Part shown: positions 1 through 64,000 of the stretch, one piece after another
How positions within the stretch are numbered: position 1 is the stretch's first letter
Layout: each line of letters begins with the position of its first letter
Origin: an uncultured Gammaproteobacteria bacterium
GTDB taxonomy: Bacteria > Patescibacteriota > Microgenomatia > Levybacterales > UBA12049
NCBI GenBank assembly: GCA_964637955.1
Contig: CAZWXQ010000001.1
Coordinates: forward strand, 21,936 to 85,935
Length of the DNA: 64,000 bases
Direction of reading: 5' to 3'
Notes under the pieces: model-generated
Database searches by the model: none
Seen by the model: the letters and a program-made list of their open reading frames with translations, nothing else
What the model was told of the DNA's origin: nothing
Made by a program: the position numbers and the translations under genes

Positions 1-1
1 G

Positions 2-673
2 TCTCGATGTGTTTTTAGACCAAGCGATGATGAGAATGTTTTTCCATATCTCATTCCTGCAAATGCAATGACTGTAGTTGGATTACGAAAAATTAAACCC
101 ATCCTTGAAGAGTTGGGGGCCACAGAGCTTGTCAGAAGAGCACATTTAATCTCTGATCAGATCGAAAATGGAATTAATGAGTGGGGAATTGTGGAGCATA
201 AAAAGTTTGGTAAGATTTATGCGTATGAAGTGGATGGTTTTGGTTCAAATGTTATTATGGATGATCCTAATATTCCAAGTTTACTTAGTCTTCCATATCT
301 TGGATATTGCGACCTGGACGAAGAGGTTTACCAAAATACTCGCAAACTAATTCTTTCTGAGTGGAATTCATTTTTCGCAAAAGGTCAGGTGGCGTGCGGC
401 ATAACTTCGCCGCATGTTGGAGTTTGTGATCATTTTTGGCCGATGGCAACAATTATGCAAGCTCTTACTACAAATGATGAAAAAGAAATTATTGAATGTC
501 TAACGACTCTTAAGAAGACGCATGGGAAAACATTTTATATGCATGAAAGCGTAGATGTGGATGATGCTCATCATTACACTAGGCATTGGTTTGCATGGGT
601 AAATTCACTTTTTGGAGAACTTATATTGAATATTTTTGATAAGCATCAAGAAATTCTGAAAAAAGAATTTTAA
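2..673 (+). CDS. C-terminal fragment of a GH125-like (DUF1237) glycoside hydrolase, probable exo-alpha-1,6-mannosidase. The frame is open to the window edge, so the gene is 5'-truncated by the window.
   Basis: The ORF frame has no stop back to position 2. Motifs DDPNIPSLLSLPYLGY and WPMATIMQAL resemble GH125 family proteins. Confidence 0.5.
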   Translation, partial: SRCVFRPSDDENVFPYLIPANAMTVVGLRKIKPILEELGATELVRRAHLISDQIENGINEWGIVEHKKFGKIYAYEVDGFGSNVIMDDPNIPSLLSLPYLGYCDLDEEVYQNTRKLILSEWNSFFAKGQVACGITSPHVGVCDHFWPMATIMQALTTNDEKEIIECLTTLKKTHGKTFYMHESVDVDDAHHYTRHWFAWVNSLFGELILNIFDKHQEILKKEF

Positions 674-739
674 CATAACAGTAATTAGTTGCAGCCTATT
701 TCTTGACAATCGTATTCATCTTGCTGCTATTATATTTAT

Positions 740-1714
740 ATGAACTTAAAACGTTTTCGCGGTGATCCTATTCTTGAGCGAGACCCAGATCATGATTGGG
801 AAAAGGGATCAGTTCTAAATCCAGGAGTCATTTATGAAAATGGGTTTTTCCGCATGATTTACCGTGCTACAAATGATGTTCATCCAGACCAAGAAGGAGC
901 ATATATGTCATCGCTTGGTTACGCAGAAAGCGTGGATGGAATGCATTTTGAAAGATTTGAAGAACCTATTCTTTCTCCCACTGAGAGTTATGAAAATGGT
1001 TTGGGATGTGAAGATCCAAGAGTCACCAAAATAGACGGTGTCTATTATCTTTATTACACAGCGGTAGGAGGAATGGGGCATGAGCAGAAAGTAAGGATAG
1101 CTCTAGCTACTAGTAAAGATTTTATTCATTGGAATAAGCATGGAATAATAGGCCCTGATATTTTCTCAAAAGCAGCATGTCTTTTTCCGGAAAAGATAAA
1201 TGGAAAGTACACTATGCTTTTTACATTTGAAATAGAGAGTCCAAAAGCTACCATTATGATGGCACAGTTTGACGATCTATATGATCTATTTTTTCCAGAG
1301 CGTGGTTATATGAATAGAATTGTAAATGAAGAATTTGAAGATAATGTAGTCTTCAGACCAAGTGAAGGGCGAGGGAATGAAGTAGGAGCAGTGCCTATTA
1401 AAACTCCTCATGGATGGCTATTTATATATAGTGCACTTTCAACAGTGGATGACCATACGCAGTGGTCTATAAGTGCAGCACTCCTTGACCTTCATAATCC
1501 TAGGAAGATTCTCGCAAACGTAGACCATATTCTTAAGCCAGAAACTGAACGCGAAACACACGGAGTAGTAGATCATGTAGCTTTCCCAGAGGGAGCAATA
1601 GTTTTCGGAGAAAATCTTTATGTATATTACGGAAGTGGAGATCAGGGAATCTGTCTCGCAATGTGTGATTACCAAGAGCTCATGAATCACCTCCTAGATC
1701 TAGTAGGGAAATAA
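740..1714 (+). CDS. GH130 family glycosidase / beta-mannoside phosphorylase-like protein
   Basis: 324 aa with typical GH130 N-terminus (GSVLNPGVIYENGFFRMIYRA, CEDPRVTKIDGVYYLYYTA). TTGACA-N16-TGCTATTAT lies 6 nt before the ATG. Confidence 0.7.
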   Translation: MNLKRFRGDPILERDPDHDWEKGSVLNPGVIYENGFFRMIYRATNDVHPDQEGAYMSSLGYAESVDGMHFERFEEPILSPTESYENGLGCEDPRVTKIDGVYYLYYTAVGGMGHEQKVRIALATSKDFIHWNKHGIIGPDIFSKAACLFPEKINGKYTMLFTFEIESPKATIMMAQFDDLYDLFFPERGYMNRIVNEEFEDNVVFRPSEGRGNEVGAVPIKTPHGWLFIYSALSTVDDHTQWSISAALLDLHNPRKILANVDHILKPETERETHGVVDHVAFPEGAIVFGENLYVYYGSGDQGICLAMCDYQELMNHLLDLVGK

Positions 1715-1782
1715 GTCATAGAACTTATCATAGATTAATAATATATTATTTAAGCCAATTAGCTTCATGCTATACTAATGTT

Positions 1783-2817
1783 ATGATTGATGGAGCACCG
1801 GCAGGTGGTTTAGTAGAAAACCCAAGACCTATTTTTAAAATCAATCAGGAAGGAGATTCTTTTAGAGTTACGAGTCCCCATATAGATTTAAAATCTGAAG
1901 GCGATCCTCTTCTTTTCTCAGTTACTTTAGAAAAAGCAGCTACCCCAGCTCTTCCTGGAAAAACAATTGATAATATTACGATTGACTCTGAGAGTCCTAA
2001 GCTTCAGGAAATGCGCGAAGAAGCTAGGGTATTGCGAGAAATTCCTGAAAGAGAAAGACCACGCAGATTGCTAGAATTATTAAGATCAAATGTTGGCTTT
2101 GCGTATGAAGATGTAATGGCAGAAATTGCAGTTGATAGGCCTGAGACTGCAAGTTGGGTTGCTGAAAATACCGGACCTAAAGTTTACAAAAATGTAACTT
2201 TATCCCAAGTTGTGGATTATGGGTATGGAGTATGCAGGCATTTATCGGTAGCAATGCTGGATCTGGCAAGAGAAGCAGGAATGGAAGGTGCATATGCTTC
2301 TTATTCTCCTCCAATGGCGCCGACACCTGAACAGGATCCTAGATATTTAATTAAAAATGTAATACGACCAGATAATGGTAAGCCTATTTTCAGGACTGGT
2401 GCTCCTGGAGACTACGCCTGGTCTGCTCATGCTTGGGTAGAATTAAAGACAAGCGATGGAGAATGGATACCGGTTGATCCGACTACGCAGTTAGTTGGGG
2501 ATACGCTAGAAGGATTGGAAACATTTCGTGAAGCAAATTATATAGCTTTTCCTACAGCATCATTTAGGATAGATGGACTTCCTCCAGATACAAAAGATTA
2601 TGATTTTGGTTCTTTGTGGTTTTTGGCTGGAGAAGGAAAAAAAACAGGAACTATTAAAATAAATTCTAGGCTAAGGCCAAAAATATCTATAATTGGTGCT
2701 CCTGAAAAAACTACTTTTGAACCTACGTTATATTCTGGTCCTCTGGAATTTATAGCTTATTCTAAAATTCCACAAAACTCGCTAAATGTAAAAGTTGCAG
2801 ACATAAAACCAGCGTAA
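1783..2817 (+). CDS. Transglutaminase-like cysteine protease-fold protein
   Basis: Cys-His-Asp triad context: GVCRHLSVAM ... HAWVEL ... VDPT. Confidence 0.6.
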   Translation: MIDGAPAGGLVENPRPIFKINQEGDSFRVTSPHIDLKSEGDPLLFSVTLEKAATPALPGKTIDNITIDSESPKLQEMREEARVLREIPERERPRRLLELLRSNVGFAYEDVMAEIAVDRPETASWVAENTGPKVYKNVTLSQVVDYGYGVCRHLSVAMLDLAREAGMEGAYASYSPPMAPTPEQDPRYLIKNVIRPDNGKPIFRTGAPGDYAWSAHAWVELKTSDGEWIPVDPTTQLVGDTLEGLETFREANYIAFPTASFRIDGLPPDTKDYDFGSLWFLAGEGKKTGTIKINSRLRPKISIIGAPEKTTFEPTLYSGPLEFIAYSKIPQNSLNVKVADIKPA

Positions 2818-2834
2818 TTGATATAATCAAGAAG

Positions 2835-3776
2835 ATGAAAATAGTTATTCTAAATGAGTGTTTCTTGAATGAAAATCATCTCGAAAGACTTAAAAAGATT
2901 GGTGAATTAACTGTTTATAGTGATACTAATTCAGAAGATCTCGCAATTGAAAGATTGAAAGATGCAGATATTGCCTTAGCTGATTGTTTCATTTCTCCAT
3001 TAAATAAAAATGTTTTTTCTTCAATTGAAAATCTAAGATTTATAACTATAAACAGTACAGGTTATGATCTTGTCGATTTAATAACTGCAAAAGAAAAAGG
3101 AATAAAGGTTTCAAATATACCTGGTTTTGCAACTGAAGCTGTTGCAGAGCAAACAATTGCGTTAATGTTTGCAGTTAATAGAAGAATCGCCTATTTTGAT
3201 CGGGAAATGAGGCATCATCCATTTGAAACAGATCCAGAAAAAGATGCACATTTAGCAGGTTTTAATCTTGCGGGTAAAACTCTAGGAATTATTGGACTGG
3301 GTTCTATTGGCTTGCGAGTTGCAGAACTTGGTAAAGGGCTTGGCATGAAAGTGATTGCATATAATCGATCAGATAAATCATTAGATAGAGTCGAAATGGT
3401 TAGTCTTGAAGAATTATTAAAGCGATGCGATGTAGTTTCAATTCATCTGCCATTAACAGCAGAAACGGAAAAAATTATCGGAGAAGAAGAGCTTCGTATG
3501 ATGAAATCGAATGCAATTTTAATTAATACAGCTCGAGGAAAACACATAGATAATCAGGCTCTATTCCAAGTTTTAACAGAGAAGAAAATATATGGTGCTG
3601 GACTAGATATAATGGACAACGTGAATATAGATAATCCTCTTTTGAAATTAGAAAATGTAGTTCTTACGCCTCATTCTGGATGGCTCACGAAAGAATCATT
3701 TGAAAATCTTGCTGAAATGGTGGTAAGTAATGTTGAAGCTTTTTTCTCAGGATCTCCTAAGAATCTCGTGTCTTAA
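2835..3776 (+). CDS. D-isomer-specific 2-hydroxyacid dehydrogenase (glycerate/phosphoglycerate dehydrogenase family)
   Basis: NAD-binding GxGxxG (GIIGLGSIGLRVAELG), catalytic region, and TPHSGW near the C-terminus. TGATATAAT lies 7 nt upstream of the ATG. Confidence 0.8.
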   Translation: MKIVILNECFLNENHLERLKKIGELTVYSDTNSEDLAIERLKDADIALADCFISPLNKNVFSSIENLRFITINSTGYDLVDLITAKEKGIKVSNIPGFATEAVAEQTIALMFAVNRRIAYFDREMRHHPFETDPEKDAHLAGFNLAGKTLGIIGLGSIGLRVAELGKGLGMKVIAYNRSDKSLDRVEMVSLEELLKRCDVVSIHLPLTAETEKIIGEEELRMMKSNAILINTARGKHIDNQALFQVLTEKKIYGAGLDIMDNVNIDNPLLKLENVVLTPHSGWLTKESFENLAEMVVSNVEAFFSGSPKNLVS

Positions 3777-3839
3777 TTATTGAAACACAATAATTATATA
3801 TTGACAAACGATAAATAATAGCTTTTAATATATTTATCT

Positions 3840-4319
3840 ATGAAACGCGGATCCACATTATTTCTTAAATTTGCGATACTACTTATCGGAGTGGTTGCTG
3901 TCATTGCCTTGGTTCATTTCCCTACTACGGAAGGAAGAGCAAAGGACTTAGATCTATTACATGTTTACATGGATCCACTTATTATTTATGGCTACATTGC
4001 TTCAATTCCATTTTTCATCGCTCTTTATGAATTATTTAAACTTCTTGGATTGGTCGACAAGAATAAAGTTTTTTCAGAAGCGGCAGTAAAAGCAGTTAAG
4101 ATTATAAAATACTGCGCATTATTAATTCCTATCTTTATTTTTCTTGCACTATTCTATATAAGATTAAATGTGGCCGCTGGTGATGATCCAGCAGGGCCAA
4201 CTGGACTTGGCATAATAGTAAGTTTTATTTTTATAGTACTCGCTACTGGCGCTGGAGTTTTTCAAAAAATTCTTCAGAATGCTATAGACATAAAGAAGGA
4301 AAATGATTTAACCGTTTAG
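3840..4319 (+). CDS. DUF2975-like multi-pass membrane protein
   Basis: Four predicted TM helices. Typical partner of YozG-type HTH regulators, and one follows immediately. Confidence 0.5.
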   Translation: MKRGSTLFLKFAILLIGVVAVIALVHFPTTEGRAKDLDLLHVYMDPLIIYGYIASIPFFIALYELFKLLGLVDKNKVFSEAAVKAVKIIKYCALLIPIFIFLALFYIRLNVAAGDDPAGPTGLGIIVSFIFIVLATGAGVFQKILQNAIDIKKENDLTV

Positions 4320-4335
4320 GTTAGAAAGGCAGGAA

Positions 4336-4554
4336 ATGGCAATAATAGTAAATCTTGATGTCATGTTGGCAAAACGAAAAATGAGCGTTACACAGCTTTC
4401 TGAGGAAGTGGGAATTACCATGGCAAATCTTTCAATTCTAAAAAATGGAAAAGCCAAAGCGATTCGATTATCAACTCTTGAGGCGATTTGTAAAGCTTTG
4501 GACTGCCAACCTGGAGAAATCTTAGAGTATAAAAGTGACGAAAATATTGAATAG
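4336..4554 (+). CDS. YozG-family HTH (XRE/Cro-type) transcriptional regulator
   Basis: 72 aa. The HTH is MSVTQLSEEVGITMANLSILKNGKAKAIRLSTLEAICKALDCQPGEIL. Confidence 0.75.
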   Translation: MAIIVNLDVMLAKRKMSVTQLSEEVGITMANLSILKNGKAKAIRLSTLEAICKALDCQPGEILEYKSDENIE

Positions 4555-4609
4555 TATTCCTATCTTCATAGCTTGGAATTTCAGTAATTACTTTCTCATC
4601 AAATAAATA

Positions 4610-5038
4610 TTGCTTACCTTATTGATACTGTATAATCATAAAATTATAAATAAACAAATTCCCTATCAGTTGCTTATAGACAATACTAAAAAAGATGGAG
4701 GAGTAACATTTGATATTATAAATAATTCAATTGTTAAGCCTAAAGATCATTGGCTTTTTCCAAAATTTCCCTCAAAAACGTTAATTCTAAAAAGTGATGT
4801 AGGCATTAATATTGAAGTAAAATCTTTTATTGAAAATAATTTGGTTTATCTTTCTGATCAGGATACTTATTTTGGTTTATGGATTAATCCTAAAACTCAG
4901 GATTATTATCTAGATATAATTACAGCTATGGAGGACGAAAATAAGGCTATGGAGAAAGCTCGTGAATTAAGTAAAAAAGAGAGAAGGCAAATAGTTAGTA
5001 TCTATAATCCTGATAAAAATGAAACAATTTACCTCTAA
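4610..5038 (+). CDS. Hypothetical protein. The 5' end is uncertain because a TGTATAAT -10 lies inside the predicted N-terminus.
   Basis: ORF only, no recognisable family. TGTATAAT at ~4629-4636 suggests the true start is downstream of 4636. Confidence 0.3.
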   Translation: MLTLLILYNHKIINKQIPYQLLIDNTKKDGGVTFDIINNSIVKPKDHWLFPKFPSKTLILKSDVGINIEVKSFIENNLVYLSDQDTYFGLWINPKTQDYYLDIITAMEDENKAMEKARELSKKERRQIVSIYNPDKNETIYL

Positions 5039-5078
5039 AACATTATTGGTAGGATAAAATTATAATTTTGATGCCAAG

Positions 5079-5981
5079 CTACTTGACTGATTTTTTAATA
5101 AAATTCTCAACAGTTAACGCAAGTTCATCTTCATACATTTTAAAGCTGTGAGATGCGTTTTTTATGATACAAATTTTGGTATTCTCATTTTTAATTTTAT
5201 TTACTTTCTCAATATATTTTTCAACTGTTTTATCAACCATTGTAATGCCAATATCAATATCTCCGTATACAATTAATGTTGGGATTGTAATTTTGCCGAG
5301 AGGAGCATTGTCGTTTTTTATTCCATAAATATCAACTTTGGTTCCAGCTTCTGTGATGCTGGGGTATGTTTGAGCAGAAAGAGGAGTTTTATCTAGCCAA
5401 CACTGTGATGCAACTAATTCTTCATTTTTACCTTTTGATAAAAGTTCTTTAGCTTTCTGTAAATACTCATTGTTTTTGGGATCAGTTTCTGCCCAGCTTA
5501 CCATATCAGTTGGAGCTAGTAAGATAGATGAGATAATTTTTTCTTTATTTTTAGAAACTAAATAATTTACAACCTTGCTTGCACCAAGTGAATGTCCTAA
5601 TAAAATAAATTTGGTTTTGCCTAAGCTTTTTAAATAATCTATAGCACCTTGTATATCGGATTCACTTTCTTTAAAAATTTCAAAACAGCTTCCGCCGTGT
5701 TTTGTTCCTTCGCCCCAATTATCTTCTTCTCCGTCTTTCCAGAATGAATTAATTATTCCACTTCCCCTAGTATCAATTGCGAAGAAAGAAATATTATTAG
5801 CGCTAAACATTTCTCGAAGATTGTCAAGGAAATAATTTTCATATCCATTTCCTGACATTCCATGAATATGAATTGCTGCAGTATTGCTGTTTTTATTGGT
5901 GAGCCATCCTCGAAGCTCAATATTGTCCGTCGTTTTAAATCTTACAAAATCAACATTAATTGTTTTTGATTTAATATTCAT
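5079..5981 (-). CDS. Alpha/beta-hydrolase fold serine hydrolase (esterase/lipase-like)
   Basis: GHSLGAS nucleophile elbow and HGMSGNGYE oxyanion region. TGTTATAAT lies 6 nt upstream of the ATG (plus 5988-5996). Confidence 0.7.
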   Translation of the reverse strand: MNIKSKTINVDFVRFKTTDNIELRGWLTNKNSNTAAIHIHGMSGNGYENYFLDNLREMFSANNISFFAIDTRGSGIINSFWKDGEEDNWGEGTKHGGSCFEIFKESESDIQGAIDYLKSLGKTKFILLGHSLGASKVVNYLVSKNKEKIISSILLAPTDMVSWAETDPKNNEYLQKAKELLSKGKNEELVASQCWLDKTPLSAQTYPSITEAGTKVDIYGIKNDNAPLGKITIPTLIVYGDIDIGITMVDKTVEKYIEKVNKIKNENTKICIIKNASHSFKMYEDELALTVENFIKKSVK

Positions 5982-5988
5982 GCACAGA

Positions 5989-6225
5989 TTATAACAAATT
6001 GAGGATGGATTTTTTTTGCAATAAATTTAGTCGCAATAAATAATTAGCCTCTTTTAAGAGGCAGTAATTAATTTTTCCAAATCTTTTCCGCATTACTAGT
6101 TTTCCATCAGATTCAGCAATTTTTTTAGCTTTATTAATATATTCTTTAGTTTTTTCTGGCTCTACAGTATTTAGAAATTCTTTTGGATATTGAGTAGAAA
6201 TTTTTGTTTTAGGCTCTGCCATCAT
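5989..6225 (-). CDS. Small hypothetical protein
   Basis: 78-aa ORF. TGATATAAT lies 6 nt upstream of the ATG. Confidence 0.35.
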   Translation of the reverse strand: MMAEPKTKISTQYPKEFLNTVEPEKTKEYINKAKKIAESDGKLVMRKRFGKINYCLLKEANYLLRLNLLQKKSILNLL

Positions 6226-6260
6226 GAGATTATATCAAATGATGTTAATGGAATCTGAAA

Positions 6261-6944
6261 TTAATCTTTTGTGGAACTAAAGCCTTTTATAAGAATCCAG
6301 AAACCTATTACTAACTCAAATGGAACATAGGGTAGGTATATTAATGTTGGAACAGTTTGCCCAAAAACAGTAAAAAGTGTTGCAGATAGAATTATACTTG
6401 CACCAATGATTCCCCAAATTGAAAGTAATCGAGGGATAAGTTTTGATTTATAAAAAATGTAGTAGAAAAGAATAGCTCCAATGCTAAACGGTAAAAGTGC
6501 GAGTGTCATACCAAAACCCATGGTTTGAAATGAAAGATTTCCTAAAGCCTGAAGTAATGCTTGTCCACCTGATAATGCATATTCATGACTAATACCTAAA
6601 AGAATAAATGCCCAAAGCATGCTTGATGCAAGAATTGTACCTTCTAGAATATATAGTCCAAATCCTACCGTTGCTGCTTTTTTATTTTCTTTCTTAAGAG
6701 CTATATAAAGCATAGATCCGAGGAACACTATTCCGATAGCTGTGATAACTTGCCCTAAAATACTTATCCTGATTATTAAATCATTTGAAGCAATATTATT
6801 TAAATTTAAATTTACTATTTCATTTGTAGGAAGTGAGTTGCCTGGTAAAACTTTGCTGGGAATTAGTCCACTAATTAGTGAGGTGAAAAACTGAAATAAA
6901 AACGCGAAACCTAATAATCTTTGGGTATTTTTATCAAGGTTCAT
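6261..6944 (-). CDS. DUF4386-like integral membrane protein (tentative)
   Basis: Six TM segments with a family-like N-terminus. TGATATAAT-N6-ATG. Confidence 0.45.
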   Translation of the reverse strand: MNLDKNTQRLLGFAFLFQFFTSLISGLIPSKVLPGNSLPTNEIVNLNLNNIASNDLIIRISILGQVITAIGIVFLGSMLYIALKKENKKAATVGFGLYILEGTILASSMLWAFILLGISHEYALSGGQALLQALGNLSFQTMGFGMTLALLPFSIGAILFYYIFYKSKLIPRLLSIWGIIGASIILSATLFTVFGQTVPTLIYLPYVPFELVIGFWILIKGFSSTKD

Positions 6945-7016
6945 CCAACAATTATATCAAAAGAAAATTATTTGGATAAATCTTTATTGCGTAATTAATG
7001 TAATATATTTTAATTT

Positions 7017-7250
7017 CTAATCTTGAGCGCCATCTCGAATTTCTTGAGCCTTCCTGTCTGCTTCACTCTTAACCCTATCAGCTTCTTCATCAGCTAGTCG
7101 TTGTTTATCATAAGCGGCTTGCTGGTCAGCAGCATCTTTTTGCTCTTGAGCCTGCTGGTCTATCTGATCTTTTTTCTTCTGTAAGTCATTATCGACCATA
7201 AAATATCCTCCTTTAATTATTAATGATAGGAAATAGTTTTTAGAAAACAA
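7017..7250 (-). CDS. Small Q/D/E/A-rich helical protein
   Basis: 77-aa ORF. Unusually for this window it has a canonical AGGAGG Shine-Dalgarno 8 nt upstream. Confidence 0.4.
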   Translation of the reverse strand: MFSKNYFLSLIIKGGYFMVDNDLQKKKDQIDQQAQEQKDAADQQAAYDKQRLADEEADRVKSEADRKAQEIRDGAQD

Positions 7251-7307
7251 TTAAGAAATCGTAAGAATTTTGAAAGAGGCTAATCTAAAAATTATTAATT
7301 AAAATGT

Positions 7308-8390
7308 TTAATTTTTAGTGAAAGAAAATCCTCTACCATCTCTAATAATCTTGCTACTAACACCTGAAAGATTAGCTATAATATGTTGCTTTTGATCATC
7401 AAGCTTTTGATATTCTCTTTGTCTTAATTTAGATAAGCCAATTTTCATTATTTGCCCTCCTAAATAATAAAATCTCTCTCTTTCATTTAAAGGTCTTTCT
7501 TTTACTTTTTCCTCTTCTTCAGTAATTTCATCATCTGTTAAAACATCAAGTCTTTTAAGAGTATTTATTGCTTCATCAAGTGCTTTTTCCTCTTCTTCAG
7601 CATTTCCTGGCTGAGATGCTTTCCTTTTTGCTGCTTCAAAATATTCTATTTTATTAGCCAAATCAAGCATCGCTTTTCTATTTATACCTTCAGGGATATT
7701 TCTAATATTTAAAACAGCACTTGAAGAAATACCACGATAGCCTGGATGAGACCCGGTAAAACCTGTTCCAACAAATCTACCACCTTGTGGAATTCTACTT
7801 ATAGTAGTACTTACAACTTCTTCAAAAACTTTTGGTCCCAAATATCTTAAACTTTCAATTGCAAACGCTAAATCTACCGTATTAATTCCATGAGAATCTA
7901 GGAAAGCTTCAAGGGATTGAGTTCGAGAAAGAGTGTAATAAAAATTTTTTACATTTATTTGTTGATTTATGGCTTGGTTAAGAGAATCTATTTTTGAATA
8001 GTCAATTGCTATTGGTTTTTCTGTATCCTGTAGATTTGGTTCTTGGCTATCCGTAAGGCCAATTACATTTAGTCTTAATCCAGGATTATCAACTAAAAAA
8101 GCTTTTAATTTTAAACTCTGAAGATTGTATTCTTTTAAATCTTTCATCATAAATCCATCACCACTTCCTATATCTATAACTGTTACTTCGCTTCTGCCAT
8201 TTACAACCGCATCTTTGAGCCTATCAAGCATTAAACTATCTACTGATTCACCGGTTTCAGTGATAAGACCATCTATTGAACTTATTCCTCTTGCAAAATA
8301 TTTAGGTTCAGTCGGACCAAGGTATAGGCCAGTAACTGCTTTAGTGTCTGGGGGTGTAGCTGGAGGCAGCTCAGTTCCTAAATCGCTCAT
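7308..8390 (-). CDS. Class I SAM-dependent methyltransferase domain protein with a charged coiled C-terminal region
   Basis: Motif I is VIDIGSGDGFMMKDL. Confidence 0.5.
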   Translation of the reverse strand: MSDLGTELPPATPPDTKAVTGLYLGPTEPKYFARGISSIDGLITETGESVDSLMLDRLKDAVVNGRSEVTVIDIGSGDGFMMKDLKEYNLQSLKLKAFLVDNPGLRLNVIGLTDSQEPNLQDTEKPIAIDYSKIDSLNQAINQQINVKNFYYTLSRTQSLEAFLDSHGINTVDLAFAIESLRYLGPKVFEEVVSTTISRIPQGGRFVGTGFTGSHPGYRGISSSAVLNIRNIPEGINRKAMLDLANKIEYFEAAKRKASQPGNAEEEEKALDEAINTLKRLDVLTDDEITEEEEKVKERPLNERERFYYLGGQIMKIGLSKLRQREYQKLDDQKQHIIANLSGVSSKIIRDGRGFSFTKN

Positions 8391-8449
8391 TGATTTTGAT
8401 TATATCAAAAGCAATATCAAATCAGGTTCTTTTTGATATTTTTGACAGC

Positions 8450-8917
8450 TCAATTACAAAGTGATGGATTGTCCTTACAGAATTGCTGTTGTTTTTGAAT
8501 AGTTTCTTGAGTTCTTTTTTGAGCATCATTAAATTCTTTATTAAAGTTATCTATCCATTCTTTGCTGCCTAATTCTCCCGGCTTTGGAGTGGCATATGTA
8601 GGCGGTTTATAAGTGTCATTCGAAACACTCTTTTTATAAATTATTACAACAGTTGGAGCTGGCGCTTCGGTAGGCTCTATAGTAGGTTCAGCTGTTGGAT
8701 CTGGAATCATAGTTGGTATTGGTGCTTCTAATGCTTTTGAAATTGAATCAATATTCTTTTTAATGGGGTTAACTATTCTATTATTAATTTCTCCTGATTT
8801 AATTAATGCATAAGCAGATGAAGTAGCTAGAATCGTAATTAATAAAATAATTATTGTGAGAGTTAAGCCTGCTCGAAATGTAACTTGTTTTATATTTGTA
8901 TATTTTTTTGGTTTCAC
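8450..8917 (-). CDS. Membrane-anchored hypothetical protein with a Pro/Thr-rich linker and a C-terminal Cys pair
   Basis: N-terminal TM, linker PTAEPTIEPTEAPAPT, then a C-x7-C tail. Overlaps the LemA stop by 4 nt, so it is co-transcribed. Confidence 0.45.
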   Translation of the reverse strand: MKPKKYTNIKQVTFRAGLTLTIIILLITILATSSAYALIKSGEINNRIVNPIKKNIDSISKALEAPIPTMIPDPTAEPTIEPTEAPAPTVVIIYKKSVSNDTYKPPTYATPKPGELGSKEWIDNFNKEFNDAQKRTQETIQKQQQFCKDNPSLCN

Positions 8918-9450
8918 GTAGTTTGGAAAAAATCTTCTTCGTAGAATTTAAAAATAAAAGCAGCCAAAAGATTTGGAAAAGTTTGAATACTATTATTATA
9001 TTCCTGAACAGATCGGTTATAGTCTTCTCTATAGTGAGCTATATTGTCTTCCGTTTCTTTTAAATCTCTCTGAAGCTGAAGATAGTTTTCATTAGCTTTT
9101 AGCTCAGGATAATTTTCGACAACCATAAATATTGATTTTAATGTTTGAGTTAATAAGTTATCTGCCTGAGCCTTTTCTTGAACAGTTTTTGAATTATCTA
9201 GAGCAGATCTCGCTTCTGTGACTTGTGTGAATGTGGATTTTTCATGTTTTGCATATCCTTGAACAATTTCGACCAATTTGCCAATCAGAGAAGAGCGTCT
9301 TGTAAGTTGGATATCTATGTCAGAAAAATCGGTTTTAACTTGATTTCGATTTTTAATAAATGAGTTGTATCTTGTCAAAAGAAAAATTAAAACCAAAATT
9401 AAGATAATTGCTAAAACTCCAAGTACTGGAAATAGATTATTCATGTTCAT
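8914..9450 (-). CDS. lemA: LemA family protein
   Basis: N-terminal TM plus the characteristic LemA core (RYNSFIKNRNQVKTDFSDIDIQLTRRSSLIGKLVE). Confidence 0.75.
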   Translation of the reverse strand: MNMNNLFPVLGVLAIILILVLIFLLTRYNSFIKNRNQVKTDFSDIDIQLTRRSSLIGKLVEIVQGYAKHEKSTFTQVTEARSALDNSKTVQEKAQADNLLTQTLKSIFMVVENYPELKANENYLQLQRDLKETEDNIAHYREDYNRSVQEYNNSIQTFPNLLAAFIFKFYEEDFFQTT

Positions 9451-9557
9451 ATATTTATATTAGCATTTAAGTACTTAAACTCAAGTACTTAACTCTGATA
9501 ATCAAATCAAAATAGATAAATTAAATATATATTTTTTGAGGTTAGCTGGCTGCAGAT

Positions 9558-10058
9558 TTACTGCCCAGCTTTTCGGATTGCTTCAAGATCAAGTTTTTTC
9601 ATTGGCATGAATACAGCAGTTACTGCCTCTGCTTTTTCAGGGTCACGCATCATTTCATCTAAAATCCTCGGGACTACTTGCCATGTAACTCCGAATTTAT
9701 CTGTACACCATCCACACTGTTCTGCTTCTGGAACTGCTGATAACTTTTCCCAGAAGTAATCAATTTCATCCTGAGTATCACACTCAATAATATATGAGGT
9801 TCCGCCAGTAATCTTGAATTGTTCCATAGGGCCTCCGTTAAGGAACATGAAGCTAATCCCATCAAGTTCGCATTCAGCTGTCATAACAGATCCTTCAGGT
9901 ATGCCAGAGACTTCTTCGGATGCCTTTGGTGCTTTTGTGATGTCTCCAATTGTTGCAGAGTGCTCCCCAGGTGCTGAATTAAAAGTATCTATGTAATATT
10001 TTGCTGCCTCTTCGCCGTCGTTATTCGCGAACCAGAGACATGTTATTAGTTTACTCAT
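9558..10058 (-). CDS. VOC/glyoxalase-superfamily protein of the PhnB / 3-demethylubiquinone-9 3-methyltransferase-domain type
   Basis: N-terminal ITCLWF motif and the duplicated beta-alpha-beta-beta-beta module. GC is higher than the surroundings. TGTTAGAAT-N7-ATG. Confidence 0.65.
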   Translation of the reverse strand: MSKLITCLWFANNDGEEAAKYYIDTFNSAPGEHSATIGDITKAPKASEEVSGIPEGSVMTAECELDGISFMFLNGGPMEQFKITGGTSYIIECDTQDEIDYFWEKLSAVPEAEQCGWCTDKFGVTWQVVPRILDEMMRDPEKAEAVTAVFMPMKKLDLEAIRKAGQ

Positions 10059-10150
10059 TTTATTTATTCTAACATATTTTAATAATTTTTCAGTATTAGT
10101 TCTATAAGAATAATTGATATTACAATCAAGGGATAATTTTGATTATTAAA

Positions 10151-10537
10151 TTATTTTCTAATTTTTAATATTATAAAGCTTGCAATAGATATTTCTATTA
10201 AACTCAAAGGAACTGCAAATATCAAAATATTTAGTGGTAACACTTTTAAATTCCATAATGAAATCCACATTAGGATAAATCCTGCTAACCAAGACAGAAT
10301 AATACTTTGAGAAAATGTAAATTTAGTATTAATGAAATAAATTAATACAGCAAAACAAAGTGACCAAACGCCCCATGTCGCACCATTTATAGGTGTATCT
10401 GGAAAAATTAATCCTAAACGTTCAAAATGATTAACCCACATTGATTTAAATAAAATCTCATTTCTTAAAAATTCAGAAAAACTAATCCATAAAGTTGCCG
10501 CAAATATTGCTAACACTGAATATTTATTTAATTTCAT
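10151..10537 (-). CDS. Small integral membrane protein, hypothetical
   Basis: Four TM helices. TGATATAAT-N6-ATG. Confidence 0.45.
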   Translation of the reverse strand: MKLNKYSVLAIFAATLWISFSEFLRNEILFKSMWVNHFERLGLIFPDTPINGATWGVWSLCFAVLIYFINTKFTFSQSIILSWLAGFILMWISLWNLKVLPLNILIFAVPLSLIEISIASFIILKIRK

Positions 10538-10686
10538 AATAAAATTATATCAAAGGTTCTAATCTATTCCATGGTAGAAATAAATTGATATTTTAAAACT
10601 AGGCTAATTTATTTGGTTCCACCTAATAGAAAATGTCAGAACATATTTCATTAGTCGAATGTATTATGTATAATTTATTCACTATG

Positions 10687-10923
10687 AAAACAATGACTTG
10701 TAAACAGCTCGCTGGCGCTTGCGACATGGAGTTTCATACGGAGACATTTGATGAAGTGGCAAAGCTAAGTCAGCAACACGGAATGGAAATGTTTCAAAAG
10801 GGAGATGTTCCACATCTTGCTGCACAACAGGAGATGATGAAGATGATGTCCGACCCAAATGCTATGCAAAAATGGATGGACGAAAAGCGAAAAGAATTTG
10901 ACCTACTCCCAGAAGACAAATAA
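10687..10923 (+). CDS. DUF1059-like small protein. Start moved from 10633 to 10687.
   Basis: MKTMTCKQLAGACDMEF is a DUF1059-type N-terminus. TGTATAAT lies 9 nt upstream of 10687. The longer 10633 start sits inside a repeated intergenic element. Confidence 0.55.
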   Translation, partial: KTMTCKQLAGACDMEFHTETFDEVAKLSQQHGMEMFQKGDVPHLAAQQEMMKMMSDPNAMQKWMDEKRKEFDLLPEDK

Positions 10924-11010
10924 TCCTCAGGTTCGAGCTCCTAGCTCCCATTTCTGTATTTTCAAAACTAAAATATCTGGCGCCGAGCGGTAGATAAATT
11001 CAGAAATTTT
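10924..11010. repeat. Repeat family copy A. It contains a degraded plus-orientation tRNA-Asn T-arm/acceptor fragment and the box GAGCGGTAGATAAATTCAGAAATT.
   Basis: AGGTTCGAGCTCCTAGCTCCCA against the tRNA's AGGTTCGAGTCCTAGTCACGGA. GAGCGRTAGATAAATTCAGAAATT recurs at 12942-12970. Confidence 0.55.
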
Positions 11011-11468
11011 TAAGATAAAATTCTTTTTGCAGCGATTGGTTTGTAGTATTTAATAAACTTACCAAAATTCCAAATACTAGTACCATTATCAATTAAATTT
11101 GAATGATAGATTTTATTATCTCCGCAGTATATTGCAGTATGTAGTCTAATTATCCAATCTTTTCTATTTAATTCTTTATTTTCAATTCTAATTTTATCTG
11201 CATATATAATATCTCCCTCTTTAAGAAGATTTAAGGAATCTTTGGTAAAAAATCCTTCTTTAATAATAAATTTTCCAACTTTATTAAATGCTTTAGGATT
11301 TAAAAGTAATTCTGATTTGTAAAACTTTTTGTGAATTTTATAAAAGTAATATTGTAATGCTAATCTACAGTTTCCCTCATTAAATTCATCTTTTTTAAGA
11401 TCTCTTAAAAGTAATGGCCCTTTATCAAATTGATATTTAAAATGTTTTAAATCTTTTAACATTTTCAA
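11010..11468 (-). CDS. Hypothetical protein with a possible papain-like Cys...His arrangement (very tentative)
   Basis: ORF with CRLALQYY ... HTAIYCGDNKIYHS. TGATATAAT-N6-ATG. Confidence 0.4.
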   Translation of the reverse strand: MKMLKDLKHFKYQFDKGPLLLRDLKKDEFNEGNCRLALQYYFYKIHKKFYKSELLLNPKAFNKVGKFIIKEGFFTKDSLNLLKEGDIIYADKIRIENKELNRKDWIIRLHTAIYCGDNKIYHSNLIDNGTSIWNFGKFIKYYKPIAAKRILS

Positions 11469-11595
11469 ATTATATCAGAGGTCTTAATCCTGTTCGTGGT
11501 AGGAGCAGATTGATTTATTTAACTGAGGCAAATTTATTTGACTCCGCTGGCAGGCATTTGCCCTGCAAGGATTGAAGGAAAAAAATCCGAACTTA

Positions 11596-12204
11596 TTATG
11601 CTTCAATAATTTGATGCTTATTATCCTTAATTAAAATTGCTTGCTGATCAGTTATTGGAATAATTTTATATTTATCTGAATATTCTTTAAGCACTTTATT
11701 ATGGAGTGTGGAATATTTTGCGTTTTTAAAATGAGGTAATATAACAAAATCTACTAATCCAAATCCTTCGCTAGATTCTAAATTTGCTTCACTTGGATCA
11801 TCAAAGTCTTTAACAGATTCAATGTTTGGGCCTGCTATAACTGATCCAGCACTTGAGCCGATATATATAACACCTTCACTAATTAATCTCTCAACAACTT
11901 TATCAAAACCACTATTCTTAGCTTTTTCTAATAAATAGAAAGTATTTCCGCCTGCCACAAAAATAATATCCACATTTTTCAAGCTCTTTTCAAGATCTTC
12001 TACGCTTTTATTTTTTAAATCTAAATCAAATACTTTAAAACCTAGCTCTGTTAGTTTATTTCTGTCATCTTCTATCCATGGTTTATTCTCATACGGATCT
12101 GCAGCTGTTGGAATAAAACCTAAAGATAAGTTTTCGGGTTTTTGATCTAATAAAGGTAAGAGTAAATGAAGCGTCTTTGATGCTTGAGAGGTCAAGAATA
12201 ACAT
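11596..12204 (-). CDS. Peptidase E / S51-family (class I glutamine amidotransferase-like) dipeptidase
   Basis: IFVAGGNTFYLLEKAK ... YIGSSAGSVIAGPNI with Ser nucleophile context. TGCTATAAT-N6-ATG. Confidence 0.75.
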   Translation of the reverse strand: MLFLTSQASKTLHLLLPLLDQKPENLSLGFIPTAADPYENKPWIEDDRNKLTELGFKVFDLDLKNKSVEDLEKSLKNVDIIFVAGGNTFYLLEKAKNSGFDKVVERLISEGVIYIGSSAGSVIAGPNIESVKDFDDPSEANLESSEGFGLVDFVILPHFKNAKYSTLHNKVLKEYSDKYKIIPITDQQAILIKDNKHQIIEA

Positions 12205-12292
12205 AAGGTGATTATAGCAGAATGAGGCTAAAAATTTCGTTCTGCTAGCAAGAGAAGATTAGAACTTATTTCATCGCATTAATTTGAAATTT

Positions 12293-12784
12293 TTATTGGG
12301 AGAAATATTCAGTTATTTTTGTAGGAGTTAAAACAATACTTACTCGCTCTTCTCTAGAAAACTCTTCAGACATTATTTGCTCAGCACCTTCTGGATCCAT
12401 ATATCGCTCTGCTAAGTGCCTAATGTCTCTTTGTGAAGCTTCATGATCATCATTTAATAAAACTGAGCCTCTCATTGTCACATACTGATAATTTCCTCTG
12501 CTTACTAAAAACGATACATGGGGATTTTCTTGTAAATGCCTATACTTATGCCTGAACTTAGCAGTATTCATTAGGATTGTGCCGTCATCTTGAAGGGCAT
12601 ACCACATTTCTGTCTGAACAATTTCTCCATCTGGTCTTAAAACGGCGAGAATACCTTTCAGGGGTTTTCTCTCAAAAGGTTCAATCAAAAGTTCGCGAGC
12701 ACGGTCTGAAAATCCTACACCTGTAACAATTTCTCTTGTTGGTGGCTCCACTGTAATTATTCCTTGATCATCTGCTTCTGTCAT
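12293..12784 (-). CDS. Pyridoxamine 5'-phosphate oxidase-like FMN-binding split-barrel protein
   Basis: PNPOx-fold pattern (LKGILAVLRPDGEIVQTEMWYALQDDGTILMNT). Higher GC. TGATATAAT-N7-ATG. Confidence 0.65.
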   Translation of the reverse strand: MTEADDQGIITVEPPTREIVTGVGFSDRARELLIEPFERKPLKGILAVLRPDGEIVQTEMWYALQDDGTILMNTAKFRHKYRHLQENPHVSFLVSRGNYQYVTMRGSVLLNDDHEASQRDIRHLAERYMDPEGAEQIMSEEFSREERVSIVLTPTKITEYFSQ

Positions 12785-12950
12785 GGGGCAAATTATATCA
12801 TAATTGAGGCTAAAAATGATGCACCGCGACTAGTCCTTTGGCAAGTTCAGGATTACGAATTGCGCTAAGACTCATTCTCCGATGAATTCTATTCAAAAGA
12901 AGTCATAAAAAAATCCACCGCAAATGGGTGGATTATTTTATGAGCTCCGA
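12785..12950. repeat. ~165-nt intergenic repeat, copy B, ~80% identical to 18148-18311. It contains a TGATATAAT promoter, a TTGAGGCTAA box, a pseudo tRNA-Asn 3'-half and an orphan terminator hairpin ending in TTATGAGCTCC.
   Basis: Direct alignment by eye with copy F at 18148-18311. The hairpin ATCCACCGCAAATGGGTGGAT lies at 12913-12933. Confidence 0.75.
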
Positions 12951-12991
12951 GCGATAGATAAATTCAGAAATTATTATGTTAATATTTAGAT

Positions 12992-13423
12992 ATGGAAGAT
13001 TATCAGCTTGTTTTAGAAGAGGGTGAGCCTAATCCTGAAGATAAAAAAGTTATTGTGGATGGCTTACTTGAAAACCATGCTAGTAGTGGTCATCCGCGAG
13101 AGCCAAAAGAAATCTTTTCAATTCTTTTGAAAAATAATGATGGAAAGTTAATAGGAGGAGTAATTGCCTCTATTCTTTGGAATGGAATGGAGATTGATTC
13201 TTTATGGATAGAGAAATCACTTAGAGGAAAAGGCGAAGGAGGAAAACTCATTGAAGCTGCGGAAAAAGAAGGTTTAAAAAGAGGTTGCACAATTTCCTAT
13301 ACAAATACATTCTCATGGCAAGCGCCTGAATTTTATGAAAAGATGGGATACTCTCTGTATGGAAAGTTGGATGGATTTCCAGAAGGAAACAGTCTTAGTT
13401 ATTACTTCAAAAAATTATCTTGA
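12992..13423 (+). CDS. GNAT family N-acetyltransferase
   Basis: Acetyl-CoA-binding region (RGKGEGGKLIEAAEKEGLKRGC) and GNAT C-terminal motif. Confidence 0.7.
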   Translation: MEDYQLVLEEGEPNPEDKKVIVDGLLENHASSGHPREPKEIFSILLKNNDGKLIGGVIASILWNGMEIDSLWIEKSLRGKGEGGKLIEAAEKEGLKRGCTISYTNTFSWQAPEFYEKMGYSLYGKLDGFPEGNSLSYYFKKLS

Positions 13424-13455
13424 ATTTGGATCCTATAAATAAGTGAAGTTATTAA

Positions 13456-13983
13456 TTATTTTGTCGGATAAATCCTATATTCAACTTCATCCAACATATT
13501 TCCTGCCATATTTTTCTTTTTATATTCATCTTCTATTACTCCTCCTAATGATTCTGCAATTTTTCTACTTGGAATATTTCTACTATCAACTGGATAAATT
13601 ATATATTTATAAGATTTATTTTTATCTATCCATTCTTTCAAAGACTTAACTGCTTCTCTTCCATATTTATGTCCATGAGCACTTTTTTTAATCCAAATGC
13701 CAAGCTCAGGAGTATCTGTATTAAACTTACTAACACCACCATGACCAATAAATTCATTTGTAAGTTTATTTAGAATAACAACTTGTAGCTGCTCTCCTTT
13801 TTCCATCGCTCTTCTAGAAATGTTAATAAAAGACAAGGTTTCTTCAATCTTTTTTGCTGGCTTAGGATACATTAAGACTGTTAATTCATCAGAAAATTCT
13901 TTAAAAATATCTTGGGCATATTTATCAGATGTTGGAACAAGTTTTAGTCTTTCTGATTCTATAATAACACTAAGTAAATTCAT
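13456..13983 (-). CDS. GNAT family N-acetyltransferase (RimL/RimJ-like)
   Basis: ERLKLVP N-terminal motif and HGHKYGREAVKSL. TGGTATAAT-N6-ATG. Confidence 0.75.
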   Translation of the reverse strand: MNLLSVIIESERLKLVPTSDKYAQDIFKEFSDELTVLMYPKPAKKIEETLSFINISRRAMEKGEQLQVVILNKLTNEFIGHGGVSKFNTDTPELGIWIKKSAHGHKYGREAVKSLKEWIDKNKSYKYIIYPVDSRNIPSRKIAESLGGVIEDEYKKKNMAGNMLDEVEYRIYPTK

Positions 13984-14005
13984 GATTTGATTATACCAGA
14001 AGCAT

Positions 14006-14054
14006 TTTGAGGCTAACTTGCTCCACCTAGTAGAAAATGTCAGAACCTATTTCC
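14006..14054. repeat. Short repeat (GGCTAA...CCACCTARTAGAAAATGTCAGAAC) shared with 10601-10650
   Basis: Near-identical 30-mers CCACCTAATAGAAAATGTCAGAACATATTT and CCACCTAGTAGAAAATGTCAGAACCTATTT. Confidence 0.6.
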
Positions 14055-14558
14055 TTAATCAAAGTTCTTTTTAATTATCTCTAGACAATCATCTAAAGAG
14101 GTCTTTTCTGTATCTAAAATAATCGCTCCATCAATGGGATTGTTTAAAACTTTTAAATATAATTGTTCGATCAAGTCTTTTCCAAAATGAGGTCTATTAT
14201 ATTTCTCAGCTCTCTCGTCTTCTCTTTTTTGTAACGTTTCTAAAGAGCATTGTAATTGATAAATGACAACTGGAACATTTTTAGATTTAGCTAATTCGAT
14301 AGCAGCAATAGCATGTTCTGGATTTTTGAAAATCCCATCAAAAACTACACTAAATCCATCCGACAATAAGCGATCTACAACTGCGAGAGCAATATTATTT
14401 ACCTCATCTAATGAGTCACCCGAGTCTTCAGAAAAAAAAGGTTTGAGATTATCAATCTTAAGCCAAACAACTTGCAATTCTTTACTTCTTAATTTCTCAC
14501 CTAACGTAGTTTTTCCACTAGCAGGTGCACCCCGGAGTATTACTAGTGATTGTTTCAT
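14055..14558 (-). CDS. P-loop kinase / AAA_33-like ATP-binding protein
   Basis: Walker A is ILRGAPASGKTT. TGTTATAAT lies 6 nt upstream (plus 14565-14573). Confidence 0.7.
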   Translation of the reverse strand: MKQSLVILRGAPASGKTTLGEKLRSKELQVVWLKIDNLKPFFSEDSGDSLDEVNNIALAVVDRLLSDGFSVVFDGIFKNPEHAIAAIELAKSKNVPVVIYQLQCSLETLQKREDERAEKYNRPHFGKDLIEQLYLKVLNNPIDGAIILDTEKTSLDDCLEIIKKNFD

Positions 14559-14667
14559 TATTAAATTATAACAGGTTCGATCGTCCTATTCGGGGTACTA
14601 GAAATTGAGGCTAAAATACGTTGCCCCCTAAAGGACTTATTCATCAACAGAGAGATTGAGTTTGACT

Positions 14668-14985
14668 TTATACTTGAGGATCTTGAGGTTTTCTATCCAT
14701 TACTGGTTCCACATTAAACTGTGTTTCATGTACAAAATATCTAACATATCCGAACTCTGGAGGATTCTCTCTTGACTGAACTATCTCATCATCTGTGTCA
14801 AGCATTGCCACTCTACCATCCATTAAAACTACTTCCGTTGGTCCTTTTAAAACAACAGCAGGCCAAAGAAATGATGAATCAGGATCTCTTTTATCTCTCC
14901 ATTTCCATGAAGCTGGTTCGCCCAATGTTTGGAGAGATTCAGGGGTTACTGTTCTTAAGTCTATATGTCTGGGGATTTCGGCCAT
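14668..14985 (-). CDS. Hypothetical protein (higher GC)
   Basis: 105-aa ORF with non-repetitive composition. Flanked on both sides by repeat-family copies. Confidence 0.4.
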   Translation of the reverse strand: MAEIPRHIDLRTVTPESLQTLGEPASWKWRDKRDPDSSFLWPAVVLKGPTEVVLMDGRVAMLDTDDEIVQSRENPPEFGYVRYFVHETQFNVEPVMDRKPQDPQV

Positions 14986-15019
14986 GCAGCAAAGATATAA
15001 TAATAGATTTTTTTGTCAA

Positions 15020-15165
15020 TAATATGGTGATTCGTGACTATGTCCTTCCGAGGATATCCGCTCATAAATTCGCTTCAAGACTCAAGAGAGTTCTATTCAA
15101 AAGAAATCATAAAAATTGCTGGATAAAATCCGACTTCTTTTTATGAGCTCAATGCAATGGAAGAA
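15020..15165. repeat. Partial copy (E) of the tRNA-Asn-associated repeat family
   Basis: It shares GTGACTATGTCCTTC..., GAGTTCTATTCAAAAGAAATCATAAAAA and CCGACTTCTTTTTATGAGCTC with copies B and F. Confidence 0.6.
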
Positions 15166-15183
15166 TTTAGAATTTATTTTGGA

Positions 15184-15783
15184 TTATGAGTTCCACATTT
15201 GAGGGGTAAGTATAGGAATATTTAGATTAGTTCTTTCACGAGTTTTATCGCCATAATCATTCCCATTTTTTATCATCATATTGATTTTATTATGATGGAA
15301 ATTCAAATACATTTCTGCTTTTACTTTATCATTTTTTTTCTTGTTCCAATTTTGCTTTAGCTTCGTAAGTCTGTGCTTCGATTGAAAATACTTGAAGAGC
15401 AATTTCTGTTTCATGATAAGTAGTCGTAGTATAAGAATATTGGTCGTTGAATTGCCACCTAAGGTCTTTATTACTATAGTTTTAGTTAATTGCTCCCATG
15501 ATTTGAATTGTGGGTGTTCTGAGTTAGGTAAATCACGCAATGAAGAAATTGATTTTATTTGATTGCATATTAGCTCTGAATTGTTTAACATTCCACTGAT
15601 TATAACAGAGGAATTATTTAATCTATATGGAATTTTAAAATGAGATATTAACATAATCCTAATGGAGTGATGTTTGATGTATGGCTCGTGCTCTGCTGGT
15701 ATGCGTTTGTCATGAGCGAAATCGGAAGAAAAGATTACATCGGATGATTTGATTTCAAGGGGCATTGAGAGTAGAATATCCAT
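15184..15783 (-). CDS. Doubtful ORF, more likely non-coding or a degraded gene
   Basis: Low-complexity, N/K/I-rich translation. Its start codon is 3 nt from the divergent radical SAM start, leaving no room for a promoter, and the genome's usual TGnTATAAT is absent. Confidence 0.2.
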   Translation of the reverse strand: MDILLSMPLEIKSSDVIFSSDFAHDKRIPAEHEPYIKHHSIRIMLISHFKIPYRLNNSSVIISGMLNNSELICNQIKSISSLRDLPNSEHPQFKSWEQLTKTIVIKTLGGNSTTNILILRLLIMKQKLLFKYFQSKHRLTKLKQNWNKKKNDKVKAEMYLNFHHNKINMMIKNGNDYGDKTRERTNLNIPILTPQMWNS

Positions 15784-15786
15784 CCA

Positions 15787-17130
15787 ATGAGCGCAGAAAA
15801 ACTAGATTTATCATATAAACCTGCAAATCCAGTTGCGGGAGATAATAGGTATGGATTGATGGTTTTTCCATCTTTAGATGATTCTTTTTATGGAAGAGAA
15901 AAAAGACTTTTATTGACTCAAAGACTTGAACCATCGGTATTATATGTTGCTCCTCAAGAAGGTCAATCTGAATTTATTTGGGATAATCAACCTAGAGAGG
16001 GCGTAGATCAATATATTTGTTCCGTATACACAAGAGGATGGAATGAATTTAGAAAATTCGCAGAGCAAGTAGGAAGAGAAAAAGTGGTAGCCGGAGGATA
16101 TCACCCAACTGCGATTCCAGAGGATGCATTTAAAGTGGCTCATCAGGTTGTCGCAGGTTATTGTGGAAATATAGATGAGATTTTGGCACAACCTGATGGA
16201 ATTTATACAGGACTTTTTGCATTTACTCCAATGAGAAGAGATCTCATAGATCAGAGAGATTTGAAACAAGTTTATCCAGACGTTCAATCGGAACATATCG
16301 TTGGATCCATGGTTTCATCCGTCGGATGTCCTTTCGATTGTGATTTTTGTTCAACCCCCAAGATGTCGAATAGAAGAATGAGAGTTTCTCCCATGGAATA
16401 CGCTGAACAAGAAATTGCGGATCTTCAGTCAAGAGGGGTAAATTCCGTTTTTGTTAGAGATGAGAGTTTTGCGACAAATCCTCAGATAGTGGAAGTGGCT
16501 AGAATGTTTAAGGGAAAATTTGATTTAGTTTATTCTTTTGGGACAGGAAATGTAATGGGATTAAATGAAGATCTAGTAAGGCAATTAGGTGATTTTGGCT
16601 GGCACTCTTTAAATTTCGGATTAGAAGACGTGGGGAAAAATTATAGAAAAAATAAACTTCTTCAGCGAGCAGCAGACAACTGTAGAGAAAATGGTATAGG
16701 CGTGGTTTTATCATTTATAGTAAATCCTGATGGGAAAACACAAGACGAAGCGAGAGCAAATTATCAAGCTTTATATCAAGCGTTTAATGAGTTAAAACCT
16801 TGGCAAGTCTGTGCCAATTTCCTTATGCCTATGCCAGGAACTGCAATATGGGAACAATATAAGAGTAGAATTACTGAAGCAGATTTTGATAAATTTGATT
16901 CCAAAACTCCTATACTTTGTCCACCAGATTTAGTGGAATGGCATAGGAGAATGATAGTAGCTGTACAGTTAAAATACTATTACAGCAAGCTTTATAATAC
17001 ACAAGTAAGAAGATTTGAAAATGGAGACACATTACACCTAAGAATAGAGGAATTAAAAAAAGAATTTGGATTTGAAAATCATGATTGGGATGAGTTTCTA
17101 AAATTCCCTACTAATACATCAAATGAGTAA
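15787..17130 (+). CDS. B12-binding-domain radical SAM protein
   Basis: N-terminal cobalamin-binding-like region (VVAGGYHPTAIPED) and CxxxCxxC (CPFDCDFC). Elevated GC. Confidence 0.8.
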   Translation: MSAEKLDLSYKPANPVAGDNRYGLMVFPSLDDSFYGREKRLLLTQRLEPSVLYVAPQEGQSEFIWDNQPREGVDQYICSVYTRGWNEFRKFAEQVGREKVVAGGYHPTAIPEDAFKVAHQVVAGYCGNIDEILAQPDGIYTGLFAFTPMRRDLIDQRDLKQVYPDVQSEHIVGSMVSSVGCPFDCDFCSTPKMSNRRMRVSPMEYAEQEIADLQSRGVNSVFVRDESFATNPQIVEVARMFKGKFDLVYSFGTGNVMGLNEDLVRQLGDFGWHSLNFGLEDVGKNYRKNKLLQRAADNCRENGIGVVLSFIVNPDGKTQDEARANYQALYQAFNELKPWQVCANFLMPMPGTAIWEQYKSRITEADFDKFDSKTPILCPPDLVEWHRRMIVAVQLKYYYSKLYNTQVRRFENGDTLHLRIEELKKEFGFENHDWDEFLKFPTNTSNE

Positions 17131-17605
17131 ACCTACGCTTGGTCTAGTACTTGGTAGATTCCAGCCTCTTCACCCGGGACATCTTTCCTTGATTGACACA
17201 GCATTTAAAGAAAACGATTCTGTTGTGATTTGTATTGGCTCAGCGCAAAAAGCTGAGCCTTATACTATAGAAGAACGACATGAACAAATGAAAAAACAAT
17301 TAGATGTACTTCATTATTCTCAAGAAAAATATAGAATTGTTGATCTTATTGACCCCGATCCTATACAAATATGGCCGCCCTATGTAAAAGATACTTGCAG
17401 AATAACGGATGAAACAGTTAACAGATTTTACAGAGCAGAGACACTTCCTGATGAATATGCGCGAGAATTAAACAGCTTAGGATTTGAACTTAGGATTGTT
17501 CCTAGGGTATCATTTTATATTGAGGGTAATGATGGACTATATAGATCTGTAAGTTCGGCAACGGAATTACGGGAAGTAAGAGGAATTGGAAAAGAAAGAG
17601 CTTAA
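17123..17605 (+). CDS. nadM: NadM-type (archaeal-like) nicotinamide-nucleotide adenylyltransferase / cytidylyltransferase-fold protein
   Basis: GRFQPLHPGH (HxGH motif), ICIGSAQ, and a C-terminal SxxxxR-like region. Overlaps the radical SAM stop by 8 nt. Confidence 0.7.
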   Translation: MSKPTLGLVLGRFQPLHPGHLSLIDTAFKENDSVVICIGSAQKAEPYTIEERHEQMKKQLDVLHYSQEKYRIVDLIDPDPIQIWPPYVKDTCRITDETVNRFYRAETLPDEYARELNSLGFELRIVPRVSFYIEGNDGLYRSVSSATELREVRGIGKERA

Positions 17606-17634
17606 TCTATTCTGGCAGATAAAATCCGAACTTA

Positions 17635-18147
17635 TTATAGTTCTGTGACAGAGGCTATTTGAGAGGTATATTTGCCCATCCACTTTAATCCATTCTCTAG
17701 ATTTTCTTTGTTAGTTGCTCCTACTGCTTCTTTTACTACAATTACCTTATAGCCTCTTTCATTTGCAGCGTCACTTGTTGATTGAACACAAACATGGGAA
17801 ACAAGTCCACAAAGCCATACGGTCTCAATTTTATTTTTCTTTAGAATAATATCTAATTCTTTGACACTGAATGCACTATAGTTTTCTTTTTCAAATACAT
17901 GATCATCTTTCATAATTTCTAATTCATCAATAAGTTCTGCTTCCTTAGTTCCTTTAATCATCAAATATTTACTATTAAATCTACTAATAGTTTTTGGATT
18001 ATCAATAATTTTAAAATAAAATATAGGAATATTTTTTTCCCTTGCTATATTTATTAGTGACAAAAGATTCTTTTTAAAATCTTCTGGTTTATAAAGATGA
18101 GGCATCATTCCTTTTTGAACATCAATTACAAGTAATGCTGTATTCAT
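17635..18147 (-). CDS. Isochorismatase-family cysteine hydrolase, possibly a nicotinamidase (PncA-like)
   Basis: LLVIDVQ, a catalytic Cys in VWLCGLVSHVCVQST, and a conserved Lys region. TGTTATAAT lies 6 nt upstream (plus 18154-18162). Confidence 0.75.
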   Translation of the reverse strand: MNTALLVIDVQKGMMPHLYKPEDFKKNLLSLINIAREKNIPIFYFKIIDNPKTISRFNSKYLMIKGTKEAELIDELEIMKDDHVFEKENYSAFSVKELDIILKKNKIETVWLCGLVSHVCVQSTSDAANERGYKVIVVKEAVGATNKENLENGLKWMGKYTSQIASVTEL

Positions 18148-18311
18148 GGGGAAATTATAACAGATTTGAGGCTAAAAAACGGTGCTCAGTGACTAGTCCT
18201 TCGACATGCTCAGGATTGCGAATTGCGATTCGCTTAGACTCATTTTTCGAAGAGTTCTATTCAAGAGAAACCATAAAAAAAGCCGAGCAAAACTCGACTT
18301 CTTTTTATGAG
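18148..18311. repeat. Repeat family copy F. It sits between tRNA-Asn and the isochorismatase gene and carries the tRNA terminator, a diverged pseudo 3'-half of tRNA-Asn and the isochorismatase promoter.
   Basis: Minus-strand read: tRNA end, hairpin AGTCGAGTTTTGCTCGGCT plus T7, then CGCAATTCGC...GTCGAAGGACTAGTCAC. This resembles tRNA positions 23-70 (GCAATTCGC...GTTCGAGTCCTAGTCAC). Confidence 0.75.
18272..18300 (-). terminator. Rho-independent terminator immediately downstream of tRNA-Asn
   Basis: 7-bp stem (AGTCGAG/CTCGGCT, one G-U pair), 5-nt loop, followed by T7 on the minus strand. Confidence 0.65.
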
Positions 18312-18383
18312 CTCCGTGACTAGGACTCGAACCTAGAACCTTTTCGTTAACAGCGAATTGCTCTACCATTGAGCTATCACGGA
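18312..18383 (-). tRNA. tRNA-Asn (anticodon GTT)
   Basis: Folded by hand from the sequence TCCGTGATAGCTCAATGGTAGAGCAATTCGCTGTTAACGAAAAGGTTCTAGGTTCGAGTCCTAGTCACGGAG. 7-bp acceptor, all Watson-Crick. D stem GCTC/GAGC. Anticodon loop CUGUUAA with U33 and A37. T stem CTAGG/CCTAG with a TTCGAGT loop. Discriminator G. CCA is not encoded. Confidence 0.85.
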
Positions 18384-18609
18384 TTATTCATTTCGTGTCG
18401 CCAGCTCTACCACTTCGGCTTCGCACAGGCTTACGGAATGTTTATTTCGCAATCAAAAATATTGCGAGTGAAAAAGATTTTATCATATAAATGAAGCTAG
18501 ATAAAGAGTTATTTAGTCCCAATTTTATTGGTGCGATTCTATTGGATTAACAATAATTATAAGCAATTGCTTGTTGAAATTTAAAAATGCAGGTGTTATA
18601 GTTCCAGTT

Positions 18610-19698
18610 ATGGAATCTGAAAAGAAAAAAGATAATACAAAAATAATAGCCATTGTTTTGGGAGTAGTTTTGATTGGAGTGGTAGGAATATTTCTCTTTA
18701 AAAAGTTTGGATCAGGTTTATCTACTTCTACTTCCTCCACATCATCGGCAGCAGTAACAGGAAATCTAAATATAAATGGTGTAGTGCCAAGTGGGGCTGT
18801 TTTTGTCCTTTCAGCTAAAGATACAACAGGTGGATCTTCAAGTGATTTTCAGACAATTCAAAATCCAACCGATCAAAGTTCCTGGACATTTAGCAGTGCG
18901 CAGTCAGGCAAAACATATATTATAGTAGGAACTTTGAAATCCTCTAATGGTGCAGAACTTACTAAGTCAGTTCCGCTTACAGTCACAGCTCCAGCAACAA
19001 ATCAAATGGTTACTATAAACCTTGCAGGAAAAGCTCCAACTGGAGTATCTGAAATATCAGGAACAGTAAGAGTAAATGGATATTATCCTAGTGGATCTAC
19101 TATTTCACTTCTAGCGAAGACTCCAAATACTTCATATGAAGTAGTAAGAGAAGGTCTTGCGGCTCAAGCATCAACAACAGTTTCTACTGATAAAGCGGTT
19201 GCGGGACAAGAATATACAATAATAGGATATCTGTATAATGCAAGTGGAAATAAAATAGGAGAATCAAGTGAATTAGCGATCGTAGCACCTGCAAGAAATG
19301 AAGTACTTACAATCAACTCAAATGCAACAGCTCCTACTCCAGAGCCATCTCAAGCGCCTGCTAAGTCAAAAATCTCAGGAACAATTCAACTAAATGGCAT
19401 AGCTCCAAGTAACAGTAGGATCGTTATTCTGCAAGCTCCTATGAATAGTAATGACTTTACAGTAGCAATTGATAATGTGCCAGCAGTAAATGGTCAGGCA
19501 TGGGTTTGGCCAAATGCATTAAATGGGACATGGTATAACATGCAAGCTGTCCTAAAGCAGAGGCAATCAAATGGCACAGATATAGACGTAGCTCTTTCCG
19601 GACAGCAAACAGTTGCTGCACCTGCAATAAACGTTATGTTTACGATTAATTCAGGTATTGCACCAAGTGTAACTCCATCACCTACCCCAACACAGTAA
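18610..19698 (+). CDS. Membrane-anchored surface protein with three tandem ~110-aa repeats. Start moved to the ATG at 18610.
   Basis: TM anchor, then repeats beginning VTGNLNINGVVPSG / ISGTVRVNGYYPSG / ISGTIQLNGIAPSN and each ending ...TINS. Paralogous to 24825-26150. TGTTATAGT lies 7 nt before 18610. Confidence 0.6.
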   Translation: MESEKKKDNTKIIAIVLGVVLIGVVGIFLFKKFGSGLSTSTSSTSSAAVTGNLNINGVVPSGAVFVLSAKDTTGGSSSDFQTIQNPTDQSSWTFSSAQSGKTYIIVGTLKSSNGAELTKSVPLTVTAPATNQMVTINLAGKAPTGVSEISGTVRVNGYYPSGSTISLLAKTPNTSYEVVREGLAAQASTTVSTDKAVAGQEYTIIGYLYNASGNKIGESSELAIVAPARNEVLTINSNATAPTPEPSQAPAKSKISGTIQLNGIAPSNSRIVILQAPMNSNDFTVAIDNVPAVNGQAWVWPNALNGTWYNMQAVLKQRQSNGTDIDVALSGQQTVAAPAINVMFTINSGIAPSVTPSPTPTQ

Positions 19699-20007
19699 GG
19701 GTTAATTATTTCCCCAAATTAATTTATAAATTTTTAGATTAATTACGTAACAAATTCCTACTGTAATTAGAAAAAAAGTTATGAGGGGTTTTCCAAAAAA
19801 TGCAACATCAATAAGCTCTATTAAACAAAGAGTGTGCACAGCGAATATAAAATAAGCTAAGTTTTTCCAAAAATTATCTGTATCCATATTATTGGATTTC
19901 AGACTACAAATTAATGACTAATTAGTCCTTAAATCGTCAACTGAGGTTTTAAATGAGGTTTATTGCTTAATTAAAGTCCTTAATTATAAGTATTTTTCTT
20001 CTGCAAT

Positions 20008-20391
20008 CTACCGATTTTTATTTTCAAGTTCTGATTCGTAATTTTCTTTTAAAATAAATACTTCCATCATCTCTCCTGTTTTAGTGCTTATATCGCTATG
20101 CGAGCTTATAACTTCTTGTCCTGTAATTTCCTCTACGATTAAGCTTAGATTAGATGTTAAAACTTCATGAAGCTTTTTTCTTATGTCTTTAACTATTTCA
20201 ATACCATTTTTTCCTTCAAGAAGTTTTTCTTCGATGGGTAGAAGTTTTCCTTTTAATCGCACTATTACCATGTCTTCAACTATATATATGCGTGTTACTT
20301 CTGGGCCTTGGCCAATTGTATCTACATAAAATTTAGTAACTTCCTTTGAGATCTTGTCTTTGATTTGTCCTATTGTAAGTTTATTTTCCAT
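20008..20391 (-). CDS. DUF2294 family protein
   Basis: Strong family signature (GRGPEVTRIYIVEDMVIVRLKG ... ITGQEVISSHSDISTKTGEMMEVFIL). Confidence 0.65.
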   Translation of the reverse strand: MENKLTIGQIKDKISKEVTKFYVDTIGQGPEVTRIYIVEDMVIVRLKGKLLPIEEKLLEGKNGIEIVKDIRKKLHEVLTSNLSLIVEEITGQEVISSHSDISTKTGEMMEVFILKENYESELENKNR

Positions 20392-20398
20392 AATTTAC

Positions 20399-20440
20399 AT
20401 AAAAAAACCAGCAATATTTTAATCATTTAAATATTACTGG
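20399..20440 (-). terminator. Rho-independent terminator for the 20532-21170 gene
   Basis: 12-bp imperfect stem CCAGCAATATTT/AAATATTACTGG, followed by T7 on the minus strand. Confidence 0.55.
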
Positions 20441-20531
20441 TGTACTGCTAAACGATTTAAAAATCCCCCAACTGTCAACCAAGCAGATTATACTAGAATT
20501 TTATTTCTTACTCAATAGATTTTAAATAAAA

Positions 20532-21170
20532 TTACTGATTCTTATCAGTTTCTACAAGTGTGGTCCCATTTATTTTGAAGTATTTGGAAACTCCGACAGA
20601 TGGTTGCTCAGTCATAGGTGCGCCTTGCGGTCTATCAGCATAATTTACTGTGTATATCTCATTTTGAATATCTTTTGTTTGGGGTGAAATCCTGTCGCCA
20701 AGAATTATGGAATTTGTTCCATCATAAGTATAAGTTTTTGTATTATTAAGTGCTGTAGAAGCGTAATAGAAGGTTCCACTTCCTCCAGACACCACTAAAA
20801 TTACTCCTGCATCATTTGCGCTGTCTCCATTTAAATCTCCAATTGTGGGTTCCCCAAACATAGTTGTTTTTCCGTCTGCTGACTTGCCATTTATTAAAGT
20901 TACTTTTTCTCCCTCAATAGTGTATGTAGTATTTTGTGGATCTTTAGCTACATTATCATCGTTAATATTATTATCTGAGATTGGTGTTGGAGTTGTTTTC
21001 GAAGTTTCAGAAGTGCCGCTGCTATTATTATTTGATTCTTTTATGGCAATTCCGGTAACTTGTTTAATCATTTCCTGGGTTTGTTTATTTTGATAAGCAA
21101 AATATCCTATTATTACCAATAGAATTATTATTATTACTGCAATTGCTCCAATTTTCTGATTCTTTGTCAT
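20532..21170 (-). CDS. Membrane-anchored secreted hypothetical protein with a low-complexity N/S/T-rich linker
   Basis: N-terminal TM (IGAIAVIIIILLVIIGYF) followed by an extracellular domain. Confidence 0.5.
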   Translation of the reverse strand: MTKNQKIGAIAVIIIILLVIIGYFAYQNKQTQEMIKQVTGIAIKESNNNSSGTSETSKTTPTPISDNNINDDNVAKDPQNTTYTIEGEKVTLINGKSADGKTTMFGEPTIGDLNGDSANDAGVILVVSGGSGTFYYASTALNNTKTYTYDGTNSIILGDRISPQTKDIQNEIYTVNYADRPQGAPMTEQPSVGVSKYFKINGTTLVETDKNQ

Positions 21171-21272
21171 TTCTTGGTAATCTTATAATAGAAATTATTG
21201 CTTAAGCAATAAGCAAAATTATATTCATTTAGCTTCCTTTATGCTATAATCACGAGAATATAATTTAGTTAA

Positions 21273-23279
21273 ATGAATTTATCTCAAAAAATATCAGTTG
21301 TAATTCGATTTTTTATTCTGCTTTTGGTTAATTCTGTGGGGGTTTATCTTCTCTCGCTACTTCTTAGTGGCGTTTATTTCGAAAACCTTTTAACAACTTT
21401 TATCGCAATAACTGTAATCGCAATTTTAAATTCAGTAATATTTCCTATTTTTAATAGATATGCATTGCCAGTTACTGTTTATACACTCGGAATAGCTGGA
21501 CTCATATTAAATGCATTAATTATTTCACTTGTTGCATATGCTATGCCGAATTTTAAAATTAATGATTTATTTTCAGGCATAGTTTTAGTTTTTGGAATTA
21601 CATTTGTAACAACCATAGTAACAGAGCTTTTGGCAATCGATGATGATGAAACATTCTTTAGAAATGTAGTGAAAAAACAAGCTAAAAAATCAAAAGATGA
21701 TAAAGTAAGTAAAATACCTGGAGTGATTTTTGTTCAAATTGATGGATTAGCATATGAGGTTCTACGTCGTGCAATGCAGAGTGGAAACGTTCCGAATATT
21801 TCTAAATGGATAAGAGATGGTGAATATAGACTTGAAAAATGGGAGACTGATTGGTCAAGTCAAACAGGAGCTAGTCAGGCGGGGTTACTTATGGGAAGTA
21901 ATGAAAATATCCCTGCATTCAGATGGTTTGATAAAAAACTTGGAAGAACTTTAGCTTTTGGAAAGCCAGCAGATTTAAAAATTATCGAAGAAAGACTTTC
22001 AAATAAAAAAGGCCTTTTGTTTCATAATGGTGCCAGTCGTGGAAATCTATTTTCTGGAAATGCTGATTATGTATTGCTTACCGTTAGTTCAATTGGGAAA
22101 AAAGATAGTAACGGTACAGCACATGGATACTTTGCATACTTCGCAAATCCGTATAATTTACCACGCACTGTGATACTCTTCTTCGTTGATGTAATCCGTG
22201 AAGTAAAAAGCTCTGTTGAACAAGGGAGACGAGATATTTGGCCACGCTTAACGCATCACAAATTAATCTACCCATTTTTAAGAGCATCAATGACAGTTAT
22301 TCAAAGAGATCTAATTATCCAAACACTCATAGGCGATGCATATGAAGGTCGAGATACTGTTTATGCAGATTTAGTTGGATATGATGAAGTTTCACATCAT
22401 ACAGGTCCAGAAAGGCATGAAACATTATCAGTGTTGAGGGATCTAGATAGACAGCTAGGGCGACTTAAAAAAGCTCTCGATAAAGTTCCAAGAAAATATC
22501 ATTTAGTTTTAGTATCAGATCACGGACAAACTCAAGGCGCTACATTCAAACAACTTATGGGATACGGGCTTGATGAATTGGTCAGTAAATTAATTGACGG
22601 AGAAGTTTCTTCTGAAATGAAAAACACGGAAGATAAAAATACTTTGAGCAATGCTGCTCTTGAGATTACTAAAACTGGTGGACTCGTCGCGAAAAGTATC
22701 AAGAGTGTTAAGAAGGTAAATAATAATTCTAAGAAAGAAAAAGAAGAGAAAACTAAAATTAACCCAGATGTAAAAGTATTAGCATCTGGTGCGCTAGGGC
22801 TTATTTACTTTACCAAATACAAAAATAGATTAACGCTTGAAGAGATTGATAAACTTTATCCAAATCTAGTTGATCAGCTTGCCTCACATCCTCATATAGG
22901 ATTTGTATTGGTAGATTCAAAAAAACATGGTGGAATAGTAATTGGGCCTGAAGGTGAATATTATCTTAAAAATGATAAAGTGATAGGAAAAAATCCTCTC
23001 GAGAATTTTGGGTCAAATGCTGCTATGCATATTAAAAGAACGCATAACTTTGAAAACTGTGGAGACATTATGGTTAATAGTACATATAGCCCTGTAATGA
23101 ATGAAGTTCATGCATTTGAAGAACTGCTTGGTTCTCACGGGGCTCTAGGGGGAGATCAGAACTTCCCATTTGTCCTTTTTCCAAACGGTTGGTATTATCC
23201 AGATGAACATATAATTGGGGCTGCAAATGTTCATAAAAATATGAAAAAATGGTTAAAGACGCTTGGGCAACCAGTTTGA
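21273..23279 (+). CDS. Fusion protein: an N-terminal DUF360 / phage-holin-family-IV-like 4-TM domain joined to an alkaline-phosphatase-superfamily nucleotide pyrophosphatase/phosphodiesterase domain
   Basis: Four TM helices in the first ~130 aa. Then VIFVQIDGLAYEVLRRA (metal-binding Asp context) and LVSDHGQTQG (the SDHG motif of the AP/NPP superfamily). Confidence 0.7.
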   Translation: MNLSQKISVVIRFFILLLVNSVGVYLLSLLLSGVYFENLLTTFIAITVIAILNSVIFPIFNRYALPVTVYTLGIAGLILNALIISLVAYAMPNFKINDLFSGIVLVFGITFVTTIVTELLAIDDDETFFRNVVKKQAKKSKDDKVSKIPGVIFVQIDGLAYEVLRRAMQSGNVPNISKWIRDGEYRLEKWETDWSSQTGASQAGLLMGSNENIPAFRWFDKKLGRTLAFGKPADLKIIEERLSNKKGLLFHNGASRGNLFSGNADYVLLTVSSIGKKDSNGTAHGYFAYFANPYNLPRTVILFFVDVIREVKSSVEQGRRDIWPRLTHHKLIYPFLRASMTVIQRDLIIQTLIGDAYEGRDTVYADLVGYDEVSHHTGPERHETLSVLRDLDRQLGRLKKALDKVPRKYHLVLVSDHGQTQGATFKQLMGYGLDELVSKLIDGEVSSEMKNTEDKNTLSNAALEITKTGGLVAKSIKSVKKVNNNSKKEKEEKTKINPDVKVLASGALGLIYFTKYKNRLTLEEIDKLYPNLVDQLASHPHIGFVLVDSKKHGGIVIGPEGEYYLKNDKVIGKNPLENFGSNAAMHIKRTHNFENCGDIMVNSTYSPVMNEVHAFEELLGSHGALGGDQNFPFVLFPNGWYYPDEHIIGAANVHKNMKKWLKTLGQPV

Positions 23280-23303
23280 TTACGCAAGTCCTCTTAATAA
23301 GCT

Positions 23304-23996
23304 ATGCTTACAGTTCTATCATATAACGTTGAGTACGGACAAAAAATAAACGAGATATATGATTGGATAAAATCTTTAAAAGAAACACCTCAAGTTATTT
23401 GCTTTCAGGAATTCCCAGAAAAAGAAGTAGAAAATTTAAAGAAAAATAAAATACATGAGAATCAAAATATATTTTTCGCAAAAGGCTTATTAAAAAAGGA
23501 AGAATATTTTGGCGAACTTACAATCATAGACTCATCTGTTATAAAACTCACTGAAGTGAGATATCTGGATTTCGGACCAGACCACATTGAAAGTGTATTT
23601 AAAAGAAAGATTATAAAAAGAAGCGCTATCATAATTGGATTTGAAATTAATGGAAAAACAATTGAATTAGCGAATGTTCATTTAACCCCGGCATCTCTGC
23701 ACGGTAAAAGAAGAAAGCAGCTTAGTAAGGTTATAGAAGAAACAAATACAGATAAAGCAATCATCGTAGGTGATTATAACTATTCAAGTTTGCTAAATAA
23801 AAACGGACTCATTTCTTTTATGGAAAAATATAATTATAAATTGGCTGGTGAAAATTTGATTACAAATAAATATAAATACGTAGTTCCTCAACAGCTCGAT
23901 TACGTTTTCTATAAAAATCTAAATCACGAAAATACTGAAGTTTTTGTTTTACCCTATTCTGATCATTTTCCTGTAGTTTCAGAATTTAAAATTTAA
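23304..23996 (+). CDS. Endonuclease/exonuclease/phosphatase (EEP) family protein
   Basis: LSYNVEYG N-terminus, a catalytic Glu in CFQEF, NVHLTP, VGDYNYS, and SDHFPVVSEF at the C-terminus. Confidence 0.7.
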   Translation: MLTVLSYNVEYGQKINEIYDWIKSLKETPQVICFQEFPEKEVENLKKNKIHENQNIFFAKGLLKKEEYFGELTIIDSSVIKLTEVRYLDFGPDHIESVFKRKIIKRSAIIIGFEINGKTIELANVHLTPASLHGKRRKQLSKVIEETNTDKAIIVGDYNYSSLLNKNGLISFMEKYNYKLAGENLITNKYKYVVPQQLDYVFYKNLNHENTEVFVLPYSDHFPVVSEFKI

Positions 23997-24045
23997 TTTA
24001 ATGAAGTAACGCAATGAGGTATTTTAACAATAAGTATTAATGAAA

Positions 24046-24762
24046 TTATATTTCAATTTTTGTTTCGTTTATAACCTTATAAACTAAATGAATGTAGGAA
24101 TTGTTTAAAGTATTATTTTCAATTAATTCAAGAGCTCTTATTTTTCTCAGATCCTCTTCCGAATTAAGTGATTTTCCACCAATTAACGATTGAGTATTAT
24201 TTCCACCTATTAAAGCTGGGGCGATTACGATAGAGATTTTATCTATTAATCCAAGTCTCAAAAGTTCTGCGTTTAGTGTTCCACCTGTCTGAATAGTTAT
24301 ATTTTCAATATTATATTCTTCTTTAAATCTTCGGAAAACATCAGAAAAATCAATCTGACCTTCATATAAGAAGATGCGCATTGTTGGATAATTATCTTTT
24401 AATTTAAATGCTGGATGATTTTTATTTGTTGTTATAAGAAAGAAGTTGTTTGATCTTTTTGCAAAGTATTCTGTTCCTTTATCATCAAGATGAGGTTTGT
24501 TATCAACTACAATAAAGCTAACATCATCTCTTTCTTTGTCCCAATTTCTTTCATTTGCTCCAACTTTTTCTTGAACCCTGCCTGAATTAAAAGAAACTCT
24601 ATCTGTTTGCTTTTCTAAATCGTAATATTGATGAAGGCCTTCTTTGATTCCTTTAATACGAGGAAAATCTTTATCAACATCTAGTACATCCACATCTCCT
24701 GTGGTGATTTTTCCATCAACTGATGCCAGCATAAAAAGAGTAGTAAAAGGTTTATCGCTCAT
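24046..24762 (-). CDS. RibD C-terminal domain / dihydrofolate-reductase-like reductase family protein
   Basis: TLFMLASVDGKIT and IVIAPALIGG motifs. Confidence 0.65.
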   Translation of the reverse strand: MSDKPFTTLFMLASVDGKITTGDVDVLDVDKDFPRIKGIKEGLHQYYDLEKQTDRVSFNSGRVQEKVGANERNWDKERDDVSFIVVDNKPHLDDKGTEYFAKRSNNFFLITTNKNHPAFKLKDNYPTMRIFLYEGQIDFSDVFRRFKEEYNIENITIQTGGTLNAELLRLGLIDKISIVIAPALIGGNNTQSLIGGKSLNSEEDLRKIRALELIENNTLNNSYIHLVYKVINETKIEI

Positions 24763-24824
24763 AAGTGAATCATAACATTAATCGATGACAATTCAATGTT
24801 TAGATCAAAGAGGAATCCGGTAAT

Positions 24825-26150
24825 TTATTGAGGACATTTGAAGATTAGAGTAGGGGAAGATCCCGAGAAGCATTGTTGCGATGAGCAACTTGAGTCAAAT
24901 GTATATGCATATGCTGCGTAATAATCTTTATCCTGGTCTATTAGTATATTTCGCGTAACGCTTCCACCTGTTGCATTTGTTCTTTCTTGAAATGTATCTC
25001 TTGATCCCTGACTAGTTCCAATCTGCATAAAGTATTGTGCTGCATTCTGAATAGCTGGGAAGGTTACAGACACATTCCATCTTCCTTCTTGTTGATTACC
25101 GCATGATGCTGTTGGAGTTTGAGTTGGAGGCGTGAGCGAGTAATTGGTATTAATTGTGATTGTTTCATTTTCAGCAGGAGCGGTAACTCTAAGTACATTT
25201 CCAACGGATGTGTCTTGTTCATTTACTTGGAGGCTTGCTGATATTTCATATGCCTGGCCAGATACTGCGTCGTCAAAGCTCCACTGGGCACCGCTATTTG
25301 CTGCAATTCTGTCAAAAGCCGTATAGTTTTTGTCACCAGGTTTTCTTTGGAGAAGAAGGATTGTGCTGTTTGGCTGAGTAGGACCATTTAATATTACTTG
25401 ACCAGTGATCGAAGTTTTTTCTGCTGGAGCCTGAGCTATTGAGTCAATTGTTAAAATCTGACTACTTGCTGGTCCTACTATAGAAACATCTTCACTAGTT
25501 CCTATAGGATTTCCATTGACATCAAAGAGCTGGCCTCTAAATGTGTAATAAACTCCTGCTTTTGCAGTGCTCCAAGTGAGTTTTCTACCGTCAACAGCTG
25601 GAATACCTTGTGATAGAGTTTGAAAATCTCCTGAACTTCCTTCACGGGAAAGTATATTTACAAAACTTCCGCTTGGAACATATCCATTCAAATTAAGAGT
25701 GCCTGAAATTGTTACTGTGCTAGTTGATGTATCTCCTCCAGATGAAGGAATATCTTCCGCTGTAACATTAAAAGTAAGATTTTGTCCGTTTGCAGGAGCT
25801 GTTGCAGTAGTAGTTGATGATTCAGAAACTCTTTTTCCTTGATACTGTACATAGGCTCTCAATTGGTATGTTTTGCCTTCTTCTGCTTCTTTCCATGCCC
25901 ATGATGCATTATCTTCAAGGGGTAAATTGTCCACAGCTATTTCATACTGAGTTTCTCCAATTTCTCTTTGCTCAACTACGACTTTACCTTGACTTGGGTC
26001 ATCAGGTTTAACTCCGTTATATTTTATGCTGCCTGAGATTGTTGCAGGATTTGGTTGGAATATTTTGAATACTAAAAAAATGAGGAAAAATCCGATTGCT
26101 AAGCCGGCAATTATTTTAATCAGAGATTTCTGATTCTCTTCTTTTTGCAT
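24825..26150 (-). CDS. Membrane-anchored surface protein with three tandem ~105-aa repeats plus a Cys-containing C-terminal domain. Paralogue of 18610-19698.
   Basis: TM anchor, then repeats ISGSIKYNGVKP / ISGTLNLNGYVPSG / ITGQVILNGPTQPN, each ending ...TI(N/D)S. Confidence 0.6.
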   Translation of the reverse strand: MQKEENQKSLIKIIAGLAIGFFLIFLVFKIFQPNPATISGSIKYNGVKPDDPSQGKVVVEQREIGETQYEIAVDNLPLEDNASWAWKEAEEGKTYQLRAYVQYQGKRVSESSTTTATAPANGQNLTFNVTAEDIPSSGGDTSTSTVTISGTLNLNGYVPSGSFVNILSREGSSGDFQTLSQGIPAVDGRKLTWSTAKAGVYYTFRGQLFDVNGNPIGTSEDVSIVGPASSQILTIDSIAQAPAEKTSITGQVILNGPTQPNSTILLLQRKPGDKNYTAFDRIAANSGAQWSFDDAVSGQAYEISASLQVNEQDTSVGNVLRVTAPAENETITINTNYSLTPPTQTPTASCGNQQEGRWNVSVTFPAIQNAAQYFMQIGTSQGSRDTFQERTNATGGSVTRNILIDQDKDYYAAYAYTFDSSCSSQQCFSGSSPTLIFKCPQ

Positions 26151-26232
26151 AAACTAATACTTAGCACTTCTTAAAAAAATAATAAAACTAATTTGTAGTT
26201 TCGTCAAGCCCCAATAAGCTAAACGATATTTT

Positions 26233-26577
26233 TCAGTTAATTTTATCTGTAAAAAAGTGAATTGCTGTACTTACAATAGATAGTACGATTGCTCCAAAGA
26301 GTGCTGGAATTATTCCTGAAATTTCAAATCCTGGTATAAATAATGCTGCTAGACCTAAGCAAGCAGCGTTAACTACTATTGCGAAAAGGCCAAATGTTAC
26401 GAGAGTGATTGGAAGTGAAATAAGTTTTAAAATAGGCTTAATAAATGTATTTATGAGCCCAATAACGATTGCTGCAATAATAAGAGTGGATGTATCTTGA
26501 ATGGTAATGCCGTCTACGACATTTACTGTTATAACAAGAGCTAATGCATTGGTTATGAGAGAAATAATTAAACCCAT
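26233..26577 (-). CDS. DUF360 / phage holin family IV-like 4-TM protein (stand-alone)
   Basis: 114 aa with four TM helices. Similar in sequence style to the N-terminus of 21273-23279. Confidence 0.6.
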   Translation of the reverse strand: MGLIISLITNALALVITVNVVDGITIQDTSTLIIAAIVIGLINTFIKPILKLISLPITLVTFGLFAIVVNAACLGLAALFIPGFEISGIIPALFGAIVLSIVSTAIHFFTDKIN

Positions 26578-26626
26578 ATTTTCGTGTTCATTCCTTTCCT
26601 AAAGATAATAATTTGTTGCAATAAAA

Positions 26627-26947
26627 TCAAATATTCTTTTTTTCTTCGAGCTTTTTTTCGCGTCTTTTTCCTGCTTTTTTGATAAGAGTAGAGGTGAAGG
26701 CAACAATTATTCCAACGCCAATTAATACATAAAAAGTTGTGAATAATTTTCCCATGTCTGTTTTTGGTGTGATGTCTCCATAACCAACCGTGGTTAGAGT
26801 AATGACACTAAAATACCAAGAATCAAGCCAGCTTAGCTTTTCAATTATGTGATAAAAAATTGTTCCAAAAATAAGAACGAAAAGTGCAGCAGATGTAATT
26901 ATTCGATATGAGTATTTTTCAATAAAATTTTCTGAATTTTCTTGCAT
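26627..26947 (-). CDS. Two-TM potassium channel (KcsA-like pore module)
   Basis: Selectivity filter TTVGYGD between two TM helices. Confidence 0.75.
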   Translation of the reverse strand: MQENSENFIEKYSYRIITSAALFVLIFGTIFYHIIEKLSWLDSWYFSVITLTTVGYGDITPKTDMGKLFTTFYVLIGVGIIVAFTSTLIKKAGKRREKKLEEKKNI

Positions 26948-27050
26948 ATATTTATTATGCTATAAAATTTATAAATTAAACAAGTTAAATGAATGATTAT
27001 TCTTTAAATTTACTATAGGCAATTAGCTTTGTTTATGCTATAATCCCGGA

Positions 27051-28181
27051 ATGCCAAAACAAAATAAGAAAATAGTAATAAAAGAGGAGCAGATTAACTC
27101 TATAAATAAAGTTTTATCTACGTTAGCTTTTGGTCTCATTTCAATAATTGGCCTTCAGTATATTGCTAAAGATTTGATCGCGCCAATTCTTTTGGCAATC
27201 TTCCTAACAGTTATTTTATATCCTATTTTTAAGTGGTTTAGAAAAAAAGGTTTCTCCAGTAAAATTTCACTTTTACTCATGATTACAACTTTCTTCTTAG
27301 GCGCAGGTGCGATTGTAATATTTTTGACTTGGTCTTTTAGCCTTCTTGCGCAGTCACTTTCCACATACGTAGCCGGTTTTAAAGAAGCATTTACCCAGAC
27401 TGCGAGCTCTGTTAATGTAAGCTCAGAAACAACACAGCAGGTAATGAGCAGTGTTACTCCAGAAAATATTGAATACATTGCAAGAGCGATCGCAAATAGT
27501 CTTGGAAATATCGTTTTCTATTTTATCTTGATTCCTATTCTTTCAGTATTAATGGTTCTTCAAATTGATTCTATGCCTAAGGATGTATCAAAAAAACTTA
27601 CAAATGATAATAAAACTGTTGAAAGATTTAAGAAATTTGCAGAAAGTATAATGATTTATGTTTCTTCACGACTTAAAGTAAATATCGCAACTGGAGTATT
27701 ATTTGCTATTGCTTTGATTATCTTAGGAGTTCCATTCCCGTTTGTTTGGGGATTTATGGCAATCATTATGAGTTTTATTCCTTATATAGGAATAATAATT
27801 GCGAGTGCACCTCCAGTTTTGCTTGCATTTGCAGGTGGAGGTCTTCCAGCAGCGCTTTTGGTAATTGGCGCAATGGCATTAATAAATGTATTTGCTGAAA
27901 ATGTATTAAGTCCTGTGGTTTTAGGTCGAGGCAATAAAATTTCTACTGCTGCTGTTGTGATTTCTCTTATTTTCTGGGTTTGGCTTCTTGGCCCAATTGG
28001 TGCAATTCTTTCTGTTCCGTTAACAGTTTTTCTAAAAATAGTTCTTGCAGATTTCAAAGAAACACATTTTATTTCACTTCTTATGGAGGGAAATTATAAT
28101 GTGGAAAAGCCTAAAAATGGAAAATCATTTTATAAAAATAGAATTAGTAAGTTTATAAAATTTGTTCCAGGGAAAAAATAA
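27051..28181 (+). CDS. AI-2E family transporter (PerM/UPF0118)
   Basis: Eight TM helices and the family-typical C-terminal LLGPIGAILSVPLT. Confidence 0.75.
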   Translation: MPKQNKKIVIKEEQINSINKVLSTLAFGLISIIGLQYIAKDLIAPILLAIFLTVILYPIFKWFRKKGFSSKISLLLMITTFFLGAGAIVIFLTWSFSLLAQSLSTYVAGFKEAFTQTASSVNVSSETTQQVMSSVTPENIEYIARAIANSLGNIVFYFILIPILSVLMVLQIDSMPKDVSKKLTNDNKTVERFKKFAESIMIYVSSRLKVNIATGVLFAIALIILGVPFPFVWGFMAIIMSFIPYIGIIIASAPPVLLAFAGGGLPAALLVIGAMALINVFAENVLSPVVLGRGNKISTAAVVISLIFWVWLLGPIGAILSVPLTVFLKIVLADFKETHFISLLMEGNYNVEKPKNGKSFYKNRISKFIKFVPGKK

Positions 28182-28187
28182 TTTAAA

Positions 28188-29216
28188 ATGCTTAAAAGAA
28201 TAACTTCGGAGATTTCTAAAAATAAAAAGTCTATTCTCTGGACAATAATATTTGTAATAATTTTTTACCTGATTCTCCCCGATAAAGAAACAATAGAATC
28301 GACGGTTGAAGAAATCCACGGAGCAGATTTAGGTTGGATAATTGTTGGGAATATTTTTTACTACATAACGATTCCTTTATATACAATTCAACTAATAGTT
28401 CTTTCTATAAAGCCTTTAAATAATTGGATAGCATTTAAAGTGCAAATGTCCGTTCTATTTATTAACAAGCTTTTGCCGAGTTCTATTTCTTCATTTGTAA
28501 TAAACTCATTTTATTTATATAAAGTAGGTCATAAATCTCCACAAATCGCATCTATTATCGCGATGAAGGCTGTGACTAGTTCTCTTGCTTTTTCATCACT
28601 TTTTATCTTCTCGTTGGTAGTCGGAATTACAAAATATCAAATGGCTGATGGTTTAAATATTAATTCAGGAAATGTTGATTGGGTGAAAGTAGTTGTTTTA
28701 TTAGTAATTGGAGTTCTTATAATAAGCTTTGTTATTTATTCATCAGACATCATAAAAAACTTCATTAAAAAATCATTAGAAAGTTTTTGGGGACAATTTA
28801 AGTCATATAAAGATAGACCAAAAGATATTGTATGGGCATTAGTGACTTCATTTTTGGCACCTACCTTAGGAGTTCTTACTCTTTATGCGAGTTCAAAATC
28901 TGTGGGATTGGATATAAATTTCGCACAATCCTTTTTAATCTACACGCTTGGAACGACTATGGCAAATATAGTACCAATTCCTGGAGGAATTGGAGCAGCT
29001 GAAGCAGGATTGTATGCAGGGTTTACATTTTTTGGATTTCCATCTACTGAGTCAATGGCAGCGGTCATGATTTACAGAATAATTACTTTCTGGATACCAA
29101 CTATACCTGGATTTATCTCATTTATAAATCTTAGGAAAAATGTTCTAAAAGGATTTTCAATTCACTGGAAAATGCCGGAATCAAAATCAAAGTCTAAGAA
29201 GATTGCGAAAGCTTAA
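28188..29216 (+). CDS. UPF0104 / flippase-like (lysyl-phosphatidylglycerol-synthase TM-region) membrane protein
   Basis: NIVPIPGGIGAAEAGLYAGF is the signature of this family. Confidence 0.7.
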   Translation: MLKRITSEISKNKKSILWTIIFVIIFYLILPDKETIESTVEEIHGADLGWIIVGNIFYYITIPLYTIQLIVLSIKPLNNWIAFKVQMSVLFINKLLPSSISSFVINSFYLYKVGHKSPQIASIIAMKAVTSSLAFSSLFIFSLVVGITKYQMADGLNINSGNVDWVKVVVLLVIGVLIISFVIYSSDIIKNFIKKSLESFWGQFKSYKDRPKDIVWALVTSFLAPTLGVLTLYASSKSVGLDINFAQSFLIYTLGTTMANIVPIPGGIGAAEAGLYAGFTFFGFPSTESMAAVMIYRIITFWIPTIPGFISFINLRKNVLKGFSIHWKMPESKSKSKKIAKA

Positions 29217-29272
29217 AATAATTAAACTATTGCAATTTAGCTTGAAAGTGATATCATTCAAGCAATTAAAAT

Positions 29273-30112
29273 ATGAATAATAAAGAATTAAATTTTGCAA
29301 AAATTTTGGGTCTTTTTGTATCAGTAGTATTTATTTGGGTTTTTCTATTTTCATCTTGGTATTCAAATAATATTCTAAATCAGGAGAAATTTGTTTCCAC
29401 CACTACTCAGGTTTTGGAATCTGAAAATGTTAGGAATTCAATTTCAAATGAGATTGTTGACACAGTTAAAGCTAGAAGACCGATCATTGGTTCTTTTACT
29501 GCTCCACTATTAACTAAAATTATTGCAGGAATTATGGATTCTAATCTTTATGCGAATGTTAATACGAGACTTGCTCAAGAACTTCATCTTCAGTTAACGT
29601 CTGCAAATCCTAGAGAATTAACTGTTGAATTAAAGCCTACAAAAGAATTATTGACGCCTCTTTTTGAAAGGACAGATTCAGAATTATTAAATAGTATTCC
29701 TGACAAAATGGTAGTAATAAGAAGGGGTGAAATACCCTCACTTTATAAGTTTGGAACTACATTAACAATGCTTGGTCCAATTCTTCTAATAACTGCATTA
29801 GTTATGTTCGGATTTTTATGGGTAAAAATTGCTGATAAAAGAAATTATATTGTGATTGTTTCTCTTTCTTTTGCTGCAACAGCTCTATTGATCTACTTCA
29901 TGATTCCGACAATTGGAAATATTGCAACTGCGCAGGCAAGCAGCGCAAATATCTCAATGATCATAAATGAAGTCTACGTCGCATTTACTTATATGATTGC
30001 AAATTTCGCATTTAAAGTATTAGTTGCATCTGTATTAATTGCGATTGCTGCTAGATTTTTAAGACGGGAACTATTCCAAATACCTCAAAGAAATTCCTCA
30101 AAAAATAAGTAA
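29273..30112 (+). CDS. Hypothetical membrane protein
   Basis: ORF with an N-terminal TM and two C-terminal TM helices. Confidence 0.45.
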   Translation: MNNKELNFAKILGLFVSVVFIWVFLFSSWYSNNILNQEKFVSTTTQVLESENVRNSISNEIVDTVKARRPIIGSFTAPLLTKIIAGIMDSNLYANVNTRLAQELHLQLTSANPRELTVELKPTKELLTPLFERTDSELLNSIPDKMVVIRRGEIPSLYKFGTTLTMLGPILLITALVMFGFLWVKIADKRNYIVIVSLSFAATALLIYFMIPTIGNIATAQASSANISMIINEVYVAFTYMIANFAFKVLVASVLIAIAARFLRRELFQIPQRNSSKNK

Positions 30113-30170
30113 ATGTGAAAACACTAAAAATAGTGTTGACTTTTCACAAAATTAGAGCAATTATTAAATA

Positions 30171-30791
30171 ATGGCTGAATATGTTCCTGGTACAGGTGAT
30201 ATAGATCCAAGATTTTCAGGATTAGAAAGAATGGATGAACCAATAAGAGATGATATTCTCCCTGGTTTAGCTGTGCCTAATCCAGATTTATATATGGCTT
30301 CAAATAAAGATCCATATAGTTATTCTCCGGAAGAGATTGCAGTACTTTCCCCATCAGAAAGATTTACGTTAGGATATGCTTTGCTTGGTGACGTTCCAGT
30401 AAAAGTTCTTGAAAGTGGAAGGTCACAGGATGTGCCGAAAAGCCAAGCACAGGAAACACTTGAAGCATATGGTTTTAAATACGAGCTGGATTATCAGCTT
30501 TCTCCAATGGAAAGAGAGGTGTTTGGCACAATGAGCAGAATTGAAATAAGAGGAGTTAATGATAATTCAGGCGCTGATGGCTTGGTGGGAAATATGGTAG
30601 AAGTTAATGTTCCCGATAGGCTGAGACAACGAAGGATTTGGATGGAAACAGGAAAAGGTATTAGGCCACCTGAAAGAATTTTTGAAGGGTACAAGCTATC
30701 TAGATATGAGCGTTATTTATTAGAAGAGCAATTAAAAAAAGATCGAGCATCAAGTGAAAATATAGTAGTCGAATTTACTCAGGCTGTATAA
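30171..30791 (+). CDS. Hypothetical soluble protein (higher GC), directly upstream of sodN
   Basis: 206-aa non-repetitive ORF. No recognisable motif. Confidence 0.45.
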   Translation: MAEYVPGTGDIDPRFSGLERMDEPIRDDILPGLAVPNPDLYMASNKDPYSYSPEEIAVLSPSERFTLGYALLGDVPVKVLESGRSQDVPKSQAQETLEAYGFKYELDYQLSPMEREVFGTMSRIEIRGVNDNSGADGLVGNMVEVNVPDRLRQRRIWMETGKGIRPPERIFEGYKLSRYERYLLEEQLKKDRASSENIVVEFTQAV

Positions 30792-30852
30792 TTTTATAGT
30801 TTTCCTACCTAATTTTCTTGACTTTTAAACAATACTTTCTTATCATCATTTT

Positions 30853-31329
30853 ATGAAGTTTGCTTCTGTATTAAATTTAGTTCCTCACAAGGTTGCATAT
30901 GCGCACTGTGACATACCTTGTGGAATATATGATGTTCATCAGGCTCAATTAGCATCTCATACTATTATCCGCATGACTGATTTGTTTGGGCAAATTAAAA
31001 GAGATGATGAGCTTAAAGCCGAGCATGATGTATTCCGAGTTGCACATGTTAAAGAAGAGCACTCAAATATTTTAGAGCATGAATTGTCTACTCTTAAGGA
31101 TGATTATTTTAAAAATGATTATTCAAAATATCCTGATCTTGAGGAATTATTTAAAAAAGCATCTACTCTTGGATCAAAAGCTAGAACAGGAATTGATATG
31201 GAAAGTGCAAAAGAGCTTCTTGAAACAGTCATGAAAATCGCAGAAATATTTTATGAAAGTAAAGGTTTGGAATGTCATAGAGTAAAGTCTCCATATCCCA
31301 CAGGGCTTGATATTGTAGTCCAGAGATAA
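30853..31329 (+). CDS. sodN: Nickel-containing superoxide dismutase precursor
   Basis: The Ni-hook HCDIPCGIYD immediately follows a short propeptide (MKFASVLNLVPHKVAYA). The downstream helical bundle matches Ni-SOD (DDYFKN, KYPDLEEL, EIFYESKG). Confidence 0.8.
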   Translation: MKFASVLNLVPHKVAYAHCDIPCGIYDVHQAQLASHTIIRMTDLFGQIKRDDELKAEHDVFRVAHVKEEHSNILEHELSTLKDDYFKNDYSKYPDLEELFKKASTLGSKARTGIDMESAKELLETVMKIAEIFYESKGLECHRVKSPYPTGLDIVVQR

Positions 31330-31614
31330 ATGTTATTCTCATTATTTAAGATTTCAGGTCATAGTATGATCCCTTCATATTCTGAAAATGACAGCGTAAT
31401 CGTTAGTTCTATCTCGTACATGTTTATAAAGCCGAAAAAAGGAGATGTAGTGCTGTTTGAGAGAAATAATAAGTTTTATGTTAAAAGAATTAAGCATATT
31501 AAAGGAAGTGAATTTTTTTTAGTAGGCGATAATGAAAAGGATAGCTTAGACAGTAGAAAGTTTGGATTAATAAATAGAGAGCAAATAAAAGGTAAAATAA
31601 TCTTCAAATTTTAG
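31330..31614 (+). CDS. sodX: Ni-SOD maturation protease (S26/signal-peptidase-like)
   Basis: Small S26-like protein with SGHSMIP (Ser nucleophile) and a Lys in VKRIKH. Starts 1 nt after the sodN stop. Confidence 0.7.
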   Translation: MLFSLFKISGHSMIPSYSENDSVIVSSISYMFIKPKKGDVVLFERNNKFYVKRIKHIKGSEFFLVGDNEKDSLDSRKFGLINREQIKGKIIFKF

Positions 31615-31646
31615 TTCCTTTTAAACCAATCAAATGATAATATTAT

Positions 31647-32558
31647 TTGGTGAAGCCTCATGTCCTTAATGCACTAGATGTTCGTCAATTTCCGCAGTGG
31701 GGAGAGTATATGAAAAGTATAGGTTGGAAAGTTTACTTGATTGACGGTAAATTGGCATATGGGAAAAAAGTACCCTTGATGGGTCTTATTATTAAAATGC
31801 AACATCCGGCAGGACCCATAAATATTAAAAAAATTGATAAATTAGCAAAAAAAGAAAAAGCTTCAATGGTTACAATTGAACCTCATATATCTGGATATTC
31901 AGATAAAAATTTTCTAGTAAATAAATTTATTAAATCAAAAAGGACTTATGCTCCATCCAGCTCAATTTTAATTGATCTCAAGCGTAGTGAGAATGAAATA
32001 TTTTCTTCATTTTCAGAGAACGCAAGAAGAAATATTAAAAAAGCTAAAAATAAAAATATACAGATTAAGATAATTGATGTTAGTAAGGATAGAGAAAATA
32101 AAAGTTTTGAAGAATATTATTCTCTTTTGAAAAACCTTAGAAGAATAAAAGGCTTCTATGCTCCTGGATATCATGAGAGCAAGAAAAAAATGGAGTCTTT
32201 TAAAAATAATTCTATTTTAGTATTTGCATATGAAGATGAAATTCCAATAGCAGTAGTTTGGTACTCTTTCTTTAAAGGAAGTATGGTATATATGCAAACT
32301 GGCATTACAAAAAGAGGATATGCGCTTTTAGCGAATTATTTAATTGTTTGGGAAGGAATTCGTTGGGCAAAAAAACATGGTATTAATGTTTTTGATTTTG
32401 AGTCTATTTATGATTTTAGATATAAAAATCAAAATAAAAAATGGAAAGGATACACACAGTTTAAAAAAAGGTTTCATGGAGAAGAAATAAATTTTCCACC
32501 TTCATACACAAAGTATTATAATCCTTTACTTAGAGTTCTTGAGATTTTTCCTCGTTAA
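31647..32558 (+). CDS. FemAB-family aminoacyl-tRNA-dependent peptidyltransferase-like protein (TTG start)
   Basis: GNAT-fold Fem-like domains. TGATAATAT lies 4 nt upstream of the TTG. Confidence 0.6.
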   Translation: MVKPHVLNALDVRQFPQWGEYMKSIGWKVYLIDGKLAYGKKVPLMGLIIKMQHPAGPINIKKIDKLAKKEKASMVTIEPHISGYSDKNFLVNKFIKSKRTYAPSSSILIDLKRSENEIFSSFSENARRNIKKAKNKNIQIKIIDVSKDRENKSFEEYYSLLKNLRRIKGFYAPGYHESKKKMESFKNNSILVFAYEDEIPIAVVWYSFFKGSMVYMQTGITKRGYALLANYLIVWEGIRWAKKHGINVFDFESIYDFRYKNQNKKWKGYTQFKKRFHGEEINFPPSYTKYYNPLLRVLEIFPR

Positions 32559-32658
32559 TTTAAGATAAGCGATTTTTATAATTGATATATTTTCAAGATG
32601 AAATAATGTTATTTTTAAATATAAAATGTTTAGATTAAGCTTAATAATTAATCGATGA

Positions 32659-34167
32659 TTAAAAAGTTGAAATAGCTCGCTTAAAGACTTCATTTATTTT
32701 TTCTATCTCGTACATGCTTTCAGTTCCAACTGAAATCCGAATAAATGGAGTGCCATATTCGTTTCTAAGAGCTGTTAAATATATTCTAGTGTTATTGAAT
32801 CCAAAGCTTGTTCCTGTAGAGACCTGCACATTATTCTTTTTTGCTAGATTAATCACTTTATCTATAAATTTTACATATGTTCTTGGATTTTTATTTGATC
32901 TAAATTCTAGGCTAAAGAAGCTGCCATGAAACTTAATGTTTTGGTTCCATCTTGAAGATGAATGATTTTTTATTGTTGGATAATTAATTCTTTCTATATT
33001 TAAATTCGGTTTTTCGTCAATTAATTTTTGTAAAGATTTAGCTAAATAATTTGTGTTCCTTTCAAGTCTTAAAAGCCTTTTTGATAGAAATTTTTTATTT
33101 GGCGTCGGGAGCATGTGAACTGATATGTCAGAAATATTTGTACCACTATTTTGTCTGGAGTAATAAATCTTTCCAACATTTTTTCCATAAGCCAGTATTA
33201 TCCCTCCGGTAGTTCTATCCATTCCGAACTGATGATATTTATTCAAACTTTCTAAAACAAATAAATTTAAATTTCTATTTTTTCCTTTAATTAATTTCAG
33301 GGGTTGGAAGAAAATTGGAAGAGTAGTATTGTCTATTATTAAGTATGTATCTTTTTTAGAACTTTTTTTAAGATATTCAATAATGCTTAATAAATTTGGC
33401 ATTGCTAAATTTATAGAATTGCAAATTGTATCAAAAATTATTATTGAAGGTTTATGTTTAATAATAATATCAATTATTTCTTTCTCATTGTTTTCATCAA
33501 CTTCAATTACTTTATCTTCAAAAAATCTTTTGATGATTTCTTTGTTTTGAAAATAAATAGATTTTCCAATTAAGATTTTTCCTGTTACTTTTTTTTCAGT
33601 TATTAAGAAATTGATAATTGTAATGAATGCTGCCATTCCATTATTTACTGCATATGCATGAACAGGAAGTTTAAAAATTAAGTCAACGTATTCATTTAAA
33701 AATTTTTTTTCGTAAGGCTGTTCATCAAGATGTATGTCTCTTTTATAGTCTGAAATAGTATGTTTTATCTTTCCGCTTTGTCTTCCGGCCAATGAATAAA
33801 GACTATGATTAAAGGTCGGTGATTGCCAGTCTGTAGATGTTATTAATGCTGAAAATAACCCTACATTAGCTCTAAGAAAGTGGAAATATATATTTTTTTT
33901 ATCCTGGAGGTATAGTAGTTCTTTTTGAGTATTTGATTTTTCTGCTTTATGTAAATCTTTTTCAATTTCTGTAATTGATTCATTTACGTTTTTTAAATAT
34001 TTTAGCGTTGATGTTTTAGTTATACTATAAGTAATAATATTTTTTTTATTATCATCAATTTCTTTATTAAATTTTAATATCTTATTAAGAAAATCTTTAT
34101 AAAGAAAGTTTAATTCTTCTAAATCTTCTTTTAAATCTTTTATAGAAACGATTATTATTTCTTCCAT
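32659..34167 (-). CDS. Divergent Cys/Met-metabolism PLP-dependent enzyme (CGS/CBL/MGL fold) with a ~150-aa N-terminal helical extension
   Basis: Ordered motifs: NGMAAFITI (cf. SGMAAI), LIIDNTTLP (cf. DNTFATP), the SLNKYHQFGMDRTTGG PLP-lysine region (cf. SxTKxxxGHxD), and the C-terminal RISVGTE (cf. RLSVGIE). Confidence 0.5.
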   Translation of the reverse strand: MEEIIIVSIKDLKEDLEELNFLYKDFLNKILKFNKEIDDNKKNIITYSITKTSTLKYLKNVNESITEIEKDLHKAEKSNTQKELLYLQDKKNIYFHFLRANVGLFSALITSTDWQSPTFNHSLYSLAGRQSGKIKHTISDYKRDIHLDEQPYEKKFLNEYVDLIFKLPVHAYAVNNGMAAFITIINFLITEKKVTGKILIGKSIYFQNKEIIKRFFEDKVIEVDENNEKEIIDIIIKHKPSIIIFDTICNSINLAMPNLLSIIEYLKKSSKKDTYLIIDNTTLPIFFQPLKLIKGKNRNLNLFVLESLNKYHQFGMDRTTGGIILAYGKNVGKIYYSRQNSGTNISDISVHMLPTPNKKFLSKRLLRLERNTNYLAKSLQKLIDEKPNLNIERINYPTIKNHSSSRWNQNIKFHGSFFSLEFRSNKNPRTYVKFIDKVINLAKKNNVQVSTGTSFGFNNTRIYLTALRNEYGTPFIRISVGTESMYEIEKINEVFKRAISTF

Positions 34168-34183
34168 AGCGATAATTATAACA

Positions 34184-35074
34184 TTGGCTTATACTAATGC
34201 CATGACAAAATTAAGATATAAGAATTCAGTTATAGACGGTCAGGAAATTAATATCCCTTTTGCAATTATTAATGAAAAGAAAAGTAAATCAATATTAATA
34301 ACTGGAGGAATTGATGGGGACGAATATGTTGGAATAAAGGCAGCGTTTAAGCTGATAAATGATCTAGATAAAATTAAATCAGAATACAGAATAATAATAG
34401 TTCCTCTGGTGAATGTTTTTGGAAATAAAATTGGAGTTAGTCATAATCCTTTTGATGGGAAATACCCAAAGTATATATATCCAGGGAAAAAAGATGGCAC
34501 ATCAAGTGAACAACTTATATATCAATTGGAGGAATTTATAAATGAATGCTTTTTATGGATTGATTTACATTCAGGTTCTACTGAAGAAAAGTTGAATCCT
34601 TTTATTTGGACTTGGAAAACAAAGAATAAAAATATTAATGAGATCACCAGATCATTTCTGTCCAATCTATCAAATGAAAATATTATTTATCAAGATAAAT
34701 CTATAAGAAAAATTGAAGAACTTGCAAAGAGAAATATCTCATATTTGATGCTTGAATCAGGTGAATTAGGAAAAGAAAATATAAATGATATTTTAAAGCA
34801 TGTGGATTGGGTTAAAAAAATAATATCAAAAAAATCAACACAAGGTCCTTTGTCTGTTTATAAAAAAGTTCAGTTTTATAAATTTAAAAATTCAGAAATG
34901 TGGAAGCCTGAGATTAATCCAGGAAAAATAAATGAGGAAAAGTTAGTCGGAATTCTTGGTAAGAAGAAAATAATTTCAAATAAATCCGGATTGTTACTTT
35001 ATATGAAGAAATCTATGATTTTGAAAAAAGATACTGAACTTTTTGCAATTGCTTATGAAAAAGTAAAAATTTAA
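34184..35074 (+). CDS. AstE/AspA-like (succinylglutamate desuccinylase / aspartoacylase family) putative zinc deacylase
   Basis: LITGGIDGDEYVG resembles the family GGxHGNE metal site. Size is appropriate. Confidence 0.4.
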   Translation: MAYTNAMTKLRYKNSVIDGQEINIPFAIINEKKSKSILITGGIDGDEYVGIKAAFKLINDLDKIKSEYRIIIVPLVNVFGNKIGVSHNPFDGKYPKYIYPGKKDGTSSEQLIYQLEEFINECFLWIDLHSGSTEEKLNPFIWTWKTKNKNINEITRSFLSNLSNENIIYQDKSIRKIEELAKRNISYLMLESGELGKENINDILKHVDWVKKIISKKSTQGPLSVYKKVQFYKFKNSEMWKPEINPGKINEEKLVGILGKKKIISNKSGLLLYMKKSMILKKDTELFAIAYEKVKI

Positions 35075-36105
35075 TTTCTTTTCTTTGCTTTAAGATATGC
35101 CCAGCGAACTTTATCTGCTACAGTAAGAAGTCTATAGTTAAGTGGATTAATTACCAAATCAAAACTTCCTGCAAATTCGGTTAAACTAGCTCCAAAGCCT
35201 TGTTTGAACCTATGAAACCCGTAGTATGGATCGCTATTTTTTGGTTCGGGCACATTTGCTGCTCCCCACATATCAAAAGATTTAAGGCCTAGACTTTTGC
35301 CATATTTTATTGCTCCCCACATCGTAGCAGGTGAAGCCATTACATCTCTGTGCTCATCGCTTGATGCGCCGTATGGATAGTAAAGTTTATCTTTAAAGGT
35401 AAATAGAACGTAAGTTACTAATGTTTTTTTATTGTAGCTAGCTCTCAAGAGATTTGCTTGGAGTTTATTTGGATCAAACGATTCATTTTTTTTATTTCCA
35501 ATAGTTTCCCAAAGAAGTTTATGATAAGCATCATTATGTGCATAAAATTTTTGCCTTTTTGTAGTTTCATGGGTTAGTTTGAGATAGTCATTAAATGCTT
35601 TTTCGCTATTATCAATTTCTACTTTTACTCCTTTCTTCTCAGAAAGTTTGACATTGTATCTGGTTTTTTGATGCATATTTGAAAGAAGCTCTTCTTCTGA
35701 CCTAGTTAGATCAAGCATAAAAGTGAACCGCGTAAATAGTGGGTGAAAAGATGGGCGAATGTCAAAATTTTCAATTTTCAATTTAAAATTTTCAGTTGTT
35801 ATATTGGGCTCAAGTTGAATAAAACTAATTGAATTTTTCTTACCTAATTCTTCAAGATCTGAAATAAGATTTTTTGATGGTAAATCACCTTTTGGAAAAT
35901 AACCAATTAGATATGGAAAATTTGGAGTTTTATGGACTGTAAATTGGTAAGCTTCTTTAATTTTGCCTTCAATTATTTCTCCTCTGAAATAAGCATCAAG
36001 TCCTGTTTTTTTTCTAAATTGTCCCCATTCATAAGATTGAAGTGGATGATTTACAGCTTCGTTAAAAAGTTTAATCTGATCTTCATTTATATCCTGAAAG
36101 TTCAT
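35071..36105 (-). CDS. FemAB-family peptidoglycan-bridge / aminoacyl-tRNA-dependent transferase
   Basis: N-terminal SYEWGQF (cf. FemX QSWEWG) and two GNAT-like domains. Confidence 0.7.
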   Translation of the reverse strand: MNFQDINEDQIKLFNEAVNHPLQSYEWGQFRKKTGLDAYFRGEIIEGKIKEAYQFTVHKTPNFPYLIGYFPKGDLPSKNLISDLEELGKKNSISFIQLEPNITTENFKLKIENFDIRPSFHPLFTRFTFMLDLTRSEEELLSNMHQKTRYNVKLSEKKGVKVEIDNSEKAFNDYLKLTHETTKRQKFYAHNDAYHKLLWETIGNKKNESFDPNKLQANLLRASYNKKTLVTYVLFTFKDKLYYPYGASSDEHRDVMASPATMWGAIKYGKSLGLKSFDMWGAANVPEPKNSDPYYGFHRFKQGFGASLTEFAGSFDLVINPLNYRLLTVADKVRWAYLKAKKRN

Positions 36106-37913
36106 AGAAAATCTGGGACATCATCATAATTGGCATTCATGATAATCGTTTCTTTAGGAATATCCAAAATAAATCTAGAGAGAGTATTTGAAGATTGTTG
36201 TCCATAAATTAGTCTTCTTTTTGAATAAGTCATAAAAAGTTTTTGTTTGGCACGTGTTATTCCGACATAACAAAGTCTTCTTTCTTCTTCAAGCTCACTT
36301 TTTTCCATAAGAGATCGTGAGTGAGGAAAAATTCCCTCTTCCATTCCTACCATAAATACGGTTGGGAATTCGAGCCCTTTTGCAGAATGGAGAGTCATAA
36401 ATGTTACGGCATTTGATTTGTCTCCGTTTATTGGGTTATCTGTAAGTTGCTCTTGTTCAACTAAGGAGATGTTTTCCAAAAATCCTGAAAGATTTGGAAA
36501 TTCTATTGCAACTGATCTAAGTTCTTTTATGTTTTCAAGTCTTCCCATATCCTCTTCTTCTTTCGGATCATAAAGAGAGAGATATCCTGTTGCTTCAAGT
36601 ACTTTATCCAAAGTTTCTATAGTGCTATTTTTATCTTTTTCAAATGTTTCCATGAATTCCATAAACTTTTTAAGTCGGGTTTTTCCAATTTTTTCCAGTC
36701 GTTTAAATGAAATATTATCTTTTTCATTATCAATAACACGAAGATATGCTAGTATGTCTTTTATTTCTTTTCTTTCATAAAAACGAGTGCCTCCTACAAG
36801 TGTATACGGCACTCCATGATGAAGAAAGACCTCTTCAATTACACGGGACTGTGCATTTGTTCTGTAAAGAACTGCAACATCCCTTGGTTCAAGGCCTAGA
36901 TTTACTATTTGAGAAATTATGAATTCAGCTTCGTTATGCTCGTTTTGGGCTTCAAAGGTGATTATTTTTTCTCCTTCTGAATTCTGCGTCCAAAGCTTAA
37001 GTACAGGATGGGAGGTGTTTTTTGAGATTACTGAGTATGCAGAATCAAGAATAATTTGGGTTGATCTATAATTTTGTGAAAGATGAAAAGTCTGAACGTT
37101 TTTAAAATCAGTTTTAAATGTAATTAGGTTTTGAAAATTTGCTCCTCGAAAACTGTAAATACTTTGTGAGAAGTCTCCAACAACACAGATATTTTTCCAT
37201 CTTTGCGAAAGCTTCTTTGTCAGCATATATTGAGCTTTATTTGTATCCTGGTATTCATCTACTAGGATATATTTATATTTTTCCTGATACTTTTTAAGGA
37301 TATCTGGATTTTTATCAAAAAGCTCAATTGTTCTTCCCATGAGGTCATCAAAGTCCACTGCGTTATTTTCTTTTAGAATCCTTTGATAAAATGGATAAAT
37401 TTTAGAAACAGTTTCTTGAAAATAACCTCGTGCCAAATTTAAATATTCAAGATCACTAATCATTTGGTTTTTTGCCTGTGAAATCGTCGAAAGAACTGAA
37501 TAAGGCTTAAAATCCTTGGTTGAAACATTTGCCCTTGCCATAGCCTCTTTTACAGCGTCAACAGAGTCTTGTGTATCATATATAGTGAACTTTTCGGAAA
37601 ATCCGATATGTTTTCCTTCGATTCTTAGAATTCTAGCGCAAATAGAATGAAAAGTGCCAATTGTAGGTTTAATGCTGTCTCCACAAAGCTTTGCAATTCT
37701 TTCTTTCATTTCAGCTGCAGCCTTATTTGTAAAAGTAACCATTAAAATATTTGTAGGATCTACGTTTTTCTTTTGGATTAAATAAATTACTTTGTAAGTT
37801 AAAACACGTGTTTTTCCACTGCCTGCACCTGCTAGAATAATCATAGGACCATCTGTAGCTTTTACTGCATTTTGTTGTTCAATATTTAGATCCTTGAGAA
37901 TATCAATTTCCAT
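36102..37913 (-). CDS. UvrD/PcrA-family ATP-dependent DNA helicase
   Basis: Walker A is GAGSGKTRVLT, with helicase motifs II-VI. Overlaps the upstream gene by 4 nt. Confidence 0.85.
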   Translation of the reverse strand: MEIDILKDLNIEQQNAVKATDGPMIILAGAGSGKTRVLTYKVIYLIQKKNVDPTNILMVTFTNKAAAEMKERIAKLCGDSIKPTIGTFHSICARILRIEGKHIGFSEKFTIYDTQDSVDAVKEAMARANVSTKDFKPYSVLSTISQAKNQMISDLEYLNLARGYFQETVSKIYPFYQRILKENNAVDFDDLMGRTIELFDKNPDILKKYQEKYKYILVDEYQDTNKAQYMLTKKLSQRWKNICVVGDFSQSIYSFRGANFQNLITFKTDFKNVQTFHLSQNYRSTQIILDSAYSVISKNTSHPVLKLWTQNSEGEKIITFEAQNEHNEAEFIISQIVNLGLEPRDVAVLYRTNAQSRVIEEVFLHHGVPYTLVGGTRFYERKEIKDILAYLRVIDNEKDNISFKRLEKIGKTRLKKFMEFMETFEKDKNSTIETLDKVLEATGYLSLYDPKEEEDMGRLENIKELRSVAIEFPNLSGFLENISLVEQEQLTDNPINGDKSNAVTFMTLHSAKGLEFPTVFMVGMEEGIFPHSRSLMEKSELEEERRLCYVGITRAKQKLFMTYSKRRLIYGQQSSNTLSRFILDIPKETIIMNANYDDVPDFL

Positions 37914-37945
37914 ACTTTATAATTAGTCTTGTCCCATTGTAACAT

Positions 37946-38611
37946 ATGAAAAAACTTATAAATGCAGCTAACTGGAAGTCTAATATGACTAAATTTGAGG
38001 CTAAAGGTTGGTTAGAAAATTTTAGCTTGCTTGATCATCCTTCGGAATCAGAAACAGTTTTATTTGCCCCTTTTACTTTATTGGATATGCTTTCAAGCTA
38101 TATAAGAATTAATGATGTATTGCCAGTTAACCTGGGAGCTCAAGATATATCCCCATTTGATAAAGGAGCTTTTACGGGAGAAATAAATGCTGATCAAATT
38201 AAAGAATTCGGAAATTTTGTATTAATTGGCCATTCGGAAAGAAGATCAAATTTTAATGAGAGTAATGATTTAATAAATAAAAAGATTGAAAAAGCTCTTA
38301 GTGCAGGACTAAGGGTTATAGTTTGTGTCTCAAACCTGGAACAAGTTAAAGCCTTAAATTCTAGTGAAATTATCATCGCATATGAACCCTTATCAGCAAT
38401 AGGAACCGGAAATGCTGAAAATCCGGAAGATGTAAAATCGTTTGTTGATAATATTAAAGAAATTAAAAATGTTAAAGTAATTTATGGAGGAAGCGTAAAG
38501 GCAGAAAATGTAAATCAGTACACCTCACTTGAAAATATAGAAGGAGTTTTGGTAGGATCAGCTAGTCTTGACGCAAATTCTTTTTCATCTCTGATAAAAA
38601 ATGCTTTTTAA
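37946..38611 (+). CDS. tpiA: Triose-phosphate isomerase
   Basis: ANWKSN, catalytic GHSERR, AYEPLSAIGTG and YGGSV. Confidence 0.85.
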   Translation: MKKLINAANWKSNMTKFEAKGWLENFSLLDHPSESETVLFAPFTLLDMLSSYIRINDVLPVNLGAQDISPFDKGAFTGEINADQIKEFGNFVLIGHSERRSNFNESNDLINKKIEKALSAGLRVIVCVSNLEQVKALNSSEIIIAYEPLSAIGTGNAENPEDVKSFVDNIKEIKNVKVIYGGSVKAENVNQYTSLENIEGVLVGSASLDANSFSSLIKNAF

Positions 38612-39707
38612 AAAAATTCTCGTATTTCTTTCACTTTTTCTGATCTTAGGTCTTGAGGTTGTGGTCAAAGGAGGATTTATTTCTCCAATTCTTTTTCAAG
38701 TTTTGTTTAATAAAAATATAGAGTTAAAGAAAACAGCAGTCGAAGATCAATCAATAAATATTTTACTTTTAGGAATTGGTGGAGGAAATCATGAAGGGCC
38801 GAAGCTCACTGATACGATTATCCTAGCTAATCTAAATTTGAAAGACAAAAAAGTTAGTTTAGTTTCACTCCCAAGAGATATCTGGTCATTTGATTTAAGA
38901 GATAGAGTCAATTCTGCATACGCACGTGGTGAGTCGAAAAAAGAAGGCGGAGGATTAGTTCTCGCAGAATCAATTGTAAGTAAAATTACAGGACAGAGCG
39001 TTAACTATGGAATCGTTATAGATTTTTCAGGGTTTACAAAATCTGTCGATCTTATGGGAGGGCTGGATATTAATGTTGATAAAGCTTTTGATGACAAACA
39101 ATATCCTATTACAGGAAACGAAAATGAACTATGTGGCCACACAGAAGAAGAAGTTAAAGAATTTACTGCAAGTAATTCTGCTGAAACAGAGCTTCCAGAT
39201 TTTTTCCCATGTCGATATGAGCACTTACGTTTTGAAAAAGGTGAACAGCATATGGATGGAGAAACAGCTCTAAAATTTGTAAGGTCTCGTCACGCATTAG
39301 GATCTGAGGGAACAGATTTTGCACGATCTCAAAGACAAGAGAAAGTAATTAAAGCATTTATGGACAAAGCATTTTCCCTCAAGATAATTGGAAATCCCAC
39401 TAAAATAATTGGTCTTTATAATACAGTTAAAGATTCGATCGATACTGATATTCCTCAAGAAGAATTTGATGATTTCATAAAATTAGGTCAAAAGTTTCAG
39501 AATGCGAAGCTCCAGAGCGTGGTAATTGATTATGGAGATGAAGAGGAAAAAAGAGGAGGATTACTTACGCATCCACCAACAAGTGAAAAATATGATTATA
39601 AGTGGACTTTGGTTCCTAGAATTGGCGAAAATGATTTTTCAGAAATTCATGAATATGTAAAATGCAGATTTACTAGAGTAGATTGTATAGTTTCAGAAAT
39701 TCCTTAA
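38601..39707 (+). CDS. LCP (LytR-Cps2A-Psr) family cell-envelope glycopolymer transferase
   Basis: N-terminal TM, then ILLLGIGGG...TDTIILANL...VSLPRDIW core. Confidence 0.8.
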   Translation: MLFKKILVFLSLFLILGLEVVVKGGFISPILFQVLFNKNIELKKTAVEDQSINILLLGIGGGNHEGPKLTDTIILANLNLKDKKVSLVSLPRDIWSFDLRDRVNSAYARGESKKEGGGLVLAESIVSKITGQSVNYGIVIDFSGFTKSVDLMGGLDINVDKAFDDKQYPITGNENELCGHTEEEVKEFTASNSAETELPDFFPCRYEHLRFEKGEQHMDGETALKFVRSRHALGSEGTDFARSQRQEKVIKAFMDKAFSLKIIGNPTKIIGLYNTVKDSIDTDIPQEEFDDFIKLGQKFQNAKLQSVVIDYGDEEEKRGGLLTHPPTSEKYDYKWTLVPRIGENDFSEIHEYVKCRFTRVDCIVSEIP

Positions 39708-41833
39708 TTTAACTTATAGATTTTTGTGTCGTTACTTTCGTAGATTAATTTTCCAAGTTTATTAAATTTTTCTTCAGAAATTTTATATTTTTCATTCTCT
39801 AAAACACCAATATAAATATAGGAGATATTATATTTATCTATAATTCCTTTTGCTAAATTCATGTCGGTTGTTTCATATAAATTTGTTATATCATTAAATC
39901 GTTTCGAAGGAGTATCATAACTTCCGCGCCACAGCCATTCATGAACTGTCCATCCTAGAACTGTAGGAAGTCCTGTATTTGCAGATATTCTAGCAAAGTC
40001 AGTGTATGAATCTCCCTGAGCCTCTAAGATAACTGGTTGTCCTCCAATAGTATTATTAATAAATTTAATTGCTTTATAATCTTCAGGCTTGATAACTTCA
40101 AGATATTTTAATCCATCAAGTCCTTTGTATGTCTTTAGATTTCCGTATCCTGAAGGGATTGCAAAATAAGGATAAATTGAAACTAAGAAAAGTAATATTA
40201 CTCCCCAAAATATGAAAATTGCATATCCAATTTTCCCAAGTGAACTTTTTGCTCCATTTTCCCTGAGAGAAGATAGGACTCTAATGATTGTATAAACGCT
40301 TGAAATGGAAAGCATTATAAATGCCTGATAGGATAGTTTAAACATGGTGTTAGCTCTAAAATGTCCTGTGTATATATCTTTTAGATAGATTATTTCAGGA
40401 GCCAAAATGAGGAGTAGTGAAAATAACGAAATTGTAAGTATGAAATAATCTGAAATTATTAATTTTTTTCTAAGTAGAAAAATCATGAGAGAAATTACCA
40501 TAAAAATAAAAAAACCATAAAGAATAAATAAAGTCCAAATTGGAGAAATTTGACAGAAATCTTTCTCAAAAATTAACGGCCCTATCTTTCCAATCTTAAT
40601 TAAAAAATTTGGAGAACAATTTAATCCAATTCCAGAAGCAAAAGGAGCAAAATTTTTATTGAACATAAAAGAAAATACAAAAAAAGATACCACTAGAAGC
40701 AAGACTGGTTTGATCGATTTGAGAGCGGAATTTATAAATTTTCTCACAACTTTCCCATTTTGATTTAGTAAATTTATTAAGAAAATAAAAATAAAACTTA
40801 ATCCCAGATAGATTAGTCCATCCCAAGCGTTTGTCATATAGGCTATGGAGAGTAAAAACGATAATAAAAGAGTTACTGAATATGAAACTTTTTTATTAAA
40901 GATTAAAACTAAGAATAAGCTAATCATAGTAAGGACTACAGGTATATCTAGGACATGTCCATGAAGATCTGCTACCACAAATGAATACAGAGGAAATTCA
41001 TGAATAGTATGATAAATAAATCTGGTGGCGCTTGGATACCAATAAGAATTTGGAAAAGTTGCAAGAGATAGTTTTAAATCCCAAAGAGGCTTTGGATATT
41101 CGGACTCATAATGAGCAAAGATTGAATATAGTGTTTGCAAATTTCCGGCAAATGAAACTACATATGCGAAGAAAAGACCTAAAATAAATGATTTTTTAAT
41201 TGAAAACTTTTTAATTTTATCGATAAGATTTATTCCAATTGAAAATGACATTGAAAAAGTAAATGCAAAAATTGTTGCAAGCATCAGGTTAAATGAAATT
41301 AAGGATGGAATACTGGAAATTTTTGTTGCAACTGCGGTAAACAAATGACCAAAGTAATAATAATTAATTGATAGTGGCGTTAGCCACATATCTCGTGGAG
41401 GAAAATATTCAGATCTTAAAATAGAGTTGATAAATCCAAAGTCCATATATTTTTCTAGATCATGAATGTCAGGATTAAATCCTTTAATATATGACCACAA
41501 GAAAAGTGCAAGAAGAAAAATAATTTCTTCAATGATAAAAAATTTAATATCTCTTTTATTAATTATTTTTTTATTTTTAATTAATAATATTTGTGGTATT
41601 AAAAGCACGATCCAAACAAGTAAGATATTTAATTGATTAAATTTGAGTATATGAAGTGAGCCGAGAATAAAAACTGAATATGAAATAATAAGTAAGCCAA
41701 TAACTTTTGAGAAAATATAACCTTTATCTAAGAAGTTTGAAAAAATCTTAGTGGTAAGAGGTAGAAAACTAATACCAATTAGCAGAAAGACTGCCCACCA
41801 TTTGAATACAAAAATAATCTCTAATCCTGTCAT
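39704..41833 (-). CDS. Large polytopic membrane protein, DUF2298/GT-C-like, with a C-terminal soluble domain
   Basis: ~13 TM helices followed by ~180 aa that are non-membrane. Overlaps its neighbours by 4 nt. Confidence 0.5.
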   Translation of the reverse strand: MTGLEIIFVFKWWAVFLLIGISFLPLTTKIFSNFLDKGYIFSKVIGLLIISYSVFILGSLHILKFNQLNILLVWIVLLIPQILLIKNKKIINKRDIKFFIIEEIIFLLALFLWSYIKGFNPDIHDLEKYMDFGFINSILRSEYFPPRDMWLTPLSINYYYFGHLFTAVATKISSIPSLISFNLMLATIFAFTFSMSFSIGINLIDKIKKFSIKKSFILGLFFAYVVSFAGNLQTLYSIFAHYESEYPKPLWDLKLSLATFPNSYWYPSATRFIYHTIHEFPLYSFVVADLHGHVLDIPVVLTMISLFLVLIFNKKVSYSVTLLLSFLLSIAYMTNAWDGLIYLGLSFIFIFLINLLNQNGKVVRKFINSALKSIKPVLLLVVSFFVFSFMFNKNFAPFASGIGLNCSPNFLIKIGKIGPLIFEKDFCQISPIWTLFILYGFFIFMVISLMIFLLRKKLIISDYFILTISLFSLLLILAPEIIYLKDIYTGHFRANTMFKLSYQAFIMLSISSVYTIIRVLSSLRENGAKSSLGKIGYAIFIFWGVILLFLVSIYPYFAIPSGYGNLKTYKGLDGLKYLEVIKPEDYKAIKFINNTIGGQPVILEAQGDSYTDFARISANTGLPTVLGWTVHEWLWRGSYDTPSKRFNDITNLYETTDMNLAKGIIDKYNISYIYIGVLENEKYKISEEKFNKLGKLIYESNDTKIYKLN

Positions 41834-43095
41834 AATTTAATAAATAATTTTATATTTCTTCTAATATCTGGAACTAGTACTATACCTGTAAGAATTAAAA
41901 TTGGCAAGATTTGTAAAAGTGAAACCATTTTCCAAGTTGTAAAAGTAGGATCTACGCCTAGCACTTTATCGCTAATAATTCCAATGTTTAATAATCTAAA
42001 GATGAAGAAAGTATTTGGAAGGCTGATTATTAAAATTAAAATTCTAGAAATTCTAGATTGAAATTCAACAAGCGTTAAAAGACAAATTGCCAAAACAGGA
42101 CCAAGAACACTAAAGTGATATTGAAAAATCAGATCATAAAAAAATAAGAAATAAACTACTAGTAGGAAAATCGATTTTTCAATTTTTATTTTTTTATCAA
42201 ATGATAAGATATAAATTGAAATAAGTGATAATATTTTTAAAATCCGTATTTGATTGATTGAAAAGCCAAAGCCGTTCCTGAGTAGGGCATCAAGAGAAAG
42301 AAAATCAATTCCTTTGGTAGCTATTGGAGTAAGTAGGTGATAAAAAATATTATTCGTATAATAATCGCCTAAACCTAAAAGATTAAAAGTAAGAGTTGAA
42401 ATTAAAAATATAGAAAGACCAATAATCGCAAGTTTTTTTTCTTTTTTAATTATTAAAACAGGAAGAAAGAGAAGACTAACTGGTTTCGCAATAAGAGTTA
42501 TAAAATAGAAAATTCCACCCTCAAGCTTGCTCTTATGTTTAGTCAAGTTAATTAAGAAAAATAAAATAAAAATATTAAATAAGAACTGAAACTGAGAGAT
42601 TTTTATTTCATTATATTGAGAAAAGAAAATAAGAAAGATAAAGATTGCAAAAGCTAAATATTTATTTTCTATAAAATTTTTATATATATAGAAAACACTG
42701 AATAGAGATATGAATATTTTAAAAATAATCCAGGCATTTATAGAAATTTCAGGATTAGTTAGAATTAATGCCCCGCCTAATATTATGGTTAAGAGTGGAT
42801 GGTAGACATTTAAATTTGTAACATAGTTTTTCGCATATGGTTCAAATCCATTCAGTAGCGTGCCATCTAATCCTCCGCCATTTATAAATGCATATGCTCC
42901 ATTAGGAATTTGATAAAAATCTAATCCTTGGCAACAGTGATGAATTGAGCTACCAAAAAAGAAAAAATCTAAAAAATGTGTTGAGAGAGCAGAAATATTA
43001 AATAAAAAATAAATTATAAATCCCAAAATTACAAGCTTACTTTTTATTACGTAATAAATAAATCTGTTAAGTTCAGACATAAAATTTAATAACAA
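41830..43095 (-). CDS. Polytopic membrane protein (GT-C/DUF2029-like, hypothetical)
   Basis: 421 aa with >10 TM segments. Operonic overlaps. Confidence 0.45.
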   Translation of the reverse strand: MLLNFMSELNRFIYYVIKSKLVILGFIIYFLFNISALSTHFLDFFFFGSSIHHCCQGLDFYQIPNGAYAFINGGGLDGTLLNGFEPYAKNYVTNLNVYHPLLTIILGGALILTNPEISINAWIIFKIFISLFSVFYIYKNFIENKYLAFAIFIFLIFFSQYNEIKISQFQFLFNIFILFFLINLTKHKSKLEGGIFYFITLIAKPVSLLFLPVLIIKKEKKLAIIGLSIFLISTLTFNLLGLGDYYTNNIFYHLLTPIATKGIDFLSLDALLRNGFGFSINQIRILKILSLISIYILSFDKKIKIEKSIFLLVVYFLFFYDLIFQYHFSVLGPVLAICLLTLVEFQSRISRILILIISLPNTFFIFRLLNIGIISDKVLGVDPTFTTWKMVSLLQILPILILTGIVLVPDIRRNIKLFIKL

Positions 43096-44723
43096 TTATC
43101 AGCAGTTTTATATATTGTATATTTTTCATCAGGATTATTATAAATCGAAGTAAATTCGTTTTCCCACAATGAAGATATTGGAGGCAAGTCAGGATTTGGT
43201 GTATTTTCAATTTTAATTTCTATATAATCTAAATTATTTAATTTTAGTAAATTGCATGCCTGAAATTTATTATTTGATCCCAAAATTTCTTTTAGCACAT
43301 CCCCTCTTTTATAGGTATCATAGCCTTGTGACCATGCAAAATATGGCCATCCAAAGAAAACTTTCCTGCCTGCAAGTGAAGGTGGATCATATAGATAAAT
43401 AGTATTTAAAAATGTTGCATTTTTTGGAGTATTGTTTAAAATCCAGGCAGCATTTGGGTTTGATCTCACATCATGAATTGTAATTTTATGATCATTTAAG
43501 AGAGGAAAAAAATCTATAATCCCACCAAAGATCATAAAAAAAGCAAAAATTATTGCTACAGGTTTTAGTAAATTATTTTTTTTCCAAATTAAATAAATTG
43601 CAAAGGCACAATACATATTTGTAATCAACGCAAAAAAATTGAAGAACTTATGATTTGCAGCAATTTCTGGAGAGAATTGAATTAAATTACCTATAATAAA
43701 AAGTGGGATAAAAGAAATTAGAAATTTCTTTTGATTTCTATTGGCTAAAATAAATCCAATTGGAATTAGAAAAAATGAAATCCCCAAATTATAAATCCAA
43801 AACTGTGTGAATTTAAAATAAGTAAATTCATTTGCAACTAAATATCCTGGATGAAAAAACATCTTAAAACCTTCTGAAGAATTTAAGTACATATATTGAG
43901 GAAATGCGATTATCGCTGTGATTATTAATAATAAAATTGAATATTTTCTAATCTGTTTAAATAAAATGGCTAAAAAGAATATTGTTGAAGCGGTCATGAT
44001 AAATACTGCCATGTGAAGAAAAAAAGAAAGTCCGAGTAAAATTCCTAGAATAATAAAAACTTTTATTTCAGGTCGTTCTTTTTTAAATATCGGTTTTAAT
44101 ATCAAATAAATTATGAGCAAAGATAATCCAAAAGAAACTGCTAGATGTCTTTGATTTGTATAAATATTAAGATTCCAAAAAGCGGAAACAATACCTTTAT
44201 CATAAGGAGCAAATGATTGGAAATTATCAATAAGTGGAATATTCTCAATTGAATTTAGGGTAAGTGGATTGTTTTTGAAGTAATAATAGTATGAAATTGA
44301 GGAATTAAAAATAAAAAATATCACACTTAATAATCCTACTAATCTTGATTTAAATACAGTTTTTGCTAATATAAAGATCATAAAGCATAGAAAAATAAAT
44401 CCTAAAATTGATGGTATATTTAATGCTAAATCAATTGGAAGTCCAAATTTTTCAAGCAGCCCTACTCCAAAATAAAATAAAAAATGATATTTAATTGCTT
44501 CACCCGAAAAAAGAGGATACTCTGGAGGAAAGTTTACTCCATAAGAAAATGATCTGATAAGTGGAATGTGACTTGCGAAATCACTCCATGATTTTGTCGA
44601 GATCATAAGTGAATCATTTTCTTTCGAAAAAGAAGAGAACATTAAGAAGCTTCCAATAATTAGGCCAATTAAGATTACAAGGATTTCAAAGTAATGTTTG
44701 CGGAAAAATTCATTAATTCTCAC
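43086..44723 (-). CDS. Polytopic membrane protein, GT-C-like (ArnT/PMT-like topology) with a C-terminal periplasmic domain
   Basis: ~12 TM helices plus a ~120-aa C-terminal soluble region. Confidence 0.45.
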   Translation of the reverse strand: MRINEFFRKHYFEILVILIGLIIGSFLMFSSFSKENDSLMISTKSWSDFASHIPLIRSFSYGVNFPPEYPLFSGEAIKYHFLFYFGVGLLEKFGLPIDLALNIPSILGFIFLCFMIFILAKTVFKSRLVGLLSVIFFIFNSSISYYYYFKNNPLTLNSIENIPLIDNFQSFAPYDKGIVSAFWNLNIYTNQRHLAVSFGLSLLIIYLILKPIFKKERPEIKVFIILGILLGLSFFLHMAVFIMTASTIFFLAILFKQIRKYSILLLIITAIIAFPQYMYLNSSEGFKMFFHPGYLVANEFTYFKFTQFWIYNLGISFFLIPIGFILANRNQKKFLISFIPLFIIGNLIQFSPEIAANHKFFNFFALITNMYCAFAIYLIWKKNNLLKPVAIIFAFFMIFGGIIDFFPLLNDHKITIHDVRSNPNAAWILNNTPKNATFLNTIYLYDPPSLAGRKVFFGWPYFAWSQGYDTYKRGDVLKEILGSNNKFQACNLLKLNNLDYIEIKIENTPNPDLPPISSLWENEFTSIYNNPDEKYTIYKTADNCY

Positions 44724-46002
44724 TTAGAATATAATCCGTTATTTTTTCTCCTAATTCAACTGCGTAATTTGTGCCCCTATCCCATGGATAAACCTGTTCA
44801 ATATTTGCCAAATAAATATTTTTAAATGGAGTTTTCATTGGTGGAATCATCTTGGAATAGTTGGTAGGAATAATTGGTTGAGCAAATGGTGCTTTAAACA
44901 ATTCATAGTTAAGTAAAGTTTTTTTATAATTTGGATTTATCTTTTTAAGAAAAGGGTCAAAAAGTTTTAAAACCTCATCTTTATTCATTGCAAATCTTTC
45001 AGATGATGGATCCAGATAATTTCCAAGATAAACTAAAAATTCATTATTATAGTGTTTTTTATCCATAAAATTAGTATGTTCGACAATTGCCATTATGGGA
45101 GATTTTGGGTCGCAAACGCTTACCCAATAGGTTCCGTCTCCAAAAAACGATTTATTTAATCTTAGAACCAAATTTGTAGCACCAATTCCTCGAAGTTTTG
45201 AAAATTTTTGCTTATAACTTTGTGGAAGATCCTTGGTGATATTTAGAAATAAAAATGATGGCAGAGTGAAGATCACTTTATCAAATTCATATTCTAATAC
45301 TTTTTTTCCTTCTTTAATTTTTACACTTACTTTTTTATTCTTTATTTCTTTAACTTCAATTACCTCAGAGTTAAATTTTACCGTTCCATCTTTTTTCTCA
45401 ATCTCCTTTACCAAATGATTTGCAAAATTTAAAAACCCACCTTCAGGATAAGCAAGGGAAGGTGTTCTCTTGACAATTCTTGCCCAAAACCATGCAAGTG
45501 AAATATCATTTGCATATGGACCAAATTTGTTTTTAAAAAGTGGTTCCCAAATCATTTCATATCCTTTTCGTCCAATTGTCCTCGGTAGAAATTTTGTAGC
45601 ATTAAATTTTTCAAGAGGTTTCCAGAAGGGATCAAATTTTATAAGTCCAATCACTACACCCATTCGGAGTCTATCAATTACAGATAATTTGGGGAACATC
45701 AAAACTTCTTTGGGAGAGTCAAATTGATATATTTTTTCATCGACATATACAGAAGTCTTAGGTCTCTTTATAATTACTTTGTGGTTGATTTTTTTTGCTA
45801 AATCTAAAACAGATTTGTCATTCGTGAACCAGTGATGATAATGCTTCTCGAGAGTCCAATCCCATTTCTTATCAGTAAATCCAAGTGCGAGCCCTCCTGG
45901 TATTTCATCTCTCTCAAAAACAAATACTTCATGACCTTTATTTGCTAAGTTATATCCTGCAGAAAGCCCTGTAAATCCGGCACCAATAATACCTATTTTC
46001 AT
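44713..46002 (-). CDS. Rossmann-type FAD/NAD(P)-dependent oxidoreductase (amine-oxidase/PPO/UGM-like fold)
   Basis: N-terminal dinucleotide-binding motif MKIGIIGAGFTGLSAGYNLANKGHEVFVFE...GG. Confidence 0.7.
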   Translation of the reverse strand: MKIGIIGAGFTGLSAGYNLANKGHEVFVFERDEIPGGLALGFTDKKWDWTLEKHYHHWFTNDKSVLDLAKKINHKVIIKRPKTSVYVDEKIYQFDSPKEVLMFPKLSVIDRLRMGVVIGLIKFDPFWKPLEKFNATKFLPRTIGRKGYEMIWEPLFKNKFGPYANDISLAWFWARIVKRTPSLAYPEGGFLNFANHLVKEIEKKDGTVKFNSEVIEVKEIKNKKVSVKIKEGKKVLEYEFDKVIFTLPSFLFLNITKDLPQSYKQKFSKLRGIGATNLVLRLNKSFFGDGTYWVSVCDPKSPIMAIVEHTNFMDKKHYNNEFLVYLGNYLDPSSERFAMNKDEVLKLFDPFLKKINPNYKKTLLNYELFKAPFAQPIIPTNYSKMIPPMKTPFKNIYLANIEQVYPWDRGTNYAVELGEKITDYILSEN

Positions 46003-46073
46003 ATTTATAAATTTAATCTTAGTTGTTTATCATCAGTAATTATAGCAAAATAAATTTATAACATTACTGTCTT

Positions 46074-46934
46074 TTATAAATTTATAGGAGTTGTATTTTT
46101 TATTGATTGACCCGAAGATTTAGTTTTAAGTTTAGAGGAAAATTCAGGAAATTTTGCATTATCCCTCGTATCTTTTGGTGAATTATCGTTTATTTCAGAG
46201 AAATCATAATTATTTGAAATCGTAATTATTGGTATGTCAGATAATAAATCAGTGGAAAGTTGGATTTTTGAATTTTGATTTTCTGCAAAAATATCTATAT
46301 TTACCGGCATATTTTCGCCAAATTCATACAAGCTTTCTAAATCAAAATTCTTTAAATTATTTAGTTGAATAGCATAGGATCCAGTATCATCGATAAGCGT
46401 TGATAAAATTTGAGCTCCGCTTATTTTAATTACGACTATTCCATCTTTAGGAACTAGGCCATCAGAAGTAATTACTTTGCCAGAGATTAGATTTTGAATA
46501 TTCGATATCTCCCCAAATGTAGAAGAAGTCTTTGTCACATAAGGATCATCGTTATTTGAGTATGTTTTATTTCCCGAAGTAATTGTGTAGTAATACCTAG
46601 AGTCAGGTTTTAAATTATCAACAGTGATCATGTGAGTTTGATGTTTGCCAACTGATCCAGATTCTTTATCTCTATTGTCAATATTTTTTATGTTTAGATT
46701 TTTTGGATTCTCTCCGGAATTTATCGTCCCAATTACTTCGTCATCTGTGGTATAGGTTATGGTAAAGCCCGTATCTGAAATATTTGAAACTTCAATATTT
46801 TTGGGCGTTTGGCCAGGTCCTGCATTAACTTGAAGAGAATTTCCTCCTTTAATTAAAAAAGTCGTAGCTATTATTCCAGTTGTGATTACTAGAACTGCTA
46901 AGATTGAGGGAATTTTTCTATCTAAGAGTCTCAT
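46074..46934 (-). CDS. Membrane-anchored protein with an FN3-like domain and a carboxypeptidase-regulatory-like beta domain
   Basis: TM anchor, an FN3 pattern (NISDTGFTITYTTDD...RYYYTI), and ISGKVITSDGLVPKDGIVVIKISG...TGSYAI. Confidence 0.5.
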   Translation of the reverse strand: MRLLDRKIPSILAVLVITTGIIATTFLIKGGNSLQVNAGPGQTPKNIEVSNISDTGFTITYTTDDEVIGTINSGENPKNLNIKNIDNRDKESGSVGKHQTHMITVDNLKPDSRYYYTITSGNKTYSNNDDPYVTKTSSTFGEISNIQNLISGKVITSDGLVPKDGIVVIKISGAQILSTLIDDTGSYAIQLNNLKNFDLESLYEFGENMPVNIDIFAENQNSKIQLSTDLLSDIPIITISNNYDFSEINDNSPKDTRDNAKFPEFSSKLKTKSSGQSIKNTTPINL

Positions 46935-46935
46935 G

Positions 46936-47238
46936 TTATTGGTTTTCCTCTAGAGTGATATCTATATTGGCAGAATCACTAGCCTCACCTTGATTAATAT
47001 TTGATTCAGAAGAAGTTGCATCATTAACTAATATTCCATTTGCGGGATTAACTCTTTTTCTTTCTTTAACCTCCGAAATTGTTTTACTATCAAAGTTTCC
47101 TTTAATTGGAATTATTTGATAGGTTAGGGGATCTGTGATCGTAGATGAAACATAGTTATGGTATACATTAAAAACTACCCAACAAATTGTAAGTATAAAA
47201 ACTGGAATAAGTAAAATTGTAATTTGTCTTTGTTTCAT
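46936..47238 (-). CDS. Small membrane-anchored protein (possible pilus assembly accessory)
   Basis: 100 aa with an N-terminal TM. Lies in the operon between the FN3 protein and pilO. Confidence 0.4.
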   Translation of the reverse strand: MKQRQITILLIPVFILTICWVVFNVYHNYVSSTITDPLTYQIIPIKGNFDSKTISEVKERKRVNPANGILVNDATSSESNINQGEASDSANIDITLEENQ

Positions 47239-47239
47239 T

Positions 47240-47839
47240 TTATTTTTTATAATATGCCCAACCTTTAATTATAAAATCAAAATTTTCACTGTCTTCACCT
47301 TTAGATGCTTGAATAGAACTTATTGAAATTACTCTCTGTGAGTTAATTAGATTATCAACAAATGTTTGTATGTTTTCAAATCTGGAAATGCCTGAGATAT
47401 TAAATGAAAATGAAGAGCTGGAGGTAGATGATGAAGAGCTTAGGTTTACTGGTGATACTTCAATGTTTGTTATTTGGACCAACGAATCTCCTCCGATTGA
47501 TTGGATTTGACCTACAAGTGTTGGGACTTGTGGATCTTTTGGAACTGCATCAAAAATTAGCGGAAGATCCTCTTGGAGCAATTGATATTCTTGGGAAAGT
47601 TGAGATATATTATTTATTTTTTGAGAAAGCTGTTGTTCTACAAATCTCGCATCAGTAATTTGTTTTTTTAGCTTTGCAATCGTTGAAAGTGTGGGATTGA
47701 TCGCAAATATGAAAAAGAAAATCGAAGCAGAAATAGAGAGTATTATTAGAAAATATTTTTGGTTATTCTCTTTTTTTATTGCAGGTACCAAATCTTTATA
47801 GTATTTATCAAAATTTGAAGTTTTAAATAATTTTTTCAC
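47240..47839 (-). CDS. pilO: Type IV pilus assembly protein PilO-like
   Basis: Single TM plus a coiled coil and the PilO-type periplasmic domain. Overlaps pilN by 4 nt. Confidence 0.55.
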   Translation of the reverse strand: MKKLFKTSNFDKYYKDLVPAIKKENNQKYFLIILSISASIFFFIFAINPTLSTIAKLKKQITDARFVEQQLSQKINNISQLSQEYQLLQEDLPLIFDAVPKDPQVPTLVGQIQSIGGDSLVQITNIEVSPVNLSSSSSTSSSSFSFNISGISRFENIQTFVDNLINSQRVISISSIQASKGEDSENFDFIIKGWAYYKK

Positions 47840-48375
47840 TCAATTGCTCCTTTCAATCCAACGGTTAAAGTTACGTTAGTAAAGCTTCCTCCAGAACTAT
47901 TATCAATGCCTGTAATGATTACTGAGGTAACGTTGGGATGCTCTTTTAGAGATTTAGCATAGGCTGTTAATGCTGGGAATGAAGCAACATTTATGTCTAG
48001 ATCAAGTTTATTTTCGGAAGCAGTTATTGAATTATAGGTTATTTCAGGTGGAGTTTTTTCTACAATTTCTTTAACTATAACAGGTGTAAAATTTTTTATG
48101 GTTGAAGCGCTTTTAATTGTGGCTAATCTTTCATGAAGGTTGCGATAAGTCTCTTCTTGTGTTCTACTGCTTTCAATTATTGCTTGCTCATCTTTTATCT
48201 TATCGTTTAAGTCTATTATTTGCCTGTCTAAGACAAATCTATAGATAAATGCGCTAAATGCTACTATTTCTACTAGAATTATTAAAAATCTACCAAAACT
48301 TAAAGCCCACCTTAAAATTTCATCAGTTAAGCTTGTTTTACTTTTAATTAAATCAATTTGGTTAGATTTGGGCAT
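47836..48375 (-). CDS. pilN: Type IV pilus assembly protein PilN-like
   Basis: Cytoplasmic N-terminus, one TM (FLIILVEIVAFSAFIYRFVL), and a periplasmic coiled coil. Confidence 0.55.
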   Translation of the reverse strand: MPKSNQIDLIKSKTSLTDEILRWALSFGRFLIILVEIVAFSAFIYRFVLDRQIIDLNDKIKDEQAIIESSRTQEETYRNLHERLATIKSASTIKNFTPVIVKEIVEKTPPEITYNSITASENKLDLDINVASFPALTAYAKSLKEHPNVTSVIITGIDNSSGGSFTNVTLTVGLKGAIE

Positions 48376-48426
48376 GTAATTTTAGTCTATGGGTTTTTGA
48401 AGCTTTTGTCAAAAATAATATTGAGG

Positions 48427-48699
48427 TTATTTAGCTTTGGATTTTGGTTTTTCAGTAGATGTGCCTGCTGATTTTGATTTAGCGAGTCTCGATTTGATTC
48501 TAGCAGCTTTATTTTTATGGATTAATCCTTTTTTTGCAGCTTTATCGATAACTTTACTGGCTTCTGATAAGCTTTTTACTGTAACACTTTTTTTAGTTTT
48601 CTTTACAGTTTTTTTGTAAGTTGATTTGAGAGATATGTTTGCTTGTTCTCTTTTTTTATCTTTTCTTAATTTCTTTTTTGCTTGTTTTGTTACTGGCAT
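48427..48699 (-). CDS. rpsT: 30S ribosomal protein S20
   Basis: MPVTKQAKKKLRKDKKR...KAARIKSRLAK. TAAAAT lies 6 nt upstream. Confidence 0.85.
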   Translation of the reverse strand: MPVTKQAKKKLRKDKKREQANISLKSTYKKTVKKTKKSVTVKSLSEASKVIDKAAKKGLIHKNKAARIKSRLAKSKSAGTSTEKPKSKAK

Positions 48700-48783
48700 A
48701 GGCGCATTTTAGCATGCTATACTGATATTCGCAACATCCTGCAATGCTTTTGGTGGGAAAAGAGTAAGCGGGTATTTTTTCAT

Positions 48784-50496
48784 ATGCCTTTACGTTTCTT
48801 TCAAAAAGGTCTTTCTTTTCTCCTTAAACAACAAACAAACATCCTTTCTGCAGCATTTGTTTTAATGGCAACAGCGGTTTTTTCTCAGATTCTAGGATTG
48901 GTAAGACAGAGGTTATTAGTTGCAAATTTTGGAGCAACTGATACTCTTGGAGTTTATCTCGCATCTTCAAGAATACCTGATTTCTTTTTCCAGCTTATTA
49001 TCGCTGCTGCATTGACTACAGCCTTTATTCCGGTTTTTACCAATTTTTTGCATCACAACAAGCATGATTCAGCAAATAAAATGGCTTCAGCAGTTTTATG
49101 CTTGGGTTTTTTATTTTTCGGCGTAGTTTCAGTAATACTTTTTATCTTTGCTCCATTTTTTCTACAGTTCATAAACCCTGGAGCAGGTTATAATCCAGAA
49201 CAAATGGCTCTCATGGCAAATTTAATGAGAGTTATTATTTTTGGACAGCTTATATTTTTAATTGCCACTTTTTTTGCATCAATTCTTCAATCTCACAATC
49301 ATTTTTTAGTCGCTGGTATTTCAGCTGCCCTTTATAACCTCGGAATAATTATAGGAATAGTATTTCTTTCAGATAAAATCGGAATTTATGCACCTGCAGT
49401 GGGAGTAATTATTGGAGCATGTTTTTTTGCTGTATTCCAGTTGCCTTTTGTTAGAAAAGTTGGATTTAAATTTATGCCTAGTTTTTCAACTAAAATTGAT
49501 GGAGTCCGAGAGGTTGGTAACCTGATGGCGCCAAGAACTTTATCTATTCTTATTCTTCAGTTGGGAACTCTTATAACTGTATCTTTAATTTCATTTTTGC
49601 CTTCTGCTGGTAGAAGTTATGTCATATATGATTATGCGATGACTTTGGCATTTGCCCCAATTGTTTTATTTGGGCAAAGCATTGCGCAGGCGGCGCTGCC
49701 TGTGTTGTCTCGTGAAAAAGATAATCTTGTTAATTTTCGCTCTACATTTTCAGCAAGTTATATACAAATGCTTTATTTAGTTCTGCCTGTTTCTGTGCTT
49801 TTTTTAATTCTTCGAATACCTATCGTAAGACTTGTTTTTGGAGCAGCGGAGTTTGATTGGGCAGCAACTGTTTTAACCGGGAGAACGCTAGCCTTCTTCT
49901 CGTTATCAATTTTTGCAAGTGCTTTAATTTATCTCGTTAGTCGAGCTTTTTATGCACTGCACAATACAAAAACACCTCTCATAATTGGTGCCATAACTAC
50001 CGCTGTTATGATTCTACTTAGCCTTCTTTTTGTTTTATTTTGGAGTCAAAATCTCGAAACTTTAGCAAATGCTTATACAGGGAGATTCAGGCTTATTCCG
50101 GTTGGCGTTGAATCACTAGCGTTTACTTATTCTGTTGCAGCAATTTTAAATCTAATACTCCTACTCTTCTTCTTAAATAAAAAAATAAAATTAATAACTA
50201 AGGATTTTATTGTTCCTCAAATAAAAATATTTTTATGTGTAATATTTATGGGATTTGCACTTTATATTCCAATAAAATTACTCGATCAGTTAGTTTTTGA
50301 CACCACCAGAACTGTAAACTTGATTTTACTAACTGGAATTTCAAGTCTTCTTGGGTTTGGAATTTACTTCTTTCTCACCTGGCTTTTTGATGTTAAAGAA
50401 GCAAGTACATTCCTTTTAATGTTTAAGAAGATAGGTGGATCAAAGCAAATAATTGACGAAAGTGAAAAAATTATTGAGCCAAGAATTAGTCAGTAA
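48784..50496 (+). CDS. murJ: Lipid II flippase MurJ. The start is set to Met35 of the track ORF.
   Basis: Family N-terminus ...ILSAAFVLMATAVFSQILGLVRQRLLVANFGA, 14 TM helices. The longer start would overlap rpsT, and TGCTATACT at ~48717-48725 acts as the promoter. Confidence 0.8.
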   Translation: MPLRFFQKGLSFLLKQQTNILSAAFVLMATAVFSQILGLVRQRLLVANFGATDTLGVYLASSRIPDFFFQLIIAAALTTAFIPVFTNFLHHNKHDSANKMASAVLCLGFLFFGVVSVILFIFAPFFLQFINPGAGYNPEQMALMANLMRVIIFGQLIFLIATFFASILQSHNHFLVAGISAALYNLGIIIGIVFLSDKIGIYAPAVGVIIGACFFAVFQLPFVRKVGFKFMPSFSTKIDGVREVGNLMAPRTLSILILQLGTLITVSLISFLPSAGRSYVIYDYAMTLAFAPIVLFGQSIAQAALPVLSREKDNLVNFRSTFSASYIQMLYLVLPVSVLFLILRIPIVRLVFGAAEFDWAATVLTGRTLAFFSLSIFASALIYLVSRAFYALHNTKTPLIIGAITTAVMILLSLLFVLFWSQNLETLANAYTGRFRLIPVGVESLAFTYSVAAILNLILLLFFLNKKIKLITKDFIVPQIKIFLCVIFMGFALYIPIKLLDQLVFDTTRTVNLILLTGISSLLGFGIYFFLTWLFDVKEASTFLLMFKKIGGSKQIIDESEKIIEPRISQ

Positions 50497-50653
50497 TTGA
50501 TTTGTCTCGTCGCTATCGTTATACTTGCAGGTCATGACTCCCGTTAGAAGCCGCGATTGCAAGCTTATTTAGAGAGTTTAGTATGATTTATGAAATTAAT
50601 AAAATATTAAAAGAAATGGAGATTTAAGTGGATCGCGATCTGCTTTTAACGGG

Positions 50654-52390
50654 ATGAATAAAAATATAAGAAATTTCGCTATTATTGCGCATGTGGATCA
50701 TGGGAAATCTACACTTGCTGATAGGTTTTTAGAAATAACTAAAACTCTTACTATAAATAAAATAGGAGAGCAGTATCTTGATACAAACCCGATTGAAAAG
50801 GCTCGTGGAATAACTATAAAACTTGCTCCAGTTCGTATGAATTATCAGCTAAATGGGCAGGATTACGTATTGAATCTAATAGATACCCCAGGCCACGTAG
50901 ATTTTTCTTATGAAGTTTCTAGAACTCTTGCAGCCTGTGAGGGGGCAATTTTACTTGTTGATGCTACTCAAGGAGTTCAAGCTCAAACTGTAGCTCACTT
51001 TTTTGCAGCAAAAAAAGAAGGTCTTACTATTATTCCAGTTTTGAATAAGATTGATCTTCCAAGTGCTCGAACTGATGATATTGTAAAAGAACTTGAGGAG
51101 ATATTTGGAATAGATAAAAATGACATAATTTATATTTCTGCCAAAACTGGAGAAAATGTCCCAAATTTACTTGAGGCAATTGTGAATAGAATTCCTTCGC
51201 CAAAAGGATTAGTTGAATCTCCGCTTCGTGCTTTGATTTTTGATGCATTATTTGATGAGCACAGAGGTGTTATTATTTTTGTTCGCATAACTGACGGAAA
51301 GCTTTTAAAAAATGGAAAAATAACTTTTTATCAGACAGGAAAAACTGCAAATGCTAATGAAATCGGATGTTTTACTCCTCTTATGACTCCTCGGGCAGAA
51401 TTAATTGCAGGAGAGATCGGATATATAGTAACGGGAATTAAAGATATTCATGAGACTCGAGTGGGAGATACTATTTGCTTAGATTCAGGAAAAATTGAAC
51501 CACTCCCTGGATATAAGAAACCACAGCCTATGGTTTTCTTTGGGGTTTATCCAAAGACAACAGATGAACTCGTTAATTTAAAAGAAGGACTATTTAAATA
51601 TGCACTTAACGATACTTCAATTACAATTGCCAATGAATACTCCTCATTTTTGGGAAATGGTTTCCGCGTAGGATTTTTGGGCTTGCTTCATGCAGACATT
51701 GTTCGCCAAAGATTAAATGAAGAAGAGAATGTAGATTTATTTTTAACTTCCCCTCAAGTTCTTTATGAGAAAAATGAGAATGGAGATATGCTCGAACCAT
51801 ATATGAACCTAACTGTTTTTGTGCCTTCGATGTATGTAGGTGGAGTAATTTCTACTTGCCAACAAAGAAAAGGAAATATGGTGGATATTACATATTTTCA
51901 AAATAGTGCAATTTTAAAATATGAAATGCCATACTCGATGTTGGTTCGGGGTTTGTCTTCAGATCTAAAATCGATCACTTCTGGCTATGCGAGTATCGAT
52001 TATGAATTATCTGATTATAGACCTGCCAATCTTGTAAATATTGAAATTAGGATTAATGATGTTTCGGTTGATGTACTTAGTGAATATGCATATAAAGATG
52101 AAGCACCTTACATAGCGCGAGAAAAAGCAGAAAAATTAAAAGAAAAACTTCCACGCCTTCAGGTTCGCCAAATCATCCAAGCAGTAATTGACGGTACTAT
52201 TGTTGCTCGTGAAGAAATTTCCCCATATAAAAAAGATGTTTTGATGCATGGAAGTAAAGTAGTTGGAGGAGGAGATGTAACTCGAAAGAAAATGCTTTTA
52301 GAAAAACAGAAAAAAGGAAAAGAGAGAATGACCGATACAGCAAAAATAGATATTCCTCAAGACGTTTTATTTAGTTTGATAGAAAAATAA
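50654..52390 (+). CDS. lepA: Elongation factor 4 (LepA)
   Basis: NFAIIAHVDHGKSTLADR G1 motif, DTPGHVDF, NKID, and the LepA-specific C-terminal domain. Confidence 0.9.
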   Translation: MNKNIRNFAIIAHVDHGKSTLADRFLEITKTLTINKIGEQYLDTNPIEKARGITIKLAPVRMNYQLNGQDYVLNLIDTPGHVDFSYEVSRTLAACEGAILLVDATQGVQAQTVAHFFAAKKEGLTIIPVLNKIDLPSARTDDIVKELEEIFGIDKNDIIYISAKTGENVPNLLEAIVNRIPSPKGLVESPLRALIFDALFDEHRGVIIFVRITDGKLLKNGKITFYQTGKTANANEIGCFTPLMTPRAELIAGEIGYIVTGIKDIHETRVGDTICLDSGKIEPLPGYKKPQPMVFFGVYPKTTDELVNLKEGLFKYALNDTSITIANEYSSFLGNGFRVGFLGLLHADIVRQRLNEEENVDLFLTSPQVLYEKNENGDMLEPYMNLTVFVPSMYVGGVISTCQQRKGNMVDITYFQNSAILKYEMPYSMLVRGLSSDLKSITSGYASIDYELSDYRPANLVNIEIRINDVSVDVLSEYAYKDEAPYIAREKAEKLKEKLPRLQVRQIIQAVIDGTIVAREEISPYKKDVLMHGSKVVGGGDVTRKKMLLEKQKKGKERMTDTAKIDIPQDVLFSLIEK

Positions 52391-52439
52391 GTTATATTAA
52401 CTTAGTTTTATTGAATTCATGTTGTAACATAGTTTTATT

Positions 52440-54371
52440 ATGCAATTTCTTCTCTCCGTTTCTATTTTTTTAATTTCTATTTTAATCGCTTTTTTTATCC
52501 CGGGTAATGTCATTTTAAGAAAAATAAGCTTAACTAAAACTCAAAGGATCGCGAATTCATTCATAATTGGAATTATTTTTTGGGCTTTTCAAGCATACAT
52601 ATTAGGATATTTAAATATTGAATGGGGTACATATTTATATTTAATACTTTTTATATTTTTGCAGATTTACATTATTTTTAAGTCAAATTTTAATATAAAA
52701 TCAGTCTTTAAGAATTTAAAAAAAGAAAAATTAGAATATAAAACATATTTTCTAATTATTTTAGGAATAATATCTACATCTTCTGTTTTATTTACTTTTG
52801 GGATAAATGTTGATTCCGGGTTTTTACTATGCTGTGGAGATTTTCGAGATAATTTACTTCATTTGGCTTATATAAATCAGGTAATTAAAAATATTCCGCC
52901 CATGGAACCAGGCTTAGCAGGAAATGAAATTAGCAATTACCATTATTGGATGCATATTGTAATTGGGGATTTGATTAGAGTTTTTAAGCTTCCAATTATT
53001 GATACTACAATGAGGTTCTTCCCAATATTTTTATCTACTCTTCTTGCTTTACTTTTAGTTTCTTTTTCACAGACTCTTAAATTTTCAAAAAAATTATTAT
53101 TTTGGTTAATTTTCTTTTTCTTTTTTACAGGAGATTTTATTTATTTAGTTCATTTGTTATTAGGAAATGGCTTATCTTTTGATAATTATATTCATACAAA
53201 TATAACTTTATTTGTAAATTATCCTTTTGGATTCTCAGTAATAGTAATTATGGGAGCTATTAATTTGCTAGCGTTATATATCTTAAACAAAAGCAAGTTT
53301 TTATTAATTCTGACGGGACTCACTGTAGGAAGCGTAATTGGATTTAAAGTTAATTCTGGATTTTTTATGCTTAGTGGTTTAGCTGTTTTAGCTACTTATG
53401 GATTAGTTAAAAAGAAATTTGAATTTATAATCCTTTTTTTATGGTCGGCCATTATTAGTTTGTTTATTTATTTACCGACAAGTTTACATTCTTCAGGGGG
53501 TTTGATATTTACTGGGTTTTGGAGAGTGCAAGATTATATTGTTCAGCCTTCTTTTGGTTTATCGCGAATGGAGCTTGCGAGGAGAATCTATCTAGATCAT
53601 GATAACTTCATTAAAGTTTTTTTGTACAACATTTTTTATTCTATATTTTATTTGTTTGCAGTGCTTGGAGTATTGCTTGGAGTATTTATAGTTCCATTTA
53701 AAATTTTGAAAAAAATACCAGCAGAATTAAATGTTTTTCTTTTATCAAGCATAGTCATAAGTTTTATAACAGGATTTTTCTTTATTCAAAATCCAGGTGG
53801 AGCAAATAGTATGTTTTTTATTACTATCTCTCTCGTAATATTAAGCATATACTGCGCATTATTTGCTGATTATTGGACTTCTAAATGGAATAAAAAAAGT
53901 TTTAATATTTTAATATCATTTTTAATAGTATTAGTAACTATTCCCACAACAATTTATTTTCTTTATTCAAGCTCAAAAATATTAATTAATAAGCCGGTTA
54001 TAACTACCGAAGAAATGCAAGCAATAAAGTATCTAACTGATAATACAAATAAAGATAGTACTTTATTGGTATTAAATAATTATTTAGATCAACATTCTTC
54101 ATACATTAACTTTTTGTCAGATAGGCCTTCATTCTTGTCTGGCCAAGAAGCAGAATTAGAAGTTCACGGAATTTACTTTAAGGATAGACAGGGCAGTTCA
54201 GACATAATTTTTAAGAATAAATCTTCAAAAAGTGTCATGTATGAAATTAATAAAATAGGCATTAATTACATTTACATGAATTCCAGTGACAAATTAAATT
54301 GTCAGTGTGAAGATAAGCTAAAAAAGGTATTTCAAAATGATGTAATTAAAATATTAAAAACGGATAATTAA
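52440..54371 (+). CDS. Large polytopic membrane protein (GT-C-like paralogue, hypothetical)
   Basis: 643 aa with ~14 TM helices plus a C-terminal soluble domain. Architecture is similar to 39704-44723. Confidence 0.45.
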   Translation: MQFLLSVSIFLISILIAFFIPGNVILRKISLTKTQRIANSFIIGIIFWAFQAYILGYLNIEWGTYLYLILFIFLQIYIIFKSNFNIKSVFKNLKKEKLEYKTYFLIILGIISTSSVLFTFGINVDSGFLLCCGDFRDNLLHLAYINQVIKNIPPMEPGLAGNEISNYHYWMHIVIGDLIRVFKLPIIDTTMRFFPIFLSTLLALLLVSFSQTLKFSKKLLFWLIFFFFFTGDFIYLVHLLLGNGLSFDNYIHTNITLFVNYPFGFSVIVIMGAINLLALYILNKSKFLLILTGLTVGSVIGFKVNSGFFMLSGLAVLATYGLVKKKFEFIILFLWSAIISLFIYLPTSLHSSGGLIFTGFWRVQDYIVQPSFGLSRMELARRIYLDHDNFIKVFLYNIFYSIFYLFAVLGVLLGVFIVPFKILKKIPAELNVFLLSSIVISFITGFFFIQNPGGANSMFFITISLVILSIYCALFADYWTSKWNKKSFNILISFLIVLVTIPTTIYFLYSSSKILINKPVITTEEMQAIKYLTDNTNKDSTLLVLNNYLDQHSSYINFLSDRPSFLSGQEAELEVHGIYFKDRQGSSDIIFKNKSSKSVMYEINKIGINYIYMNSSDKLNCQCEDKLKKVFQNDVIKILKTDN

Positions 54372-54435
54372 CGCTAAAGTAATGTTAAATAAAAATTCCT
54401 CAATAAGTTTTATTCTCAATTATTGATAAATAAGA

Positions 54436-55305
54436 TTAATGACTAGGAGCTGAGACAACATTCTTTTTATTTTCAATATCAATTGAAAGACCAATTCGAA
54501 GAATCGTTTCCTCTAGAACTTTTCGCATATCAGATCCCGTTTTATAATTTGCAGTGTAAGGGCCAACTGTAATTCTTTTCCCTCTGGCAAGTTCATACCC
54601 TTTTTTAAAACTTCCAAAAGGAGCCGAAGCACCAATCCCAGCGCCTCCATTGCTAGTTACGGCTGAAAGGCAGGGAATATCACTTGGTCCATCTCCAATA
54701 TAAATCATTTGAGAAAATGGTATGCGCTGCATTTCTGTTGATATCGCATCATTAATTCTGTAAGGATCACTTCTAAGGATCTGAATATCAATTCCTTTTC
54801 TTATCCCATGAATGAATCTTGTTTTTTCTGTAAATGAAATTGCAGATCGAATTCCAATTGGTTGTGGGTTTGATTTATCATATGCAAAGTTGCTGCCAAA
54901 GATTCCATTGACTTGATCGCCAATTCTAGATGATCTAATTACTTCTTCAAGTCCTCCGCTTATAATATAAAATTCCAAAGAAATGCGAGATTTTTTAAGT
55001 TGATCATTATTTTTAACAAAATCTTTTAATTCTGAAATGGCAAGTGGAAGGCCTGGAAATAATTTTAGCTTTTTACCTAAGCTTGAGAGTTTTTTTATCG
55101 AAAGATCCAGATCTCCGTTTTCTGAAAGAGACTTCATTTTATGCATGTAAGCTAATGGTGGATCCCATCCTTCTTCAACCAGTTTATTTATTTCATCCCA
55201 AAAATCTATGGGAGATATACCTTGCTCAGTTAGAACATATGAAATAGTATCTGGTCCAAGAGTTTCATCAAAATCAAAAACTACAGCAATTACGGATTCG
55301 CTCAT
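54436..55305 (-). CDS. HAD-superfamily hydrolase
   Basis: Motif I is VFDFDETL. Motif IV is YIGDGPSDI. Confidence 0.65.
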   Translation of the reverse strand: MSESVIAVVFDFDETLGPDTISYVLTEQGISPIDFWDEINKLVEEGWDPPLAYMHKMKSLSENGDLDLSIKKLSSLGKKLKLFPGLPLAISELKDFVKNNDQLKKSRISLEFYIISGGLEEVIRSSRIGDQVNGIFGSNFAYDKSNPQPIGIRSAISFTEKTRFIHGIRKGIDIQILRSDPYRINDAISTEMQRIPFSQMIYIGDGPSDIPCLSAVTSNGGAGIGASAPFGSFKKGYELARGKRITVGPYTANYKTGSDMRKVLEETILRIGLSIDIENKKNVVSAPSH

Positions 55306-55452
55306 TTAAGTGGCATTGTAGATCTAATTGTGGGTGTTGTCAAAATTAATTTAGATTTAAATTTAATTATAAGCTTAAGATTAAAAACTTAATAAAATTT
55401 TTTATTTCAATATTTATTTTTAGCTAAAATTATCAGTATGAAAGATTTAAGT

Positions 55453-56415
55453 TTATGGTTGTTGATTAAAATCACTTAATATATTTTTCATTTCAGAAAT
55501 GGATTTTGTTTCCATTATTTTTTCCCTAAGATTTACTGCGTCAGGAAAGTTATTTAGATAAGTTTTGCAAAACCTTTTTAGGAGTGCGATATTTTTCTCT
55601 TTCCAGGTTAATTCAAATAAATTAATATGTTTTAAATATAAATCTACTCTTTCGTTAACGGTTACTTTATTGATATCCACTTCTCTGTTAAATAGCCAAG
55701 GATTATGGAAAATTCCACGTCCTACCATGAATCCATCGCATTTGTATTCTTCATATTTATTTTTAATTTCTCCCATGGTTAAAAGGTCTCCATTTCCGAT
55801 TATAAGAGTATGAGGTGAGATTTCATTTCTGAGCTTGATAATCTCAGTCATAAGGTCCCAATGCGCTGGAACTTTTGAAAGTTCTGCTATAGTTCGAAGA
55901 TGAAGGGTAAGAGCGGGTAAATTTTGAGAAAGTAATAATTTAATCCAATCTAGATTTATTTCAGAAAATCCTAAACGAGTTTTTATACTAACAGGAAGAT
56001 TACCAGCGCCAGCTATGGTCTGTTTAATAATTTCTTTTGCAAGTTCCGGATTTTTAATAAGAGCGCCGCAGCTTCCTCTATTTATAATTATCCGGTCAGG
56101 GCACCCCATATTTATATCTATTCCTGAAAATTCCATTCTTCTGCAAATTTCAGCTGACCGGCGGAAAGATTCTGGATTTTTTCCCCAGATTTGTGCAACG
56201 ATAGGTTTTTGATGATTGCTAAATTTTAGATTTTCACTAACCTTTTCAAACCCAAGTTCAGATGTGAGTCCGTCTACGTTTGTAAACTCTGTAAAGAAGA
56301 TATTTGGTCTGCCTATTTCCTGAATTATATCTCTAAAAACATAATCCGTTACTCCTTCCATCGGAGCTAATACCGTGAAAGGAATTGGTAGAGTATTCCA
56401 AAATGATTTAGTCAT
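55453..56415 (-). CDS. dus: tRNA-dihydrouridine synthase
   Basis: LAPMEGVTD, IWGKNPE, and DINMGCP (catalytic Cys). Confidence 0.85.
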   Translation of the reverse strand: MTKSFWNTLPIPFTVLAPMEGVTDYVFRDIIQEIGRPNIFFTEFTNVDGLTSELGFEKVSENLKFSNHQKPIVAQIWGKNPESFRRSAEICRRMEFSGIDINMGCPDRIIINRGSCGALIKNPELAKEIIKQTIAGAGNLPVSIKTRLGFSEINLDWIKLLLSQNLPALTLHLRTIAELSKVPAHWDLMTEIIKLRNEISPHTLIIGNGDLLTMGEIKNKYEEYKCDGFMVGRGIFHNPWLFNREVDINKVTVNERVDLYLKHINLFELTWKEKNIALLKRFCKTYLNNFPDAVNLREKIMETKSISEMKNILSDFNQQP

Positions 56416-56453
56416 GAGGCTAATTATACAAGATTAACTATTAAAAATTTCAA

Positions 56454-57686
56454 TTACAGAGCAAAGAAAAGAAGAGTTCCAATAAGCAATAATATTCCAC
56501 CAAGTGCTCCGATTCCTATTAAAGCTTCTCCTGGTCCTGTCGCAGGCATAGGGGAAGGTGATTCTTCTGTCGTAACTATTTCTGAATCTTCATCTGAGTT
56601 ATCAGTGCTTGTTGTAGTAGCGCCTGAGTCATCAGAATTTTCATCAGCTAAAGTATTATTGTCTGAGTCATCATCATTATTATCTGAATTATCGTTATTA
56701 TTATCAGCATTATCGTCAGTTATGGTTATGGATTTTGTACAGGCCACAGAGCTTCCTGTTCCGCCTTGGTCATCAGTAATAATTACACTAGCTGTAAAAG
56801 AGCCAGCTGTTTCGTAAGTGTGTGGATCAGTAGTTACTGTTGCAATACTTTTAGCATTGGCTGCAGTGCTTGCAATATTAATAAATTCATTAGGTTCGAA
56901 TGTGAATTTAAAGTTTCGTAGAGTTCCATCTGAATCTGTTCCATTTACAGTAAAAGATAAATCATACGGTGCTTCTCCGGTTAGTGATCCACTTGGAGTA
57001 AGGCTATTACAAACAGGTGGTACATTTTCCCCTCCACTTGTTATTCTAATAGTTGGTTCTGGAGATAAATTTGGATCAGGAGTTGGAGACACATCTGTAC
57101 CATCGGTTATTGTCAAGCTTGCTGGAGTGCCACTAAGAAATACGTTCTCATTAAATGCATCGTTATTTCCTCCATTTATCGAGCTGACTTCTGTGGCAGG
57201 GTCAAATGTAATTTGTGAATTTTCTGCAGGTCCATCTATTACGTTAAATGTTAAAGTACCGATTTTAGTATCAGCTTGAATGACTTTGGTTGGATCATTT
57301 CCAACTGATAAAGCAACTGAAATGGTATCAGTTCCGACAACTGGGCCTTGTAAGATGGAAAGATTTGAATTTGGATCTACTACGAAGCTAGTGTTGGTCG
57401 CTTTAAGTTTAGTAGAGTCAAACTTGACCACTAACTTTATGAAATTTACCTGATTATTTCCAGGAACAATCATAACGTCAAAAGAAACGTCATCTCCCAC
57501 CTGTGCGGTGGTAGTATCTGGAGTAAATTTCATAGTAGTGTTTGCTGTAGCTTGGCTTCTACTATCTTGTTGTTGTTGAACTAGATAGATTGTTAGAGGA
57601 ATTATTAGAAGCACAACAAAAAGAAAGCCTAACAAAAGGAGTTTCTTAATAGAAATATGTAAACCTGATTTAGCCAACTTACTCAA
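56454..57686 (-). CDS. Cell-surface protein with a PKD domain, an Asp/Asn/Ser-rich acidic low-complexity tract and a C-terminal hydrophobic anchor. TTG start as in the track.
   Basis: PKD pattern (YDLSFTVNGTDSDG...HTYETAGSFTASVIITDDQGG). DNNNDNSDNNDDDSDNN tract. C-terminus ends PMPATGPGEALIGIGALGGILLLIGTLLFFAL. Confidence 0.55.
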   Translation of the reverse strand: MSKLAKSGLHISIKKLLLLGFLFVVLLIIPLTIYLVQQQQDSRSQATANTTMKFTPDTTTAQVGDDVSFDVMIVPGNNQVNFIKLVVKFDSTKLKATNTSFVVDPNSNLSILQGPVVGTDTISVALSVGNDPTKVIQADTKIGTLTFNVIDGPAENSQITFDPATEVSSINGGNNDAFNENVFLSGTPASLTITDGTDVSPTPDPNLSPEPTIRITSGGENVPPVCNSLTPSGSLTGEAPYDLSFTVNGTDSDGTLRNFKFTFEPNEFINIASTAANAKSIATVTTDPHTYETAGSFTASVIITDDQGGTGSSVACTKSITITDDNADNNNDNSDNNDDDSDNNTLADENSDDSGATTTSTDNSDEDSEIVTTEESPSPMPATGPGEALIGIGALGGILLLIGTLLFFAL

Positions 57687-57784
57687 TCGTATAAAAATAC
57701 TATATATGTGTCAAGAAATTTTGTGGAAATTGTCGTTAAAGTGCTTACTTGAGGCGATCTGTTTGAATTAATATGTCTTCCTTC

Positions 57785-57813
57785 TTGACAAGGAGTAAAA
57801 AATATTGTATAAA
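57785..57813 (+). promoter_or_regulatory. Sigma70-type promoter of groES-groEL (TTGACA-N17-TATAAA)
   Basis: TTGACA at 57785-57790, a 17-nt spacer, TATAAA at 57808-57813, and a 44-nt leader to the groES ATG. Confidence 0.55.
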
Positions 57814-57857
57814 TTAGCAGACAAAATGTCGGACTGATATTTTGTTTTTTTATAAAT

Positions 57858-58160
57858 ATGGTAAGCAAAAGCACAATAAAACCACTTTTTGATAACGTAT
57901 TAGTTAAGCCTCTCGAGGCTGTAAATACGACAGCTTCTGGAATCGTTCTTCCAGATAATGCAAAAGAAAAACCACAAATTGGCGAAGTTATGGCCATTGG
58001 ACAAGGGGTAATGGATGATGGTGAAATCGTTAAAAATTCTATGATAGTTAAAGTTGGAGATAAGGTAATGTATAAAAAATGGGGAGCAGACGATGTTAAG
58101 GTAAACGGACAGGACTGGCTAATTATAAAACAATCTGATATATTGGCGATTACGGAATAG
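57858..58160 (+). CDS. groES: Co-chaperonin GroES
   Basis: IKPLFDNVLVKPLE...GIVLPD...GEVMAIGQG. Confidence 0.9.
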   Translation: MVSKSTIKPLFDNVLVKPLEAVNTTASGIVLPDNAKEKPQIGEVMAIGQGVMDDGEIVKNSMIVKVGDKVMYKKWGADDVKVNGQDWLIIKQSDILAITE

Positions 58161-59810
<1,650 letters not shown>

Positions 59811-60726
59811 GAGAATCTTCCAGCTCCTAATATAGTAAAAATATGATTTATGCTTATGCCAAGTTCTCCTGCTGTGCGAGCTAGTAATTTAAATTCCAGA
59901 GAAATACTCTCTATGTGTTGGGCTTCTATTCCAAATCTATGAAAGGCATCACCCATCTGGTCAGCCATTCCCACTACTTTTTGGTATGAAGGTCCAAGTT
60001 TTTGCTCAAGCTGGGGCAAGGCACTTTTAACTGTACGTAATCTAGAGTCTATTTCTCCTTTTCTTGTTCTCGTTCCTTTTTGAAGTTCTGATGATCTATC
60101 ATGCGATGCATTTGCTCTTCCAGCTACTCTTTGGGTAACAGTTTTAATTCTACTGTTTAATTCATCTAATTTATCCTTTCTAGCTTGCGGATCATCTATT
60201 TTTAAAGCTTCTCGGATGTCATCTTTAAATGCTTTTAAAGCTTCACCTGTAAATTTTCCTTCTTCACTTTTTATAAATGCTATTTGTTCGTCGGCATTTA
60301 TTGATCCTATGGTGCTAGTTGTTTCATCAATCTGTTGTGCTGCTCTCCTGGCAATTTCTTCGCTTGCAAAAGCCGTGTCGCGTGCATTTCTCGTAATGTT
60401 CCTTTTACTAAGGAGCCTCTCTGTCTCAATATTTCCATGGGTTCTTTTGATTTATTTATTGCACCTACTGATTCTTGAATTCTTCCACTTCTATCGCGAG
60501 TAAATCCGAAAAAAATTTCAATTTTTTGGCCTACCTCATCTAATAAAGCTTCTCTGTCTGGAAGCCTTGGTCCTTCTGTGGTTTTGGTCGGATCTGGAGC
60601 TGGTGGTGCGCTAGCAGGGGCTTCGATGGGCACTTCTGGAATAATATCTGGAGCAGGTGCGCCTCCTTCTGGATTTACGAATTCAGTATTTGCCGGAAGA
60701 AGAGAATTATTGTTTGGATCATCCAT
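59811..60726 (-). pseudogene. Split or frameshifted gene. The N-terminal ORF (60307-60726) and the C-terminal reading frame (59811-60451, which has no start codon) overlap by 145 nt in -1 register.
   Basis: Hand translation shows both frames open across 60307-60451. The downstream frame has no ATG/GTG/TTG for ~145 codons. The combined product would be ~305 aa. Confidence 0.45.
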
Positions 60727-60865
60727 AAATTTATCATTTCAGAATAAAATAAAAGTGTCAAACAATTTTTATTACAAGAAATTTATTTCTATATCATAGC
60801 TATAGATTATTAATCCAATCTAATCGTTGACATAACCTCACTCAAATTATATACTTCCCATCATT

Positions 60866-61612
60866 ATGACGGCAGAACTAGATAAATTAGCAGCATATAA
60901 GTTAAGTATTGGCGATGAAGTAGGAGCAGCTGTTTTCAGGCACTTAGCTGGAAGAGAAAGGCTTGTTGGTACTCCCGAAGTATTATCACCTGAAATCGAT
61001 GGCAGAATTGAAGCGTTGGGTCTAGTAAGGGTTAAGGAATTATTATCTATTGCAGCAGATAGATTTGTGAATTTCGGATTTGCTCAAAAATTAGGTGTTA
61101 GGTCAGAGGATTTATGGGATCGGATATATAATTTAGCTGAGGCTCAACCAGAAGCTTATAAAGGGAGATTTGATATTCCTGTAATAAATTTTGGTGACAC
61201 CATTCCAATTAAAGAGCAATATGAGATGATTGGTTTTGATGCTTCAAGACTTGAAGGTCTTCGAATAAAAGATCATCCAGTTCATCATGTTCCTTCTACT
61301 CTTACTTTAGTTTGGATGAATGATGGAATTCAAAACTCAGGAAGATCTGTAGCTTCAGCTAATGAAAACCTTGCACCTGATGAAAGAGGTGCCACATTGT
61401 ATGACGGAGTGGGCTTAATGGTAGCAGATATAGATATATTAGATAATCAATTTATTGATTTGCCTGGAACAAGTTTAATAAAAGAACTTCGTGAGCAGGG
61501 TAGAGAAATTCATGCTCCAAATCTTAGAACCAGGAGAGGGGATTATATTGTAGATCATTTTGAGCAGAAAGCGCCAATTGAATCATATGGTTCAGCTACC
61601 TGTGCAAGATAA
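60866..61612 (+). CDS. Hypothetical protein (higher GC)
   Basis: 248-aa ORF with non-repetitive composition. Confidence 0.45.
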   Translation: MTAELDKLAAYKLSIGDEVGAAVFRHLAGRERLVGTPEVLSPEIDGRIEALGLVRVKELLSIAADRFVNFGFAQKLGVRSEDLWDRIYNLAEAQPEAYKGRFDIPVINFGDTIPIKEQYEMIGFDASRLEGLRIKDHPVHHVPSTLTLVWMNDGIQNSGRSVASANENLAPDERGATLYDGVGLMVADIDILDNQFIDLPGTSLIKELREQGREIHAPNLRTRRGDYIVDHFEQKAPIESYGSATCAR

Positions 61613-61635
61613 TTTAAATATTCGTCTAAGTATTA

Positions 61636-62358
61636 TTATTTCTTCTTAGTGTAGTCTTTAAGTTCAGTTAGTCTTTTGTGAATTTCATTATATTTATCTT
61701 GTGAGATTTCATTAATTGATAAGTAATAATCCAGTAACTTTTCTAGAGTTAATGAAAAATGAAGTTTTATTTTATTTTTCTTAAGCTGTGCTTCTCCGCC
61801 TTGTTCTCTGTCTATTAAAACCACAACATCTTTTACTTTCATTTTATGTGCTTTAAAGAAATTTGCAGCCTCAAGCTTGGATGTAGAAGTAGTGATAAGG
61901 TCATCCACTAGTAGAACGGTTTTCCCTTTATCTCGTGGCCCTAAGCCATCGATGTGAGCTCCAGATCCATGATCTTTTTTGTCAATTCTAGGTGTTACAA
62001 CGCCAATCATAAGCCTGTCAGAAAGTGAAGCTGCAAAAGGAGAACCAGCTGTTGGAACGTCGGCAATTAAATCAAACTTCACGTCTTTTATTAATTCTTG
62101 ATAAACGTCGATTGCTACTTTTTTGGCTCTTGGATATCTTCGAAGAAGTCTTAAGTCAATATAAATGGGTGAAAGTGGAGCATTAGGGAATTCTTTATGT
62201 AATTTTAGTTTGAAATCACCAAATTTAAATGCACCAATTTCAAGGAGGTTATCAGCTAAAAGCTTTTCATTTTTACTAAGTTTAATTTTTGGTTTAGTTA
62301 CTTTTTTAGTTTTAATAATTTTTTTATTAGGCATTTCTTGCTTTTTCAATTTCTTCAT
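61636..62358 (-). CDS. pyrE: Orotate phosphoribosyltransferase with an N-terminal Lys-rich extension
   Basis: PRPP-binding motif TVLLVDDLITTSTSK and DREQGG. Confidence 0.8.
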   Translation of the reverse strand: MKKLKKQEMPNKKIIKTKKVTKPKIKLSKNEKLLADNLLEIGAFKFGDFKLKLHKEFPNAPLSPIYIDLRLLRRYPRAKKVAIDVYQELIKDVKFDLIADVPTAGSPFAASLSDRLMIGVVTPRIDKKDHGSGAHIDGLGPRDKGKTVLLVDDLITTSTSKLEAANFFKAHKMKVKDVVVLIDREQGGEAQLKKNKIKLHFSLTLEKLLDYYLSINEISQDKYNEIHKRLTELKDYTKKK

Positions 62359-63202
62359 TTAGATCTATAGCCTTTTGTCTTGCCTTAGCAGCGAAATCGG
62401 GACTGCTATCAGCAAATATAATAGCACGAGAAGTATGAATTATCATCCCTTGTTTTTTACTATCCATCCCGGCTTTGACAGTTTTTTCCACATCTCCGCC
62501 TTGAGCTCCTATTCCAGGAATTAAAATTGGCATGTCTCCTACGATTTTTCTGATTTGTGCCAATTCTTTTGGATATGTTGCGCCGACTACTATCGCGCAG
62601 TTTCCATTTTCATTCCAATTTTTAGTTATATTTTCGGCAACTTTTAGATAAAGAGTTTTATTTTTTGATACCATTAAATCTTGAAATTCACCTGCTCCAG
62701 GATTTGAAGTTCTTACCAAAATTATTACACCTTTATCTTTATAGTTTAGAAAACTTTGTACTGCTTCTTTTCCAAAATATGGGTTTACAGTAATAGCATC
62801 GAATTCCATTTGATCGAAATATGCCTTTGCATAAAAATCATTCGTAGAGCCGATATCTGCTCGTTTTGCATCAATAATGACAGGGATTTCAGGATATTTT
62901 TTGTGAAGATATTGAATTGTTTTTTCAAGAGCAATCCAACCTTGAGTTCCTTGCTCTTCATAATGGGCGATTTGAGGCTTATAAGCGCAGACCAGATCAA
63001 ACGTGGAATCAATAATAGCTTTATTGAAATAAAAATATCTGTCTTCCGTCTTTTTATATTTCTTTAAAATTACTTGAGGAATCTTTTCAATTACTGGATC
63101 AAGTCCAATGCAAAGAAATTTATTTTTCTTCCAACCTTTTTCAAGTTTTGTATAAAATTTTGAGCTAGCCATATCAGCAATATTGTTATTATAGTGGGCC
63201 AA
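62327..63202 (-). CDS. pyrF: Orotidine-5'-phosphate decarboxylase (type 2, long form)
   Basis: CIGLDP and DAKRADIGST motifs. Overlaps pyrE by 32 nt. Confidence 0.8.
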   Translation of the reverse strand: MAHYNNNIADMASSKFYTKLEKGWKKNKFLCIGLDPVIEKIPQVILKKYKKTEDRYFYFNKAIIDSTFDLVCAYKPQIAHYEEQGTQGWIALEKTIQYLHKKYPEIPVIIDAKRADIGSTNDFYAKAYFDQMEFDAITVNPYFGKEAVQSFLNYKDKGVIILVRTSNPGAGEFQDLMVSKNKTLYLKVAENITKNWNENGNCAIVVGATYPKELAQIRKIVGDMPILIPGIGAQGGDVEKTVKAGMDSKKQGMIIHTSRAIIFADSSPDFAAKARQKAIDLNEEIEKARNA

Positions 63203-63271
63203 ACCAATTAGTCAATAAGATTTTTAAATTGAACTTAGTGAGCGTCCTATGTTATTATTTAACTTCAAGTT

Positions 63272-64000
63272 ATGCTTCGAAAATTGTTACTTTTCTTAAC
63301 TCCACTCCTTATTCTCACAGTACTTTTTTTAGTAATAATAATTATTATTAATCGTGAGGGAGGAAAAGGTGCACTCCAGGTAACTTCAGTGCCAAACTCT
63401 CAGGTTTTTCTTGACGGAAAGTCGATCGGAAAAACTCCGCTTTGTCTTTGTGAGCTTCCTCAGTTAATAAAAGTTGGAGAATATGATCTTAAATTAGTTC
63501 CTGAAGGAGATGACTTTAAAGAGTATTCTCAGAAAATAAAAATATATCAGGGAGTTTTGACAGTGGTAGATAGAACTTTTGATAAACAAACGAGTGCAGC
63601 ATCAGGAAGCTTAATAACACTTTCAAGTATATCGGATAAAAATAAGTCTGAGCTTATGATAATCTCTTTTCCTAGCGGAGCACAGGTCGTCTTAGACAGT
63701 AATATAGTTGGGAGTACGCCACTTCTTCTTGAAAATGTTACATCTTCAGATCATGAAATAAAAGTTATAAAAGATGGGTATAAGGAAAAAATAGTAAAAG
63801 TAAAAACAGTTCCAGGAAAAAGACTCGAAACGACAGTTAGTCTTGGAGTGAGAACTGATTTGGCAAAGGAAGCACCTAATGCTTCGCCAGCTGCGAGTTT
63901 GGTTACAAAAGTTGTGGTTTTAGATACACCCACAGGATTTCTTAGAGTAAGAGAATCAGATTCTTTAAGCTCTGCTCAAGTTACGACAGTAAAGCCTGGA
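63272..64000 (+). CDS. PEGA-domain protein, 3'-truncated by the window end
   Basis: N-terminal TM, then two PEGA repeats (VFLDGKSIGKTP...LKLVPEGDDF and VVLDSNIVGSTPLLLEN...HEIKVIKDGYKE). The frame is open to position 64000. Confidence 0.6.
   Translation, partial: MLRKLLLFLTPLLILTVLFLVIIIIINREGGKGALQVTSVPNSQVFLDGKSIGKTPLCLCELPQLIKVGEYDLKLVPEGDDFKEYSQKIKIYQGVLTVVDRTFDKQTSAASGSLITLSSISDKNKSELMIISFPSGAQVVLDSNIVGSTPLLLENVTSSDHEIKVIKDGYKEKIVKVKTVPGKRLETTVSLGVRTDLAKEAPNASPAASLVTKVVVLDTPTGFLRVRESDSLSSAQVTTVKPG

Follow-up and report, generated by a model that had tools for sequence, protein, structure and literature searches.

Why genes for the scaffold of the type IV pilus should run directly into genes for a flavoenzyme and a set of large membrane proteins is the question raised by this locus, which lies in a window (the whole stretch of DNA that was analyzed) of 64,000 nucleotides from a member of the Levybacteria, tiny bacteria of a candidate phylum. 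We find that in this bacterium two pilus-scaffold genes, the flavoenzyme gene and the genes for several membrane glycosyltransferases of barely studied families form one tightly packed and widely conserved operon, an arrangement that suggests surface glycosylation coupled to the assembly of the pilus.

Organization of the operon

All eight open reading frames lie on the minus strand between 39704 and 48375, exactly where a sequence-only reading of this DNA had placed them, and all eight have orthologues in relatives. The features of the region, in window positions, are:

48384-48412, minus strand: promoter-like site (TTGACA-17-TAGACT) just 5′ of pilN, within the 51-nt spacer following rpsT
47836-48375, minus strand: pilN, 179 aa, bitopic type IV pilus alignment protein
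47240-47839, minus strand: pilO, 199 aa, bitopic type IV pilus alignment protein
46936-47238, minus strand: S100, 100 aa, small bitopic protein of no known family
46074-46934, minus strand: FN3 gene, 286 aa, membrane-anchored, extracytoplasmic FN3/Ig-like (Big_13-type) protein
46003-46073, minus strand: FN3/FAD spacer, 71 nt, containing TGCTATAAT
44713-46002, minus strand: FAD gene, 429 aa, FAD-dependent oxidoreductase of the PRK07233 family
43086-44723, minus strand: M545, 545 aa, predicted GT-C glycosyltransferase of an unannotated family, divergent DUF2298 paralogue
41830-43095, minus strand: M421, 421 aa, putative accessory GT87/DUF2029-like GT-C
39704-41833, minus strand: M709, 709 aa, DUF2298/Chlor_Arch_YYY membrane protein
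38601-39707, plus strand: LCP gene, LytR-CpsA-Psr glycopolymer-to-peptidoglycan ligase (Pfam LytR_cpsA_psr, E 8e-32)
52440-54371, plus strand: M643, predicted third DUF2298-like GT-C superfamily member, outside the operon

Computed from the longest open reading frames, the overlaps are 4 nt for pilN/pilO, 11 nt for FAD/M545, 10 nt for M545/M421 and 4 nt for M421/M709. M421 probably starts at 43080, and with the ATG of an identical 416-aa database protein (P0121) its junction with M545 becomes a 5-nt spacer. The overlaps of 4-11 nt described earlier are therefore present, but pilO/S100 and S100/FN3 are 1-nt spacers and the single gap, given as 72 nt, measures 71 nt. As had also been noted, the LCP gene converges on the operon, its end overlapping that of M709 by 4 nt. 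The promoter-like site before pilN is a pattern match from a consensus scan, with a regional match total no higher than in shuffled sequences; TGCTATAAT, which reads as an extended -10-like element, is a possible internal promoter between the operon halves in this genome only.

Conservation of the arrangement

The coupling of pilN and pilO to the FAD and GT-C genes, whose conservation among relatives the sequence-only reading had left to be checked, is kept in two different genomic contexts. The position of pilN/pilO upstream of the FAD and GT-C genes was scored in the 61 species-level loci with enough flanking sequence, and 52 of these show the order pilN-pilO-small-FN3/Big_13-FAD-GT-C; the order of the block is the same where fusA, instead of rpsT/MurJ, lies upstream. 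Gaps of 20 nt or less were found at PilN/PilO in 53 of 55 loci, at PilO/S100 in 42 of 42 and at S100/FN3 in 44 of 44 (medians of -4 to +1), and at FN3/FAD in 37 of 53, typically as a 4-nt overlap. With orthologues for each gene, and close spacing that recurs in dozens of species-level genomes, this arrangement is beyond chance. The coupling is not obligatory, however, as Gottesman- and Daviesbacteria contain only a triad of FAD, M545 and DUF2298 genes without pilN/pilO, and some Woesebacteria loci have no FAD gene at this position. Where genes are inserted into the block, they encode surface-anchored proteins or glycan enzymes and are not random genes.

The pilus half

Our analysis confirms pilN and pilO as genuine. 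PilO matches the Pfam PilO model well above its cut-off (E 1.5e-10, 41.8 bits against 22) and has orthologues in 56 loci; a poly-Ser tract in this protein is unique to this genome and not conserved. PilN matches Pfam PilN weakly here (E 0.039), and its identity is supported by 18 of 23 orthologues that match the same model (best E 2e-13), by an in-register match of the family profile to M. xanthus PilN (3jc8, E 8e-4) and by the N-terminal motif IDLIK, the family consensus INL(L/I)(K/P) being conserved. S100, with no Pfam or NCBIfam match, has orthologues in 42 loci, always between pilO and the FN3 gene and within 20 nt of each, and is also found in fusA-context loci. The description of the next protein as FN3 plus carboxypeptidase-regulatory-like and membrane-anchored is upheld through its orthologues, which match Big_13, fn3 and CarboxypepD_reg, whereas the protein in the window shows sub-threshold matches only (Pfam Pur_ac_phosph_N and fn3); it has a single N-terminal hydrophobic segment.

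The FAD enzyme

The FAD enzyme matches NCBIfam NF005560 (PRK07233), a model named only “hypothetical protein,” over its full length (E 7e-119), as well as Pfam Amino_oxidase (E 6e-21), and is without a signal peptide or TM segment. Foldseek matches of its AF2 model (pLDDT 87) include PPO (2ive, E 1e-22), PDS (5mog, TM-score 0.80), MAO, LAAO, 3ka7 and 3nrn, with UGM absent among the top 50. By family match and predicted structure, the enzyme is thus placed in PRK07233, an uncharacterised family, and given a PPO/phytoene-desaturase/amine-oxidase fold. Several specific identities were rejected: HemY at 32.9 bits against a model cut-off of 97.85; CrtI, PDS and HpnE, all scoring far below their cut-offs; and UGM, on account of both the PRK07233 membership and the fold. 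The sequence-only reading had named a HemY/PPO protein with heme-pathway neighbors as the finding that would tell against it; besides the low HemY score, there are no heme or carotenoid genes near the FAD gene among the open reading frames of the window. Identity among the best 120 homologues is 65-88%, across lineages where PilN and PilO are 25-50% identical, which fits an invariant substrate.

The membrane glycosyltransferases

As had been proposed, the large membrane proteins are of GT-C type, and they are not transporters, judging from a structural match for M545, a profile match between M709 and M545, and GT87 matches among relatives of M421. M545 has no Pfam or NCBIfam match, but the 12 best PDB matches of its AF2 model (pLDDT 85.6, pTM 0.88) are all GT-C enzymes (DPY19, AglB, AftA, PglB and ArnT; E 8e-9 to 2e-4). 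The best TM-scores are to AftA (0.58/0.53) and the lowest E-values to the protein-modifying enzymes DPY19, AglB and PglB. With an invariant Asp48 in a WSDFASH loop and a soluble C-terminal domain, M545 is, by its predicted structure, a GT-C glycosyltransferase of an unannotated family.

M709 belongs, over its full length, to TIGR03662 (E 3e-151, above the cut-off); it also matches Pfam DUF2298 (E 7e-92) and carries an INYYYFGH motif and a soluble C-terminal domain. Its family aligns with that of M545 over 472 columns, including this C-terminal domain (hhalign, 97.5%, E 9e-12), and M709 is a predicted GT-C by this homology. M643, outside the operon, has no Pfam match, but its family (925 cluster representatives at E<=1e-3) aligns with that of M545 over 505 columns (99.4%, E 1e-21); no orthologue was found at this position in 80 related loci. 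Profile comparison thus places M545, M709 and M643 in one superfamily, with M709 and M643 as remote paralogues of M545, and the suggestion that M643 is a paralogue of the operon membrane proteins is borne out with respect to M545.

The three operon proteins had likewise been taken for paralogues of one another, which fails for M421, an unrelated and dispensable GT87-like insert: hhalign found no relationship to M545 or M709, and M421 was detected in just 13 of about 80 loci. Its Pfam GT87 match is below the cut-off (E 9e-4), many of its homologues carry PF09594 and one bears the name of a DUF2029 protein, and Asp59 in its first loop is invariant. A soluble C-terminal domain, previously ascribed to all three, is present in M545 and M709 but not in M421, where hydrophobic segments reach residue 412 of 421. 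We class M421, from these matches, as a putative GT87-like accessory gene in a variable slot. Depending on the locus, 0-2 additional polytopic proteins (7-12 TM) occupy the slot that separates M545 from M709, and in nine that were sampled, matches to Pfam PMT_2 were above the cut-off in six, just below it in two and faint in one. This region sometimes includes methyltransferases and elsewhere SDR epimerases or GT4; the more complex loci, which add SDR epimerase/dehydratase, GT4, methyltransferase and, once, UbiA genes, have the hallmarks of a glycan biosynthesis cluster.

Proposed function and alternatives

Building on the demonstrated GT-C folds, paralogy, gene order and conservation of that order, we lean, with modest confidence, towards a module for lipid-linked glycosylation outside the cytoplasm that is expressed together with the pilus alignment proteins and for which pilin, an anchored surface protein and a wall polymer are candidate acceptors. 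This Microgenomates operon would have two functional halves that share a transcript and, for the most part, are coupled in translation. From the first would come the membrane components of the alignment complex of the type IV pilus, PilN and PilO, with two lineage-specific bitopic partners (the 100-aa and FN3/Big_13 proteins), and the PilN N-terminus should bind a PilM encoded elsewhere. The second would be the glycosylation module, led by the FAD enzyme, a member of the PPO/phytoene-desaturase superfamily that is cytoplasmic and probably monotopic, and continued by a GT-C array in which M545 and M709, of OST-like architecture, would flank a variable cassette, here one GT87-like enzyme. Working on the cytoplasmic side, the highly conserved FAD enzyme may catalyze an upstream, invariant step whose substrate is the lipid carrier or the lipid-linked donor; the GT-Cs would use polyprenyl-phosphate-carried sugars on the outward side of the membrane to place a lineage-variable glycan on an extracytoplasmic acceptor. 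Because the relatives of these enzymes are OST/DPY19/PMT-like, a surface protein is the most plausible acceptor, either pilins or the anchored Ig-like/cohesin/dockerin proteins of the same operons, and co-expression with PilN/PilO would place glycosylation at pilus assembly or time both together. Several observations speak against this reading: among the open reading frames of the window that were scanned, none encodes a donor-forming polyprenyl-phosphate glycosyltransferase, a pilin, PilM, PilB or PilC; the triad without pilN/pilO shows that the coupling is not obligatory; part of the linkage may be inherited order, given the synteny of neighboring housekeeping genes; the 71-nt gap with its -10-like element separates the halves here; and no flavoenzyme of the PPO fold is known to use lipid-linked sugars as substrates.

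An unlikely alternative, but the one that survives best, is that the array makes a cell-wall glycopolymer or lipoglycan, elongating a lipid-linked polysaccharide outside the membrane as mycobacterial Emb/Aft/Mpt enzymes do, with LCP ligating it to peptidoglycan and pilN/pilO being fellow envelope-biogenesis genes. The LCP gene abuts M709 in most rpsT-context loci, MurJ, two FemAB genes and an LPG-synthase-like gene lie near the operon, AftA gives the best TM-scores, and GT-C arrays accompanied by genes for SDR, GT4 and methyltransferases look like polysaccharide clusters. However, LCP is not beside the triad in Gottesman/Davies loci and travels with TIM/UvrD, so that its adjacency may be passive synteny; the best E-values of M545 are to protein-modifying enzymes, and the operon was found to encode neither an initiating phosphoglycosyl transferase nor a flippase or polymerase. 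Nor does this alternative explain why the pilN-pilO-S100-FN3 and FAD-GT-C genes stay fused in the second genomic context.

The sequence-only reading had proposed a pilin or envelope glycosylation machine tied to the type IV pilus; the GT-Cs, the genuine pilN/pilO and their conserved coupling sustain its general form, but not its TfpW/arabinose specifics. In the strict form, in which the GT-Cs modify type IV pilins during assembly as TfpW does and the FAD enzyme takes the role of DprE1, we consider it improbable, even with pilN/pilO in the same operon and GT-Cs of OST-like architecture. A pilin gene or prepilin motif is absent from the window and from 87 fetched loci. The FAD fold is not of DprE1 type, no DprE1/DprE2 homologue was found in the window, and some lineages have the triad but no pilN/pilO. 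A UbiA-type gene with an SDR adjoins the FAD gene, an arrangement that recalls the decaprenyl-phospho-arabinose pathway, but in one related locus only (L074).

Lastly, it is very improbable that the two halves have no functional link and adjoin through a gene order inherited in genomes that are small and seldom rearranged. In favor of this are rpsT, MurJ, LCP, TIM, UvrD and FemAB, which are almost as syntenic in the same loci, the separation of the halves in Gottesman/Davies lineages and the possible promoter in the 71-nt gap. Against it, most loci have 4-nt FN3/FAD start/stop overlaps, internal order persists as the upstream context shifts and insertions are of surface or glycan genes.

Comparison with known systems

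The module we favor shares elements with several known systems. The M545 model has the overall fold of GT-C(A) enzymes (STT3/AglB/PglB, DPY19, AftA and ArnT; probability 1.0) at 8-14% sequence identity. The first extracytoplasmic loop likewise has an Asp that is invariant, and 3vu0, the globular domain of AglB, is a weak match for the C-terminal domain (probability 0.93-0.98, E about 0.5). The proteins here lack WWDYG, their conserved Trp-rich motifs being GWPYFAW and HEWLWRG. The uncharacterised DUF2298/TIGR03662 (Chlor_Arch_YYY) proteins are described from Chloroflexi and Archaea and are often paired with a PMT-like partner, TIGR03663; the operon here likewise pairs a DUF2298 member with other GT-Cs. 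At profile level, the loop motifs (D...FPP...Y-H/Y-Y) and C-terminal domain of this family recur in M545 and M643, but the two match neither its Pfam nor its NCBIfam model. Nor can they be recognized as partners of TIGR03663 type, since no other NCBIfam model matched either of them at E <= 0.1. Our literature search found no biochemical data on DUF2298, M545, M643 or PRK07233, and no description of DUF2298 proteins fused with pilN/pilO and a PRK07233 flavoenzyme.

The FAD protein shares its fold (TM-score 0.75-0.80) and an N-terminal dinucleotide-binding motif with PPO (HemY), phytoene desaturase and amine oxidase, but belongs to NF005560/PRK07233 and lacks their heme or carotenoid gene neighbors. 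Mycobacteria have a dprE1-dprE2-aftA gene arrangement, and as there, and as with TfpW and the DPA-pathway genes, the flavoenzyme gene here lies directly 5′ of a GT-C gene, in a pilus-related setting. It differs in its PPO/amine-oxidase fold from DprE1, which has a VAO fold, and neither UbiA nor DprE2 of the DPA pathway is in the window. TfpW arabinosylates the group IV pilin of Pseudomonas aeruginosa and is encoded beside the pilin gene (on TfpW, see bioRxiv 10.1101/2020.04.19.049825), whereas the GT-Cs here are coupled to pilN/pilO with no pilin nearby. In Saccharibacteria, pilM, pilN and pilO occur together with pilB/pilC/pilT/pilD and pilins (PMC11623550). The locus here also has a PilN with a PilM-binding-type N-terminus followed by PilO, but these genes follow rpsT, neither pilM nor a gene for an ATPase, platform protein or pilin is close by, and downstream come two extra bitopic proteins and the glycosylation genes.

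Organization of the operon

Our ORF check placed eight minus-strand genes exactly at the positions proposed by the sequence-only reading; these and the related features are as follows, with membrane proteins named by their length in amino acids.

39704-48375, minus strand: the operon, in the order pilN, pilO, S100 (a 100-aa bitopic protein), FN3 (a 286-aa anchored protein), FAD (a 429-aa flavoprotein), M545, M421 and M709
47240-47839, minus strand: pilO
44713-46002, minus strand: the FAD gene
41830-43095, minus strand: the slot flanked by M545 and M709, both of the DUF2298 type, here filled by M421
52440-54371, plus strand: M643, a membrane protein gene outside the operon

Almost continuous overlap of these genes had been claimed. 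This held for four junctions, with pilO/S100 and S100/FN3 separated by 1-nt spacers, and with the one larger gap, between FN3 and FAD, measuring 71 nt. This gap lies between the pilus half and the glycosylation half of the operon, and contains a TGCTATAAT element; a promoter and terminator scan found sites in numbers no higher than in shuffles.

Table. Junctions in the operon, computed from the longest ORFs
pilN/pilO: 4-nt overlap
pilO/S100: 1-nt spacer
S100/FN3: 1-nt spacer
FN3/FAD: 71-nt gap
FAD/M545: 11-nt overlap
M545/M421: 10-nt overlap; 5-nt spacer if M421 begins at the ATG of the identical 416-aa database protein P0121
M421/M709: 4-nt overlap

Upstream of pilN, the next gene on the same strand is rpsT, beyond which MurJ, LepA and M643 are encoded on the opposite strand; the true start of MurJ is probably located further downstream, since its longest ORF overlaps the start of rpsT. 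Downstream of the operon are LCP, TIM, UvrD and FemAB genes, with the LCP gene convergent with M709, as previously noted, and sharing 4 nt with its end. Envelope genes are plentiful in the window, namely one for an LPG-synthase-TM-like protein, two for peptidyltransferases of the FemAB family and the one for MurJ (28188-29216, 31647-32558, 35071-36105, 48682-50496). In a 668-aa protein encoded at 21273-23279, a holin-like domain with 4 TM segments (Phage_holin_4_2) is joined to a domain of the type I phosphodiesterase/nucleotide pyrophosphatase family. The window has a G+C content of ~30%, and homologues of its proteins are assigned to Candidatus Levybacteria (Microgenomates, CPR). Many GTDB records clearly contain this Microgenomates operon yet bear the title “uncultured Gammaproteobacteria bacterium” (the related loci L005, L008-L012 and many others), and one FAD homologue (database protein P0270) carries the label Methylomirabilota; mislabelling of the MAGs is the probable reason.

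Our analysis of the first two genes agreed with the sequence-only reading in that pilN and pilO are genuine type IV pilus alignment genes. PilO scores above its Pfam cut-off (41.8 bits vs 22, E 1.5e-10). The window PilN is a weak Pfam match, with Pfam PilN matched by 18 of 23 orthologues (best E 2e-13), and the top PDB match of the PilN family profile is Myxococcus PilN (3jc8), in register (E 8e-4). PilN also carries a conserved N-terminal INL(L/I)(K/P) motif, the PilM-binding peptide of PilN, and both proteins contain one hydrophobic segment, i.e., they are bitopic. No pilM, pilB, pilC, pilT, pilD or pilin gene was found among the scanned window ORFs or flanking the operon in relatives. S100 matched no family and is kept in 42 loci, and the 286-aa protein is membrane-anchored and of the FN3/Big_13 type. 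We also looked for Ser/Thr-rich acceptor tracts in the operon proteins, and rejected these as a candidate feature: a SSSSSTSSSSFS tract in PilO (residues about 134-145) is missing from all 56 orthologues and thus present only in this genome, and the other such tracts are unremarkable.

GT-C glycosyltransferases among the membrane proteins

The large membrane proteins had been described as GT-C-like, and our searches bear this out. M709 is a member of DUF2298/TIGR03662, “Chlor_Arch_YYY” (505.6 bits vs a cut-off of 300.25, E 3e-151), with the YYYxG motif present as INYYYFGH. M545 and M643 have no TIGR03662 match and are related to DUF2298 at the profile level only; neither of the two is captured by any Pfam or NCBIfam model. 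For the structural model of M545 (pLDDT 85.6, pTM 0.88), the top 12 matches in the PDB are all GT-C enzymes, namely DPY19, AglB, AftA, PglB and ArnT (probability 1.0, E 8e-9 to 2e-4), whereas transporters reach only a Foldseek probability of <0.15 and a TM-score of about 0.1, and a transporter identity for the membrane proteins was rejected.

Profile-profile comparison demonstrated that the M709 and M545 families are homologous (97.5%, E 9e-12, an alignment of 472 columns that takes in the soluble C-terminal domain), as are the M643 and M545 families (99.4%, E 1e-21, 505 columns), which have the motif D...H...FPPxEP...NYHYW in common. The M643 family profile, built from a 50%-cluster library, represents a family of about 925 cluster representatives, a few of which match Pfam DUF6541. 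The idea that the three membrane proteins of the operon are simply paralogues of one another was rejected: BLASTP found nothing significant, and the profiles that join M709, M545 and M643 do not extend to M421 (probability <1%). M421 is instead GT87/DUF2029-like, with its own GT87 match sub-threshold and with PF09594 present in many homologues, and it lacks the soluble C-terminal domain that the sequence-only reading had given to all three proteins. In Ktedonobacteria, distant homologues of M421 occur on their own, which ruled out a linkage kept at that distance. Taken together, the profile links and the GT87 evidence indicate that the window encodes three proteins of a single DUF2298-like GT-C superfamily, of which two fall in unannotated families, as well as a GT87-like GT-C; at least three of these proteins are GT-C glycosyltransferases, and probably all four.

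Members of the GT-C superfamily have a polytopic core of about 8-13 TM helices and a conserved acidic residue in the first extracytoplasmic loop; they take sugars from polyprenyl-phosphate-linked donors and work at the outer side of the membrane. An acidic residue in the first loop is invariant in M545 (D48, in WSDFASH), M709 (D131, in MDxG) and M421 (D59), and nearly invariant in M643 (D137), and the positively charged N-terminus and homology predict that this loop faces outside. No sugar-donor synthase gene was found among the scanned window ORFs.

The flavoprotein

Over its full length, the FAD protein matches NCBIfam NF005560/PRK07233, a family named just “hypothetical protein” (397.5 bits vs a cut-off of 252, residues 1-427 of 429, E 7e-119). 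Its AlphaFold model (pLDDT 87) matches protoporphyrinogen oxidase (PPO), phytoene desaturase (PDS), and monoamine and L-amino-acid oxidases, and also 3ka7 and 3nrn, two unannotated archaeal structural-genomics proteins, with TM-scores of 0.72-0.80. The protein scores far under the HemY, CrtI and HpnE cut-offs, and belongs to an uncharacterised subfamily within the PPO/PDS/amine-oxidase superfamily. The sequence-only reading had considered that it might prove to be HemY/PPO with heme-pathway neighbours; this was not the case, since TIGR00562 scores 32.9 bits vs a cut-off of 97.85 and the neighbours are pilus and glycosylation genes. UDP-galactopyranose mutase was also rejected, with no GLF match at E<=0.1, none among the 50 best structural matches, and a profile match limited to the N-terminal FAD motif.

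The FAD protein contains no signal peptide or TM segment, and should therefore act at the cytoplasmic face. This location, together with its high conservation (65-88% identity among the 120 best matches), suggests an invariant step on a lipid carrier or lipid-linked donor. Enzymes of the PPO/PDS type typically remove hydrogen across C-C or C-N bonds in hydrophobic substrates, and by analogy our leading guess is that the reaction would be a modification of the polyprenyl chain; the titles and abstract openings returned by our literature search contained no PDS-type polyprenol reductase. An invariant His/Trp-rich loop, WDWTLEKHYHHWFTND (residues 47-62), is the sole low-confidence part of the model (pLDDT <50 at residues 49-57), and may serve as a lid over the substrate or in membrane binding.

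Conservation of the operon across related genomes

A scan with one genome per species identified 80 loci in Levy-, Shapiro-, Woese-, Davies-, Gottesman- and Blackburnbacteria, and confirmed that the operon is conserved among relatives: the order rpsT-pilN-pilO-(S100)-FN3-FAD-M545-(slot)-M709, followed by a convergent LCP gene, is present in most of them. Among the loci with >=5 kb upstream of M545, 52 of 61 have pilN/pilO upstream on the same strand. Spacing is <=20 nt for pilN/pilO in 53 of 55 loci, for pilO/S100 in 42 of 42 and for S100/FN3 in 44 of 44; FN3 and FAD, typically overlapping by 4 nt, are within this distance in 37 of 53. Over the same loci, identity is 25-50% for PilN and PilO, and 40-65% for the GT-C proteins.

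About half of the loci have nothing in the slot between M545 and M709, and the others have one or two more polytopic proteins there (7-12 TM). Nine of these were sampled: six score above the Pfam PMT_2 cut-off, two just below and one faintly. The GT87-like M421 fills the slot in the window and 12 loci, and a methyltransferase is sometimes present. Across these loci (L001-L083), the slot behaves like a glycan-diversity cassette that differs between species, with 0, 1 or 2 unrelated GT-C genes of the PMT_2 or GT87-like kind. In Shapiro-, Woese- and Blackburnbacteria, extra genes between FN3 and FAD encode membrane-anchored cohesin, dockerin and subtilase/FG-GAP proteins (loci L060:6196-8721, L065:2971-8705 and L041:6434-8707), which may form cellulosome-like assemblies on the surface, or may be what the glycosylation module modifies. 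M643 has a counterpart in none of the 80 loci, and is a lineage-specific insertion after LepA, with other genes at that place in relatives.

A second group of genomes, reached via FAD homologues, has fusA upstream in place of rpsT/MurJ, and still contains pilN, pilO, the gene for the small protein, a Big_13 gene and FAD. Between FAD and DUF2298, these genomes have one to three PMT_2 GT-Cs, often with an SDR epimerase, methyltransferase or GT4 gene after them; M545 is absent. Gottesman- and Daviesbacteria loci contain FAD, M545 and DUF2298 together in rearranged order, without pilN/pilO and without LCP, and some Woesebacteria loci lack the FAD gene. In one Gottesmanbacteria-like locus (L074:13390-19661), genes for a prenyltransferase of the UbiA family, an SDR epimerase/dehydratase and a GT4 lie together with two methyltransferase genes between M545 and FAD; the locus also has a PMT-like GT-C. 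Directly after DUF2298 in one fusA-context locus (L086:19064-21281), weak T4SS_pilin, PrgI and TraC-like matches suggest a putative conjugation-type system beside the operon.

A proposed link between pilus scaffold and glycosylation

The pilus gene set and the FAD/GT-C set stay linked in two different genomic neighbourhoods, and their stop and start codons often overlap. We infer a mechanism that joins pilus scaffold and glycosylation, and tentatively propose, as one specific form that we consider rather improbable in its entirety, that the alignment complex (PilN/PilO plus two lineage-specific bitopic proteins) scaffolds a DUF2298-type glycosylation machine, with glycosylation of pilins, or of surface proteins associated with the pilus, taking place where the pilus is assembled, and with the donor or carrier made by a new PPO-fold flavoenzyme reaction. 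By analogy with characterised enzymes, the GT-C proteins would use polyprenyl-phosphate-linked donors on the outer side of the membrane, and the FAD enzyme would carry out its invariant step on the carrier or donor from the cytoplasmic side. The SDR, GT4 and methyltransferase genes of the richer loci mark a glycan pathway, and a cassette that changes while the DUF2298-type genes on either side stay fixed suggests that the glycan varies between lineages. A protein acceptor is favoured, based on the protein-modifying enzymes among the top structural relatives by E-value (DPY19, AglB, PglB) and on the several anchored surface proteins in these operons.

Synthesis of a wall polymer or lipoglycan is a less likely alternative, suggested by the LCP gene next to the operon and by the envelope genes around it. 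Passive synteny alone would agree with the flanking housekeeping genes being nearly as syntenic, with the halves being separable in some lineages, and with the 71-nt gap and its TGCTATAAT element between them in the window, but is unlikely because of the second genomic context and the overlapping junctions.

To our knowledge, almost nothing is known of surface glycosylation in Patescibacteria, and neither DUF2298, which is also found in Archaea and Chloroflexi, nor PRK07233 has an assigned function. Our literature searches found no paper on DUF2298 function or this operon, nothing relevant on DUF2298, TIGR03662, the YYY domain or CPR plus PMT, and no link to DUF2298 in the AglS literature. Kept in >50 species-level genomes, the operon joins pilus scaffold genes to four function-less families (DUF2298, two unannotated DUF2298-like families and PRK07233), and is thus a concrete, testable entry to CPR surface glycobiology and DUF2298 function. 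Patescibacteria rely on type IV pili for host attachment (PMC11623550). If the proposed scaffolding is true, DUF2298, the M545/M643 families and PRK07233 would gain a first function, in bacteria that need pili for their episymbiotic way of life, and a true glycan-diversity locus would matter for host and phage recognition.

Comparison with known systems

Strict pilin glycosylation in the manner of TfpW, together with the arabinose analogy drawn by the sequence-only reading, is not supported, since the TfpW system places a GT-C beside its own pilin substrate gene, whereas a search of the window and 87 fetched loci found no prepilin motif, and no pilin gene near the operon. The decaprenyl-phospho-arabinose (DPA) pathway combines a UbiA-type phosphoribosyltransferase with DprE1, a VAO-type flavoenzyme, and DprE2, an SDR; here, the flavoenzyme has a PPO/amine-oxidase fold, no SDR is present in the window operon, and UbiA is limited to L074, so a DPA-like (UbiA/DprE) pathway was rejected. 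The UbiA/SDR/GT4 set of L074 does recall this pathway, and is found in no other locus. In Saccharibacteria, pilM, pilN and pilO are grouped with core pilus genes (PMC11623550), whereas here pilN and pilO follow rpsT and precede glycosylation genes, and the arrangement is therefore distinct, built from parts that belong to known superfamilies, i.e., PilN/PilO, GT-C, GT87 and PPO-fold flavoenzymes.
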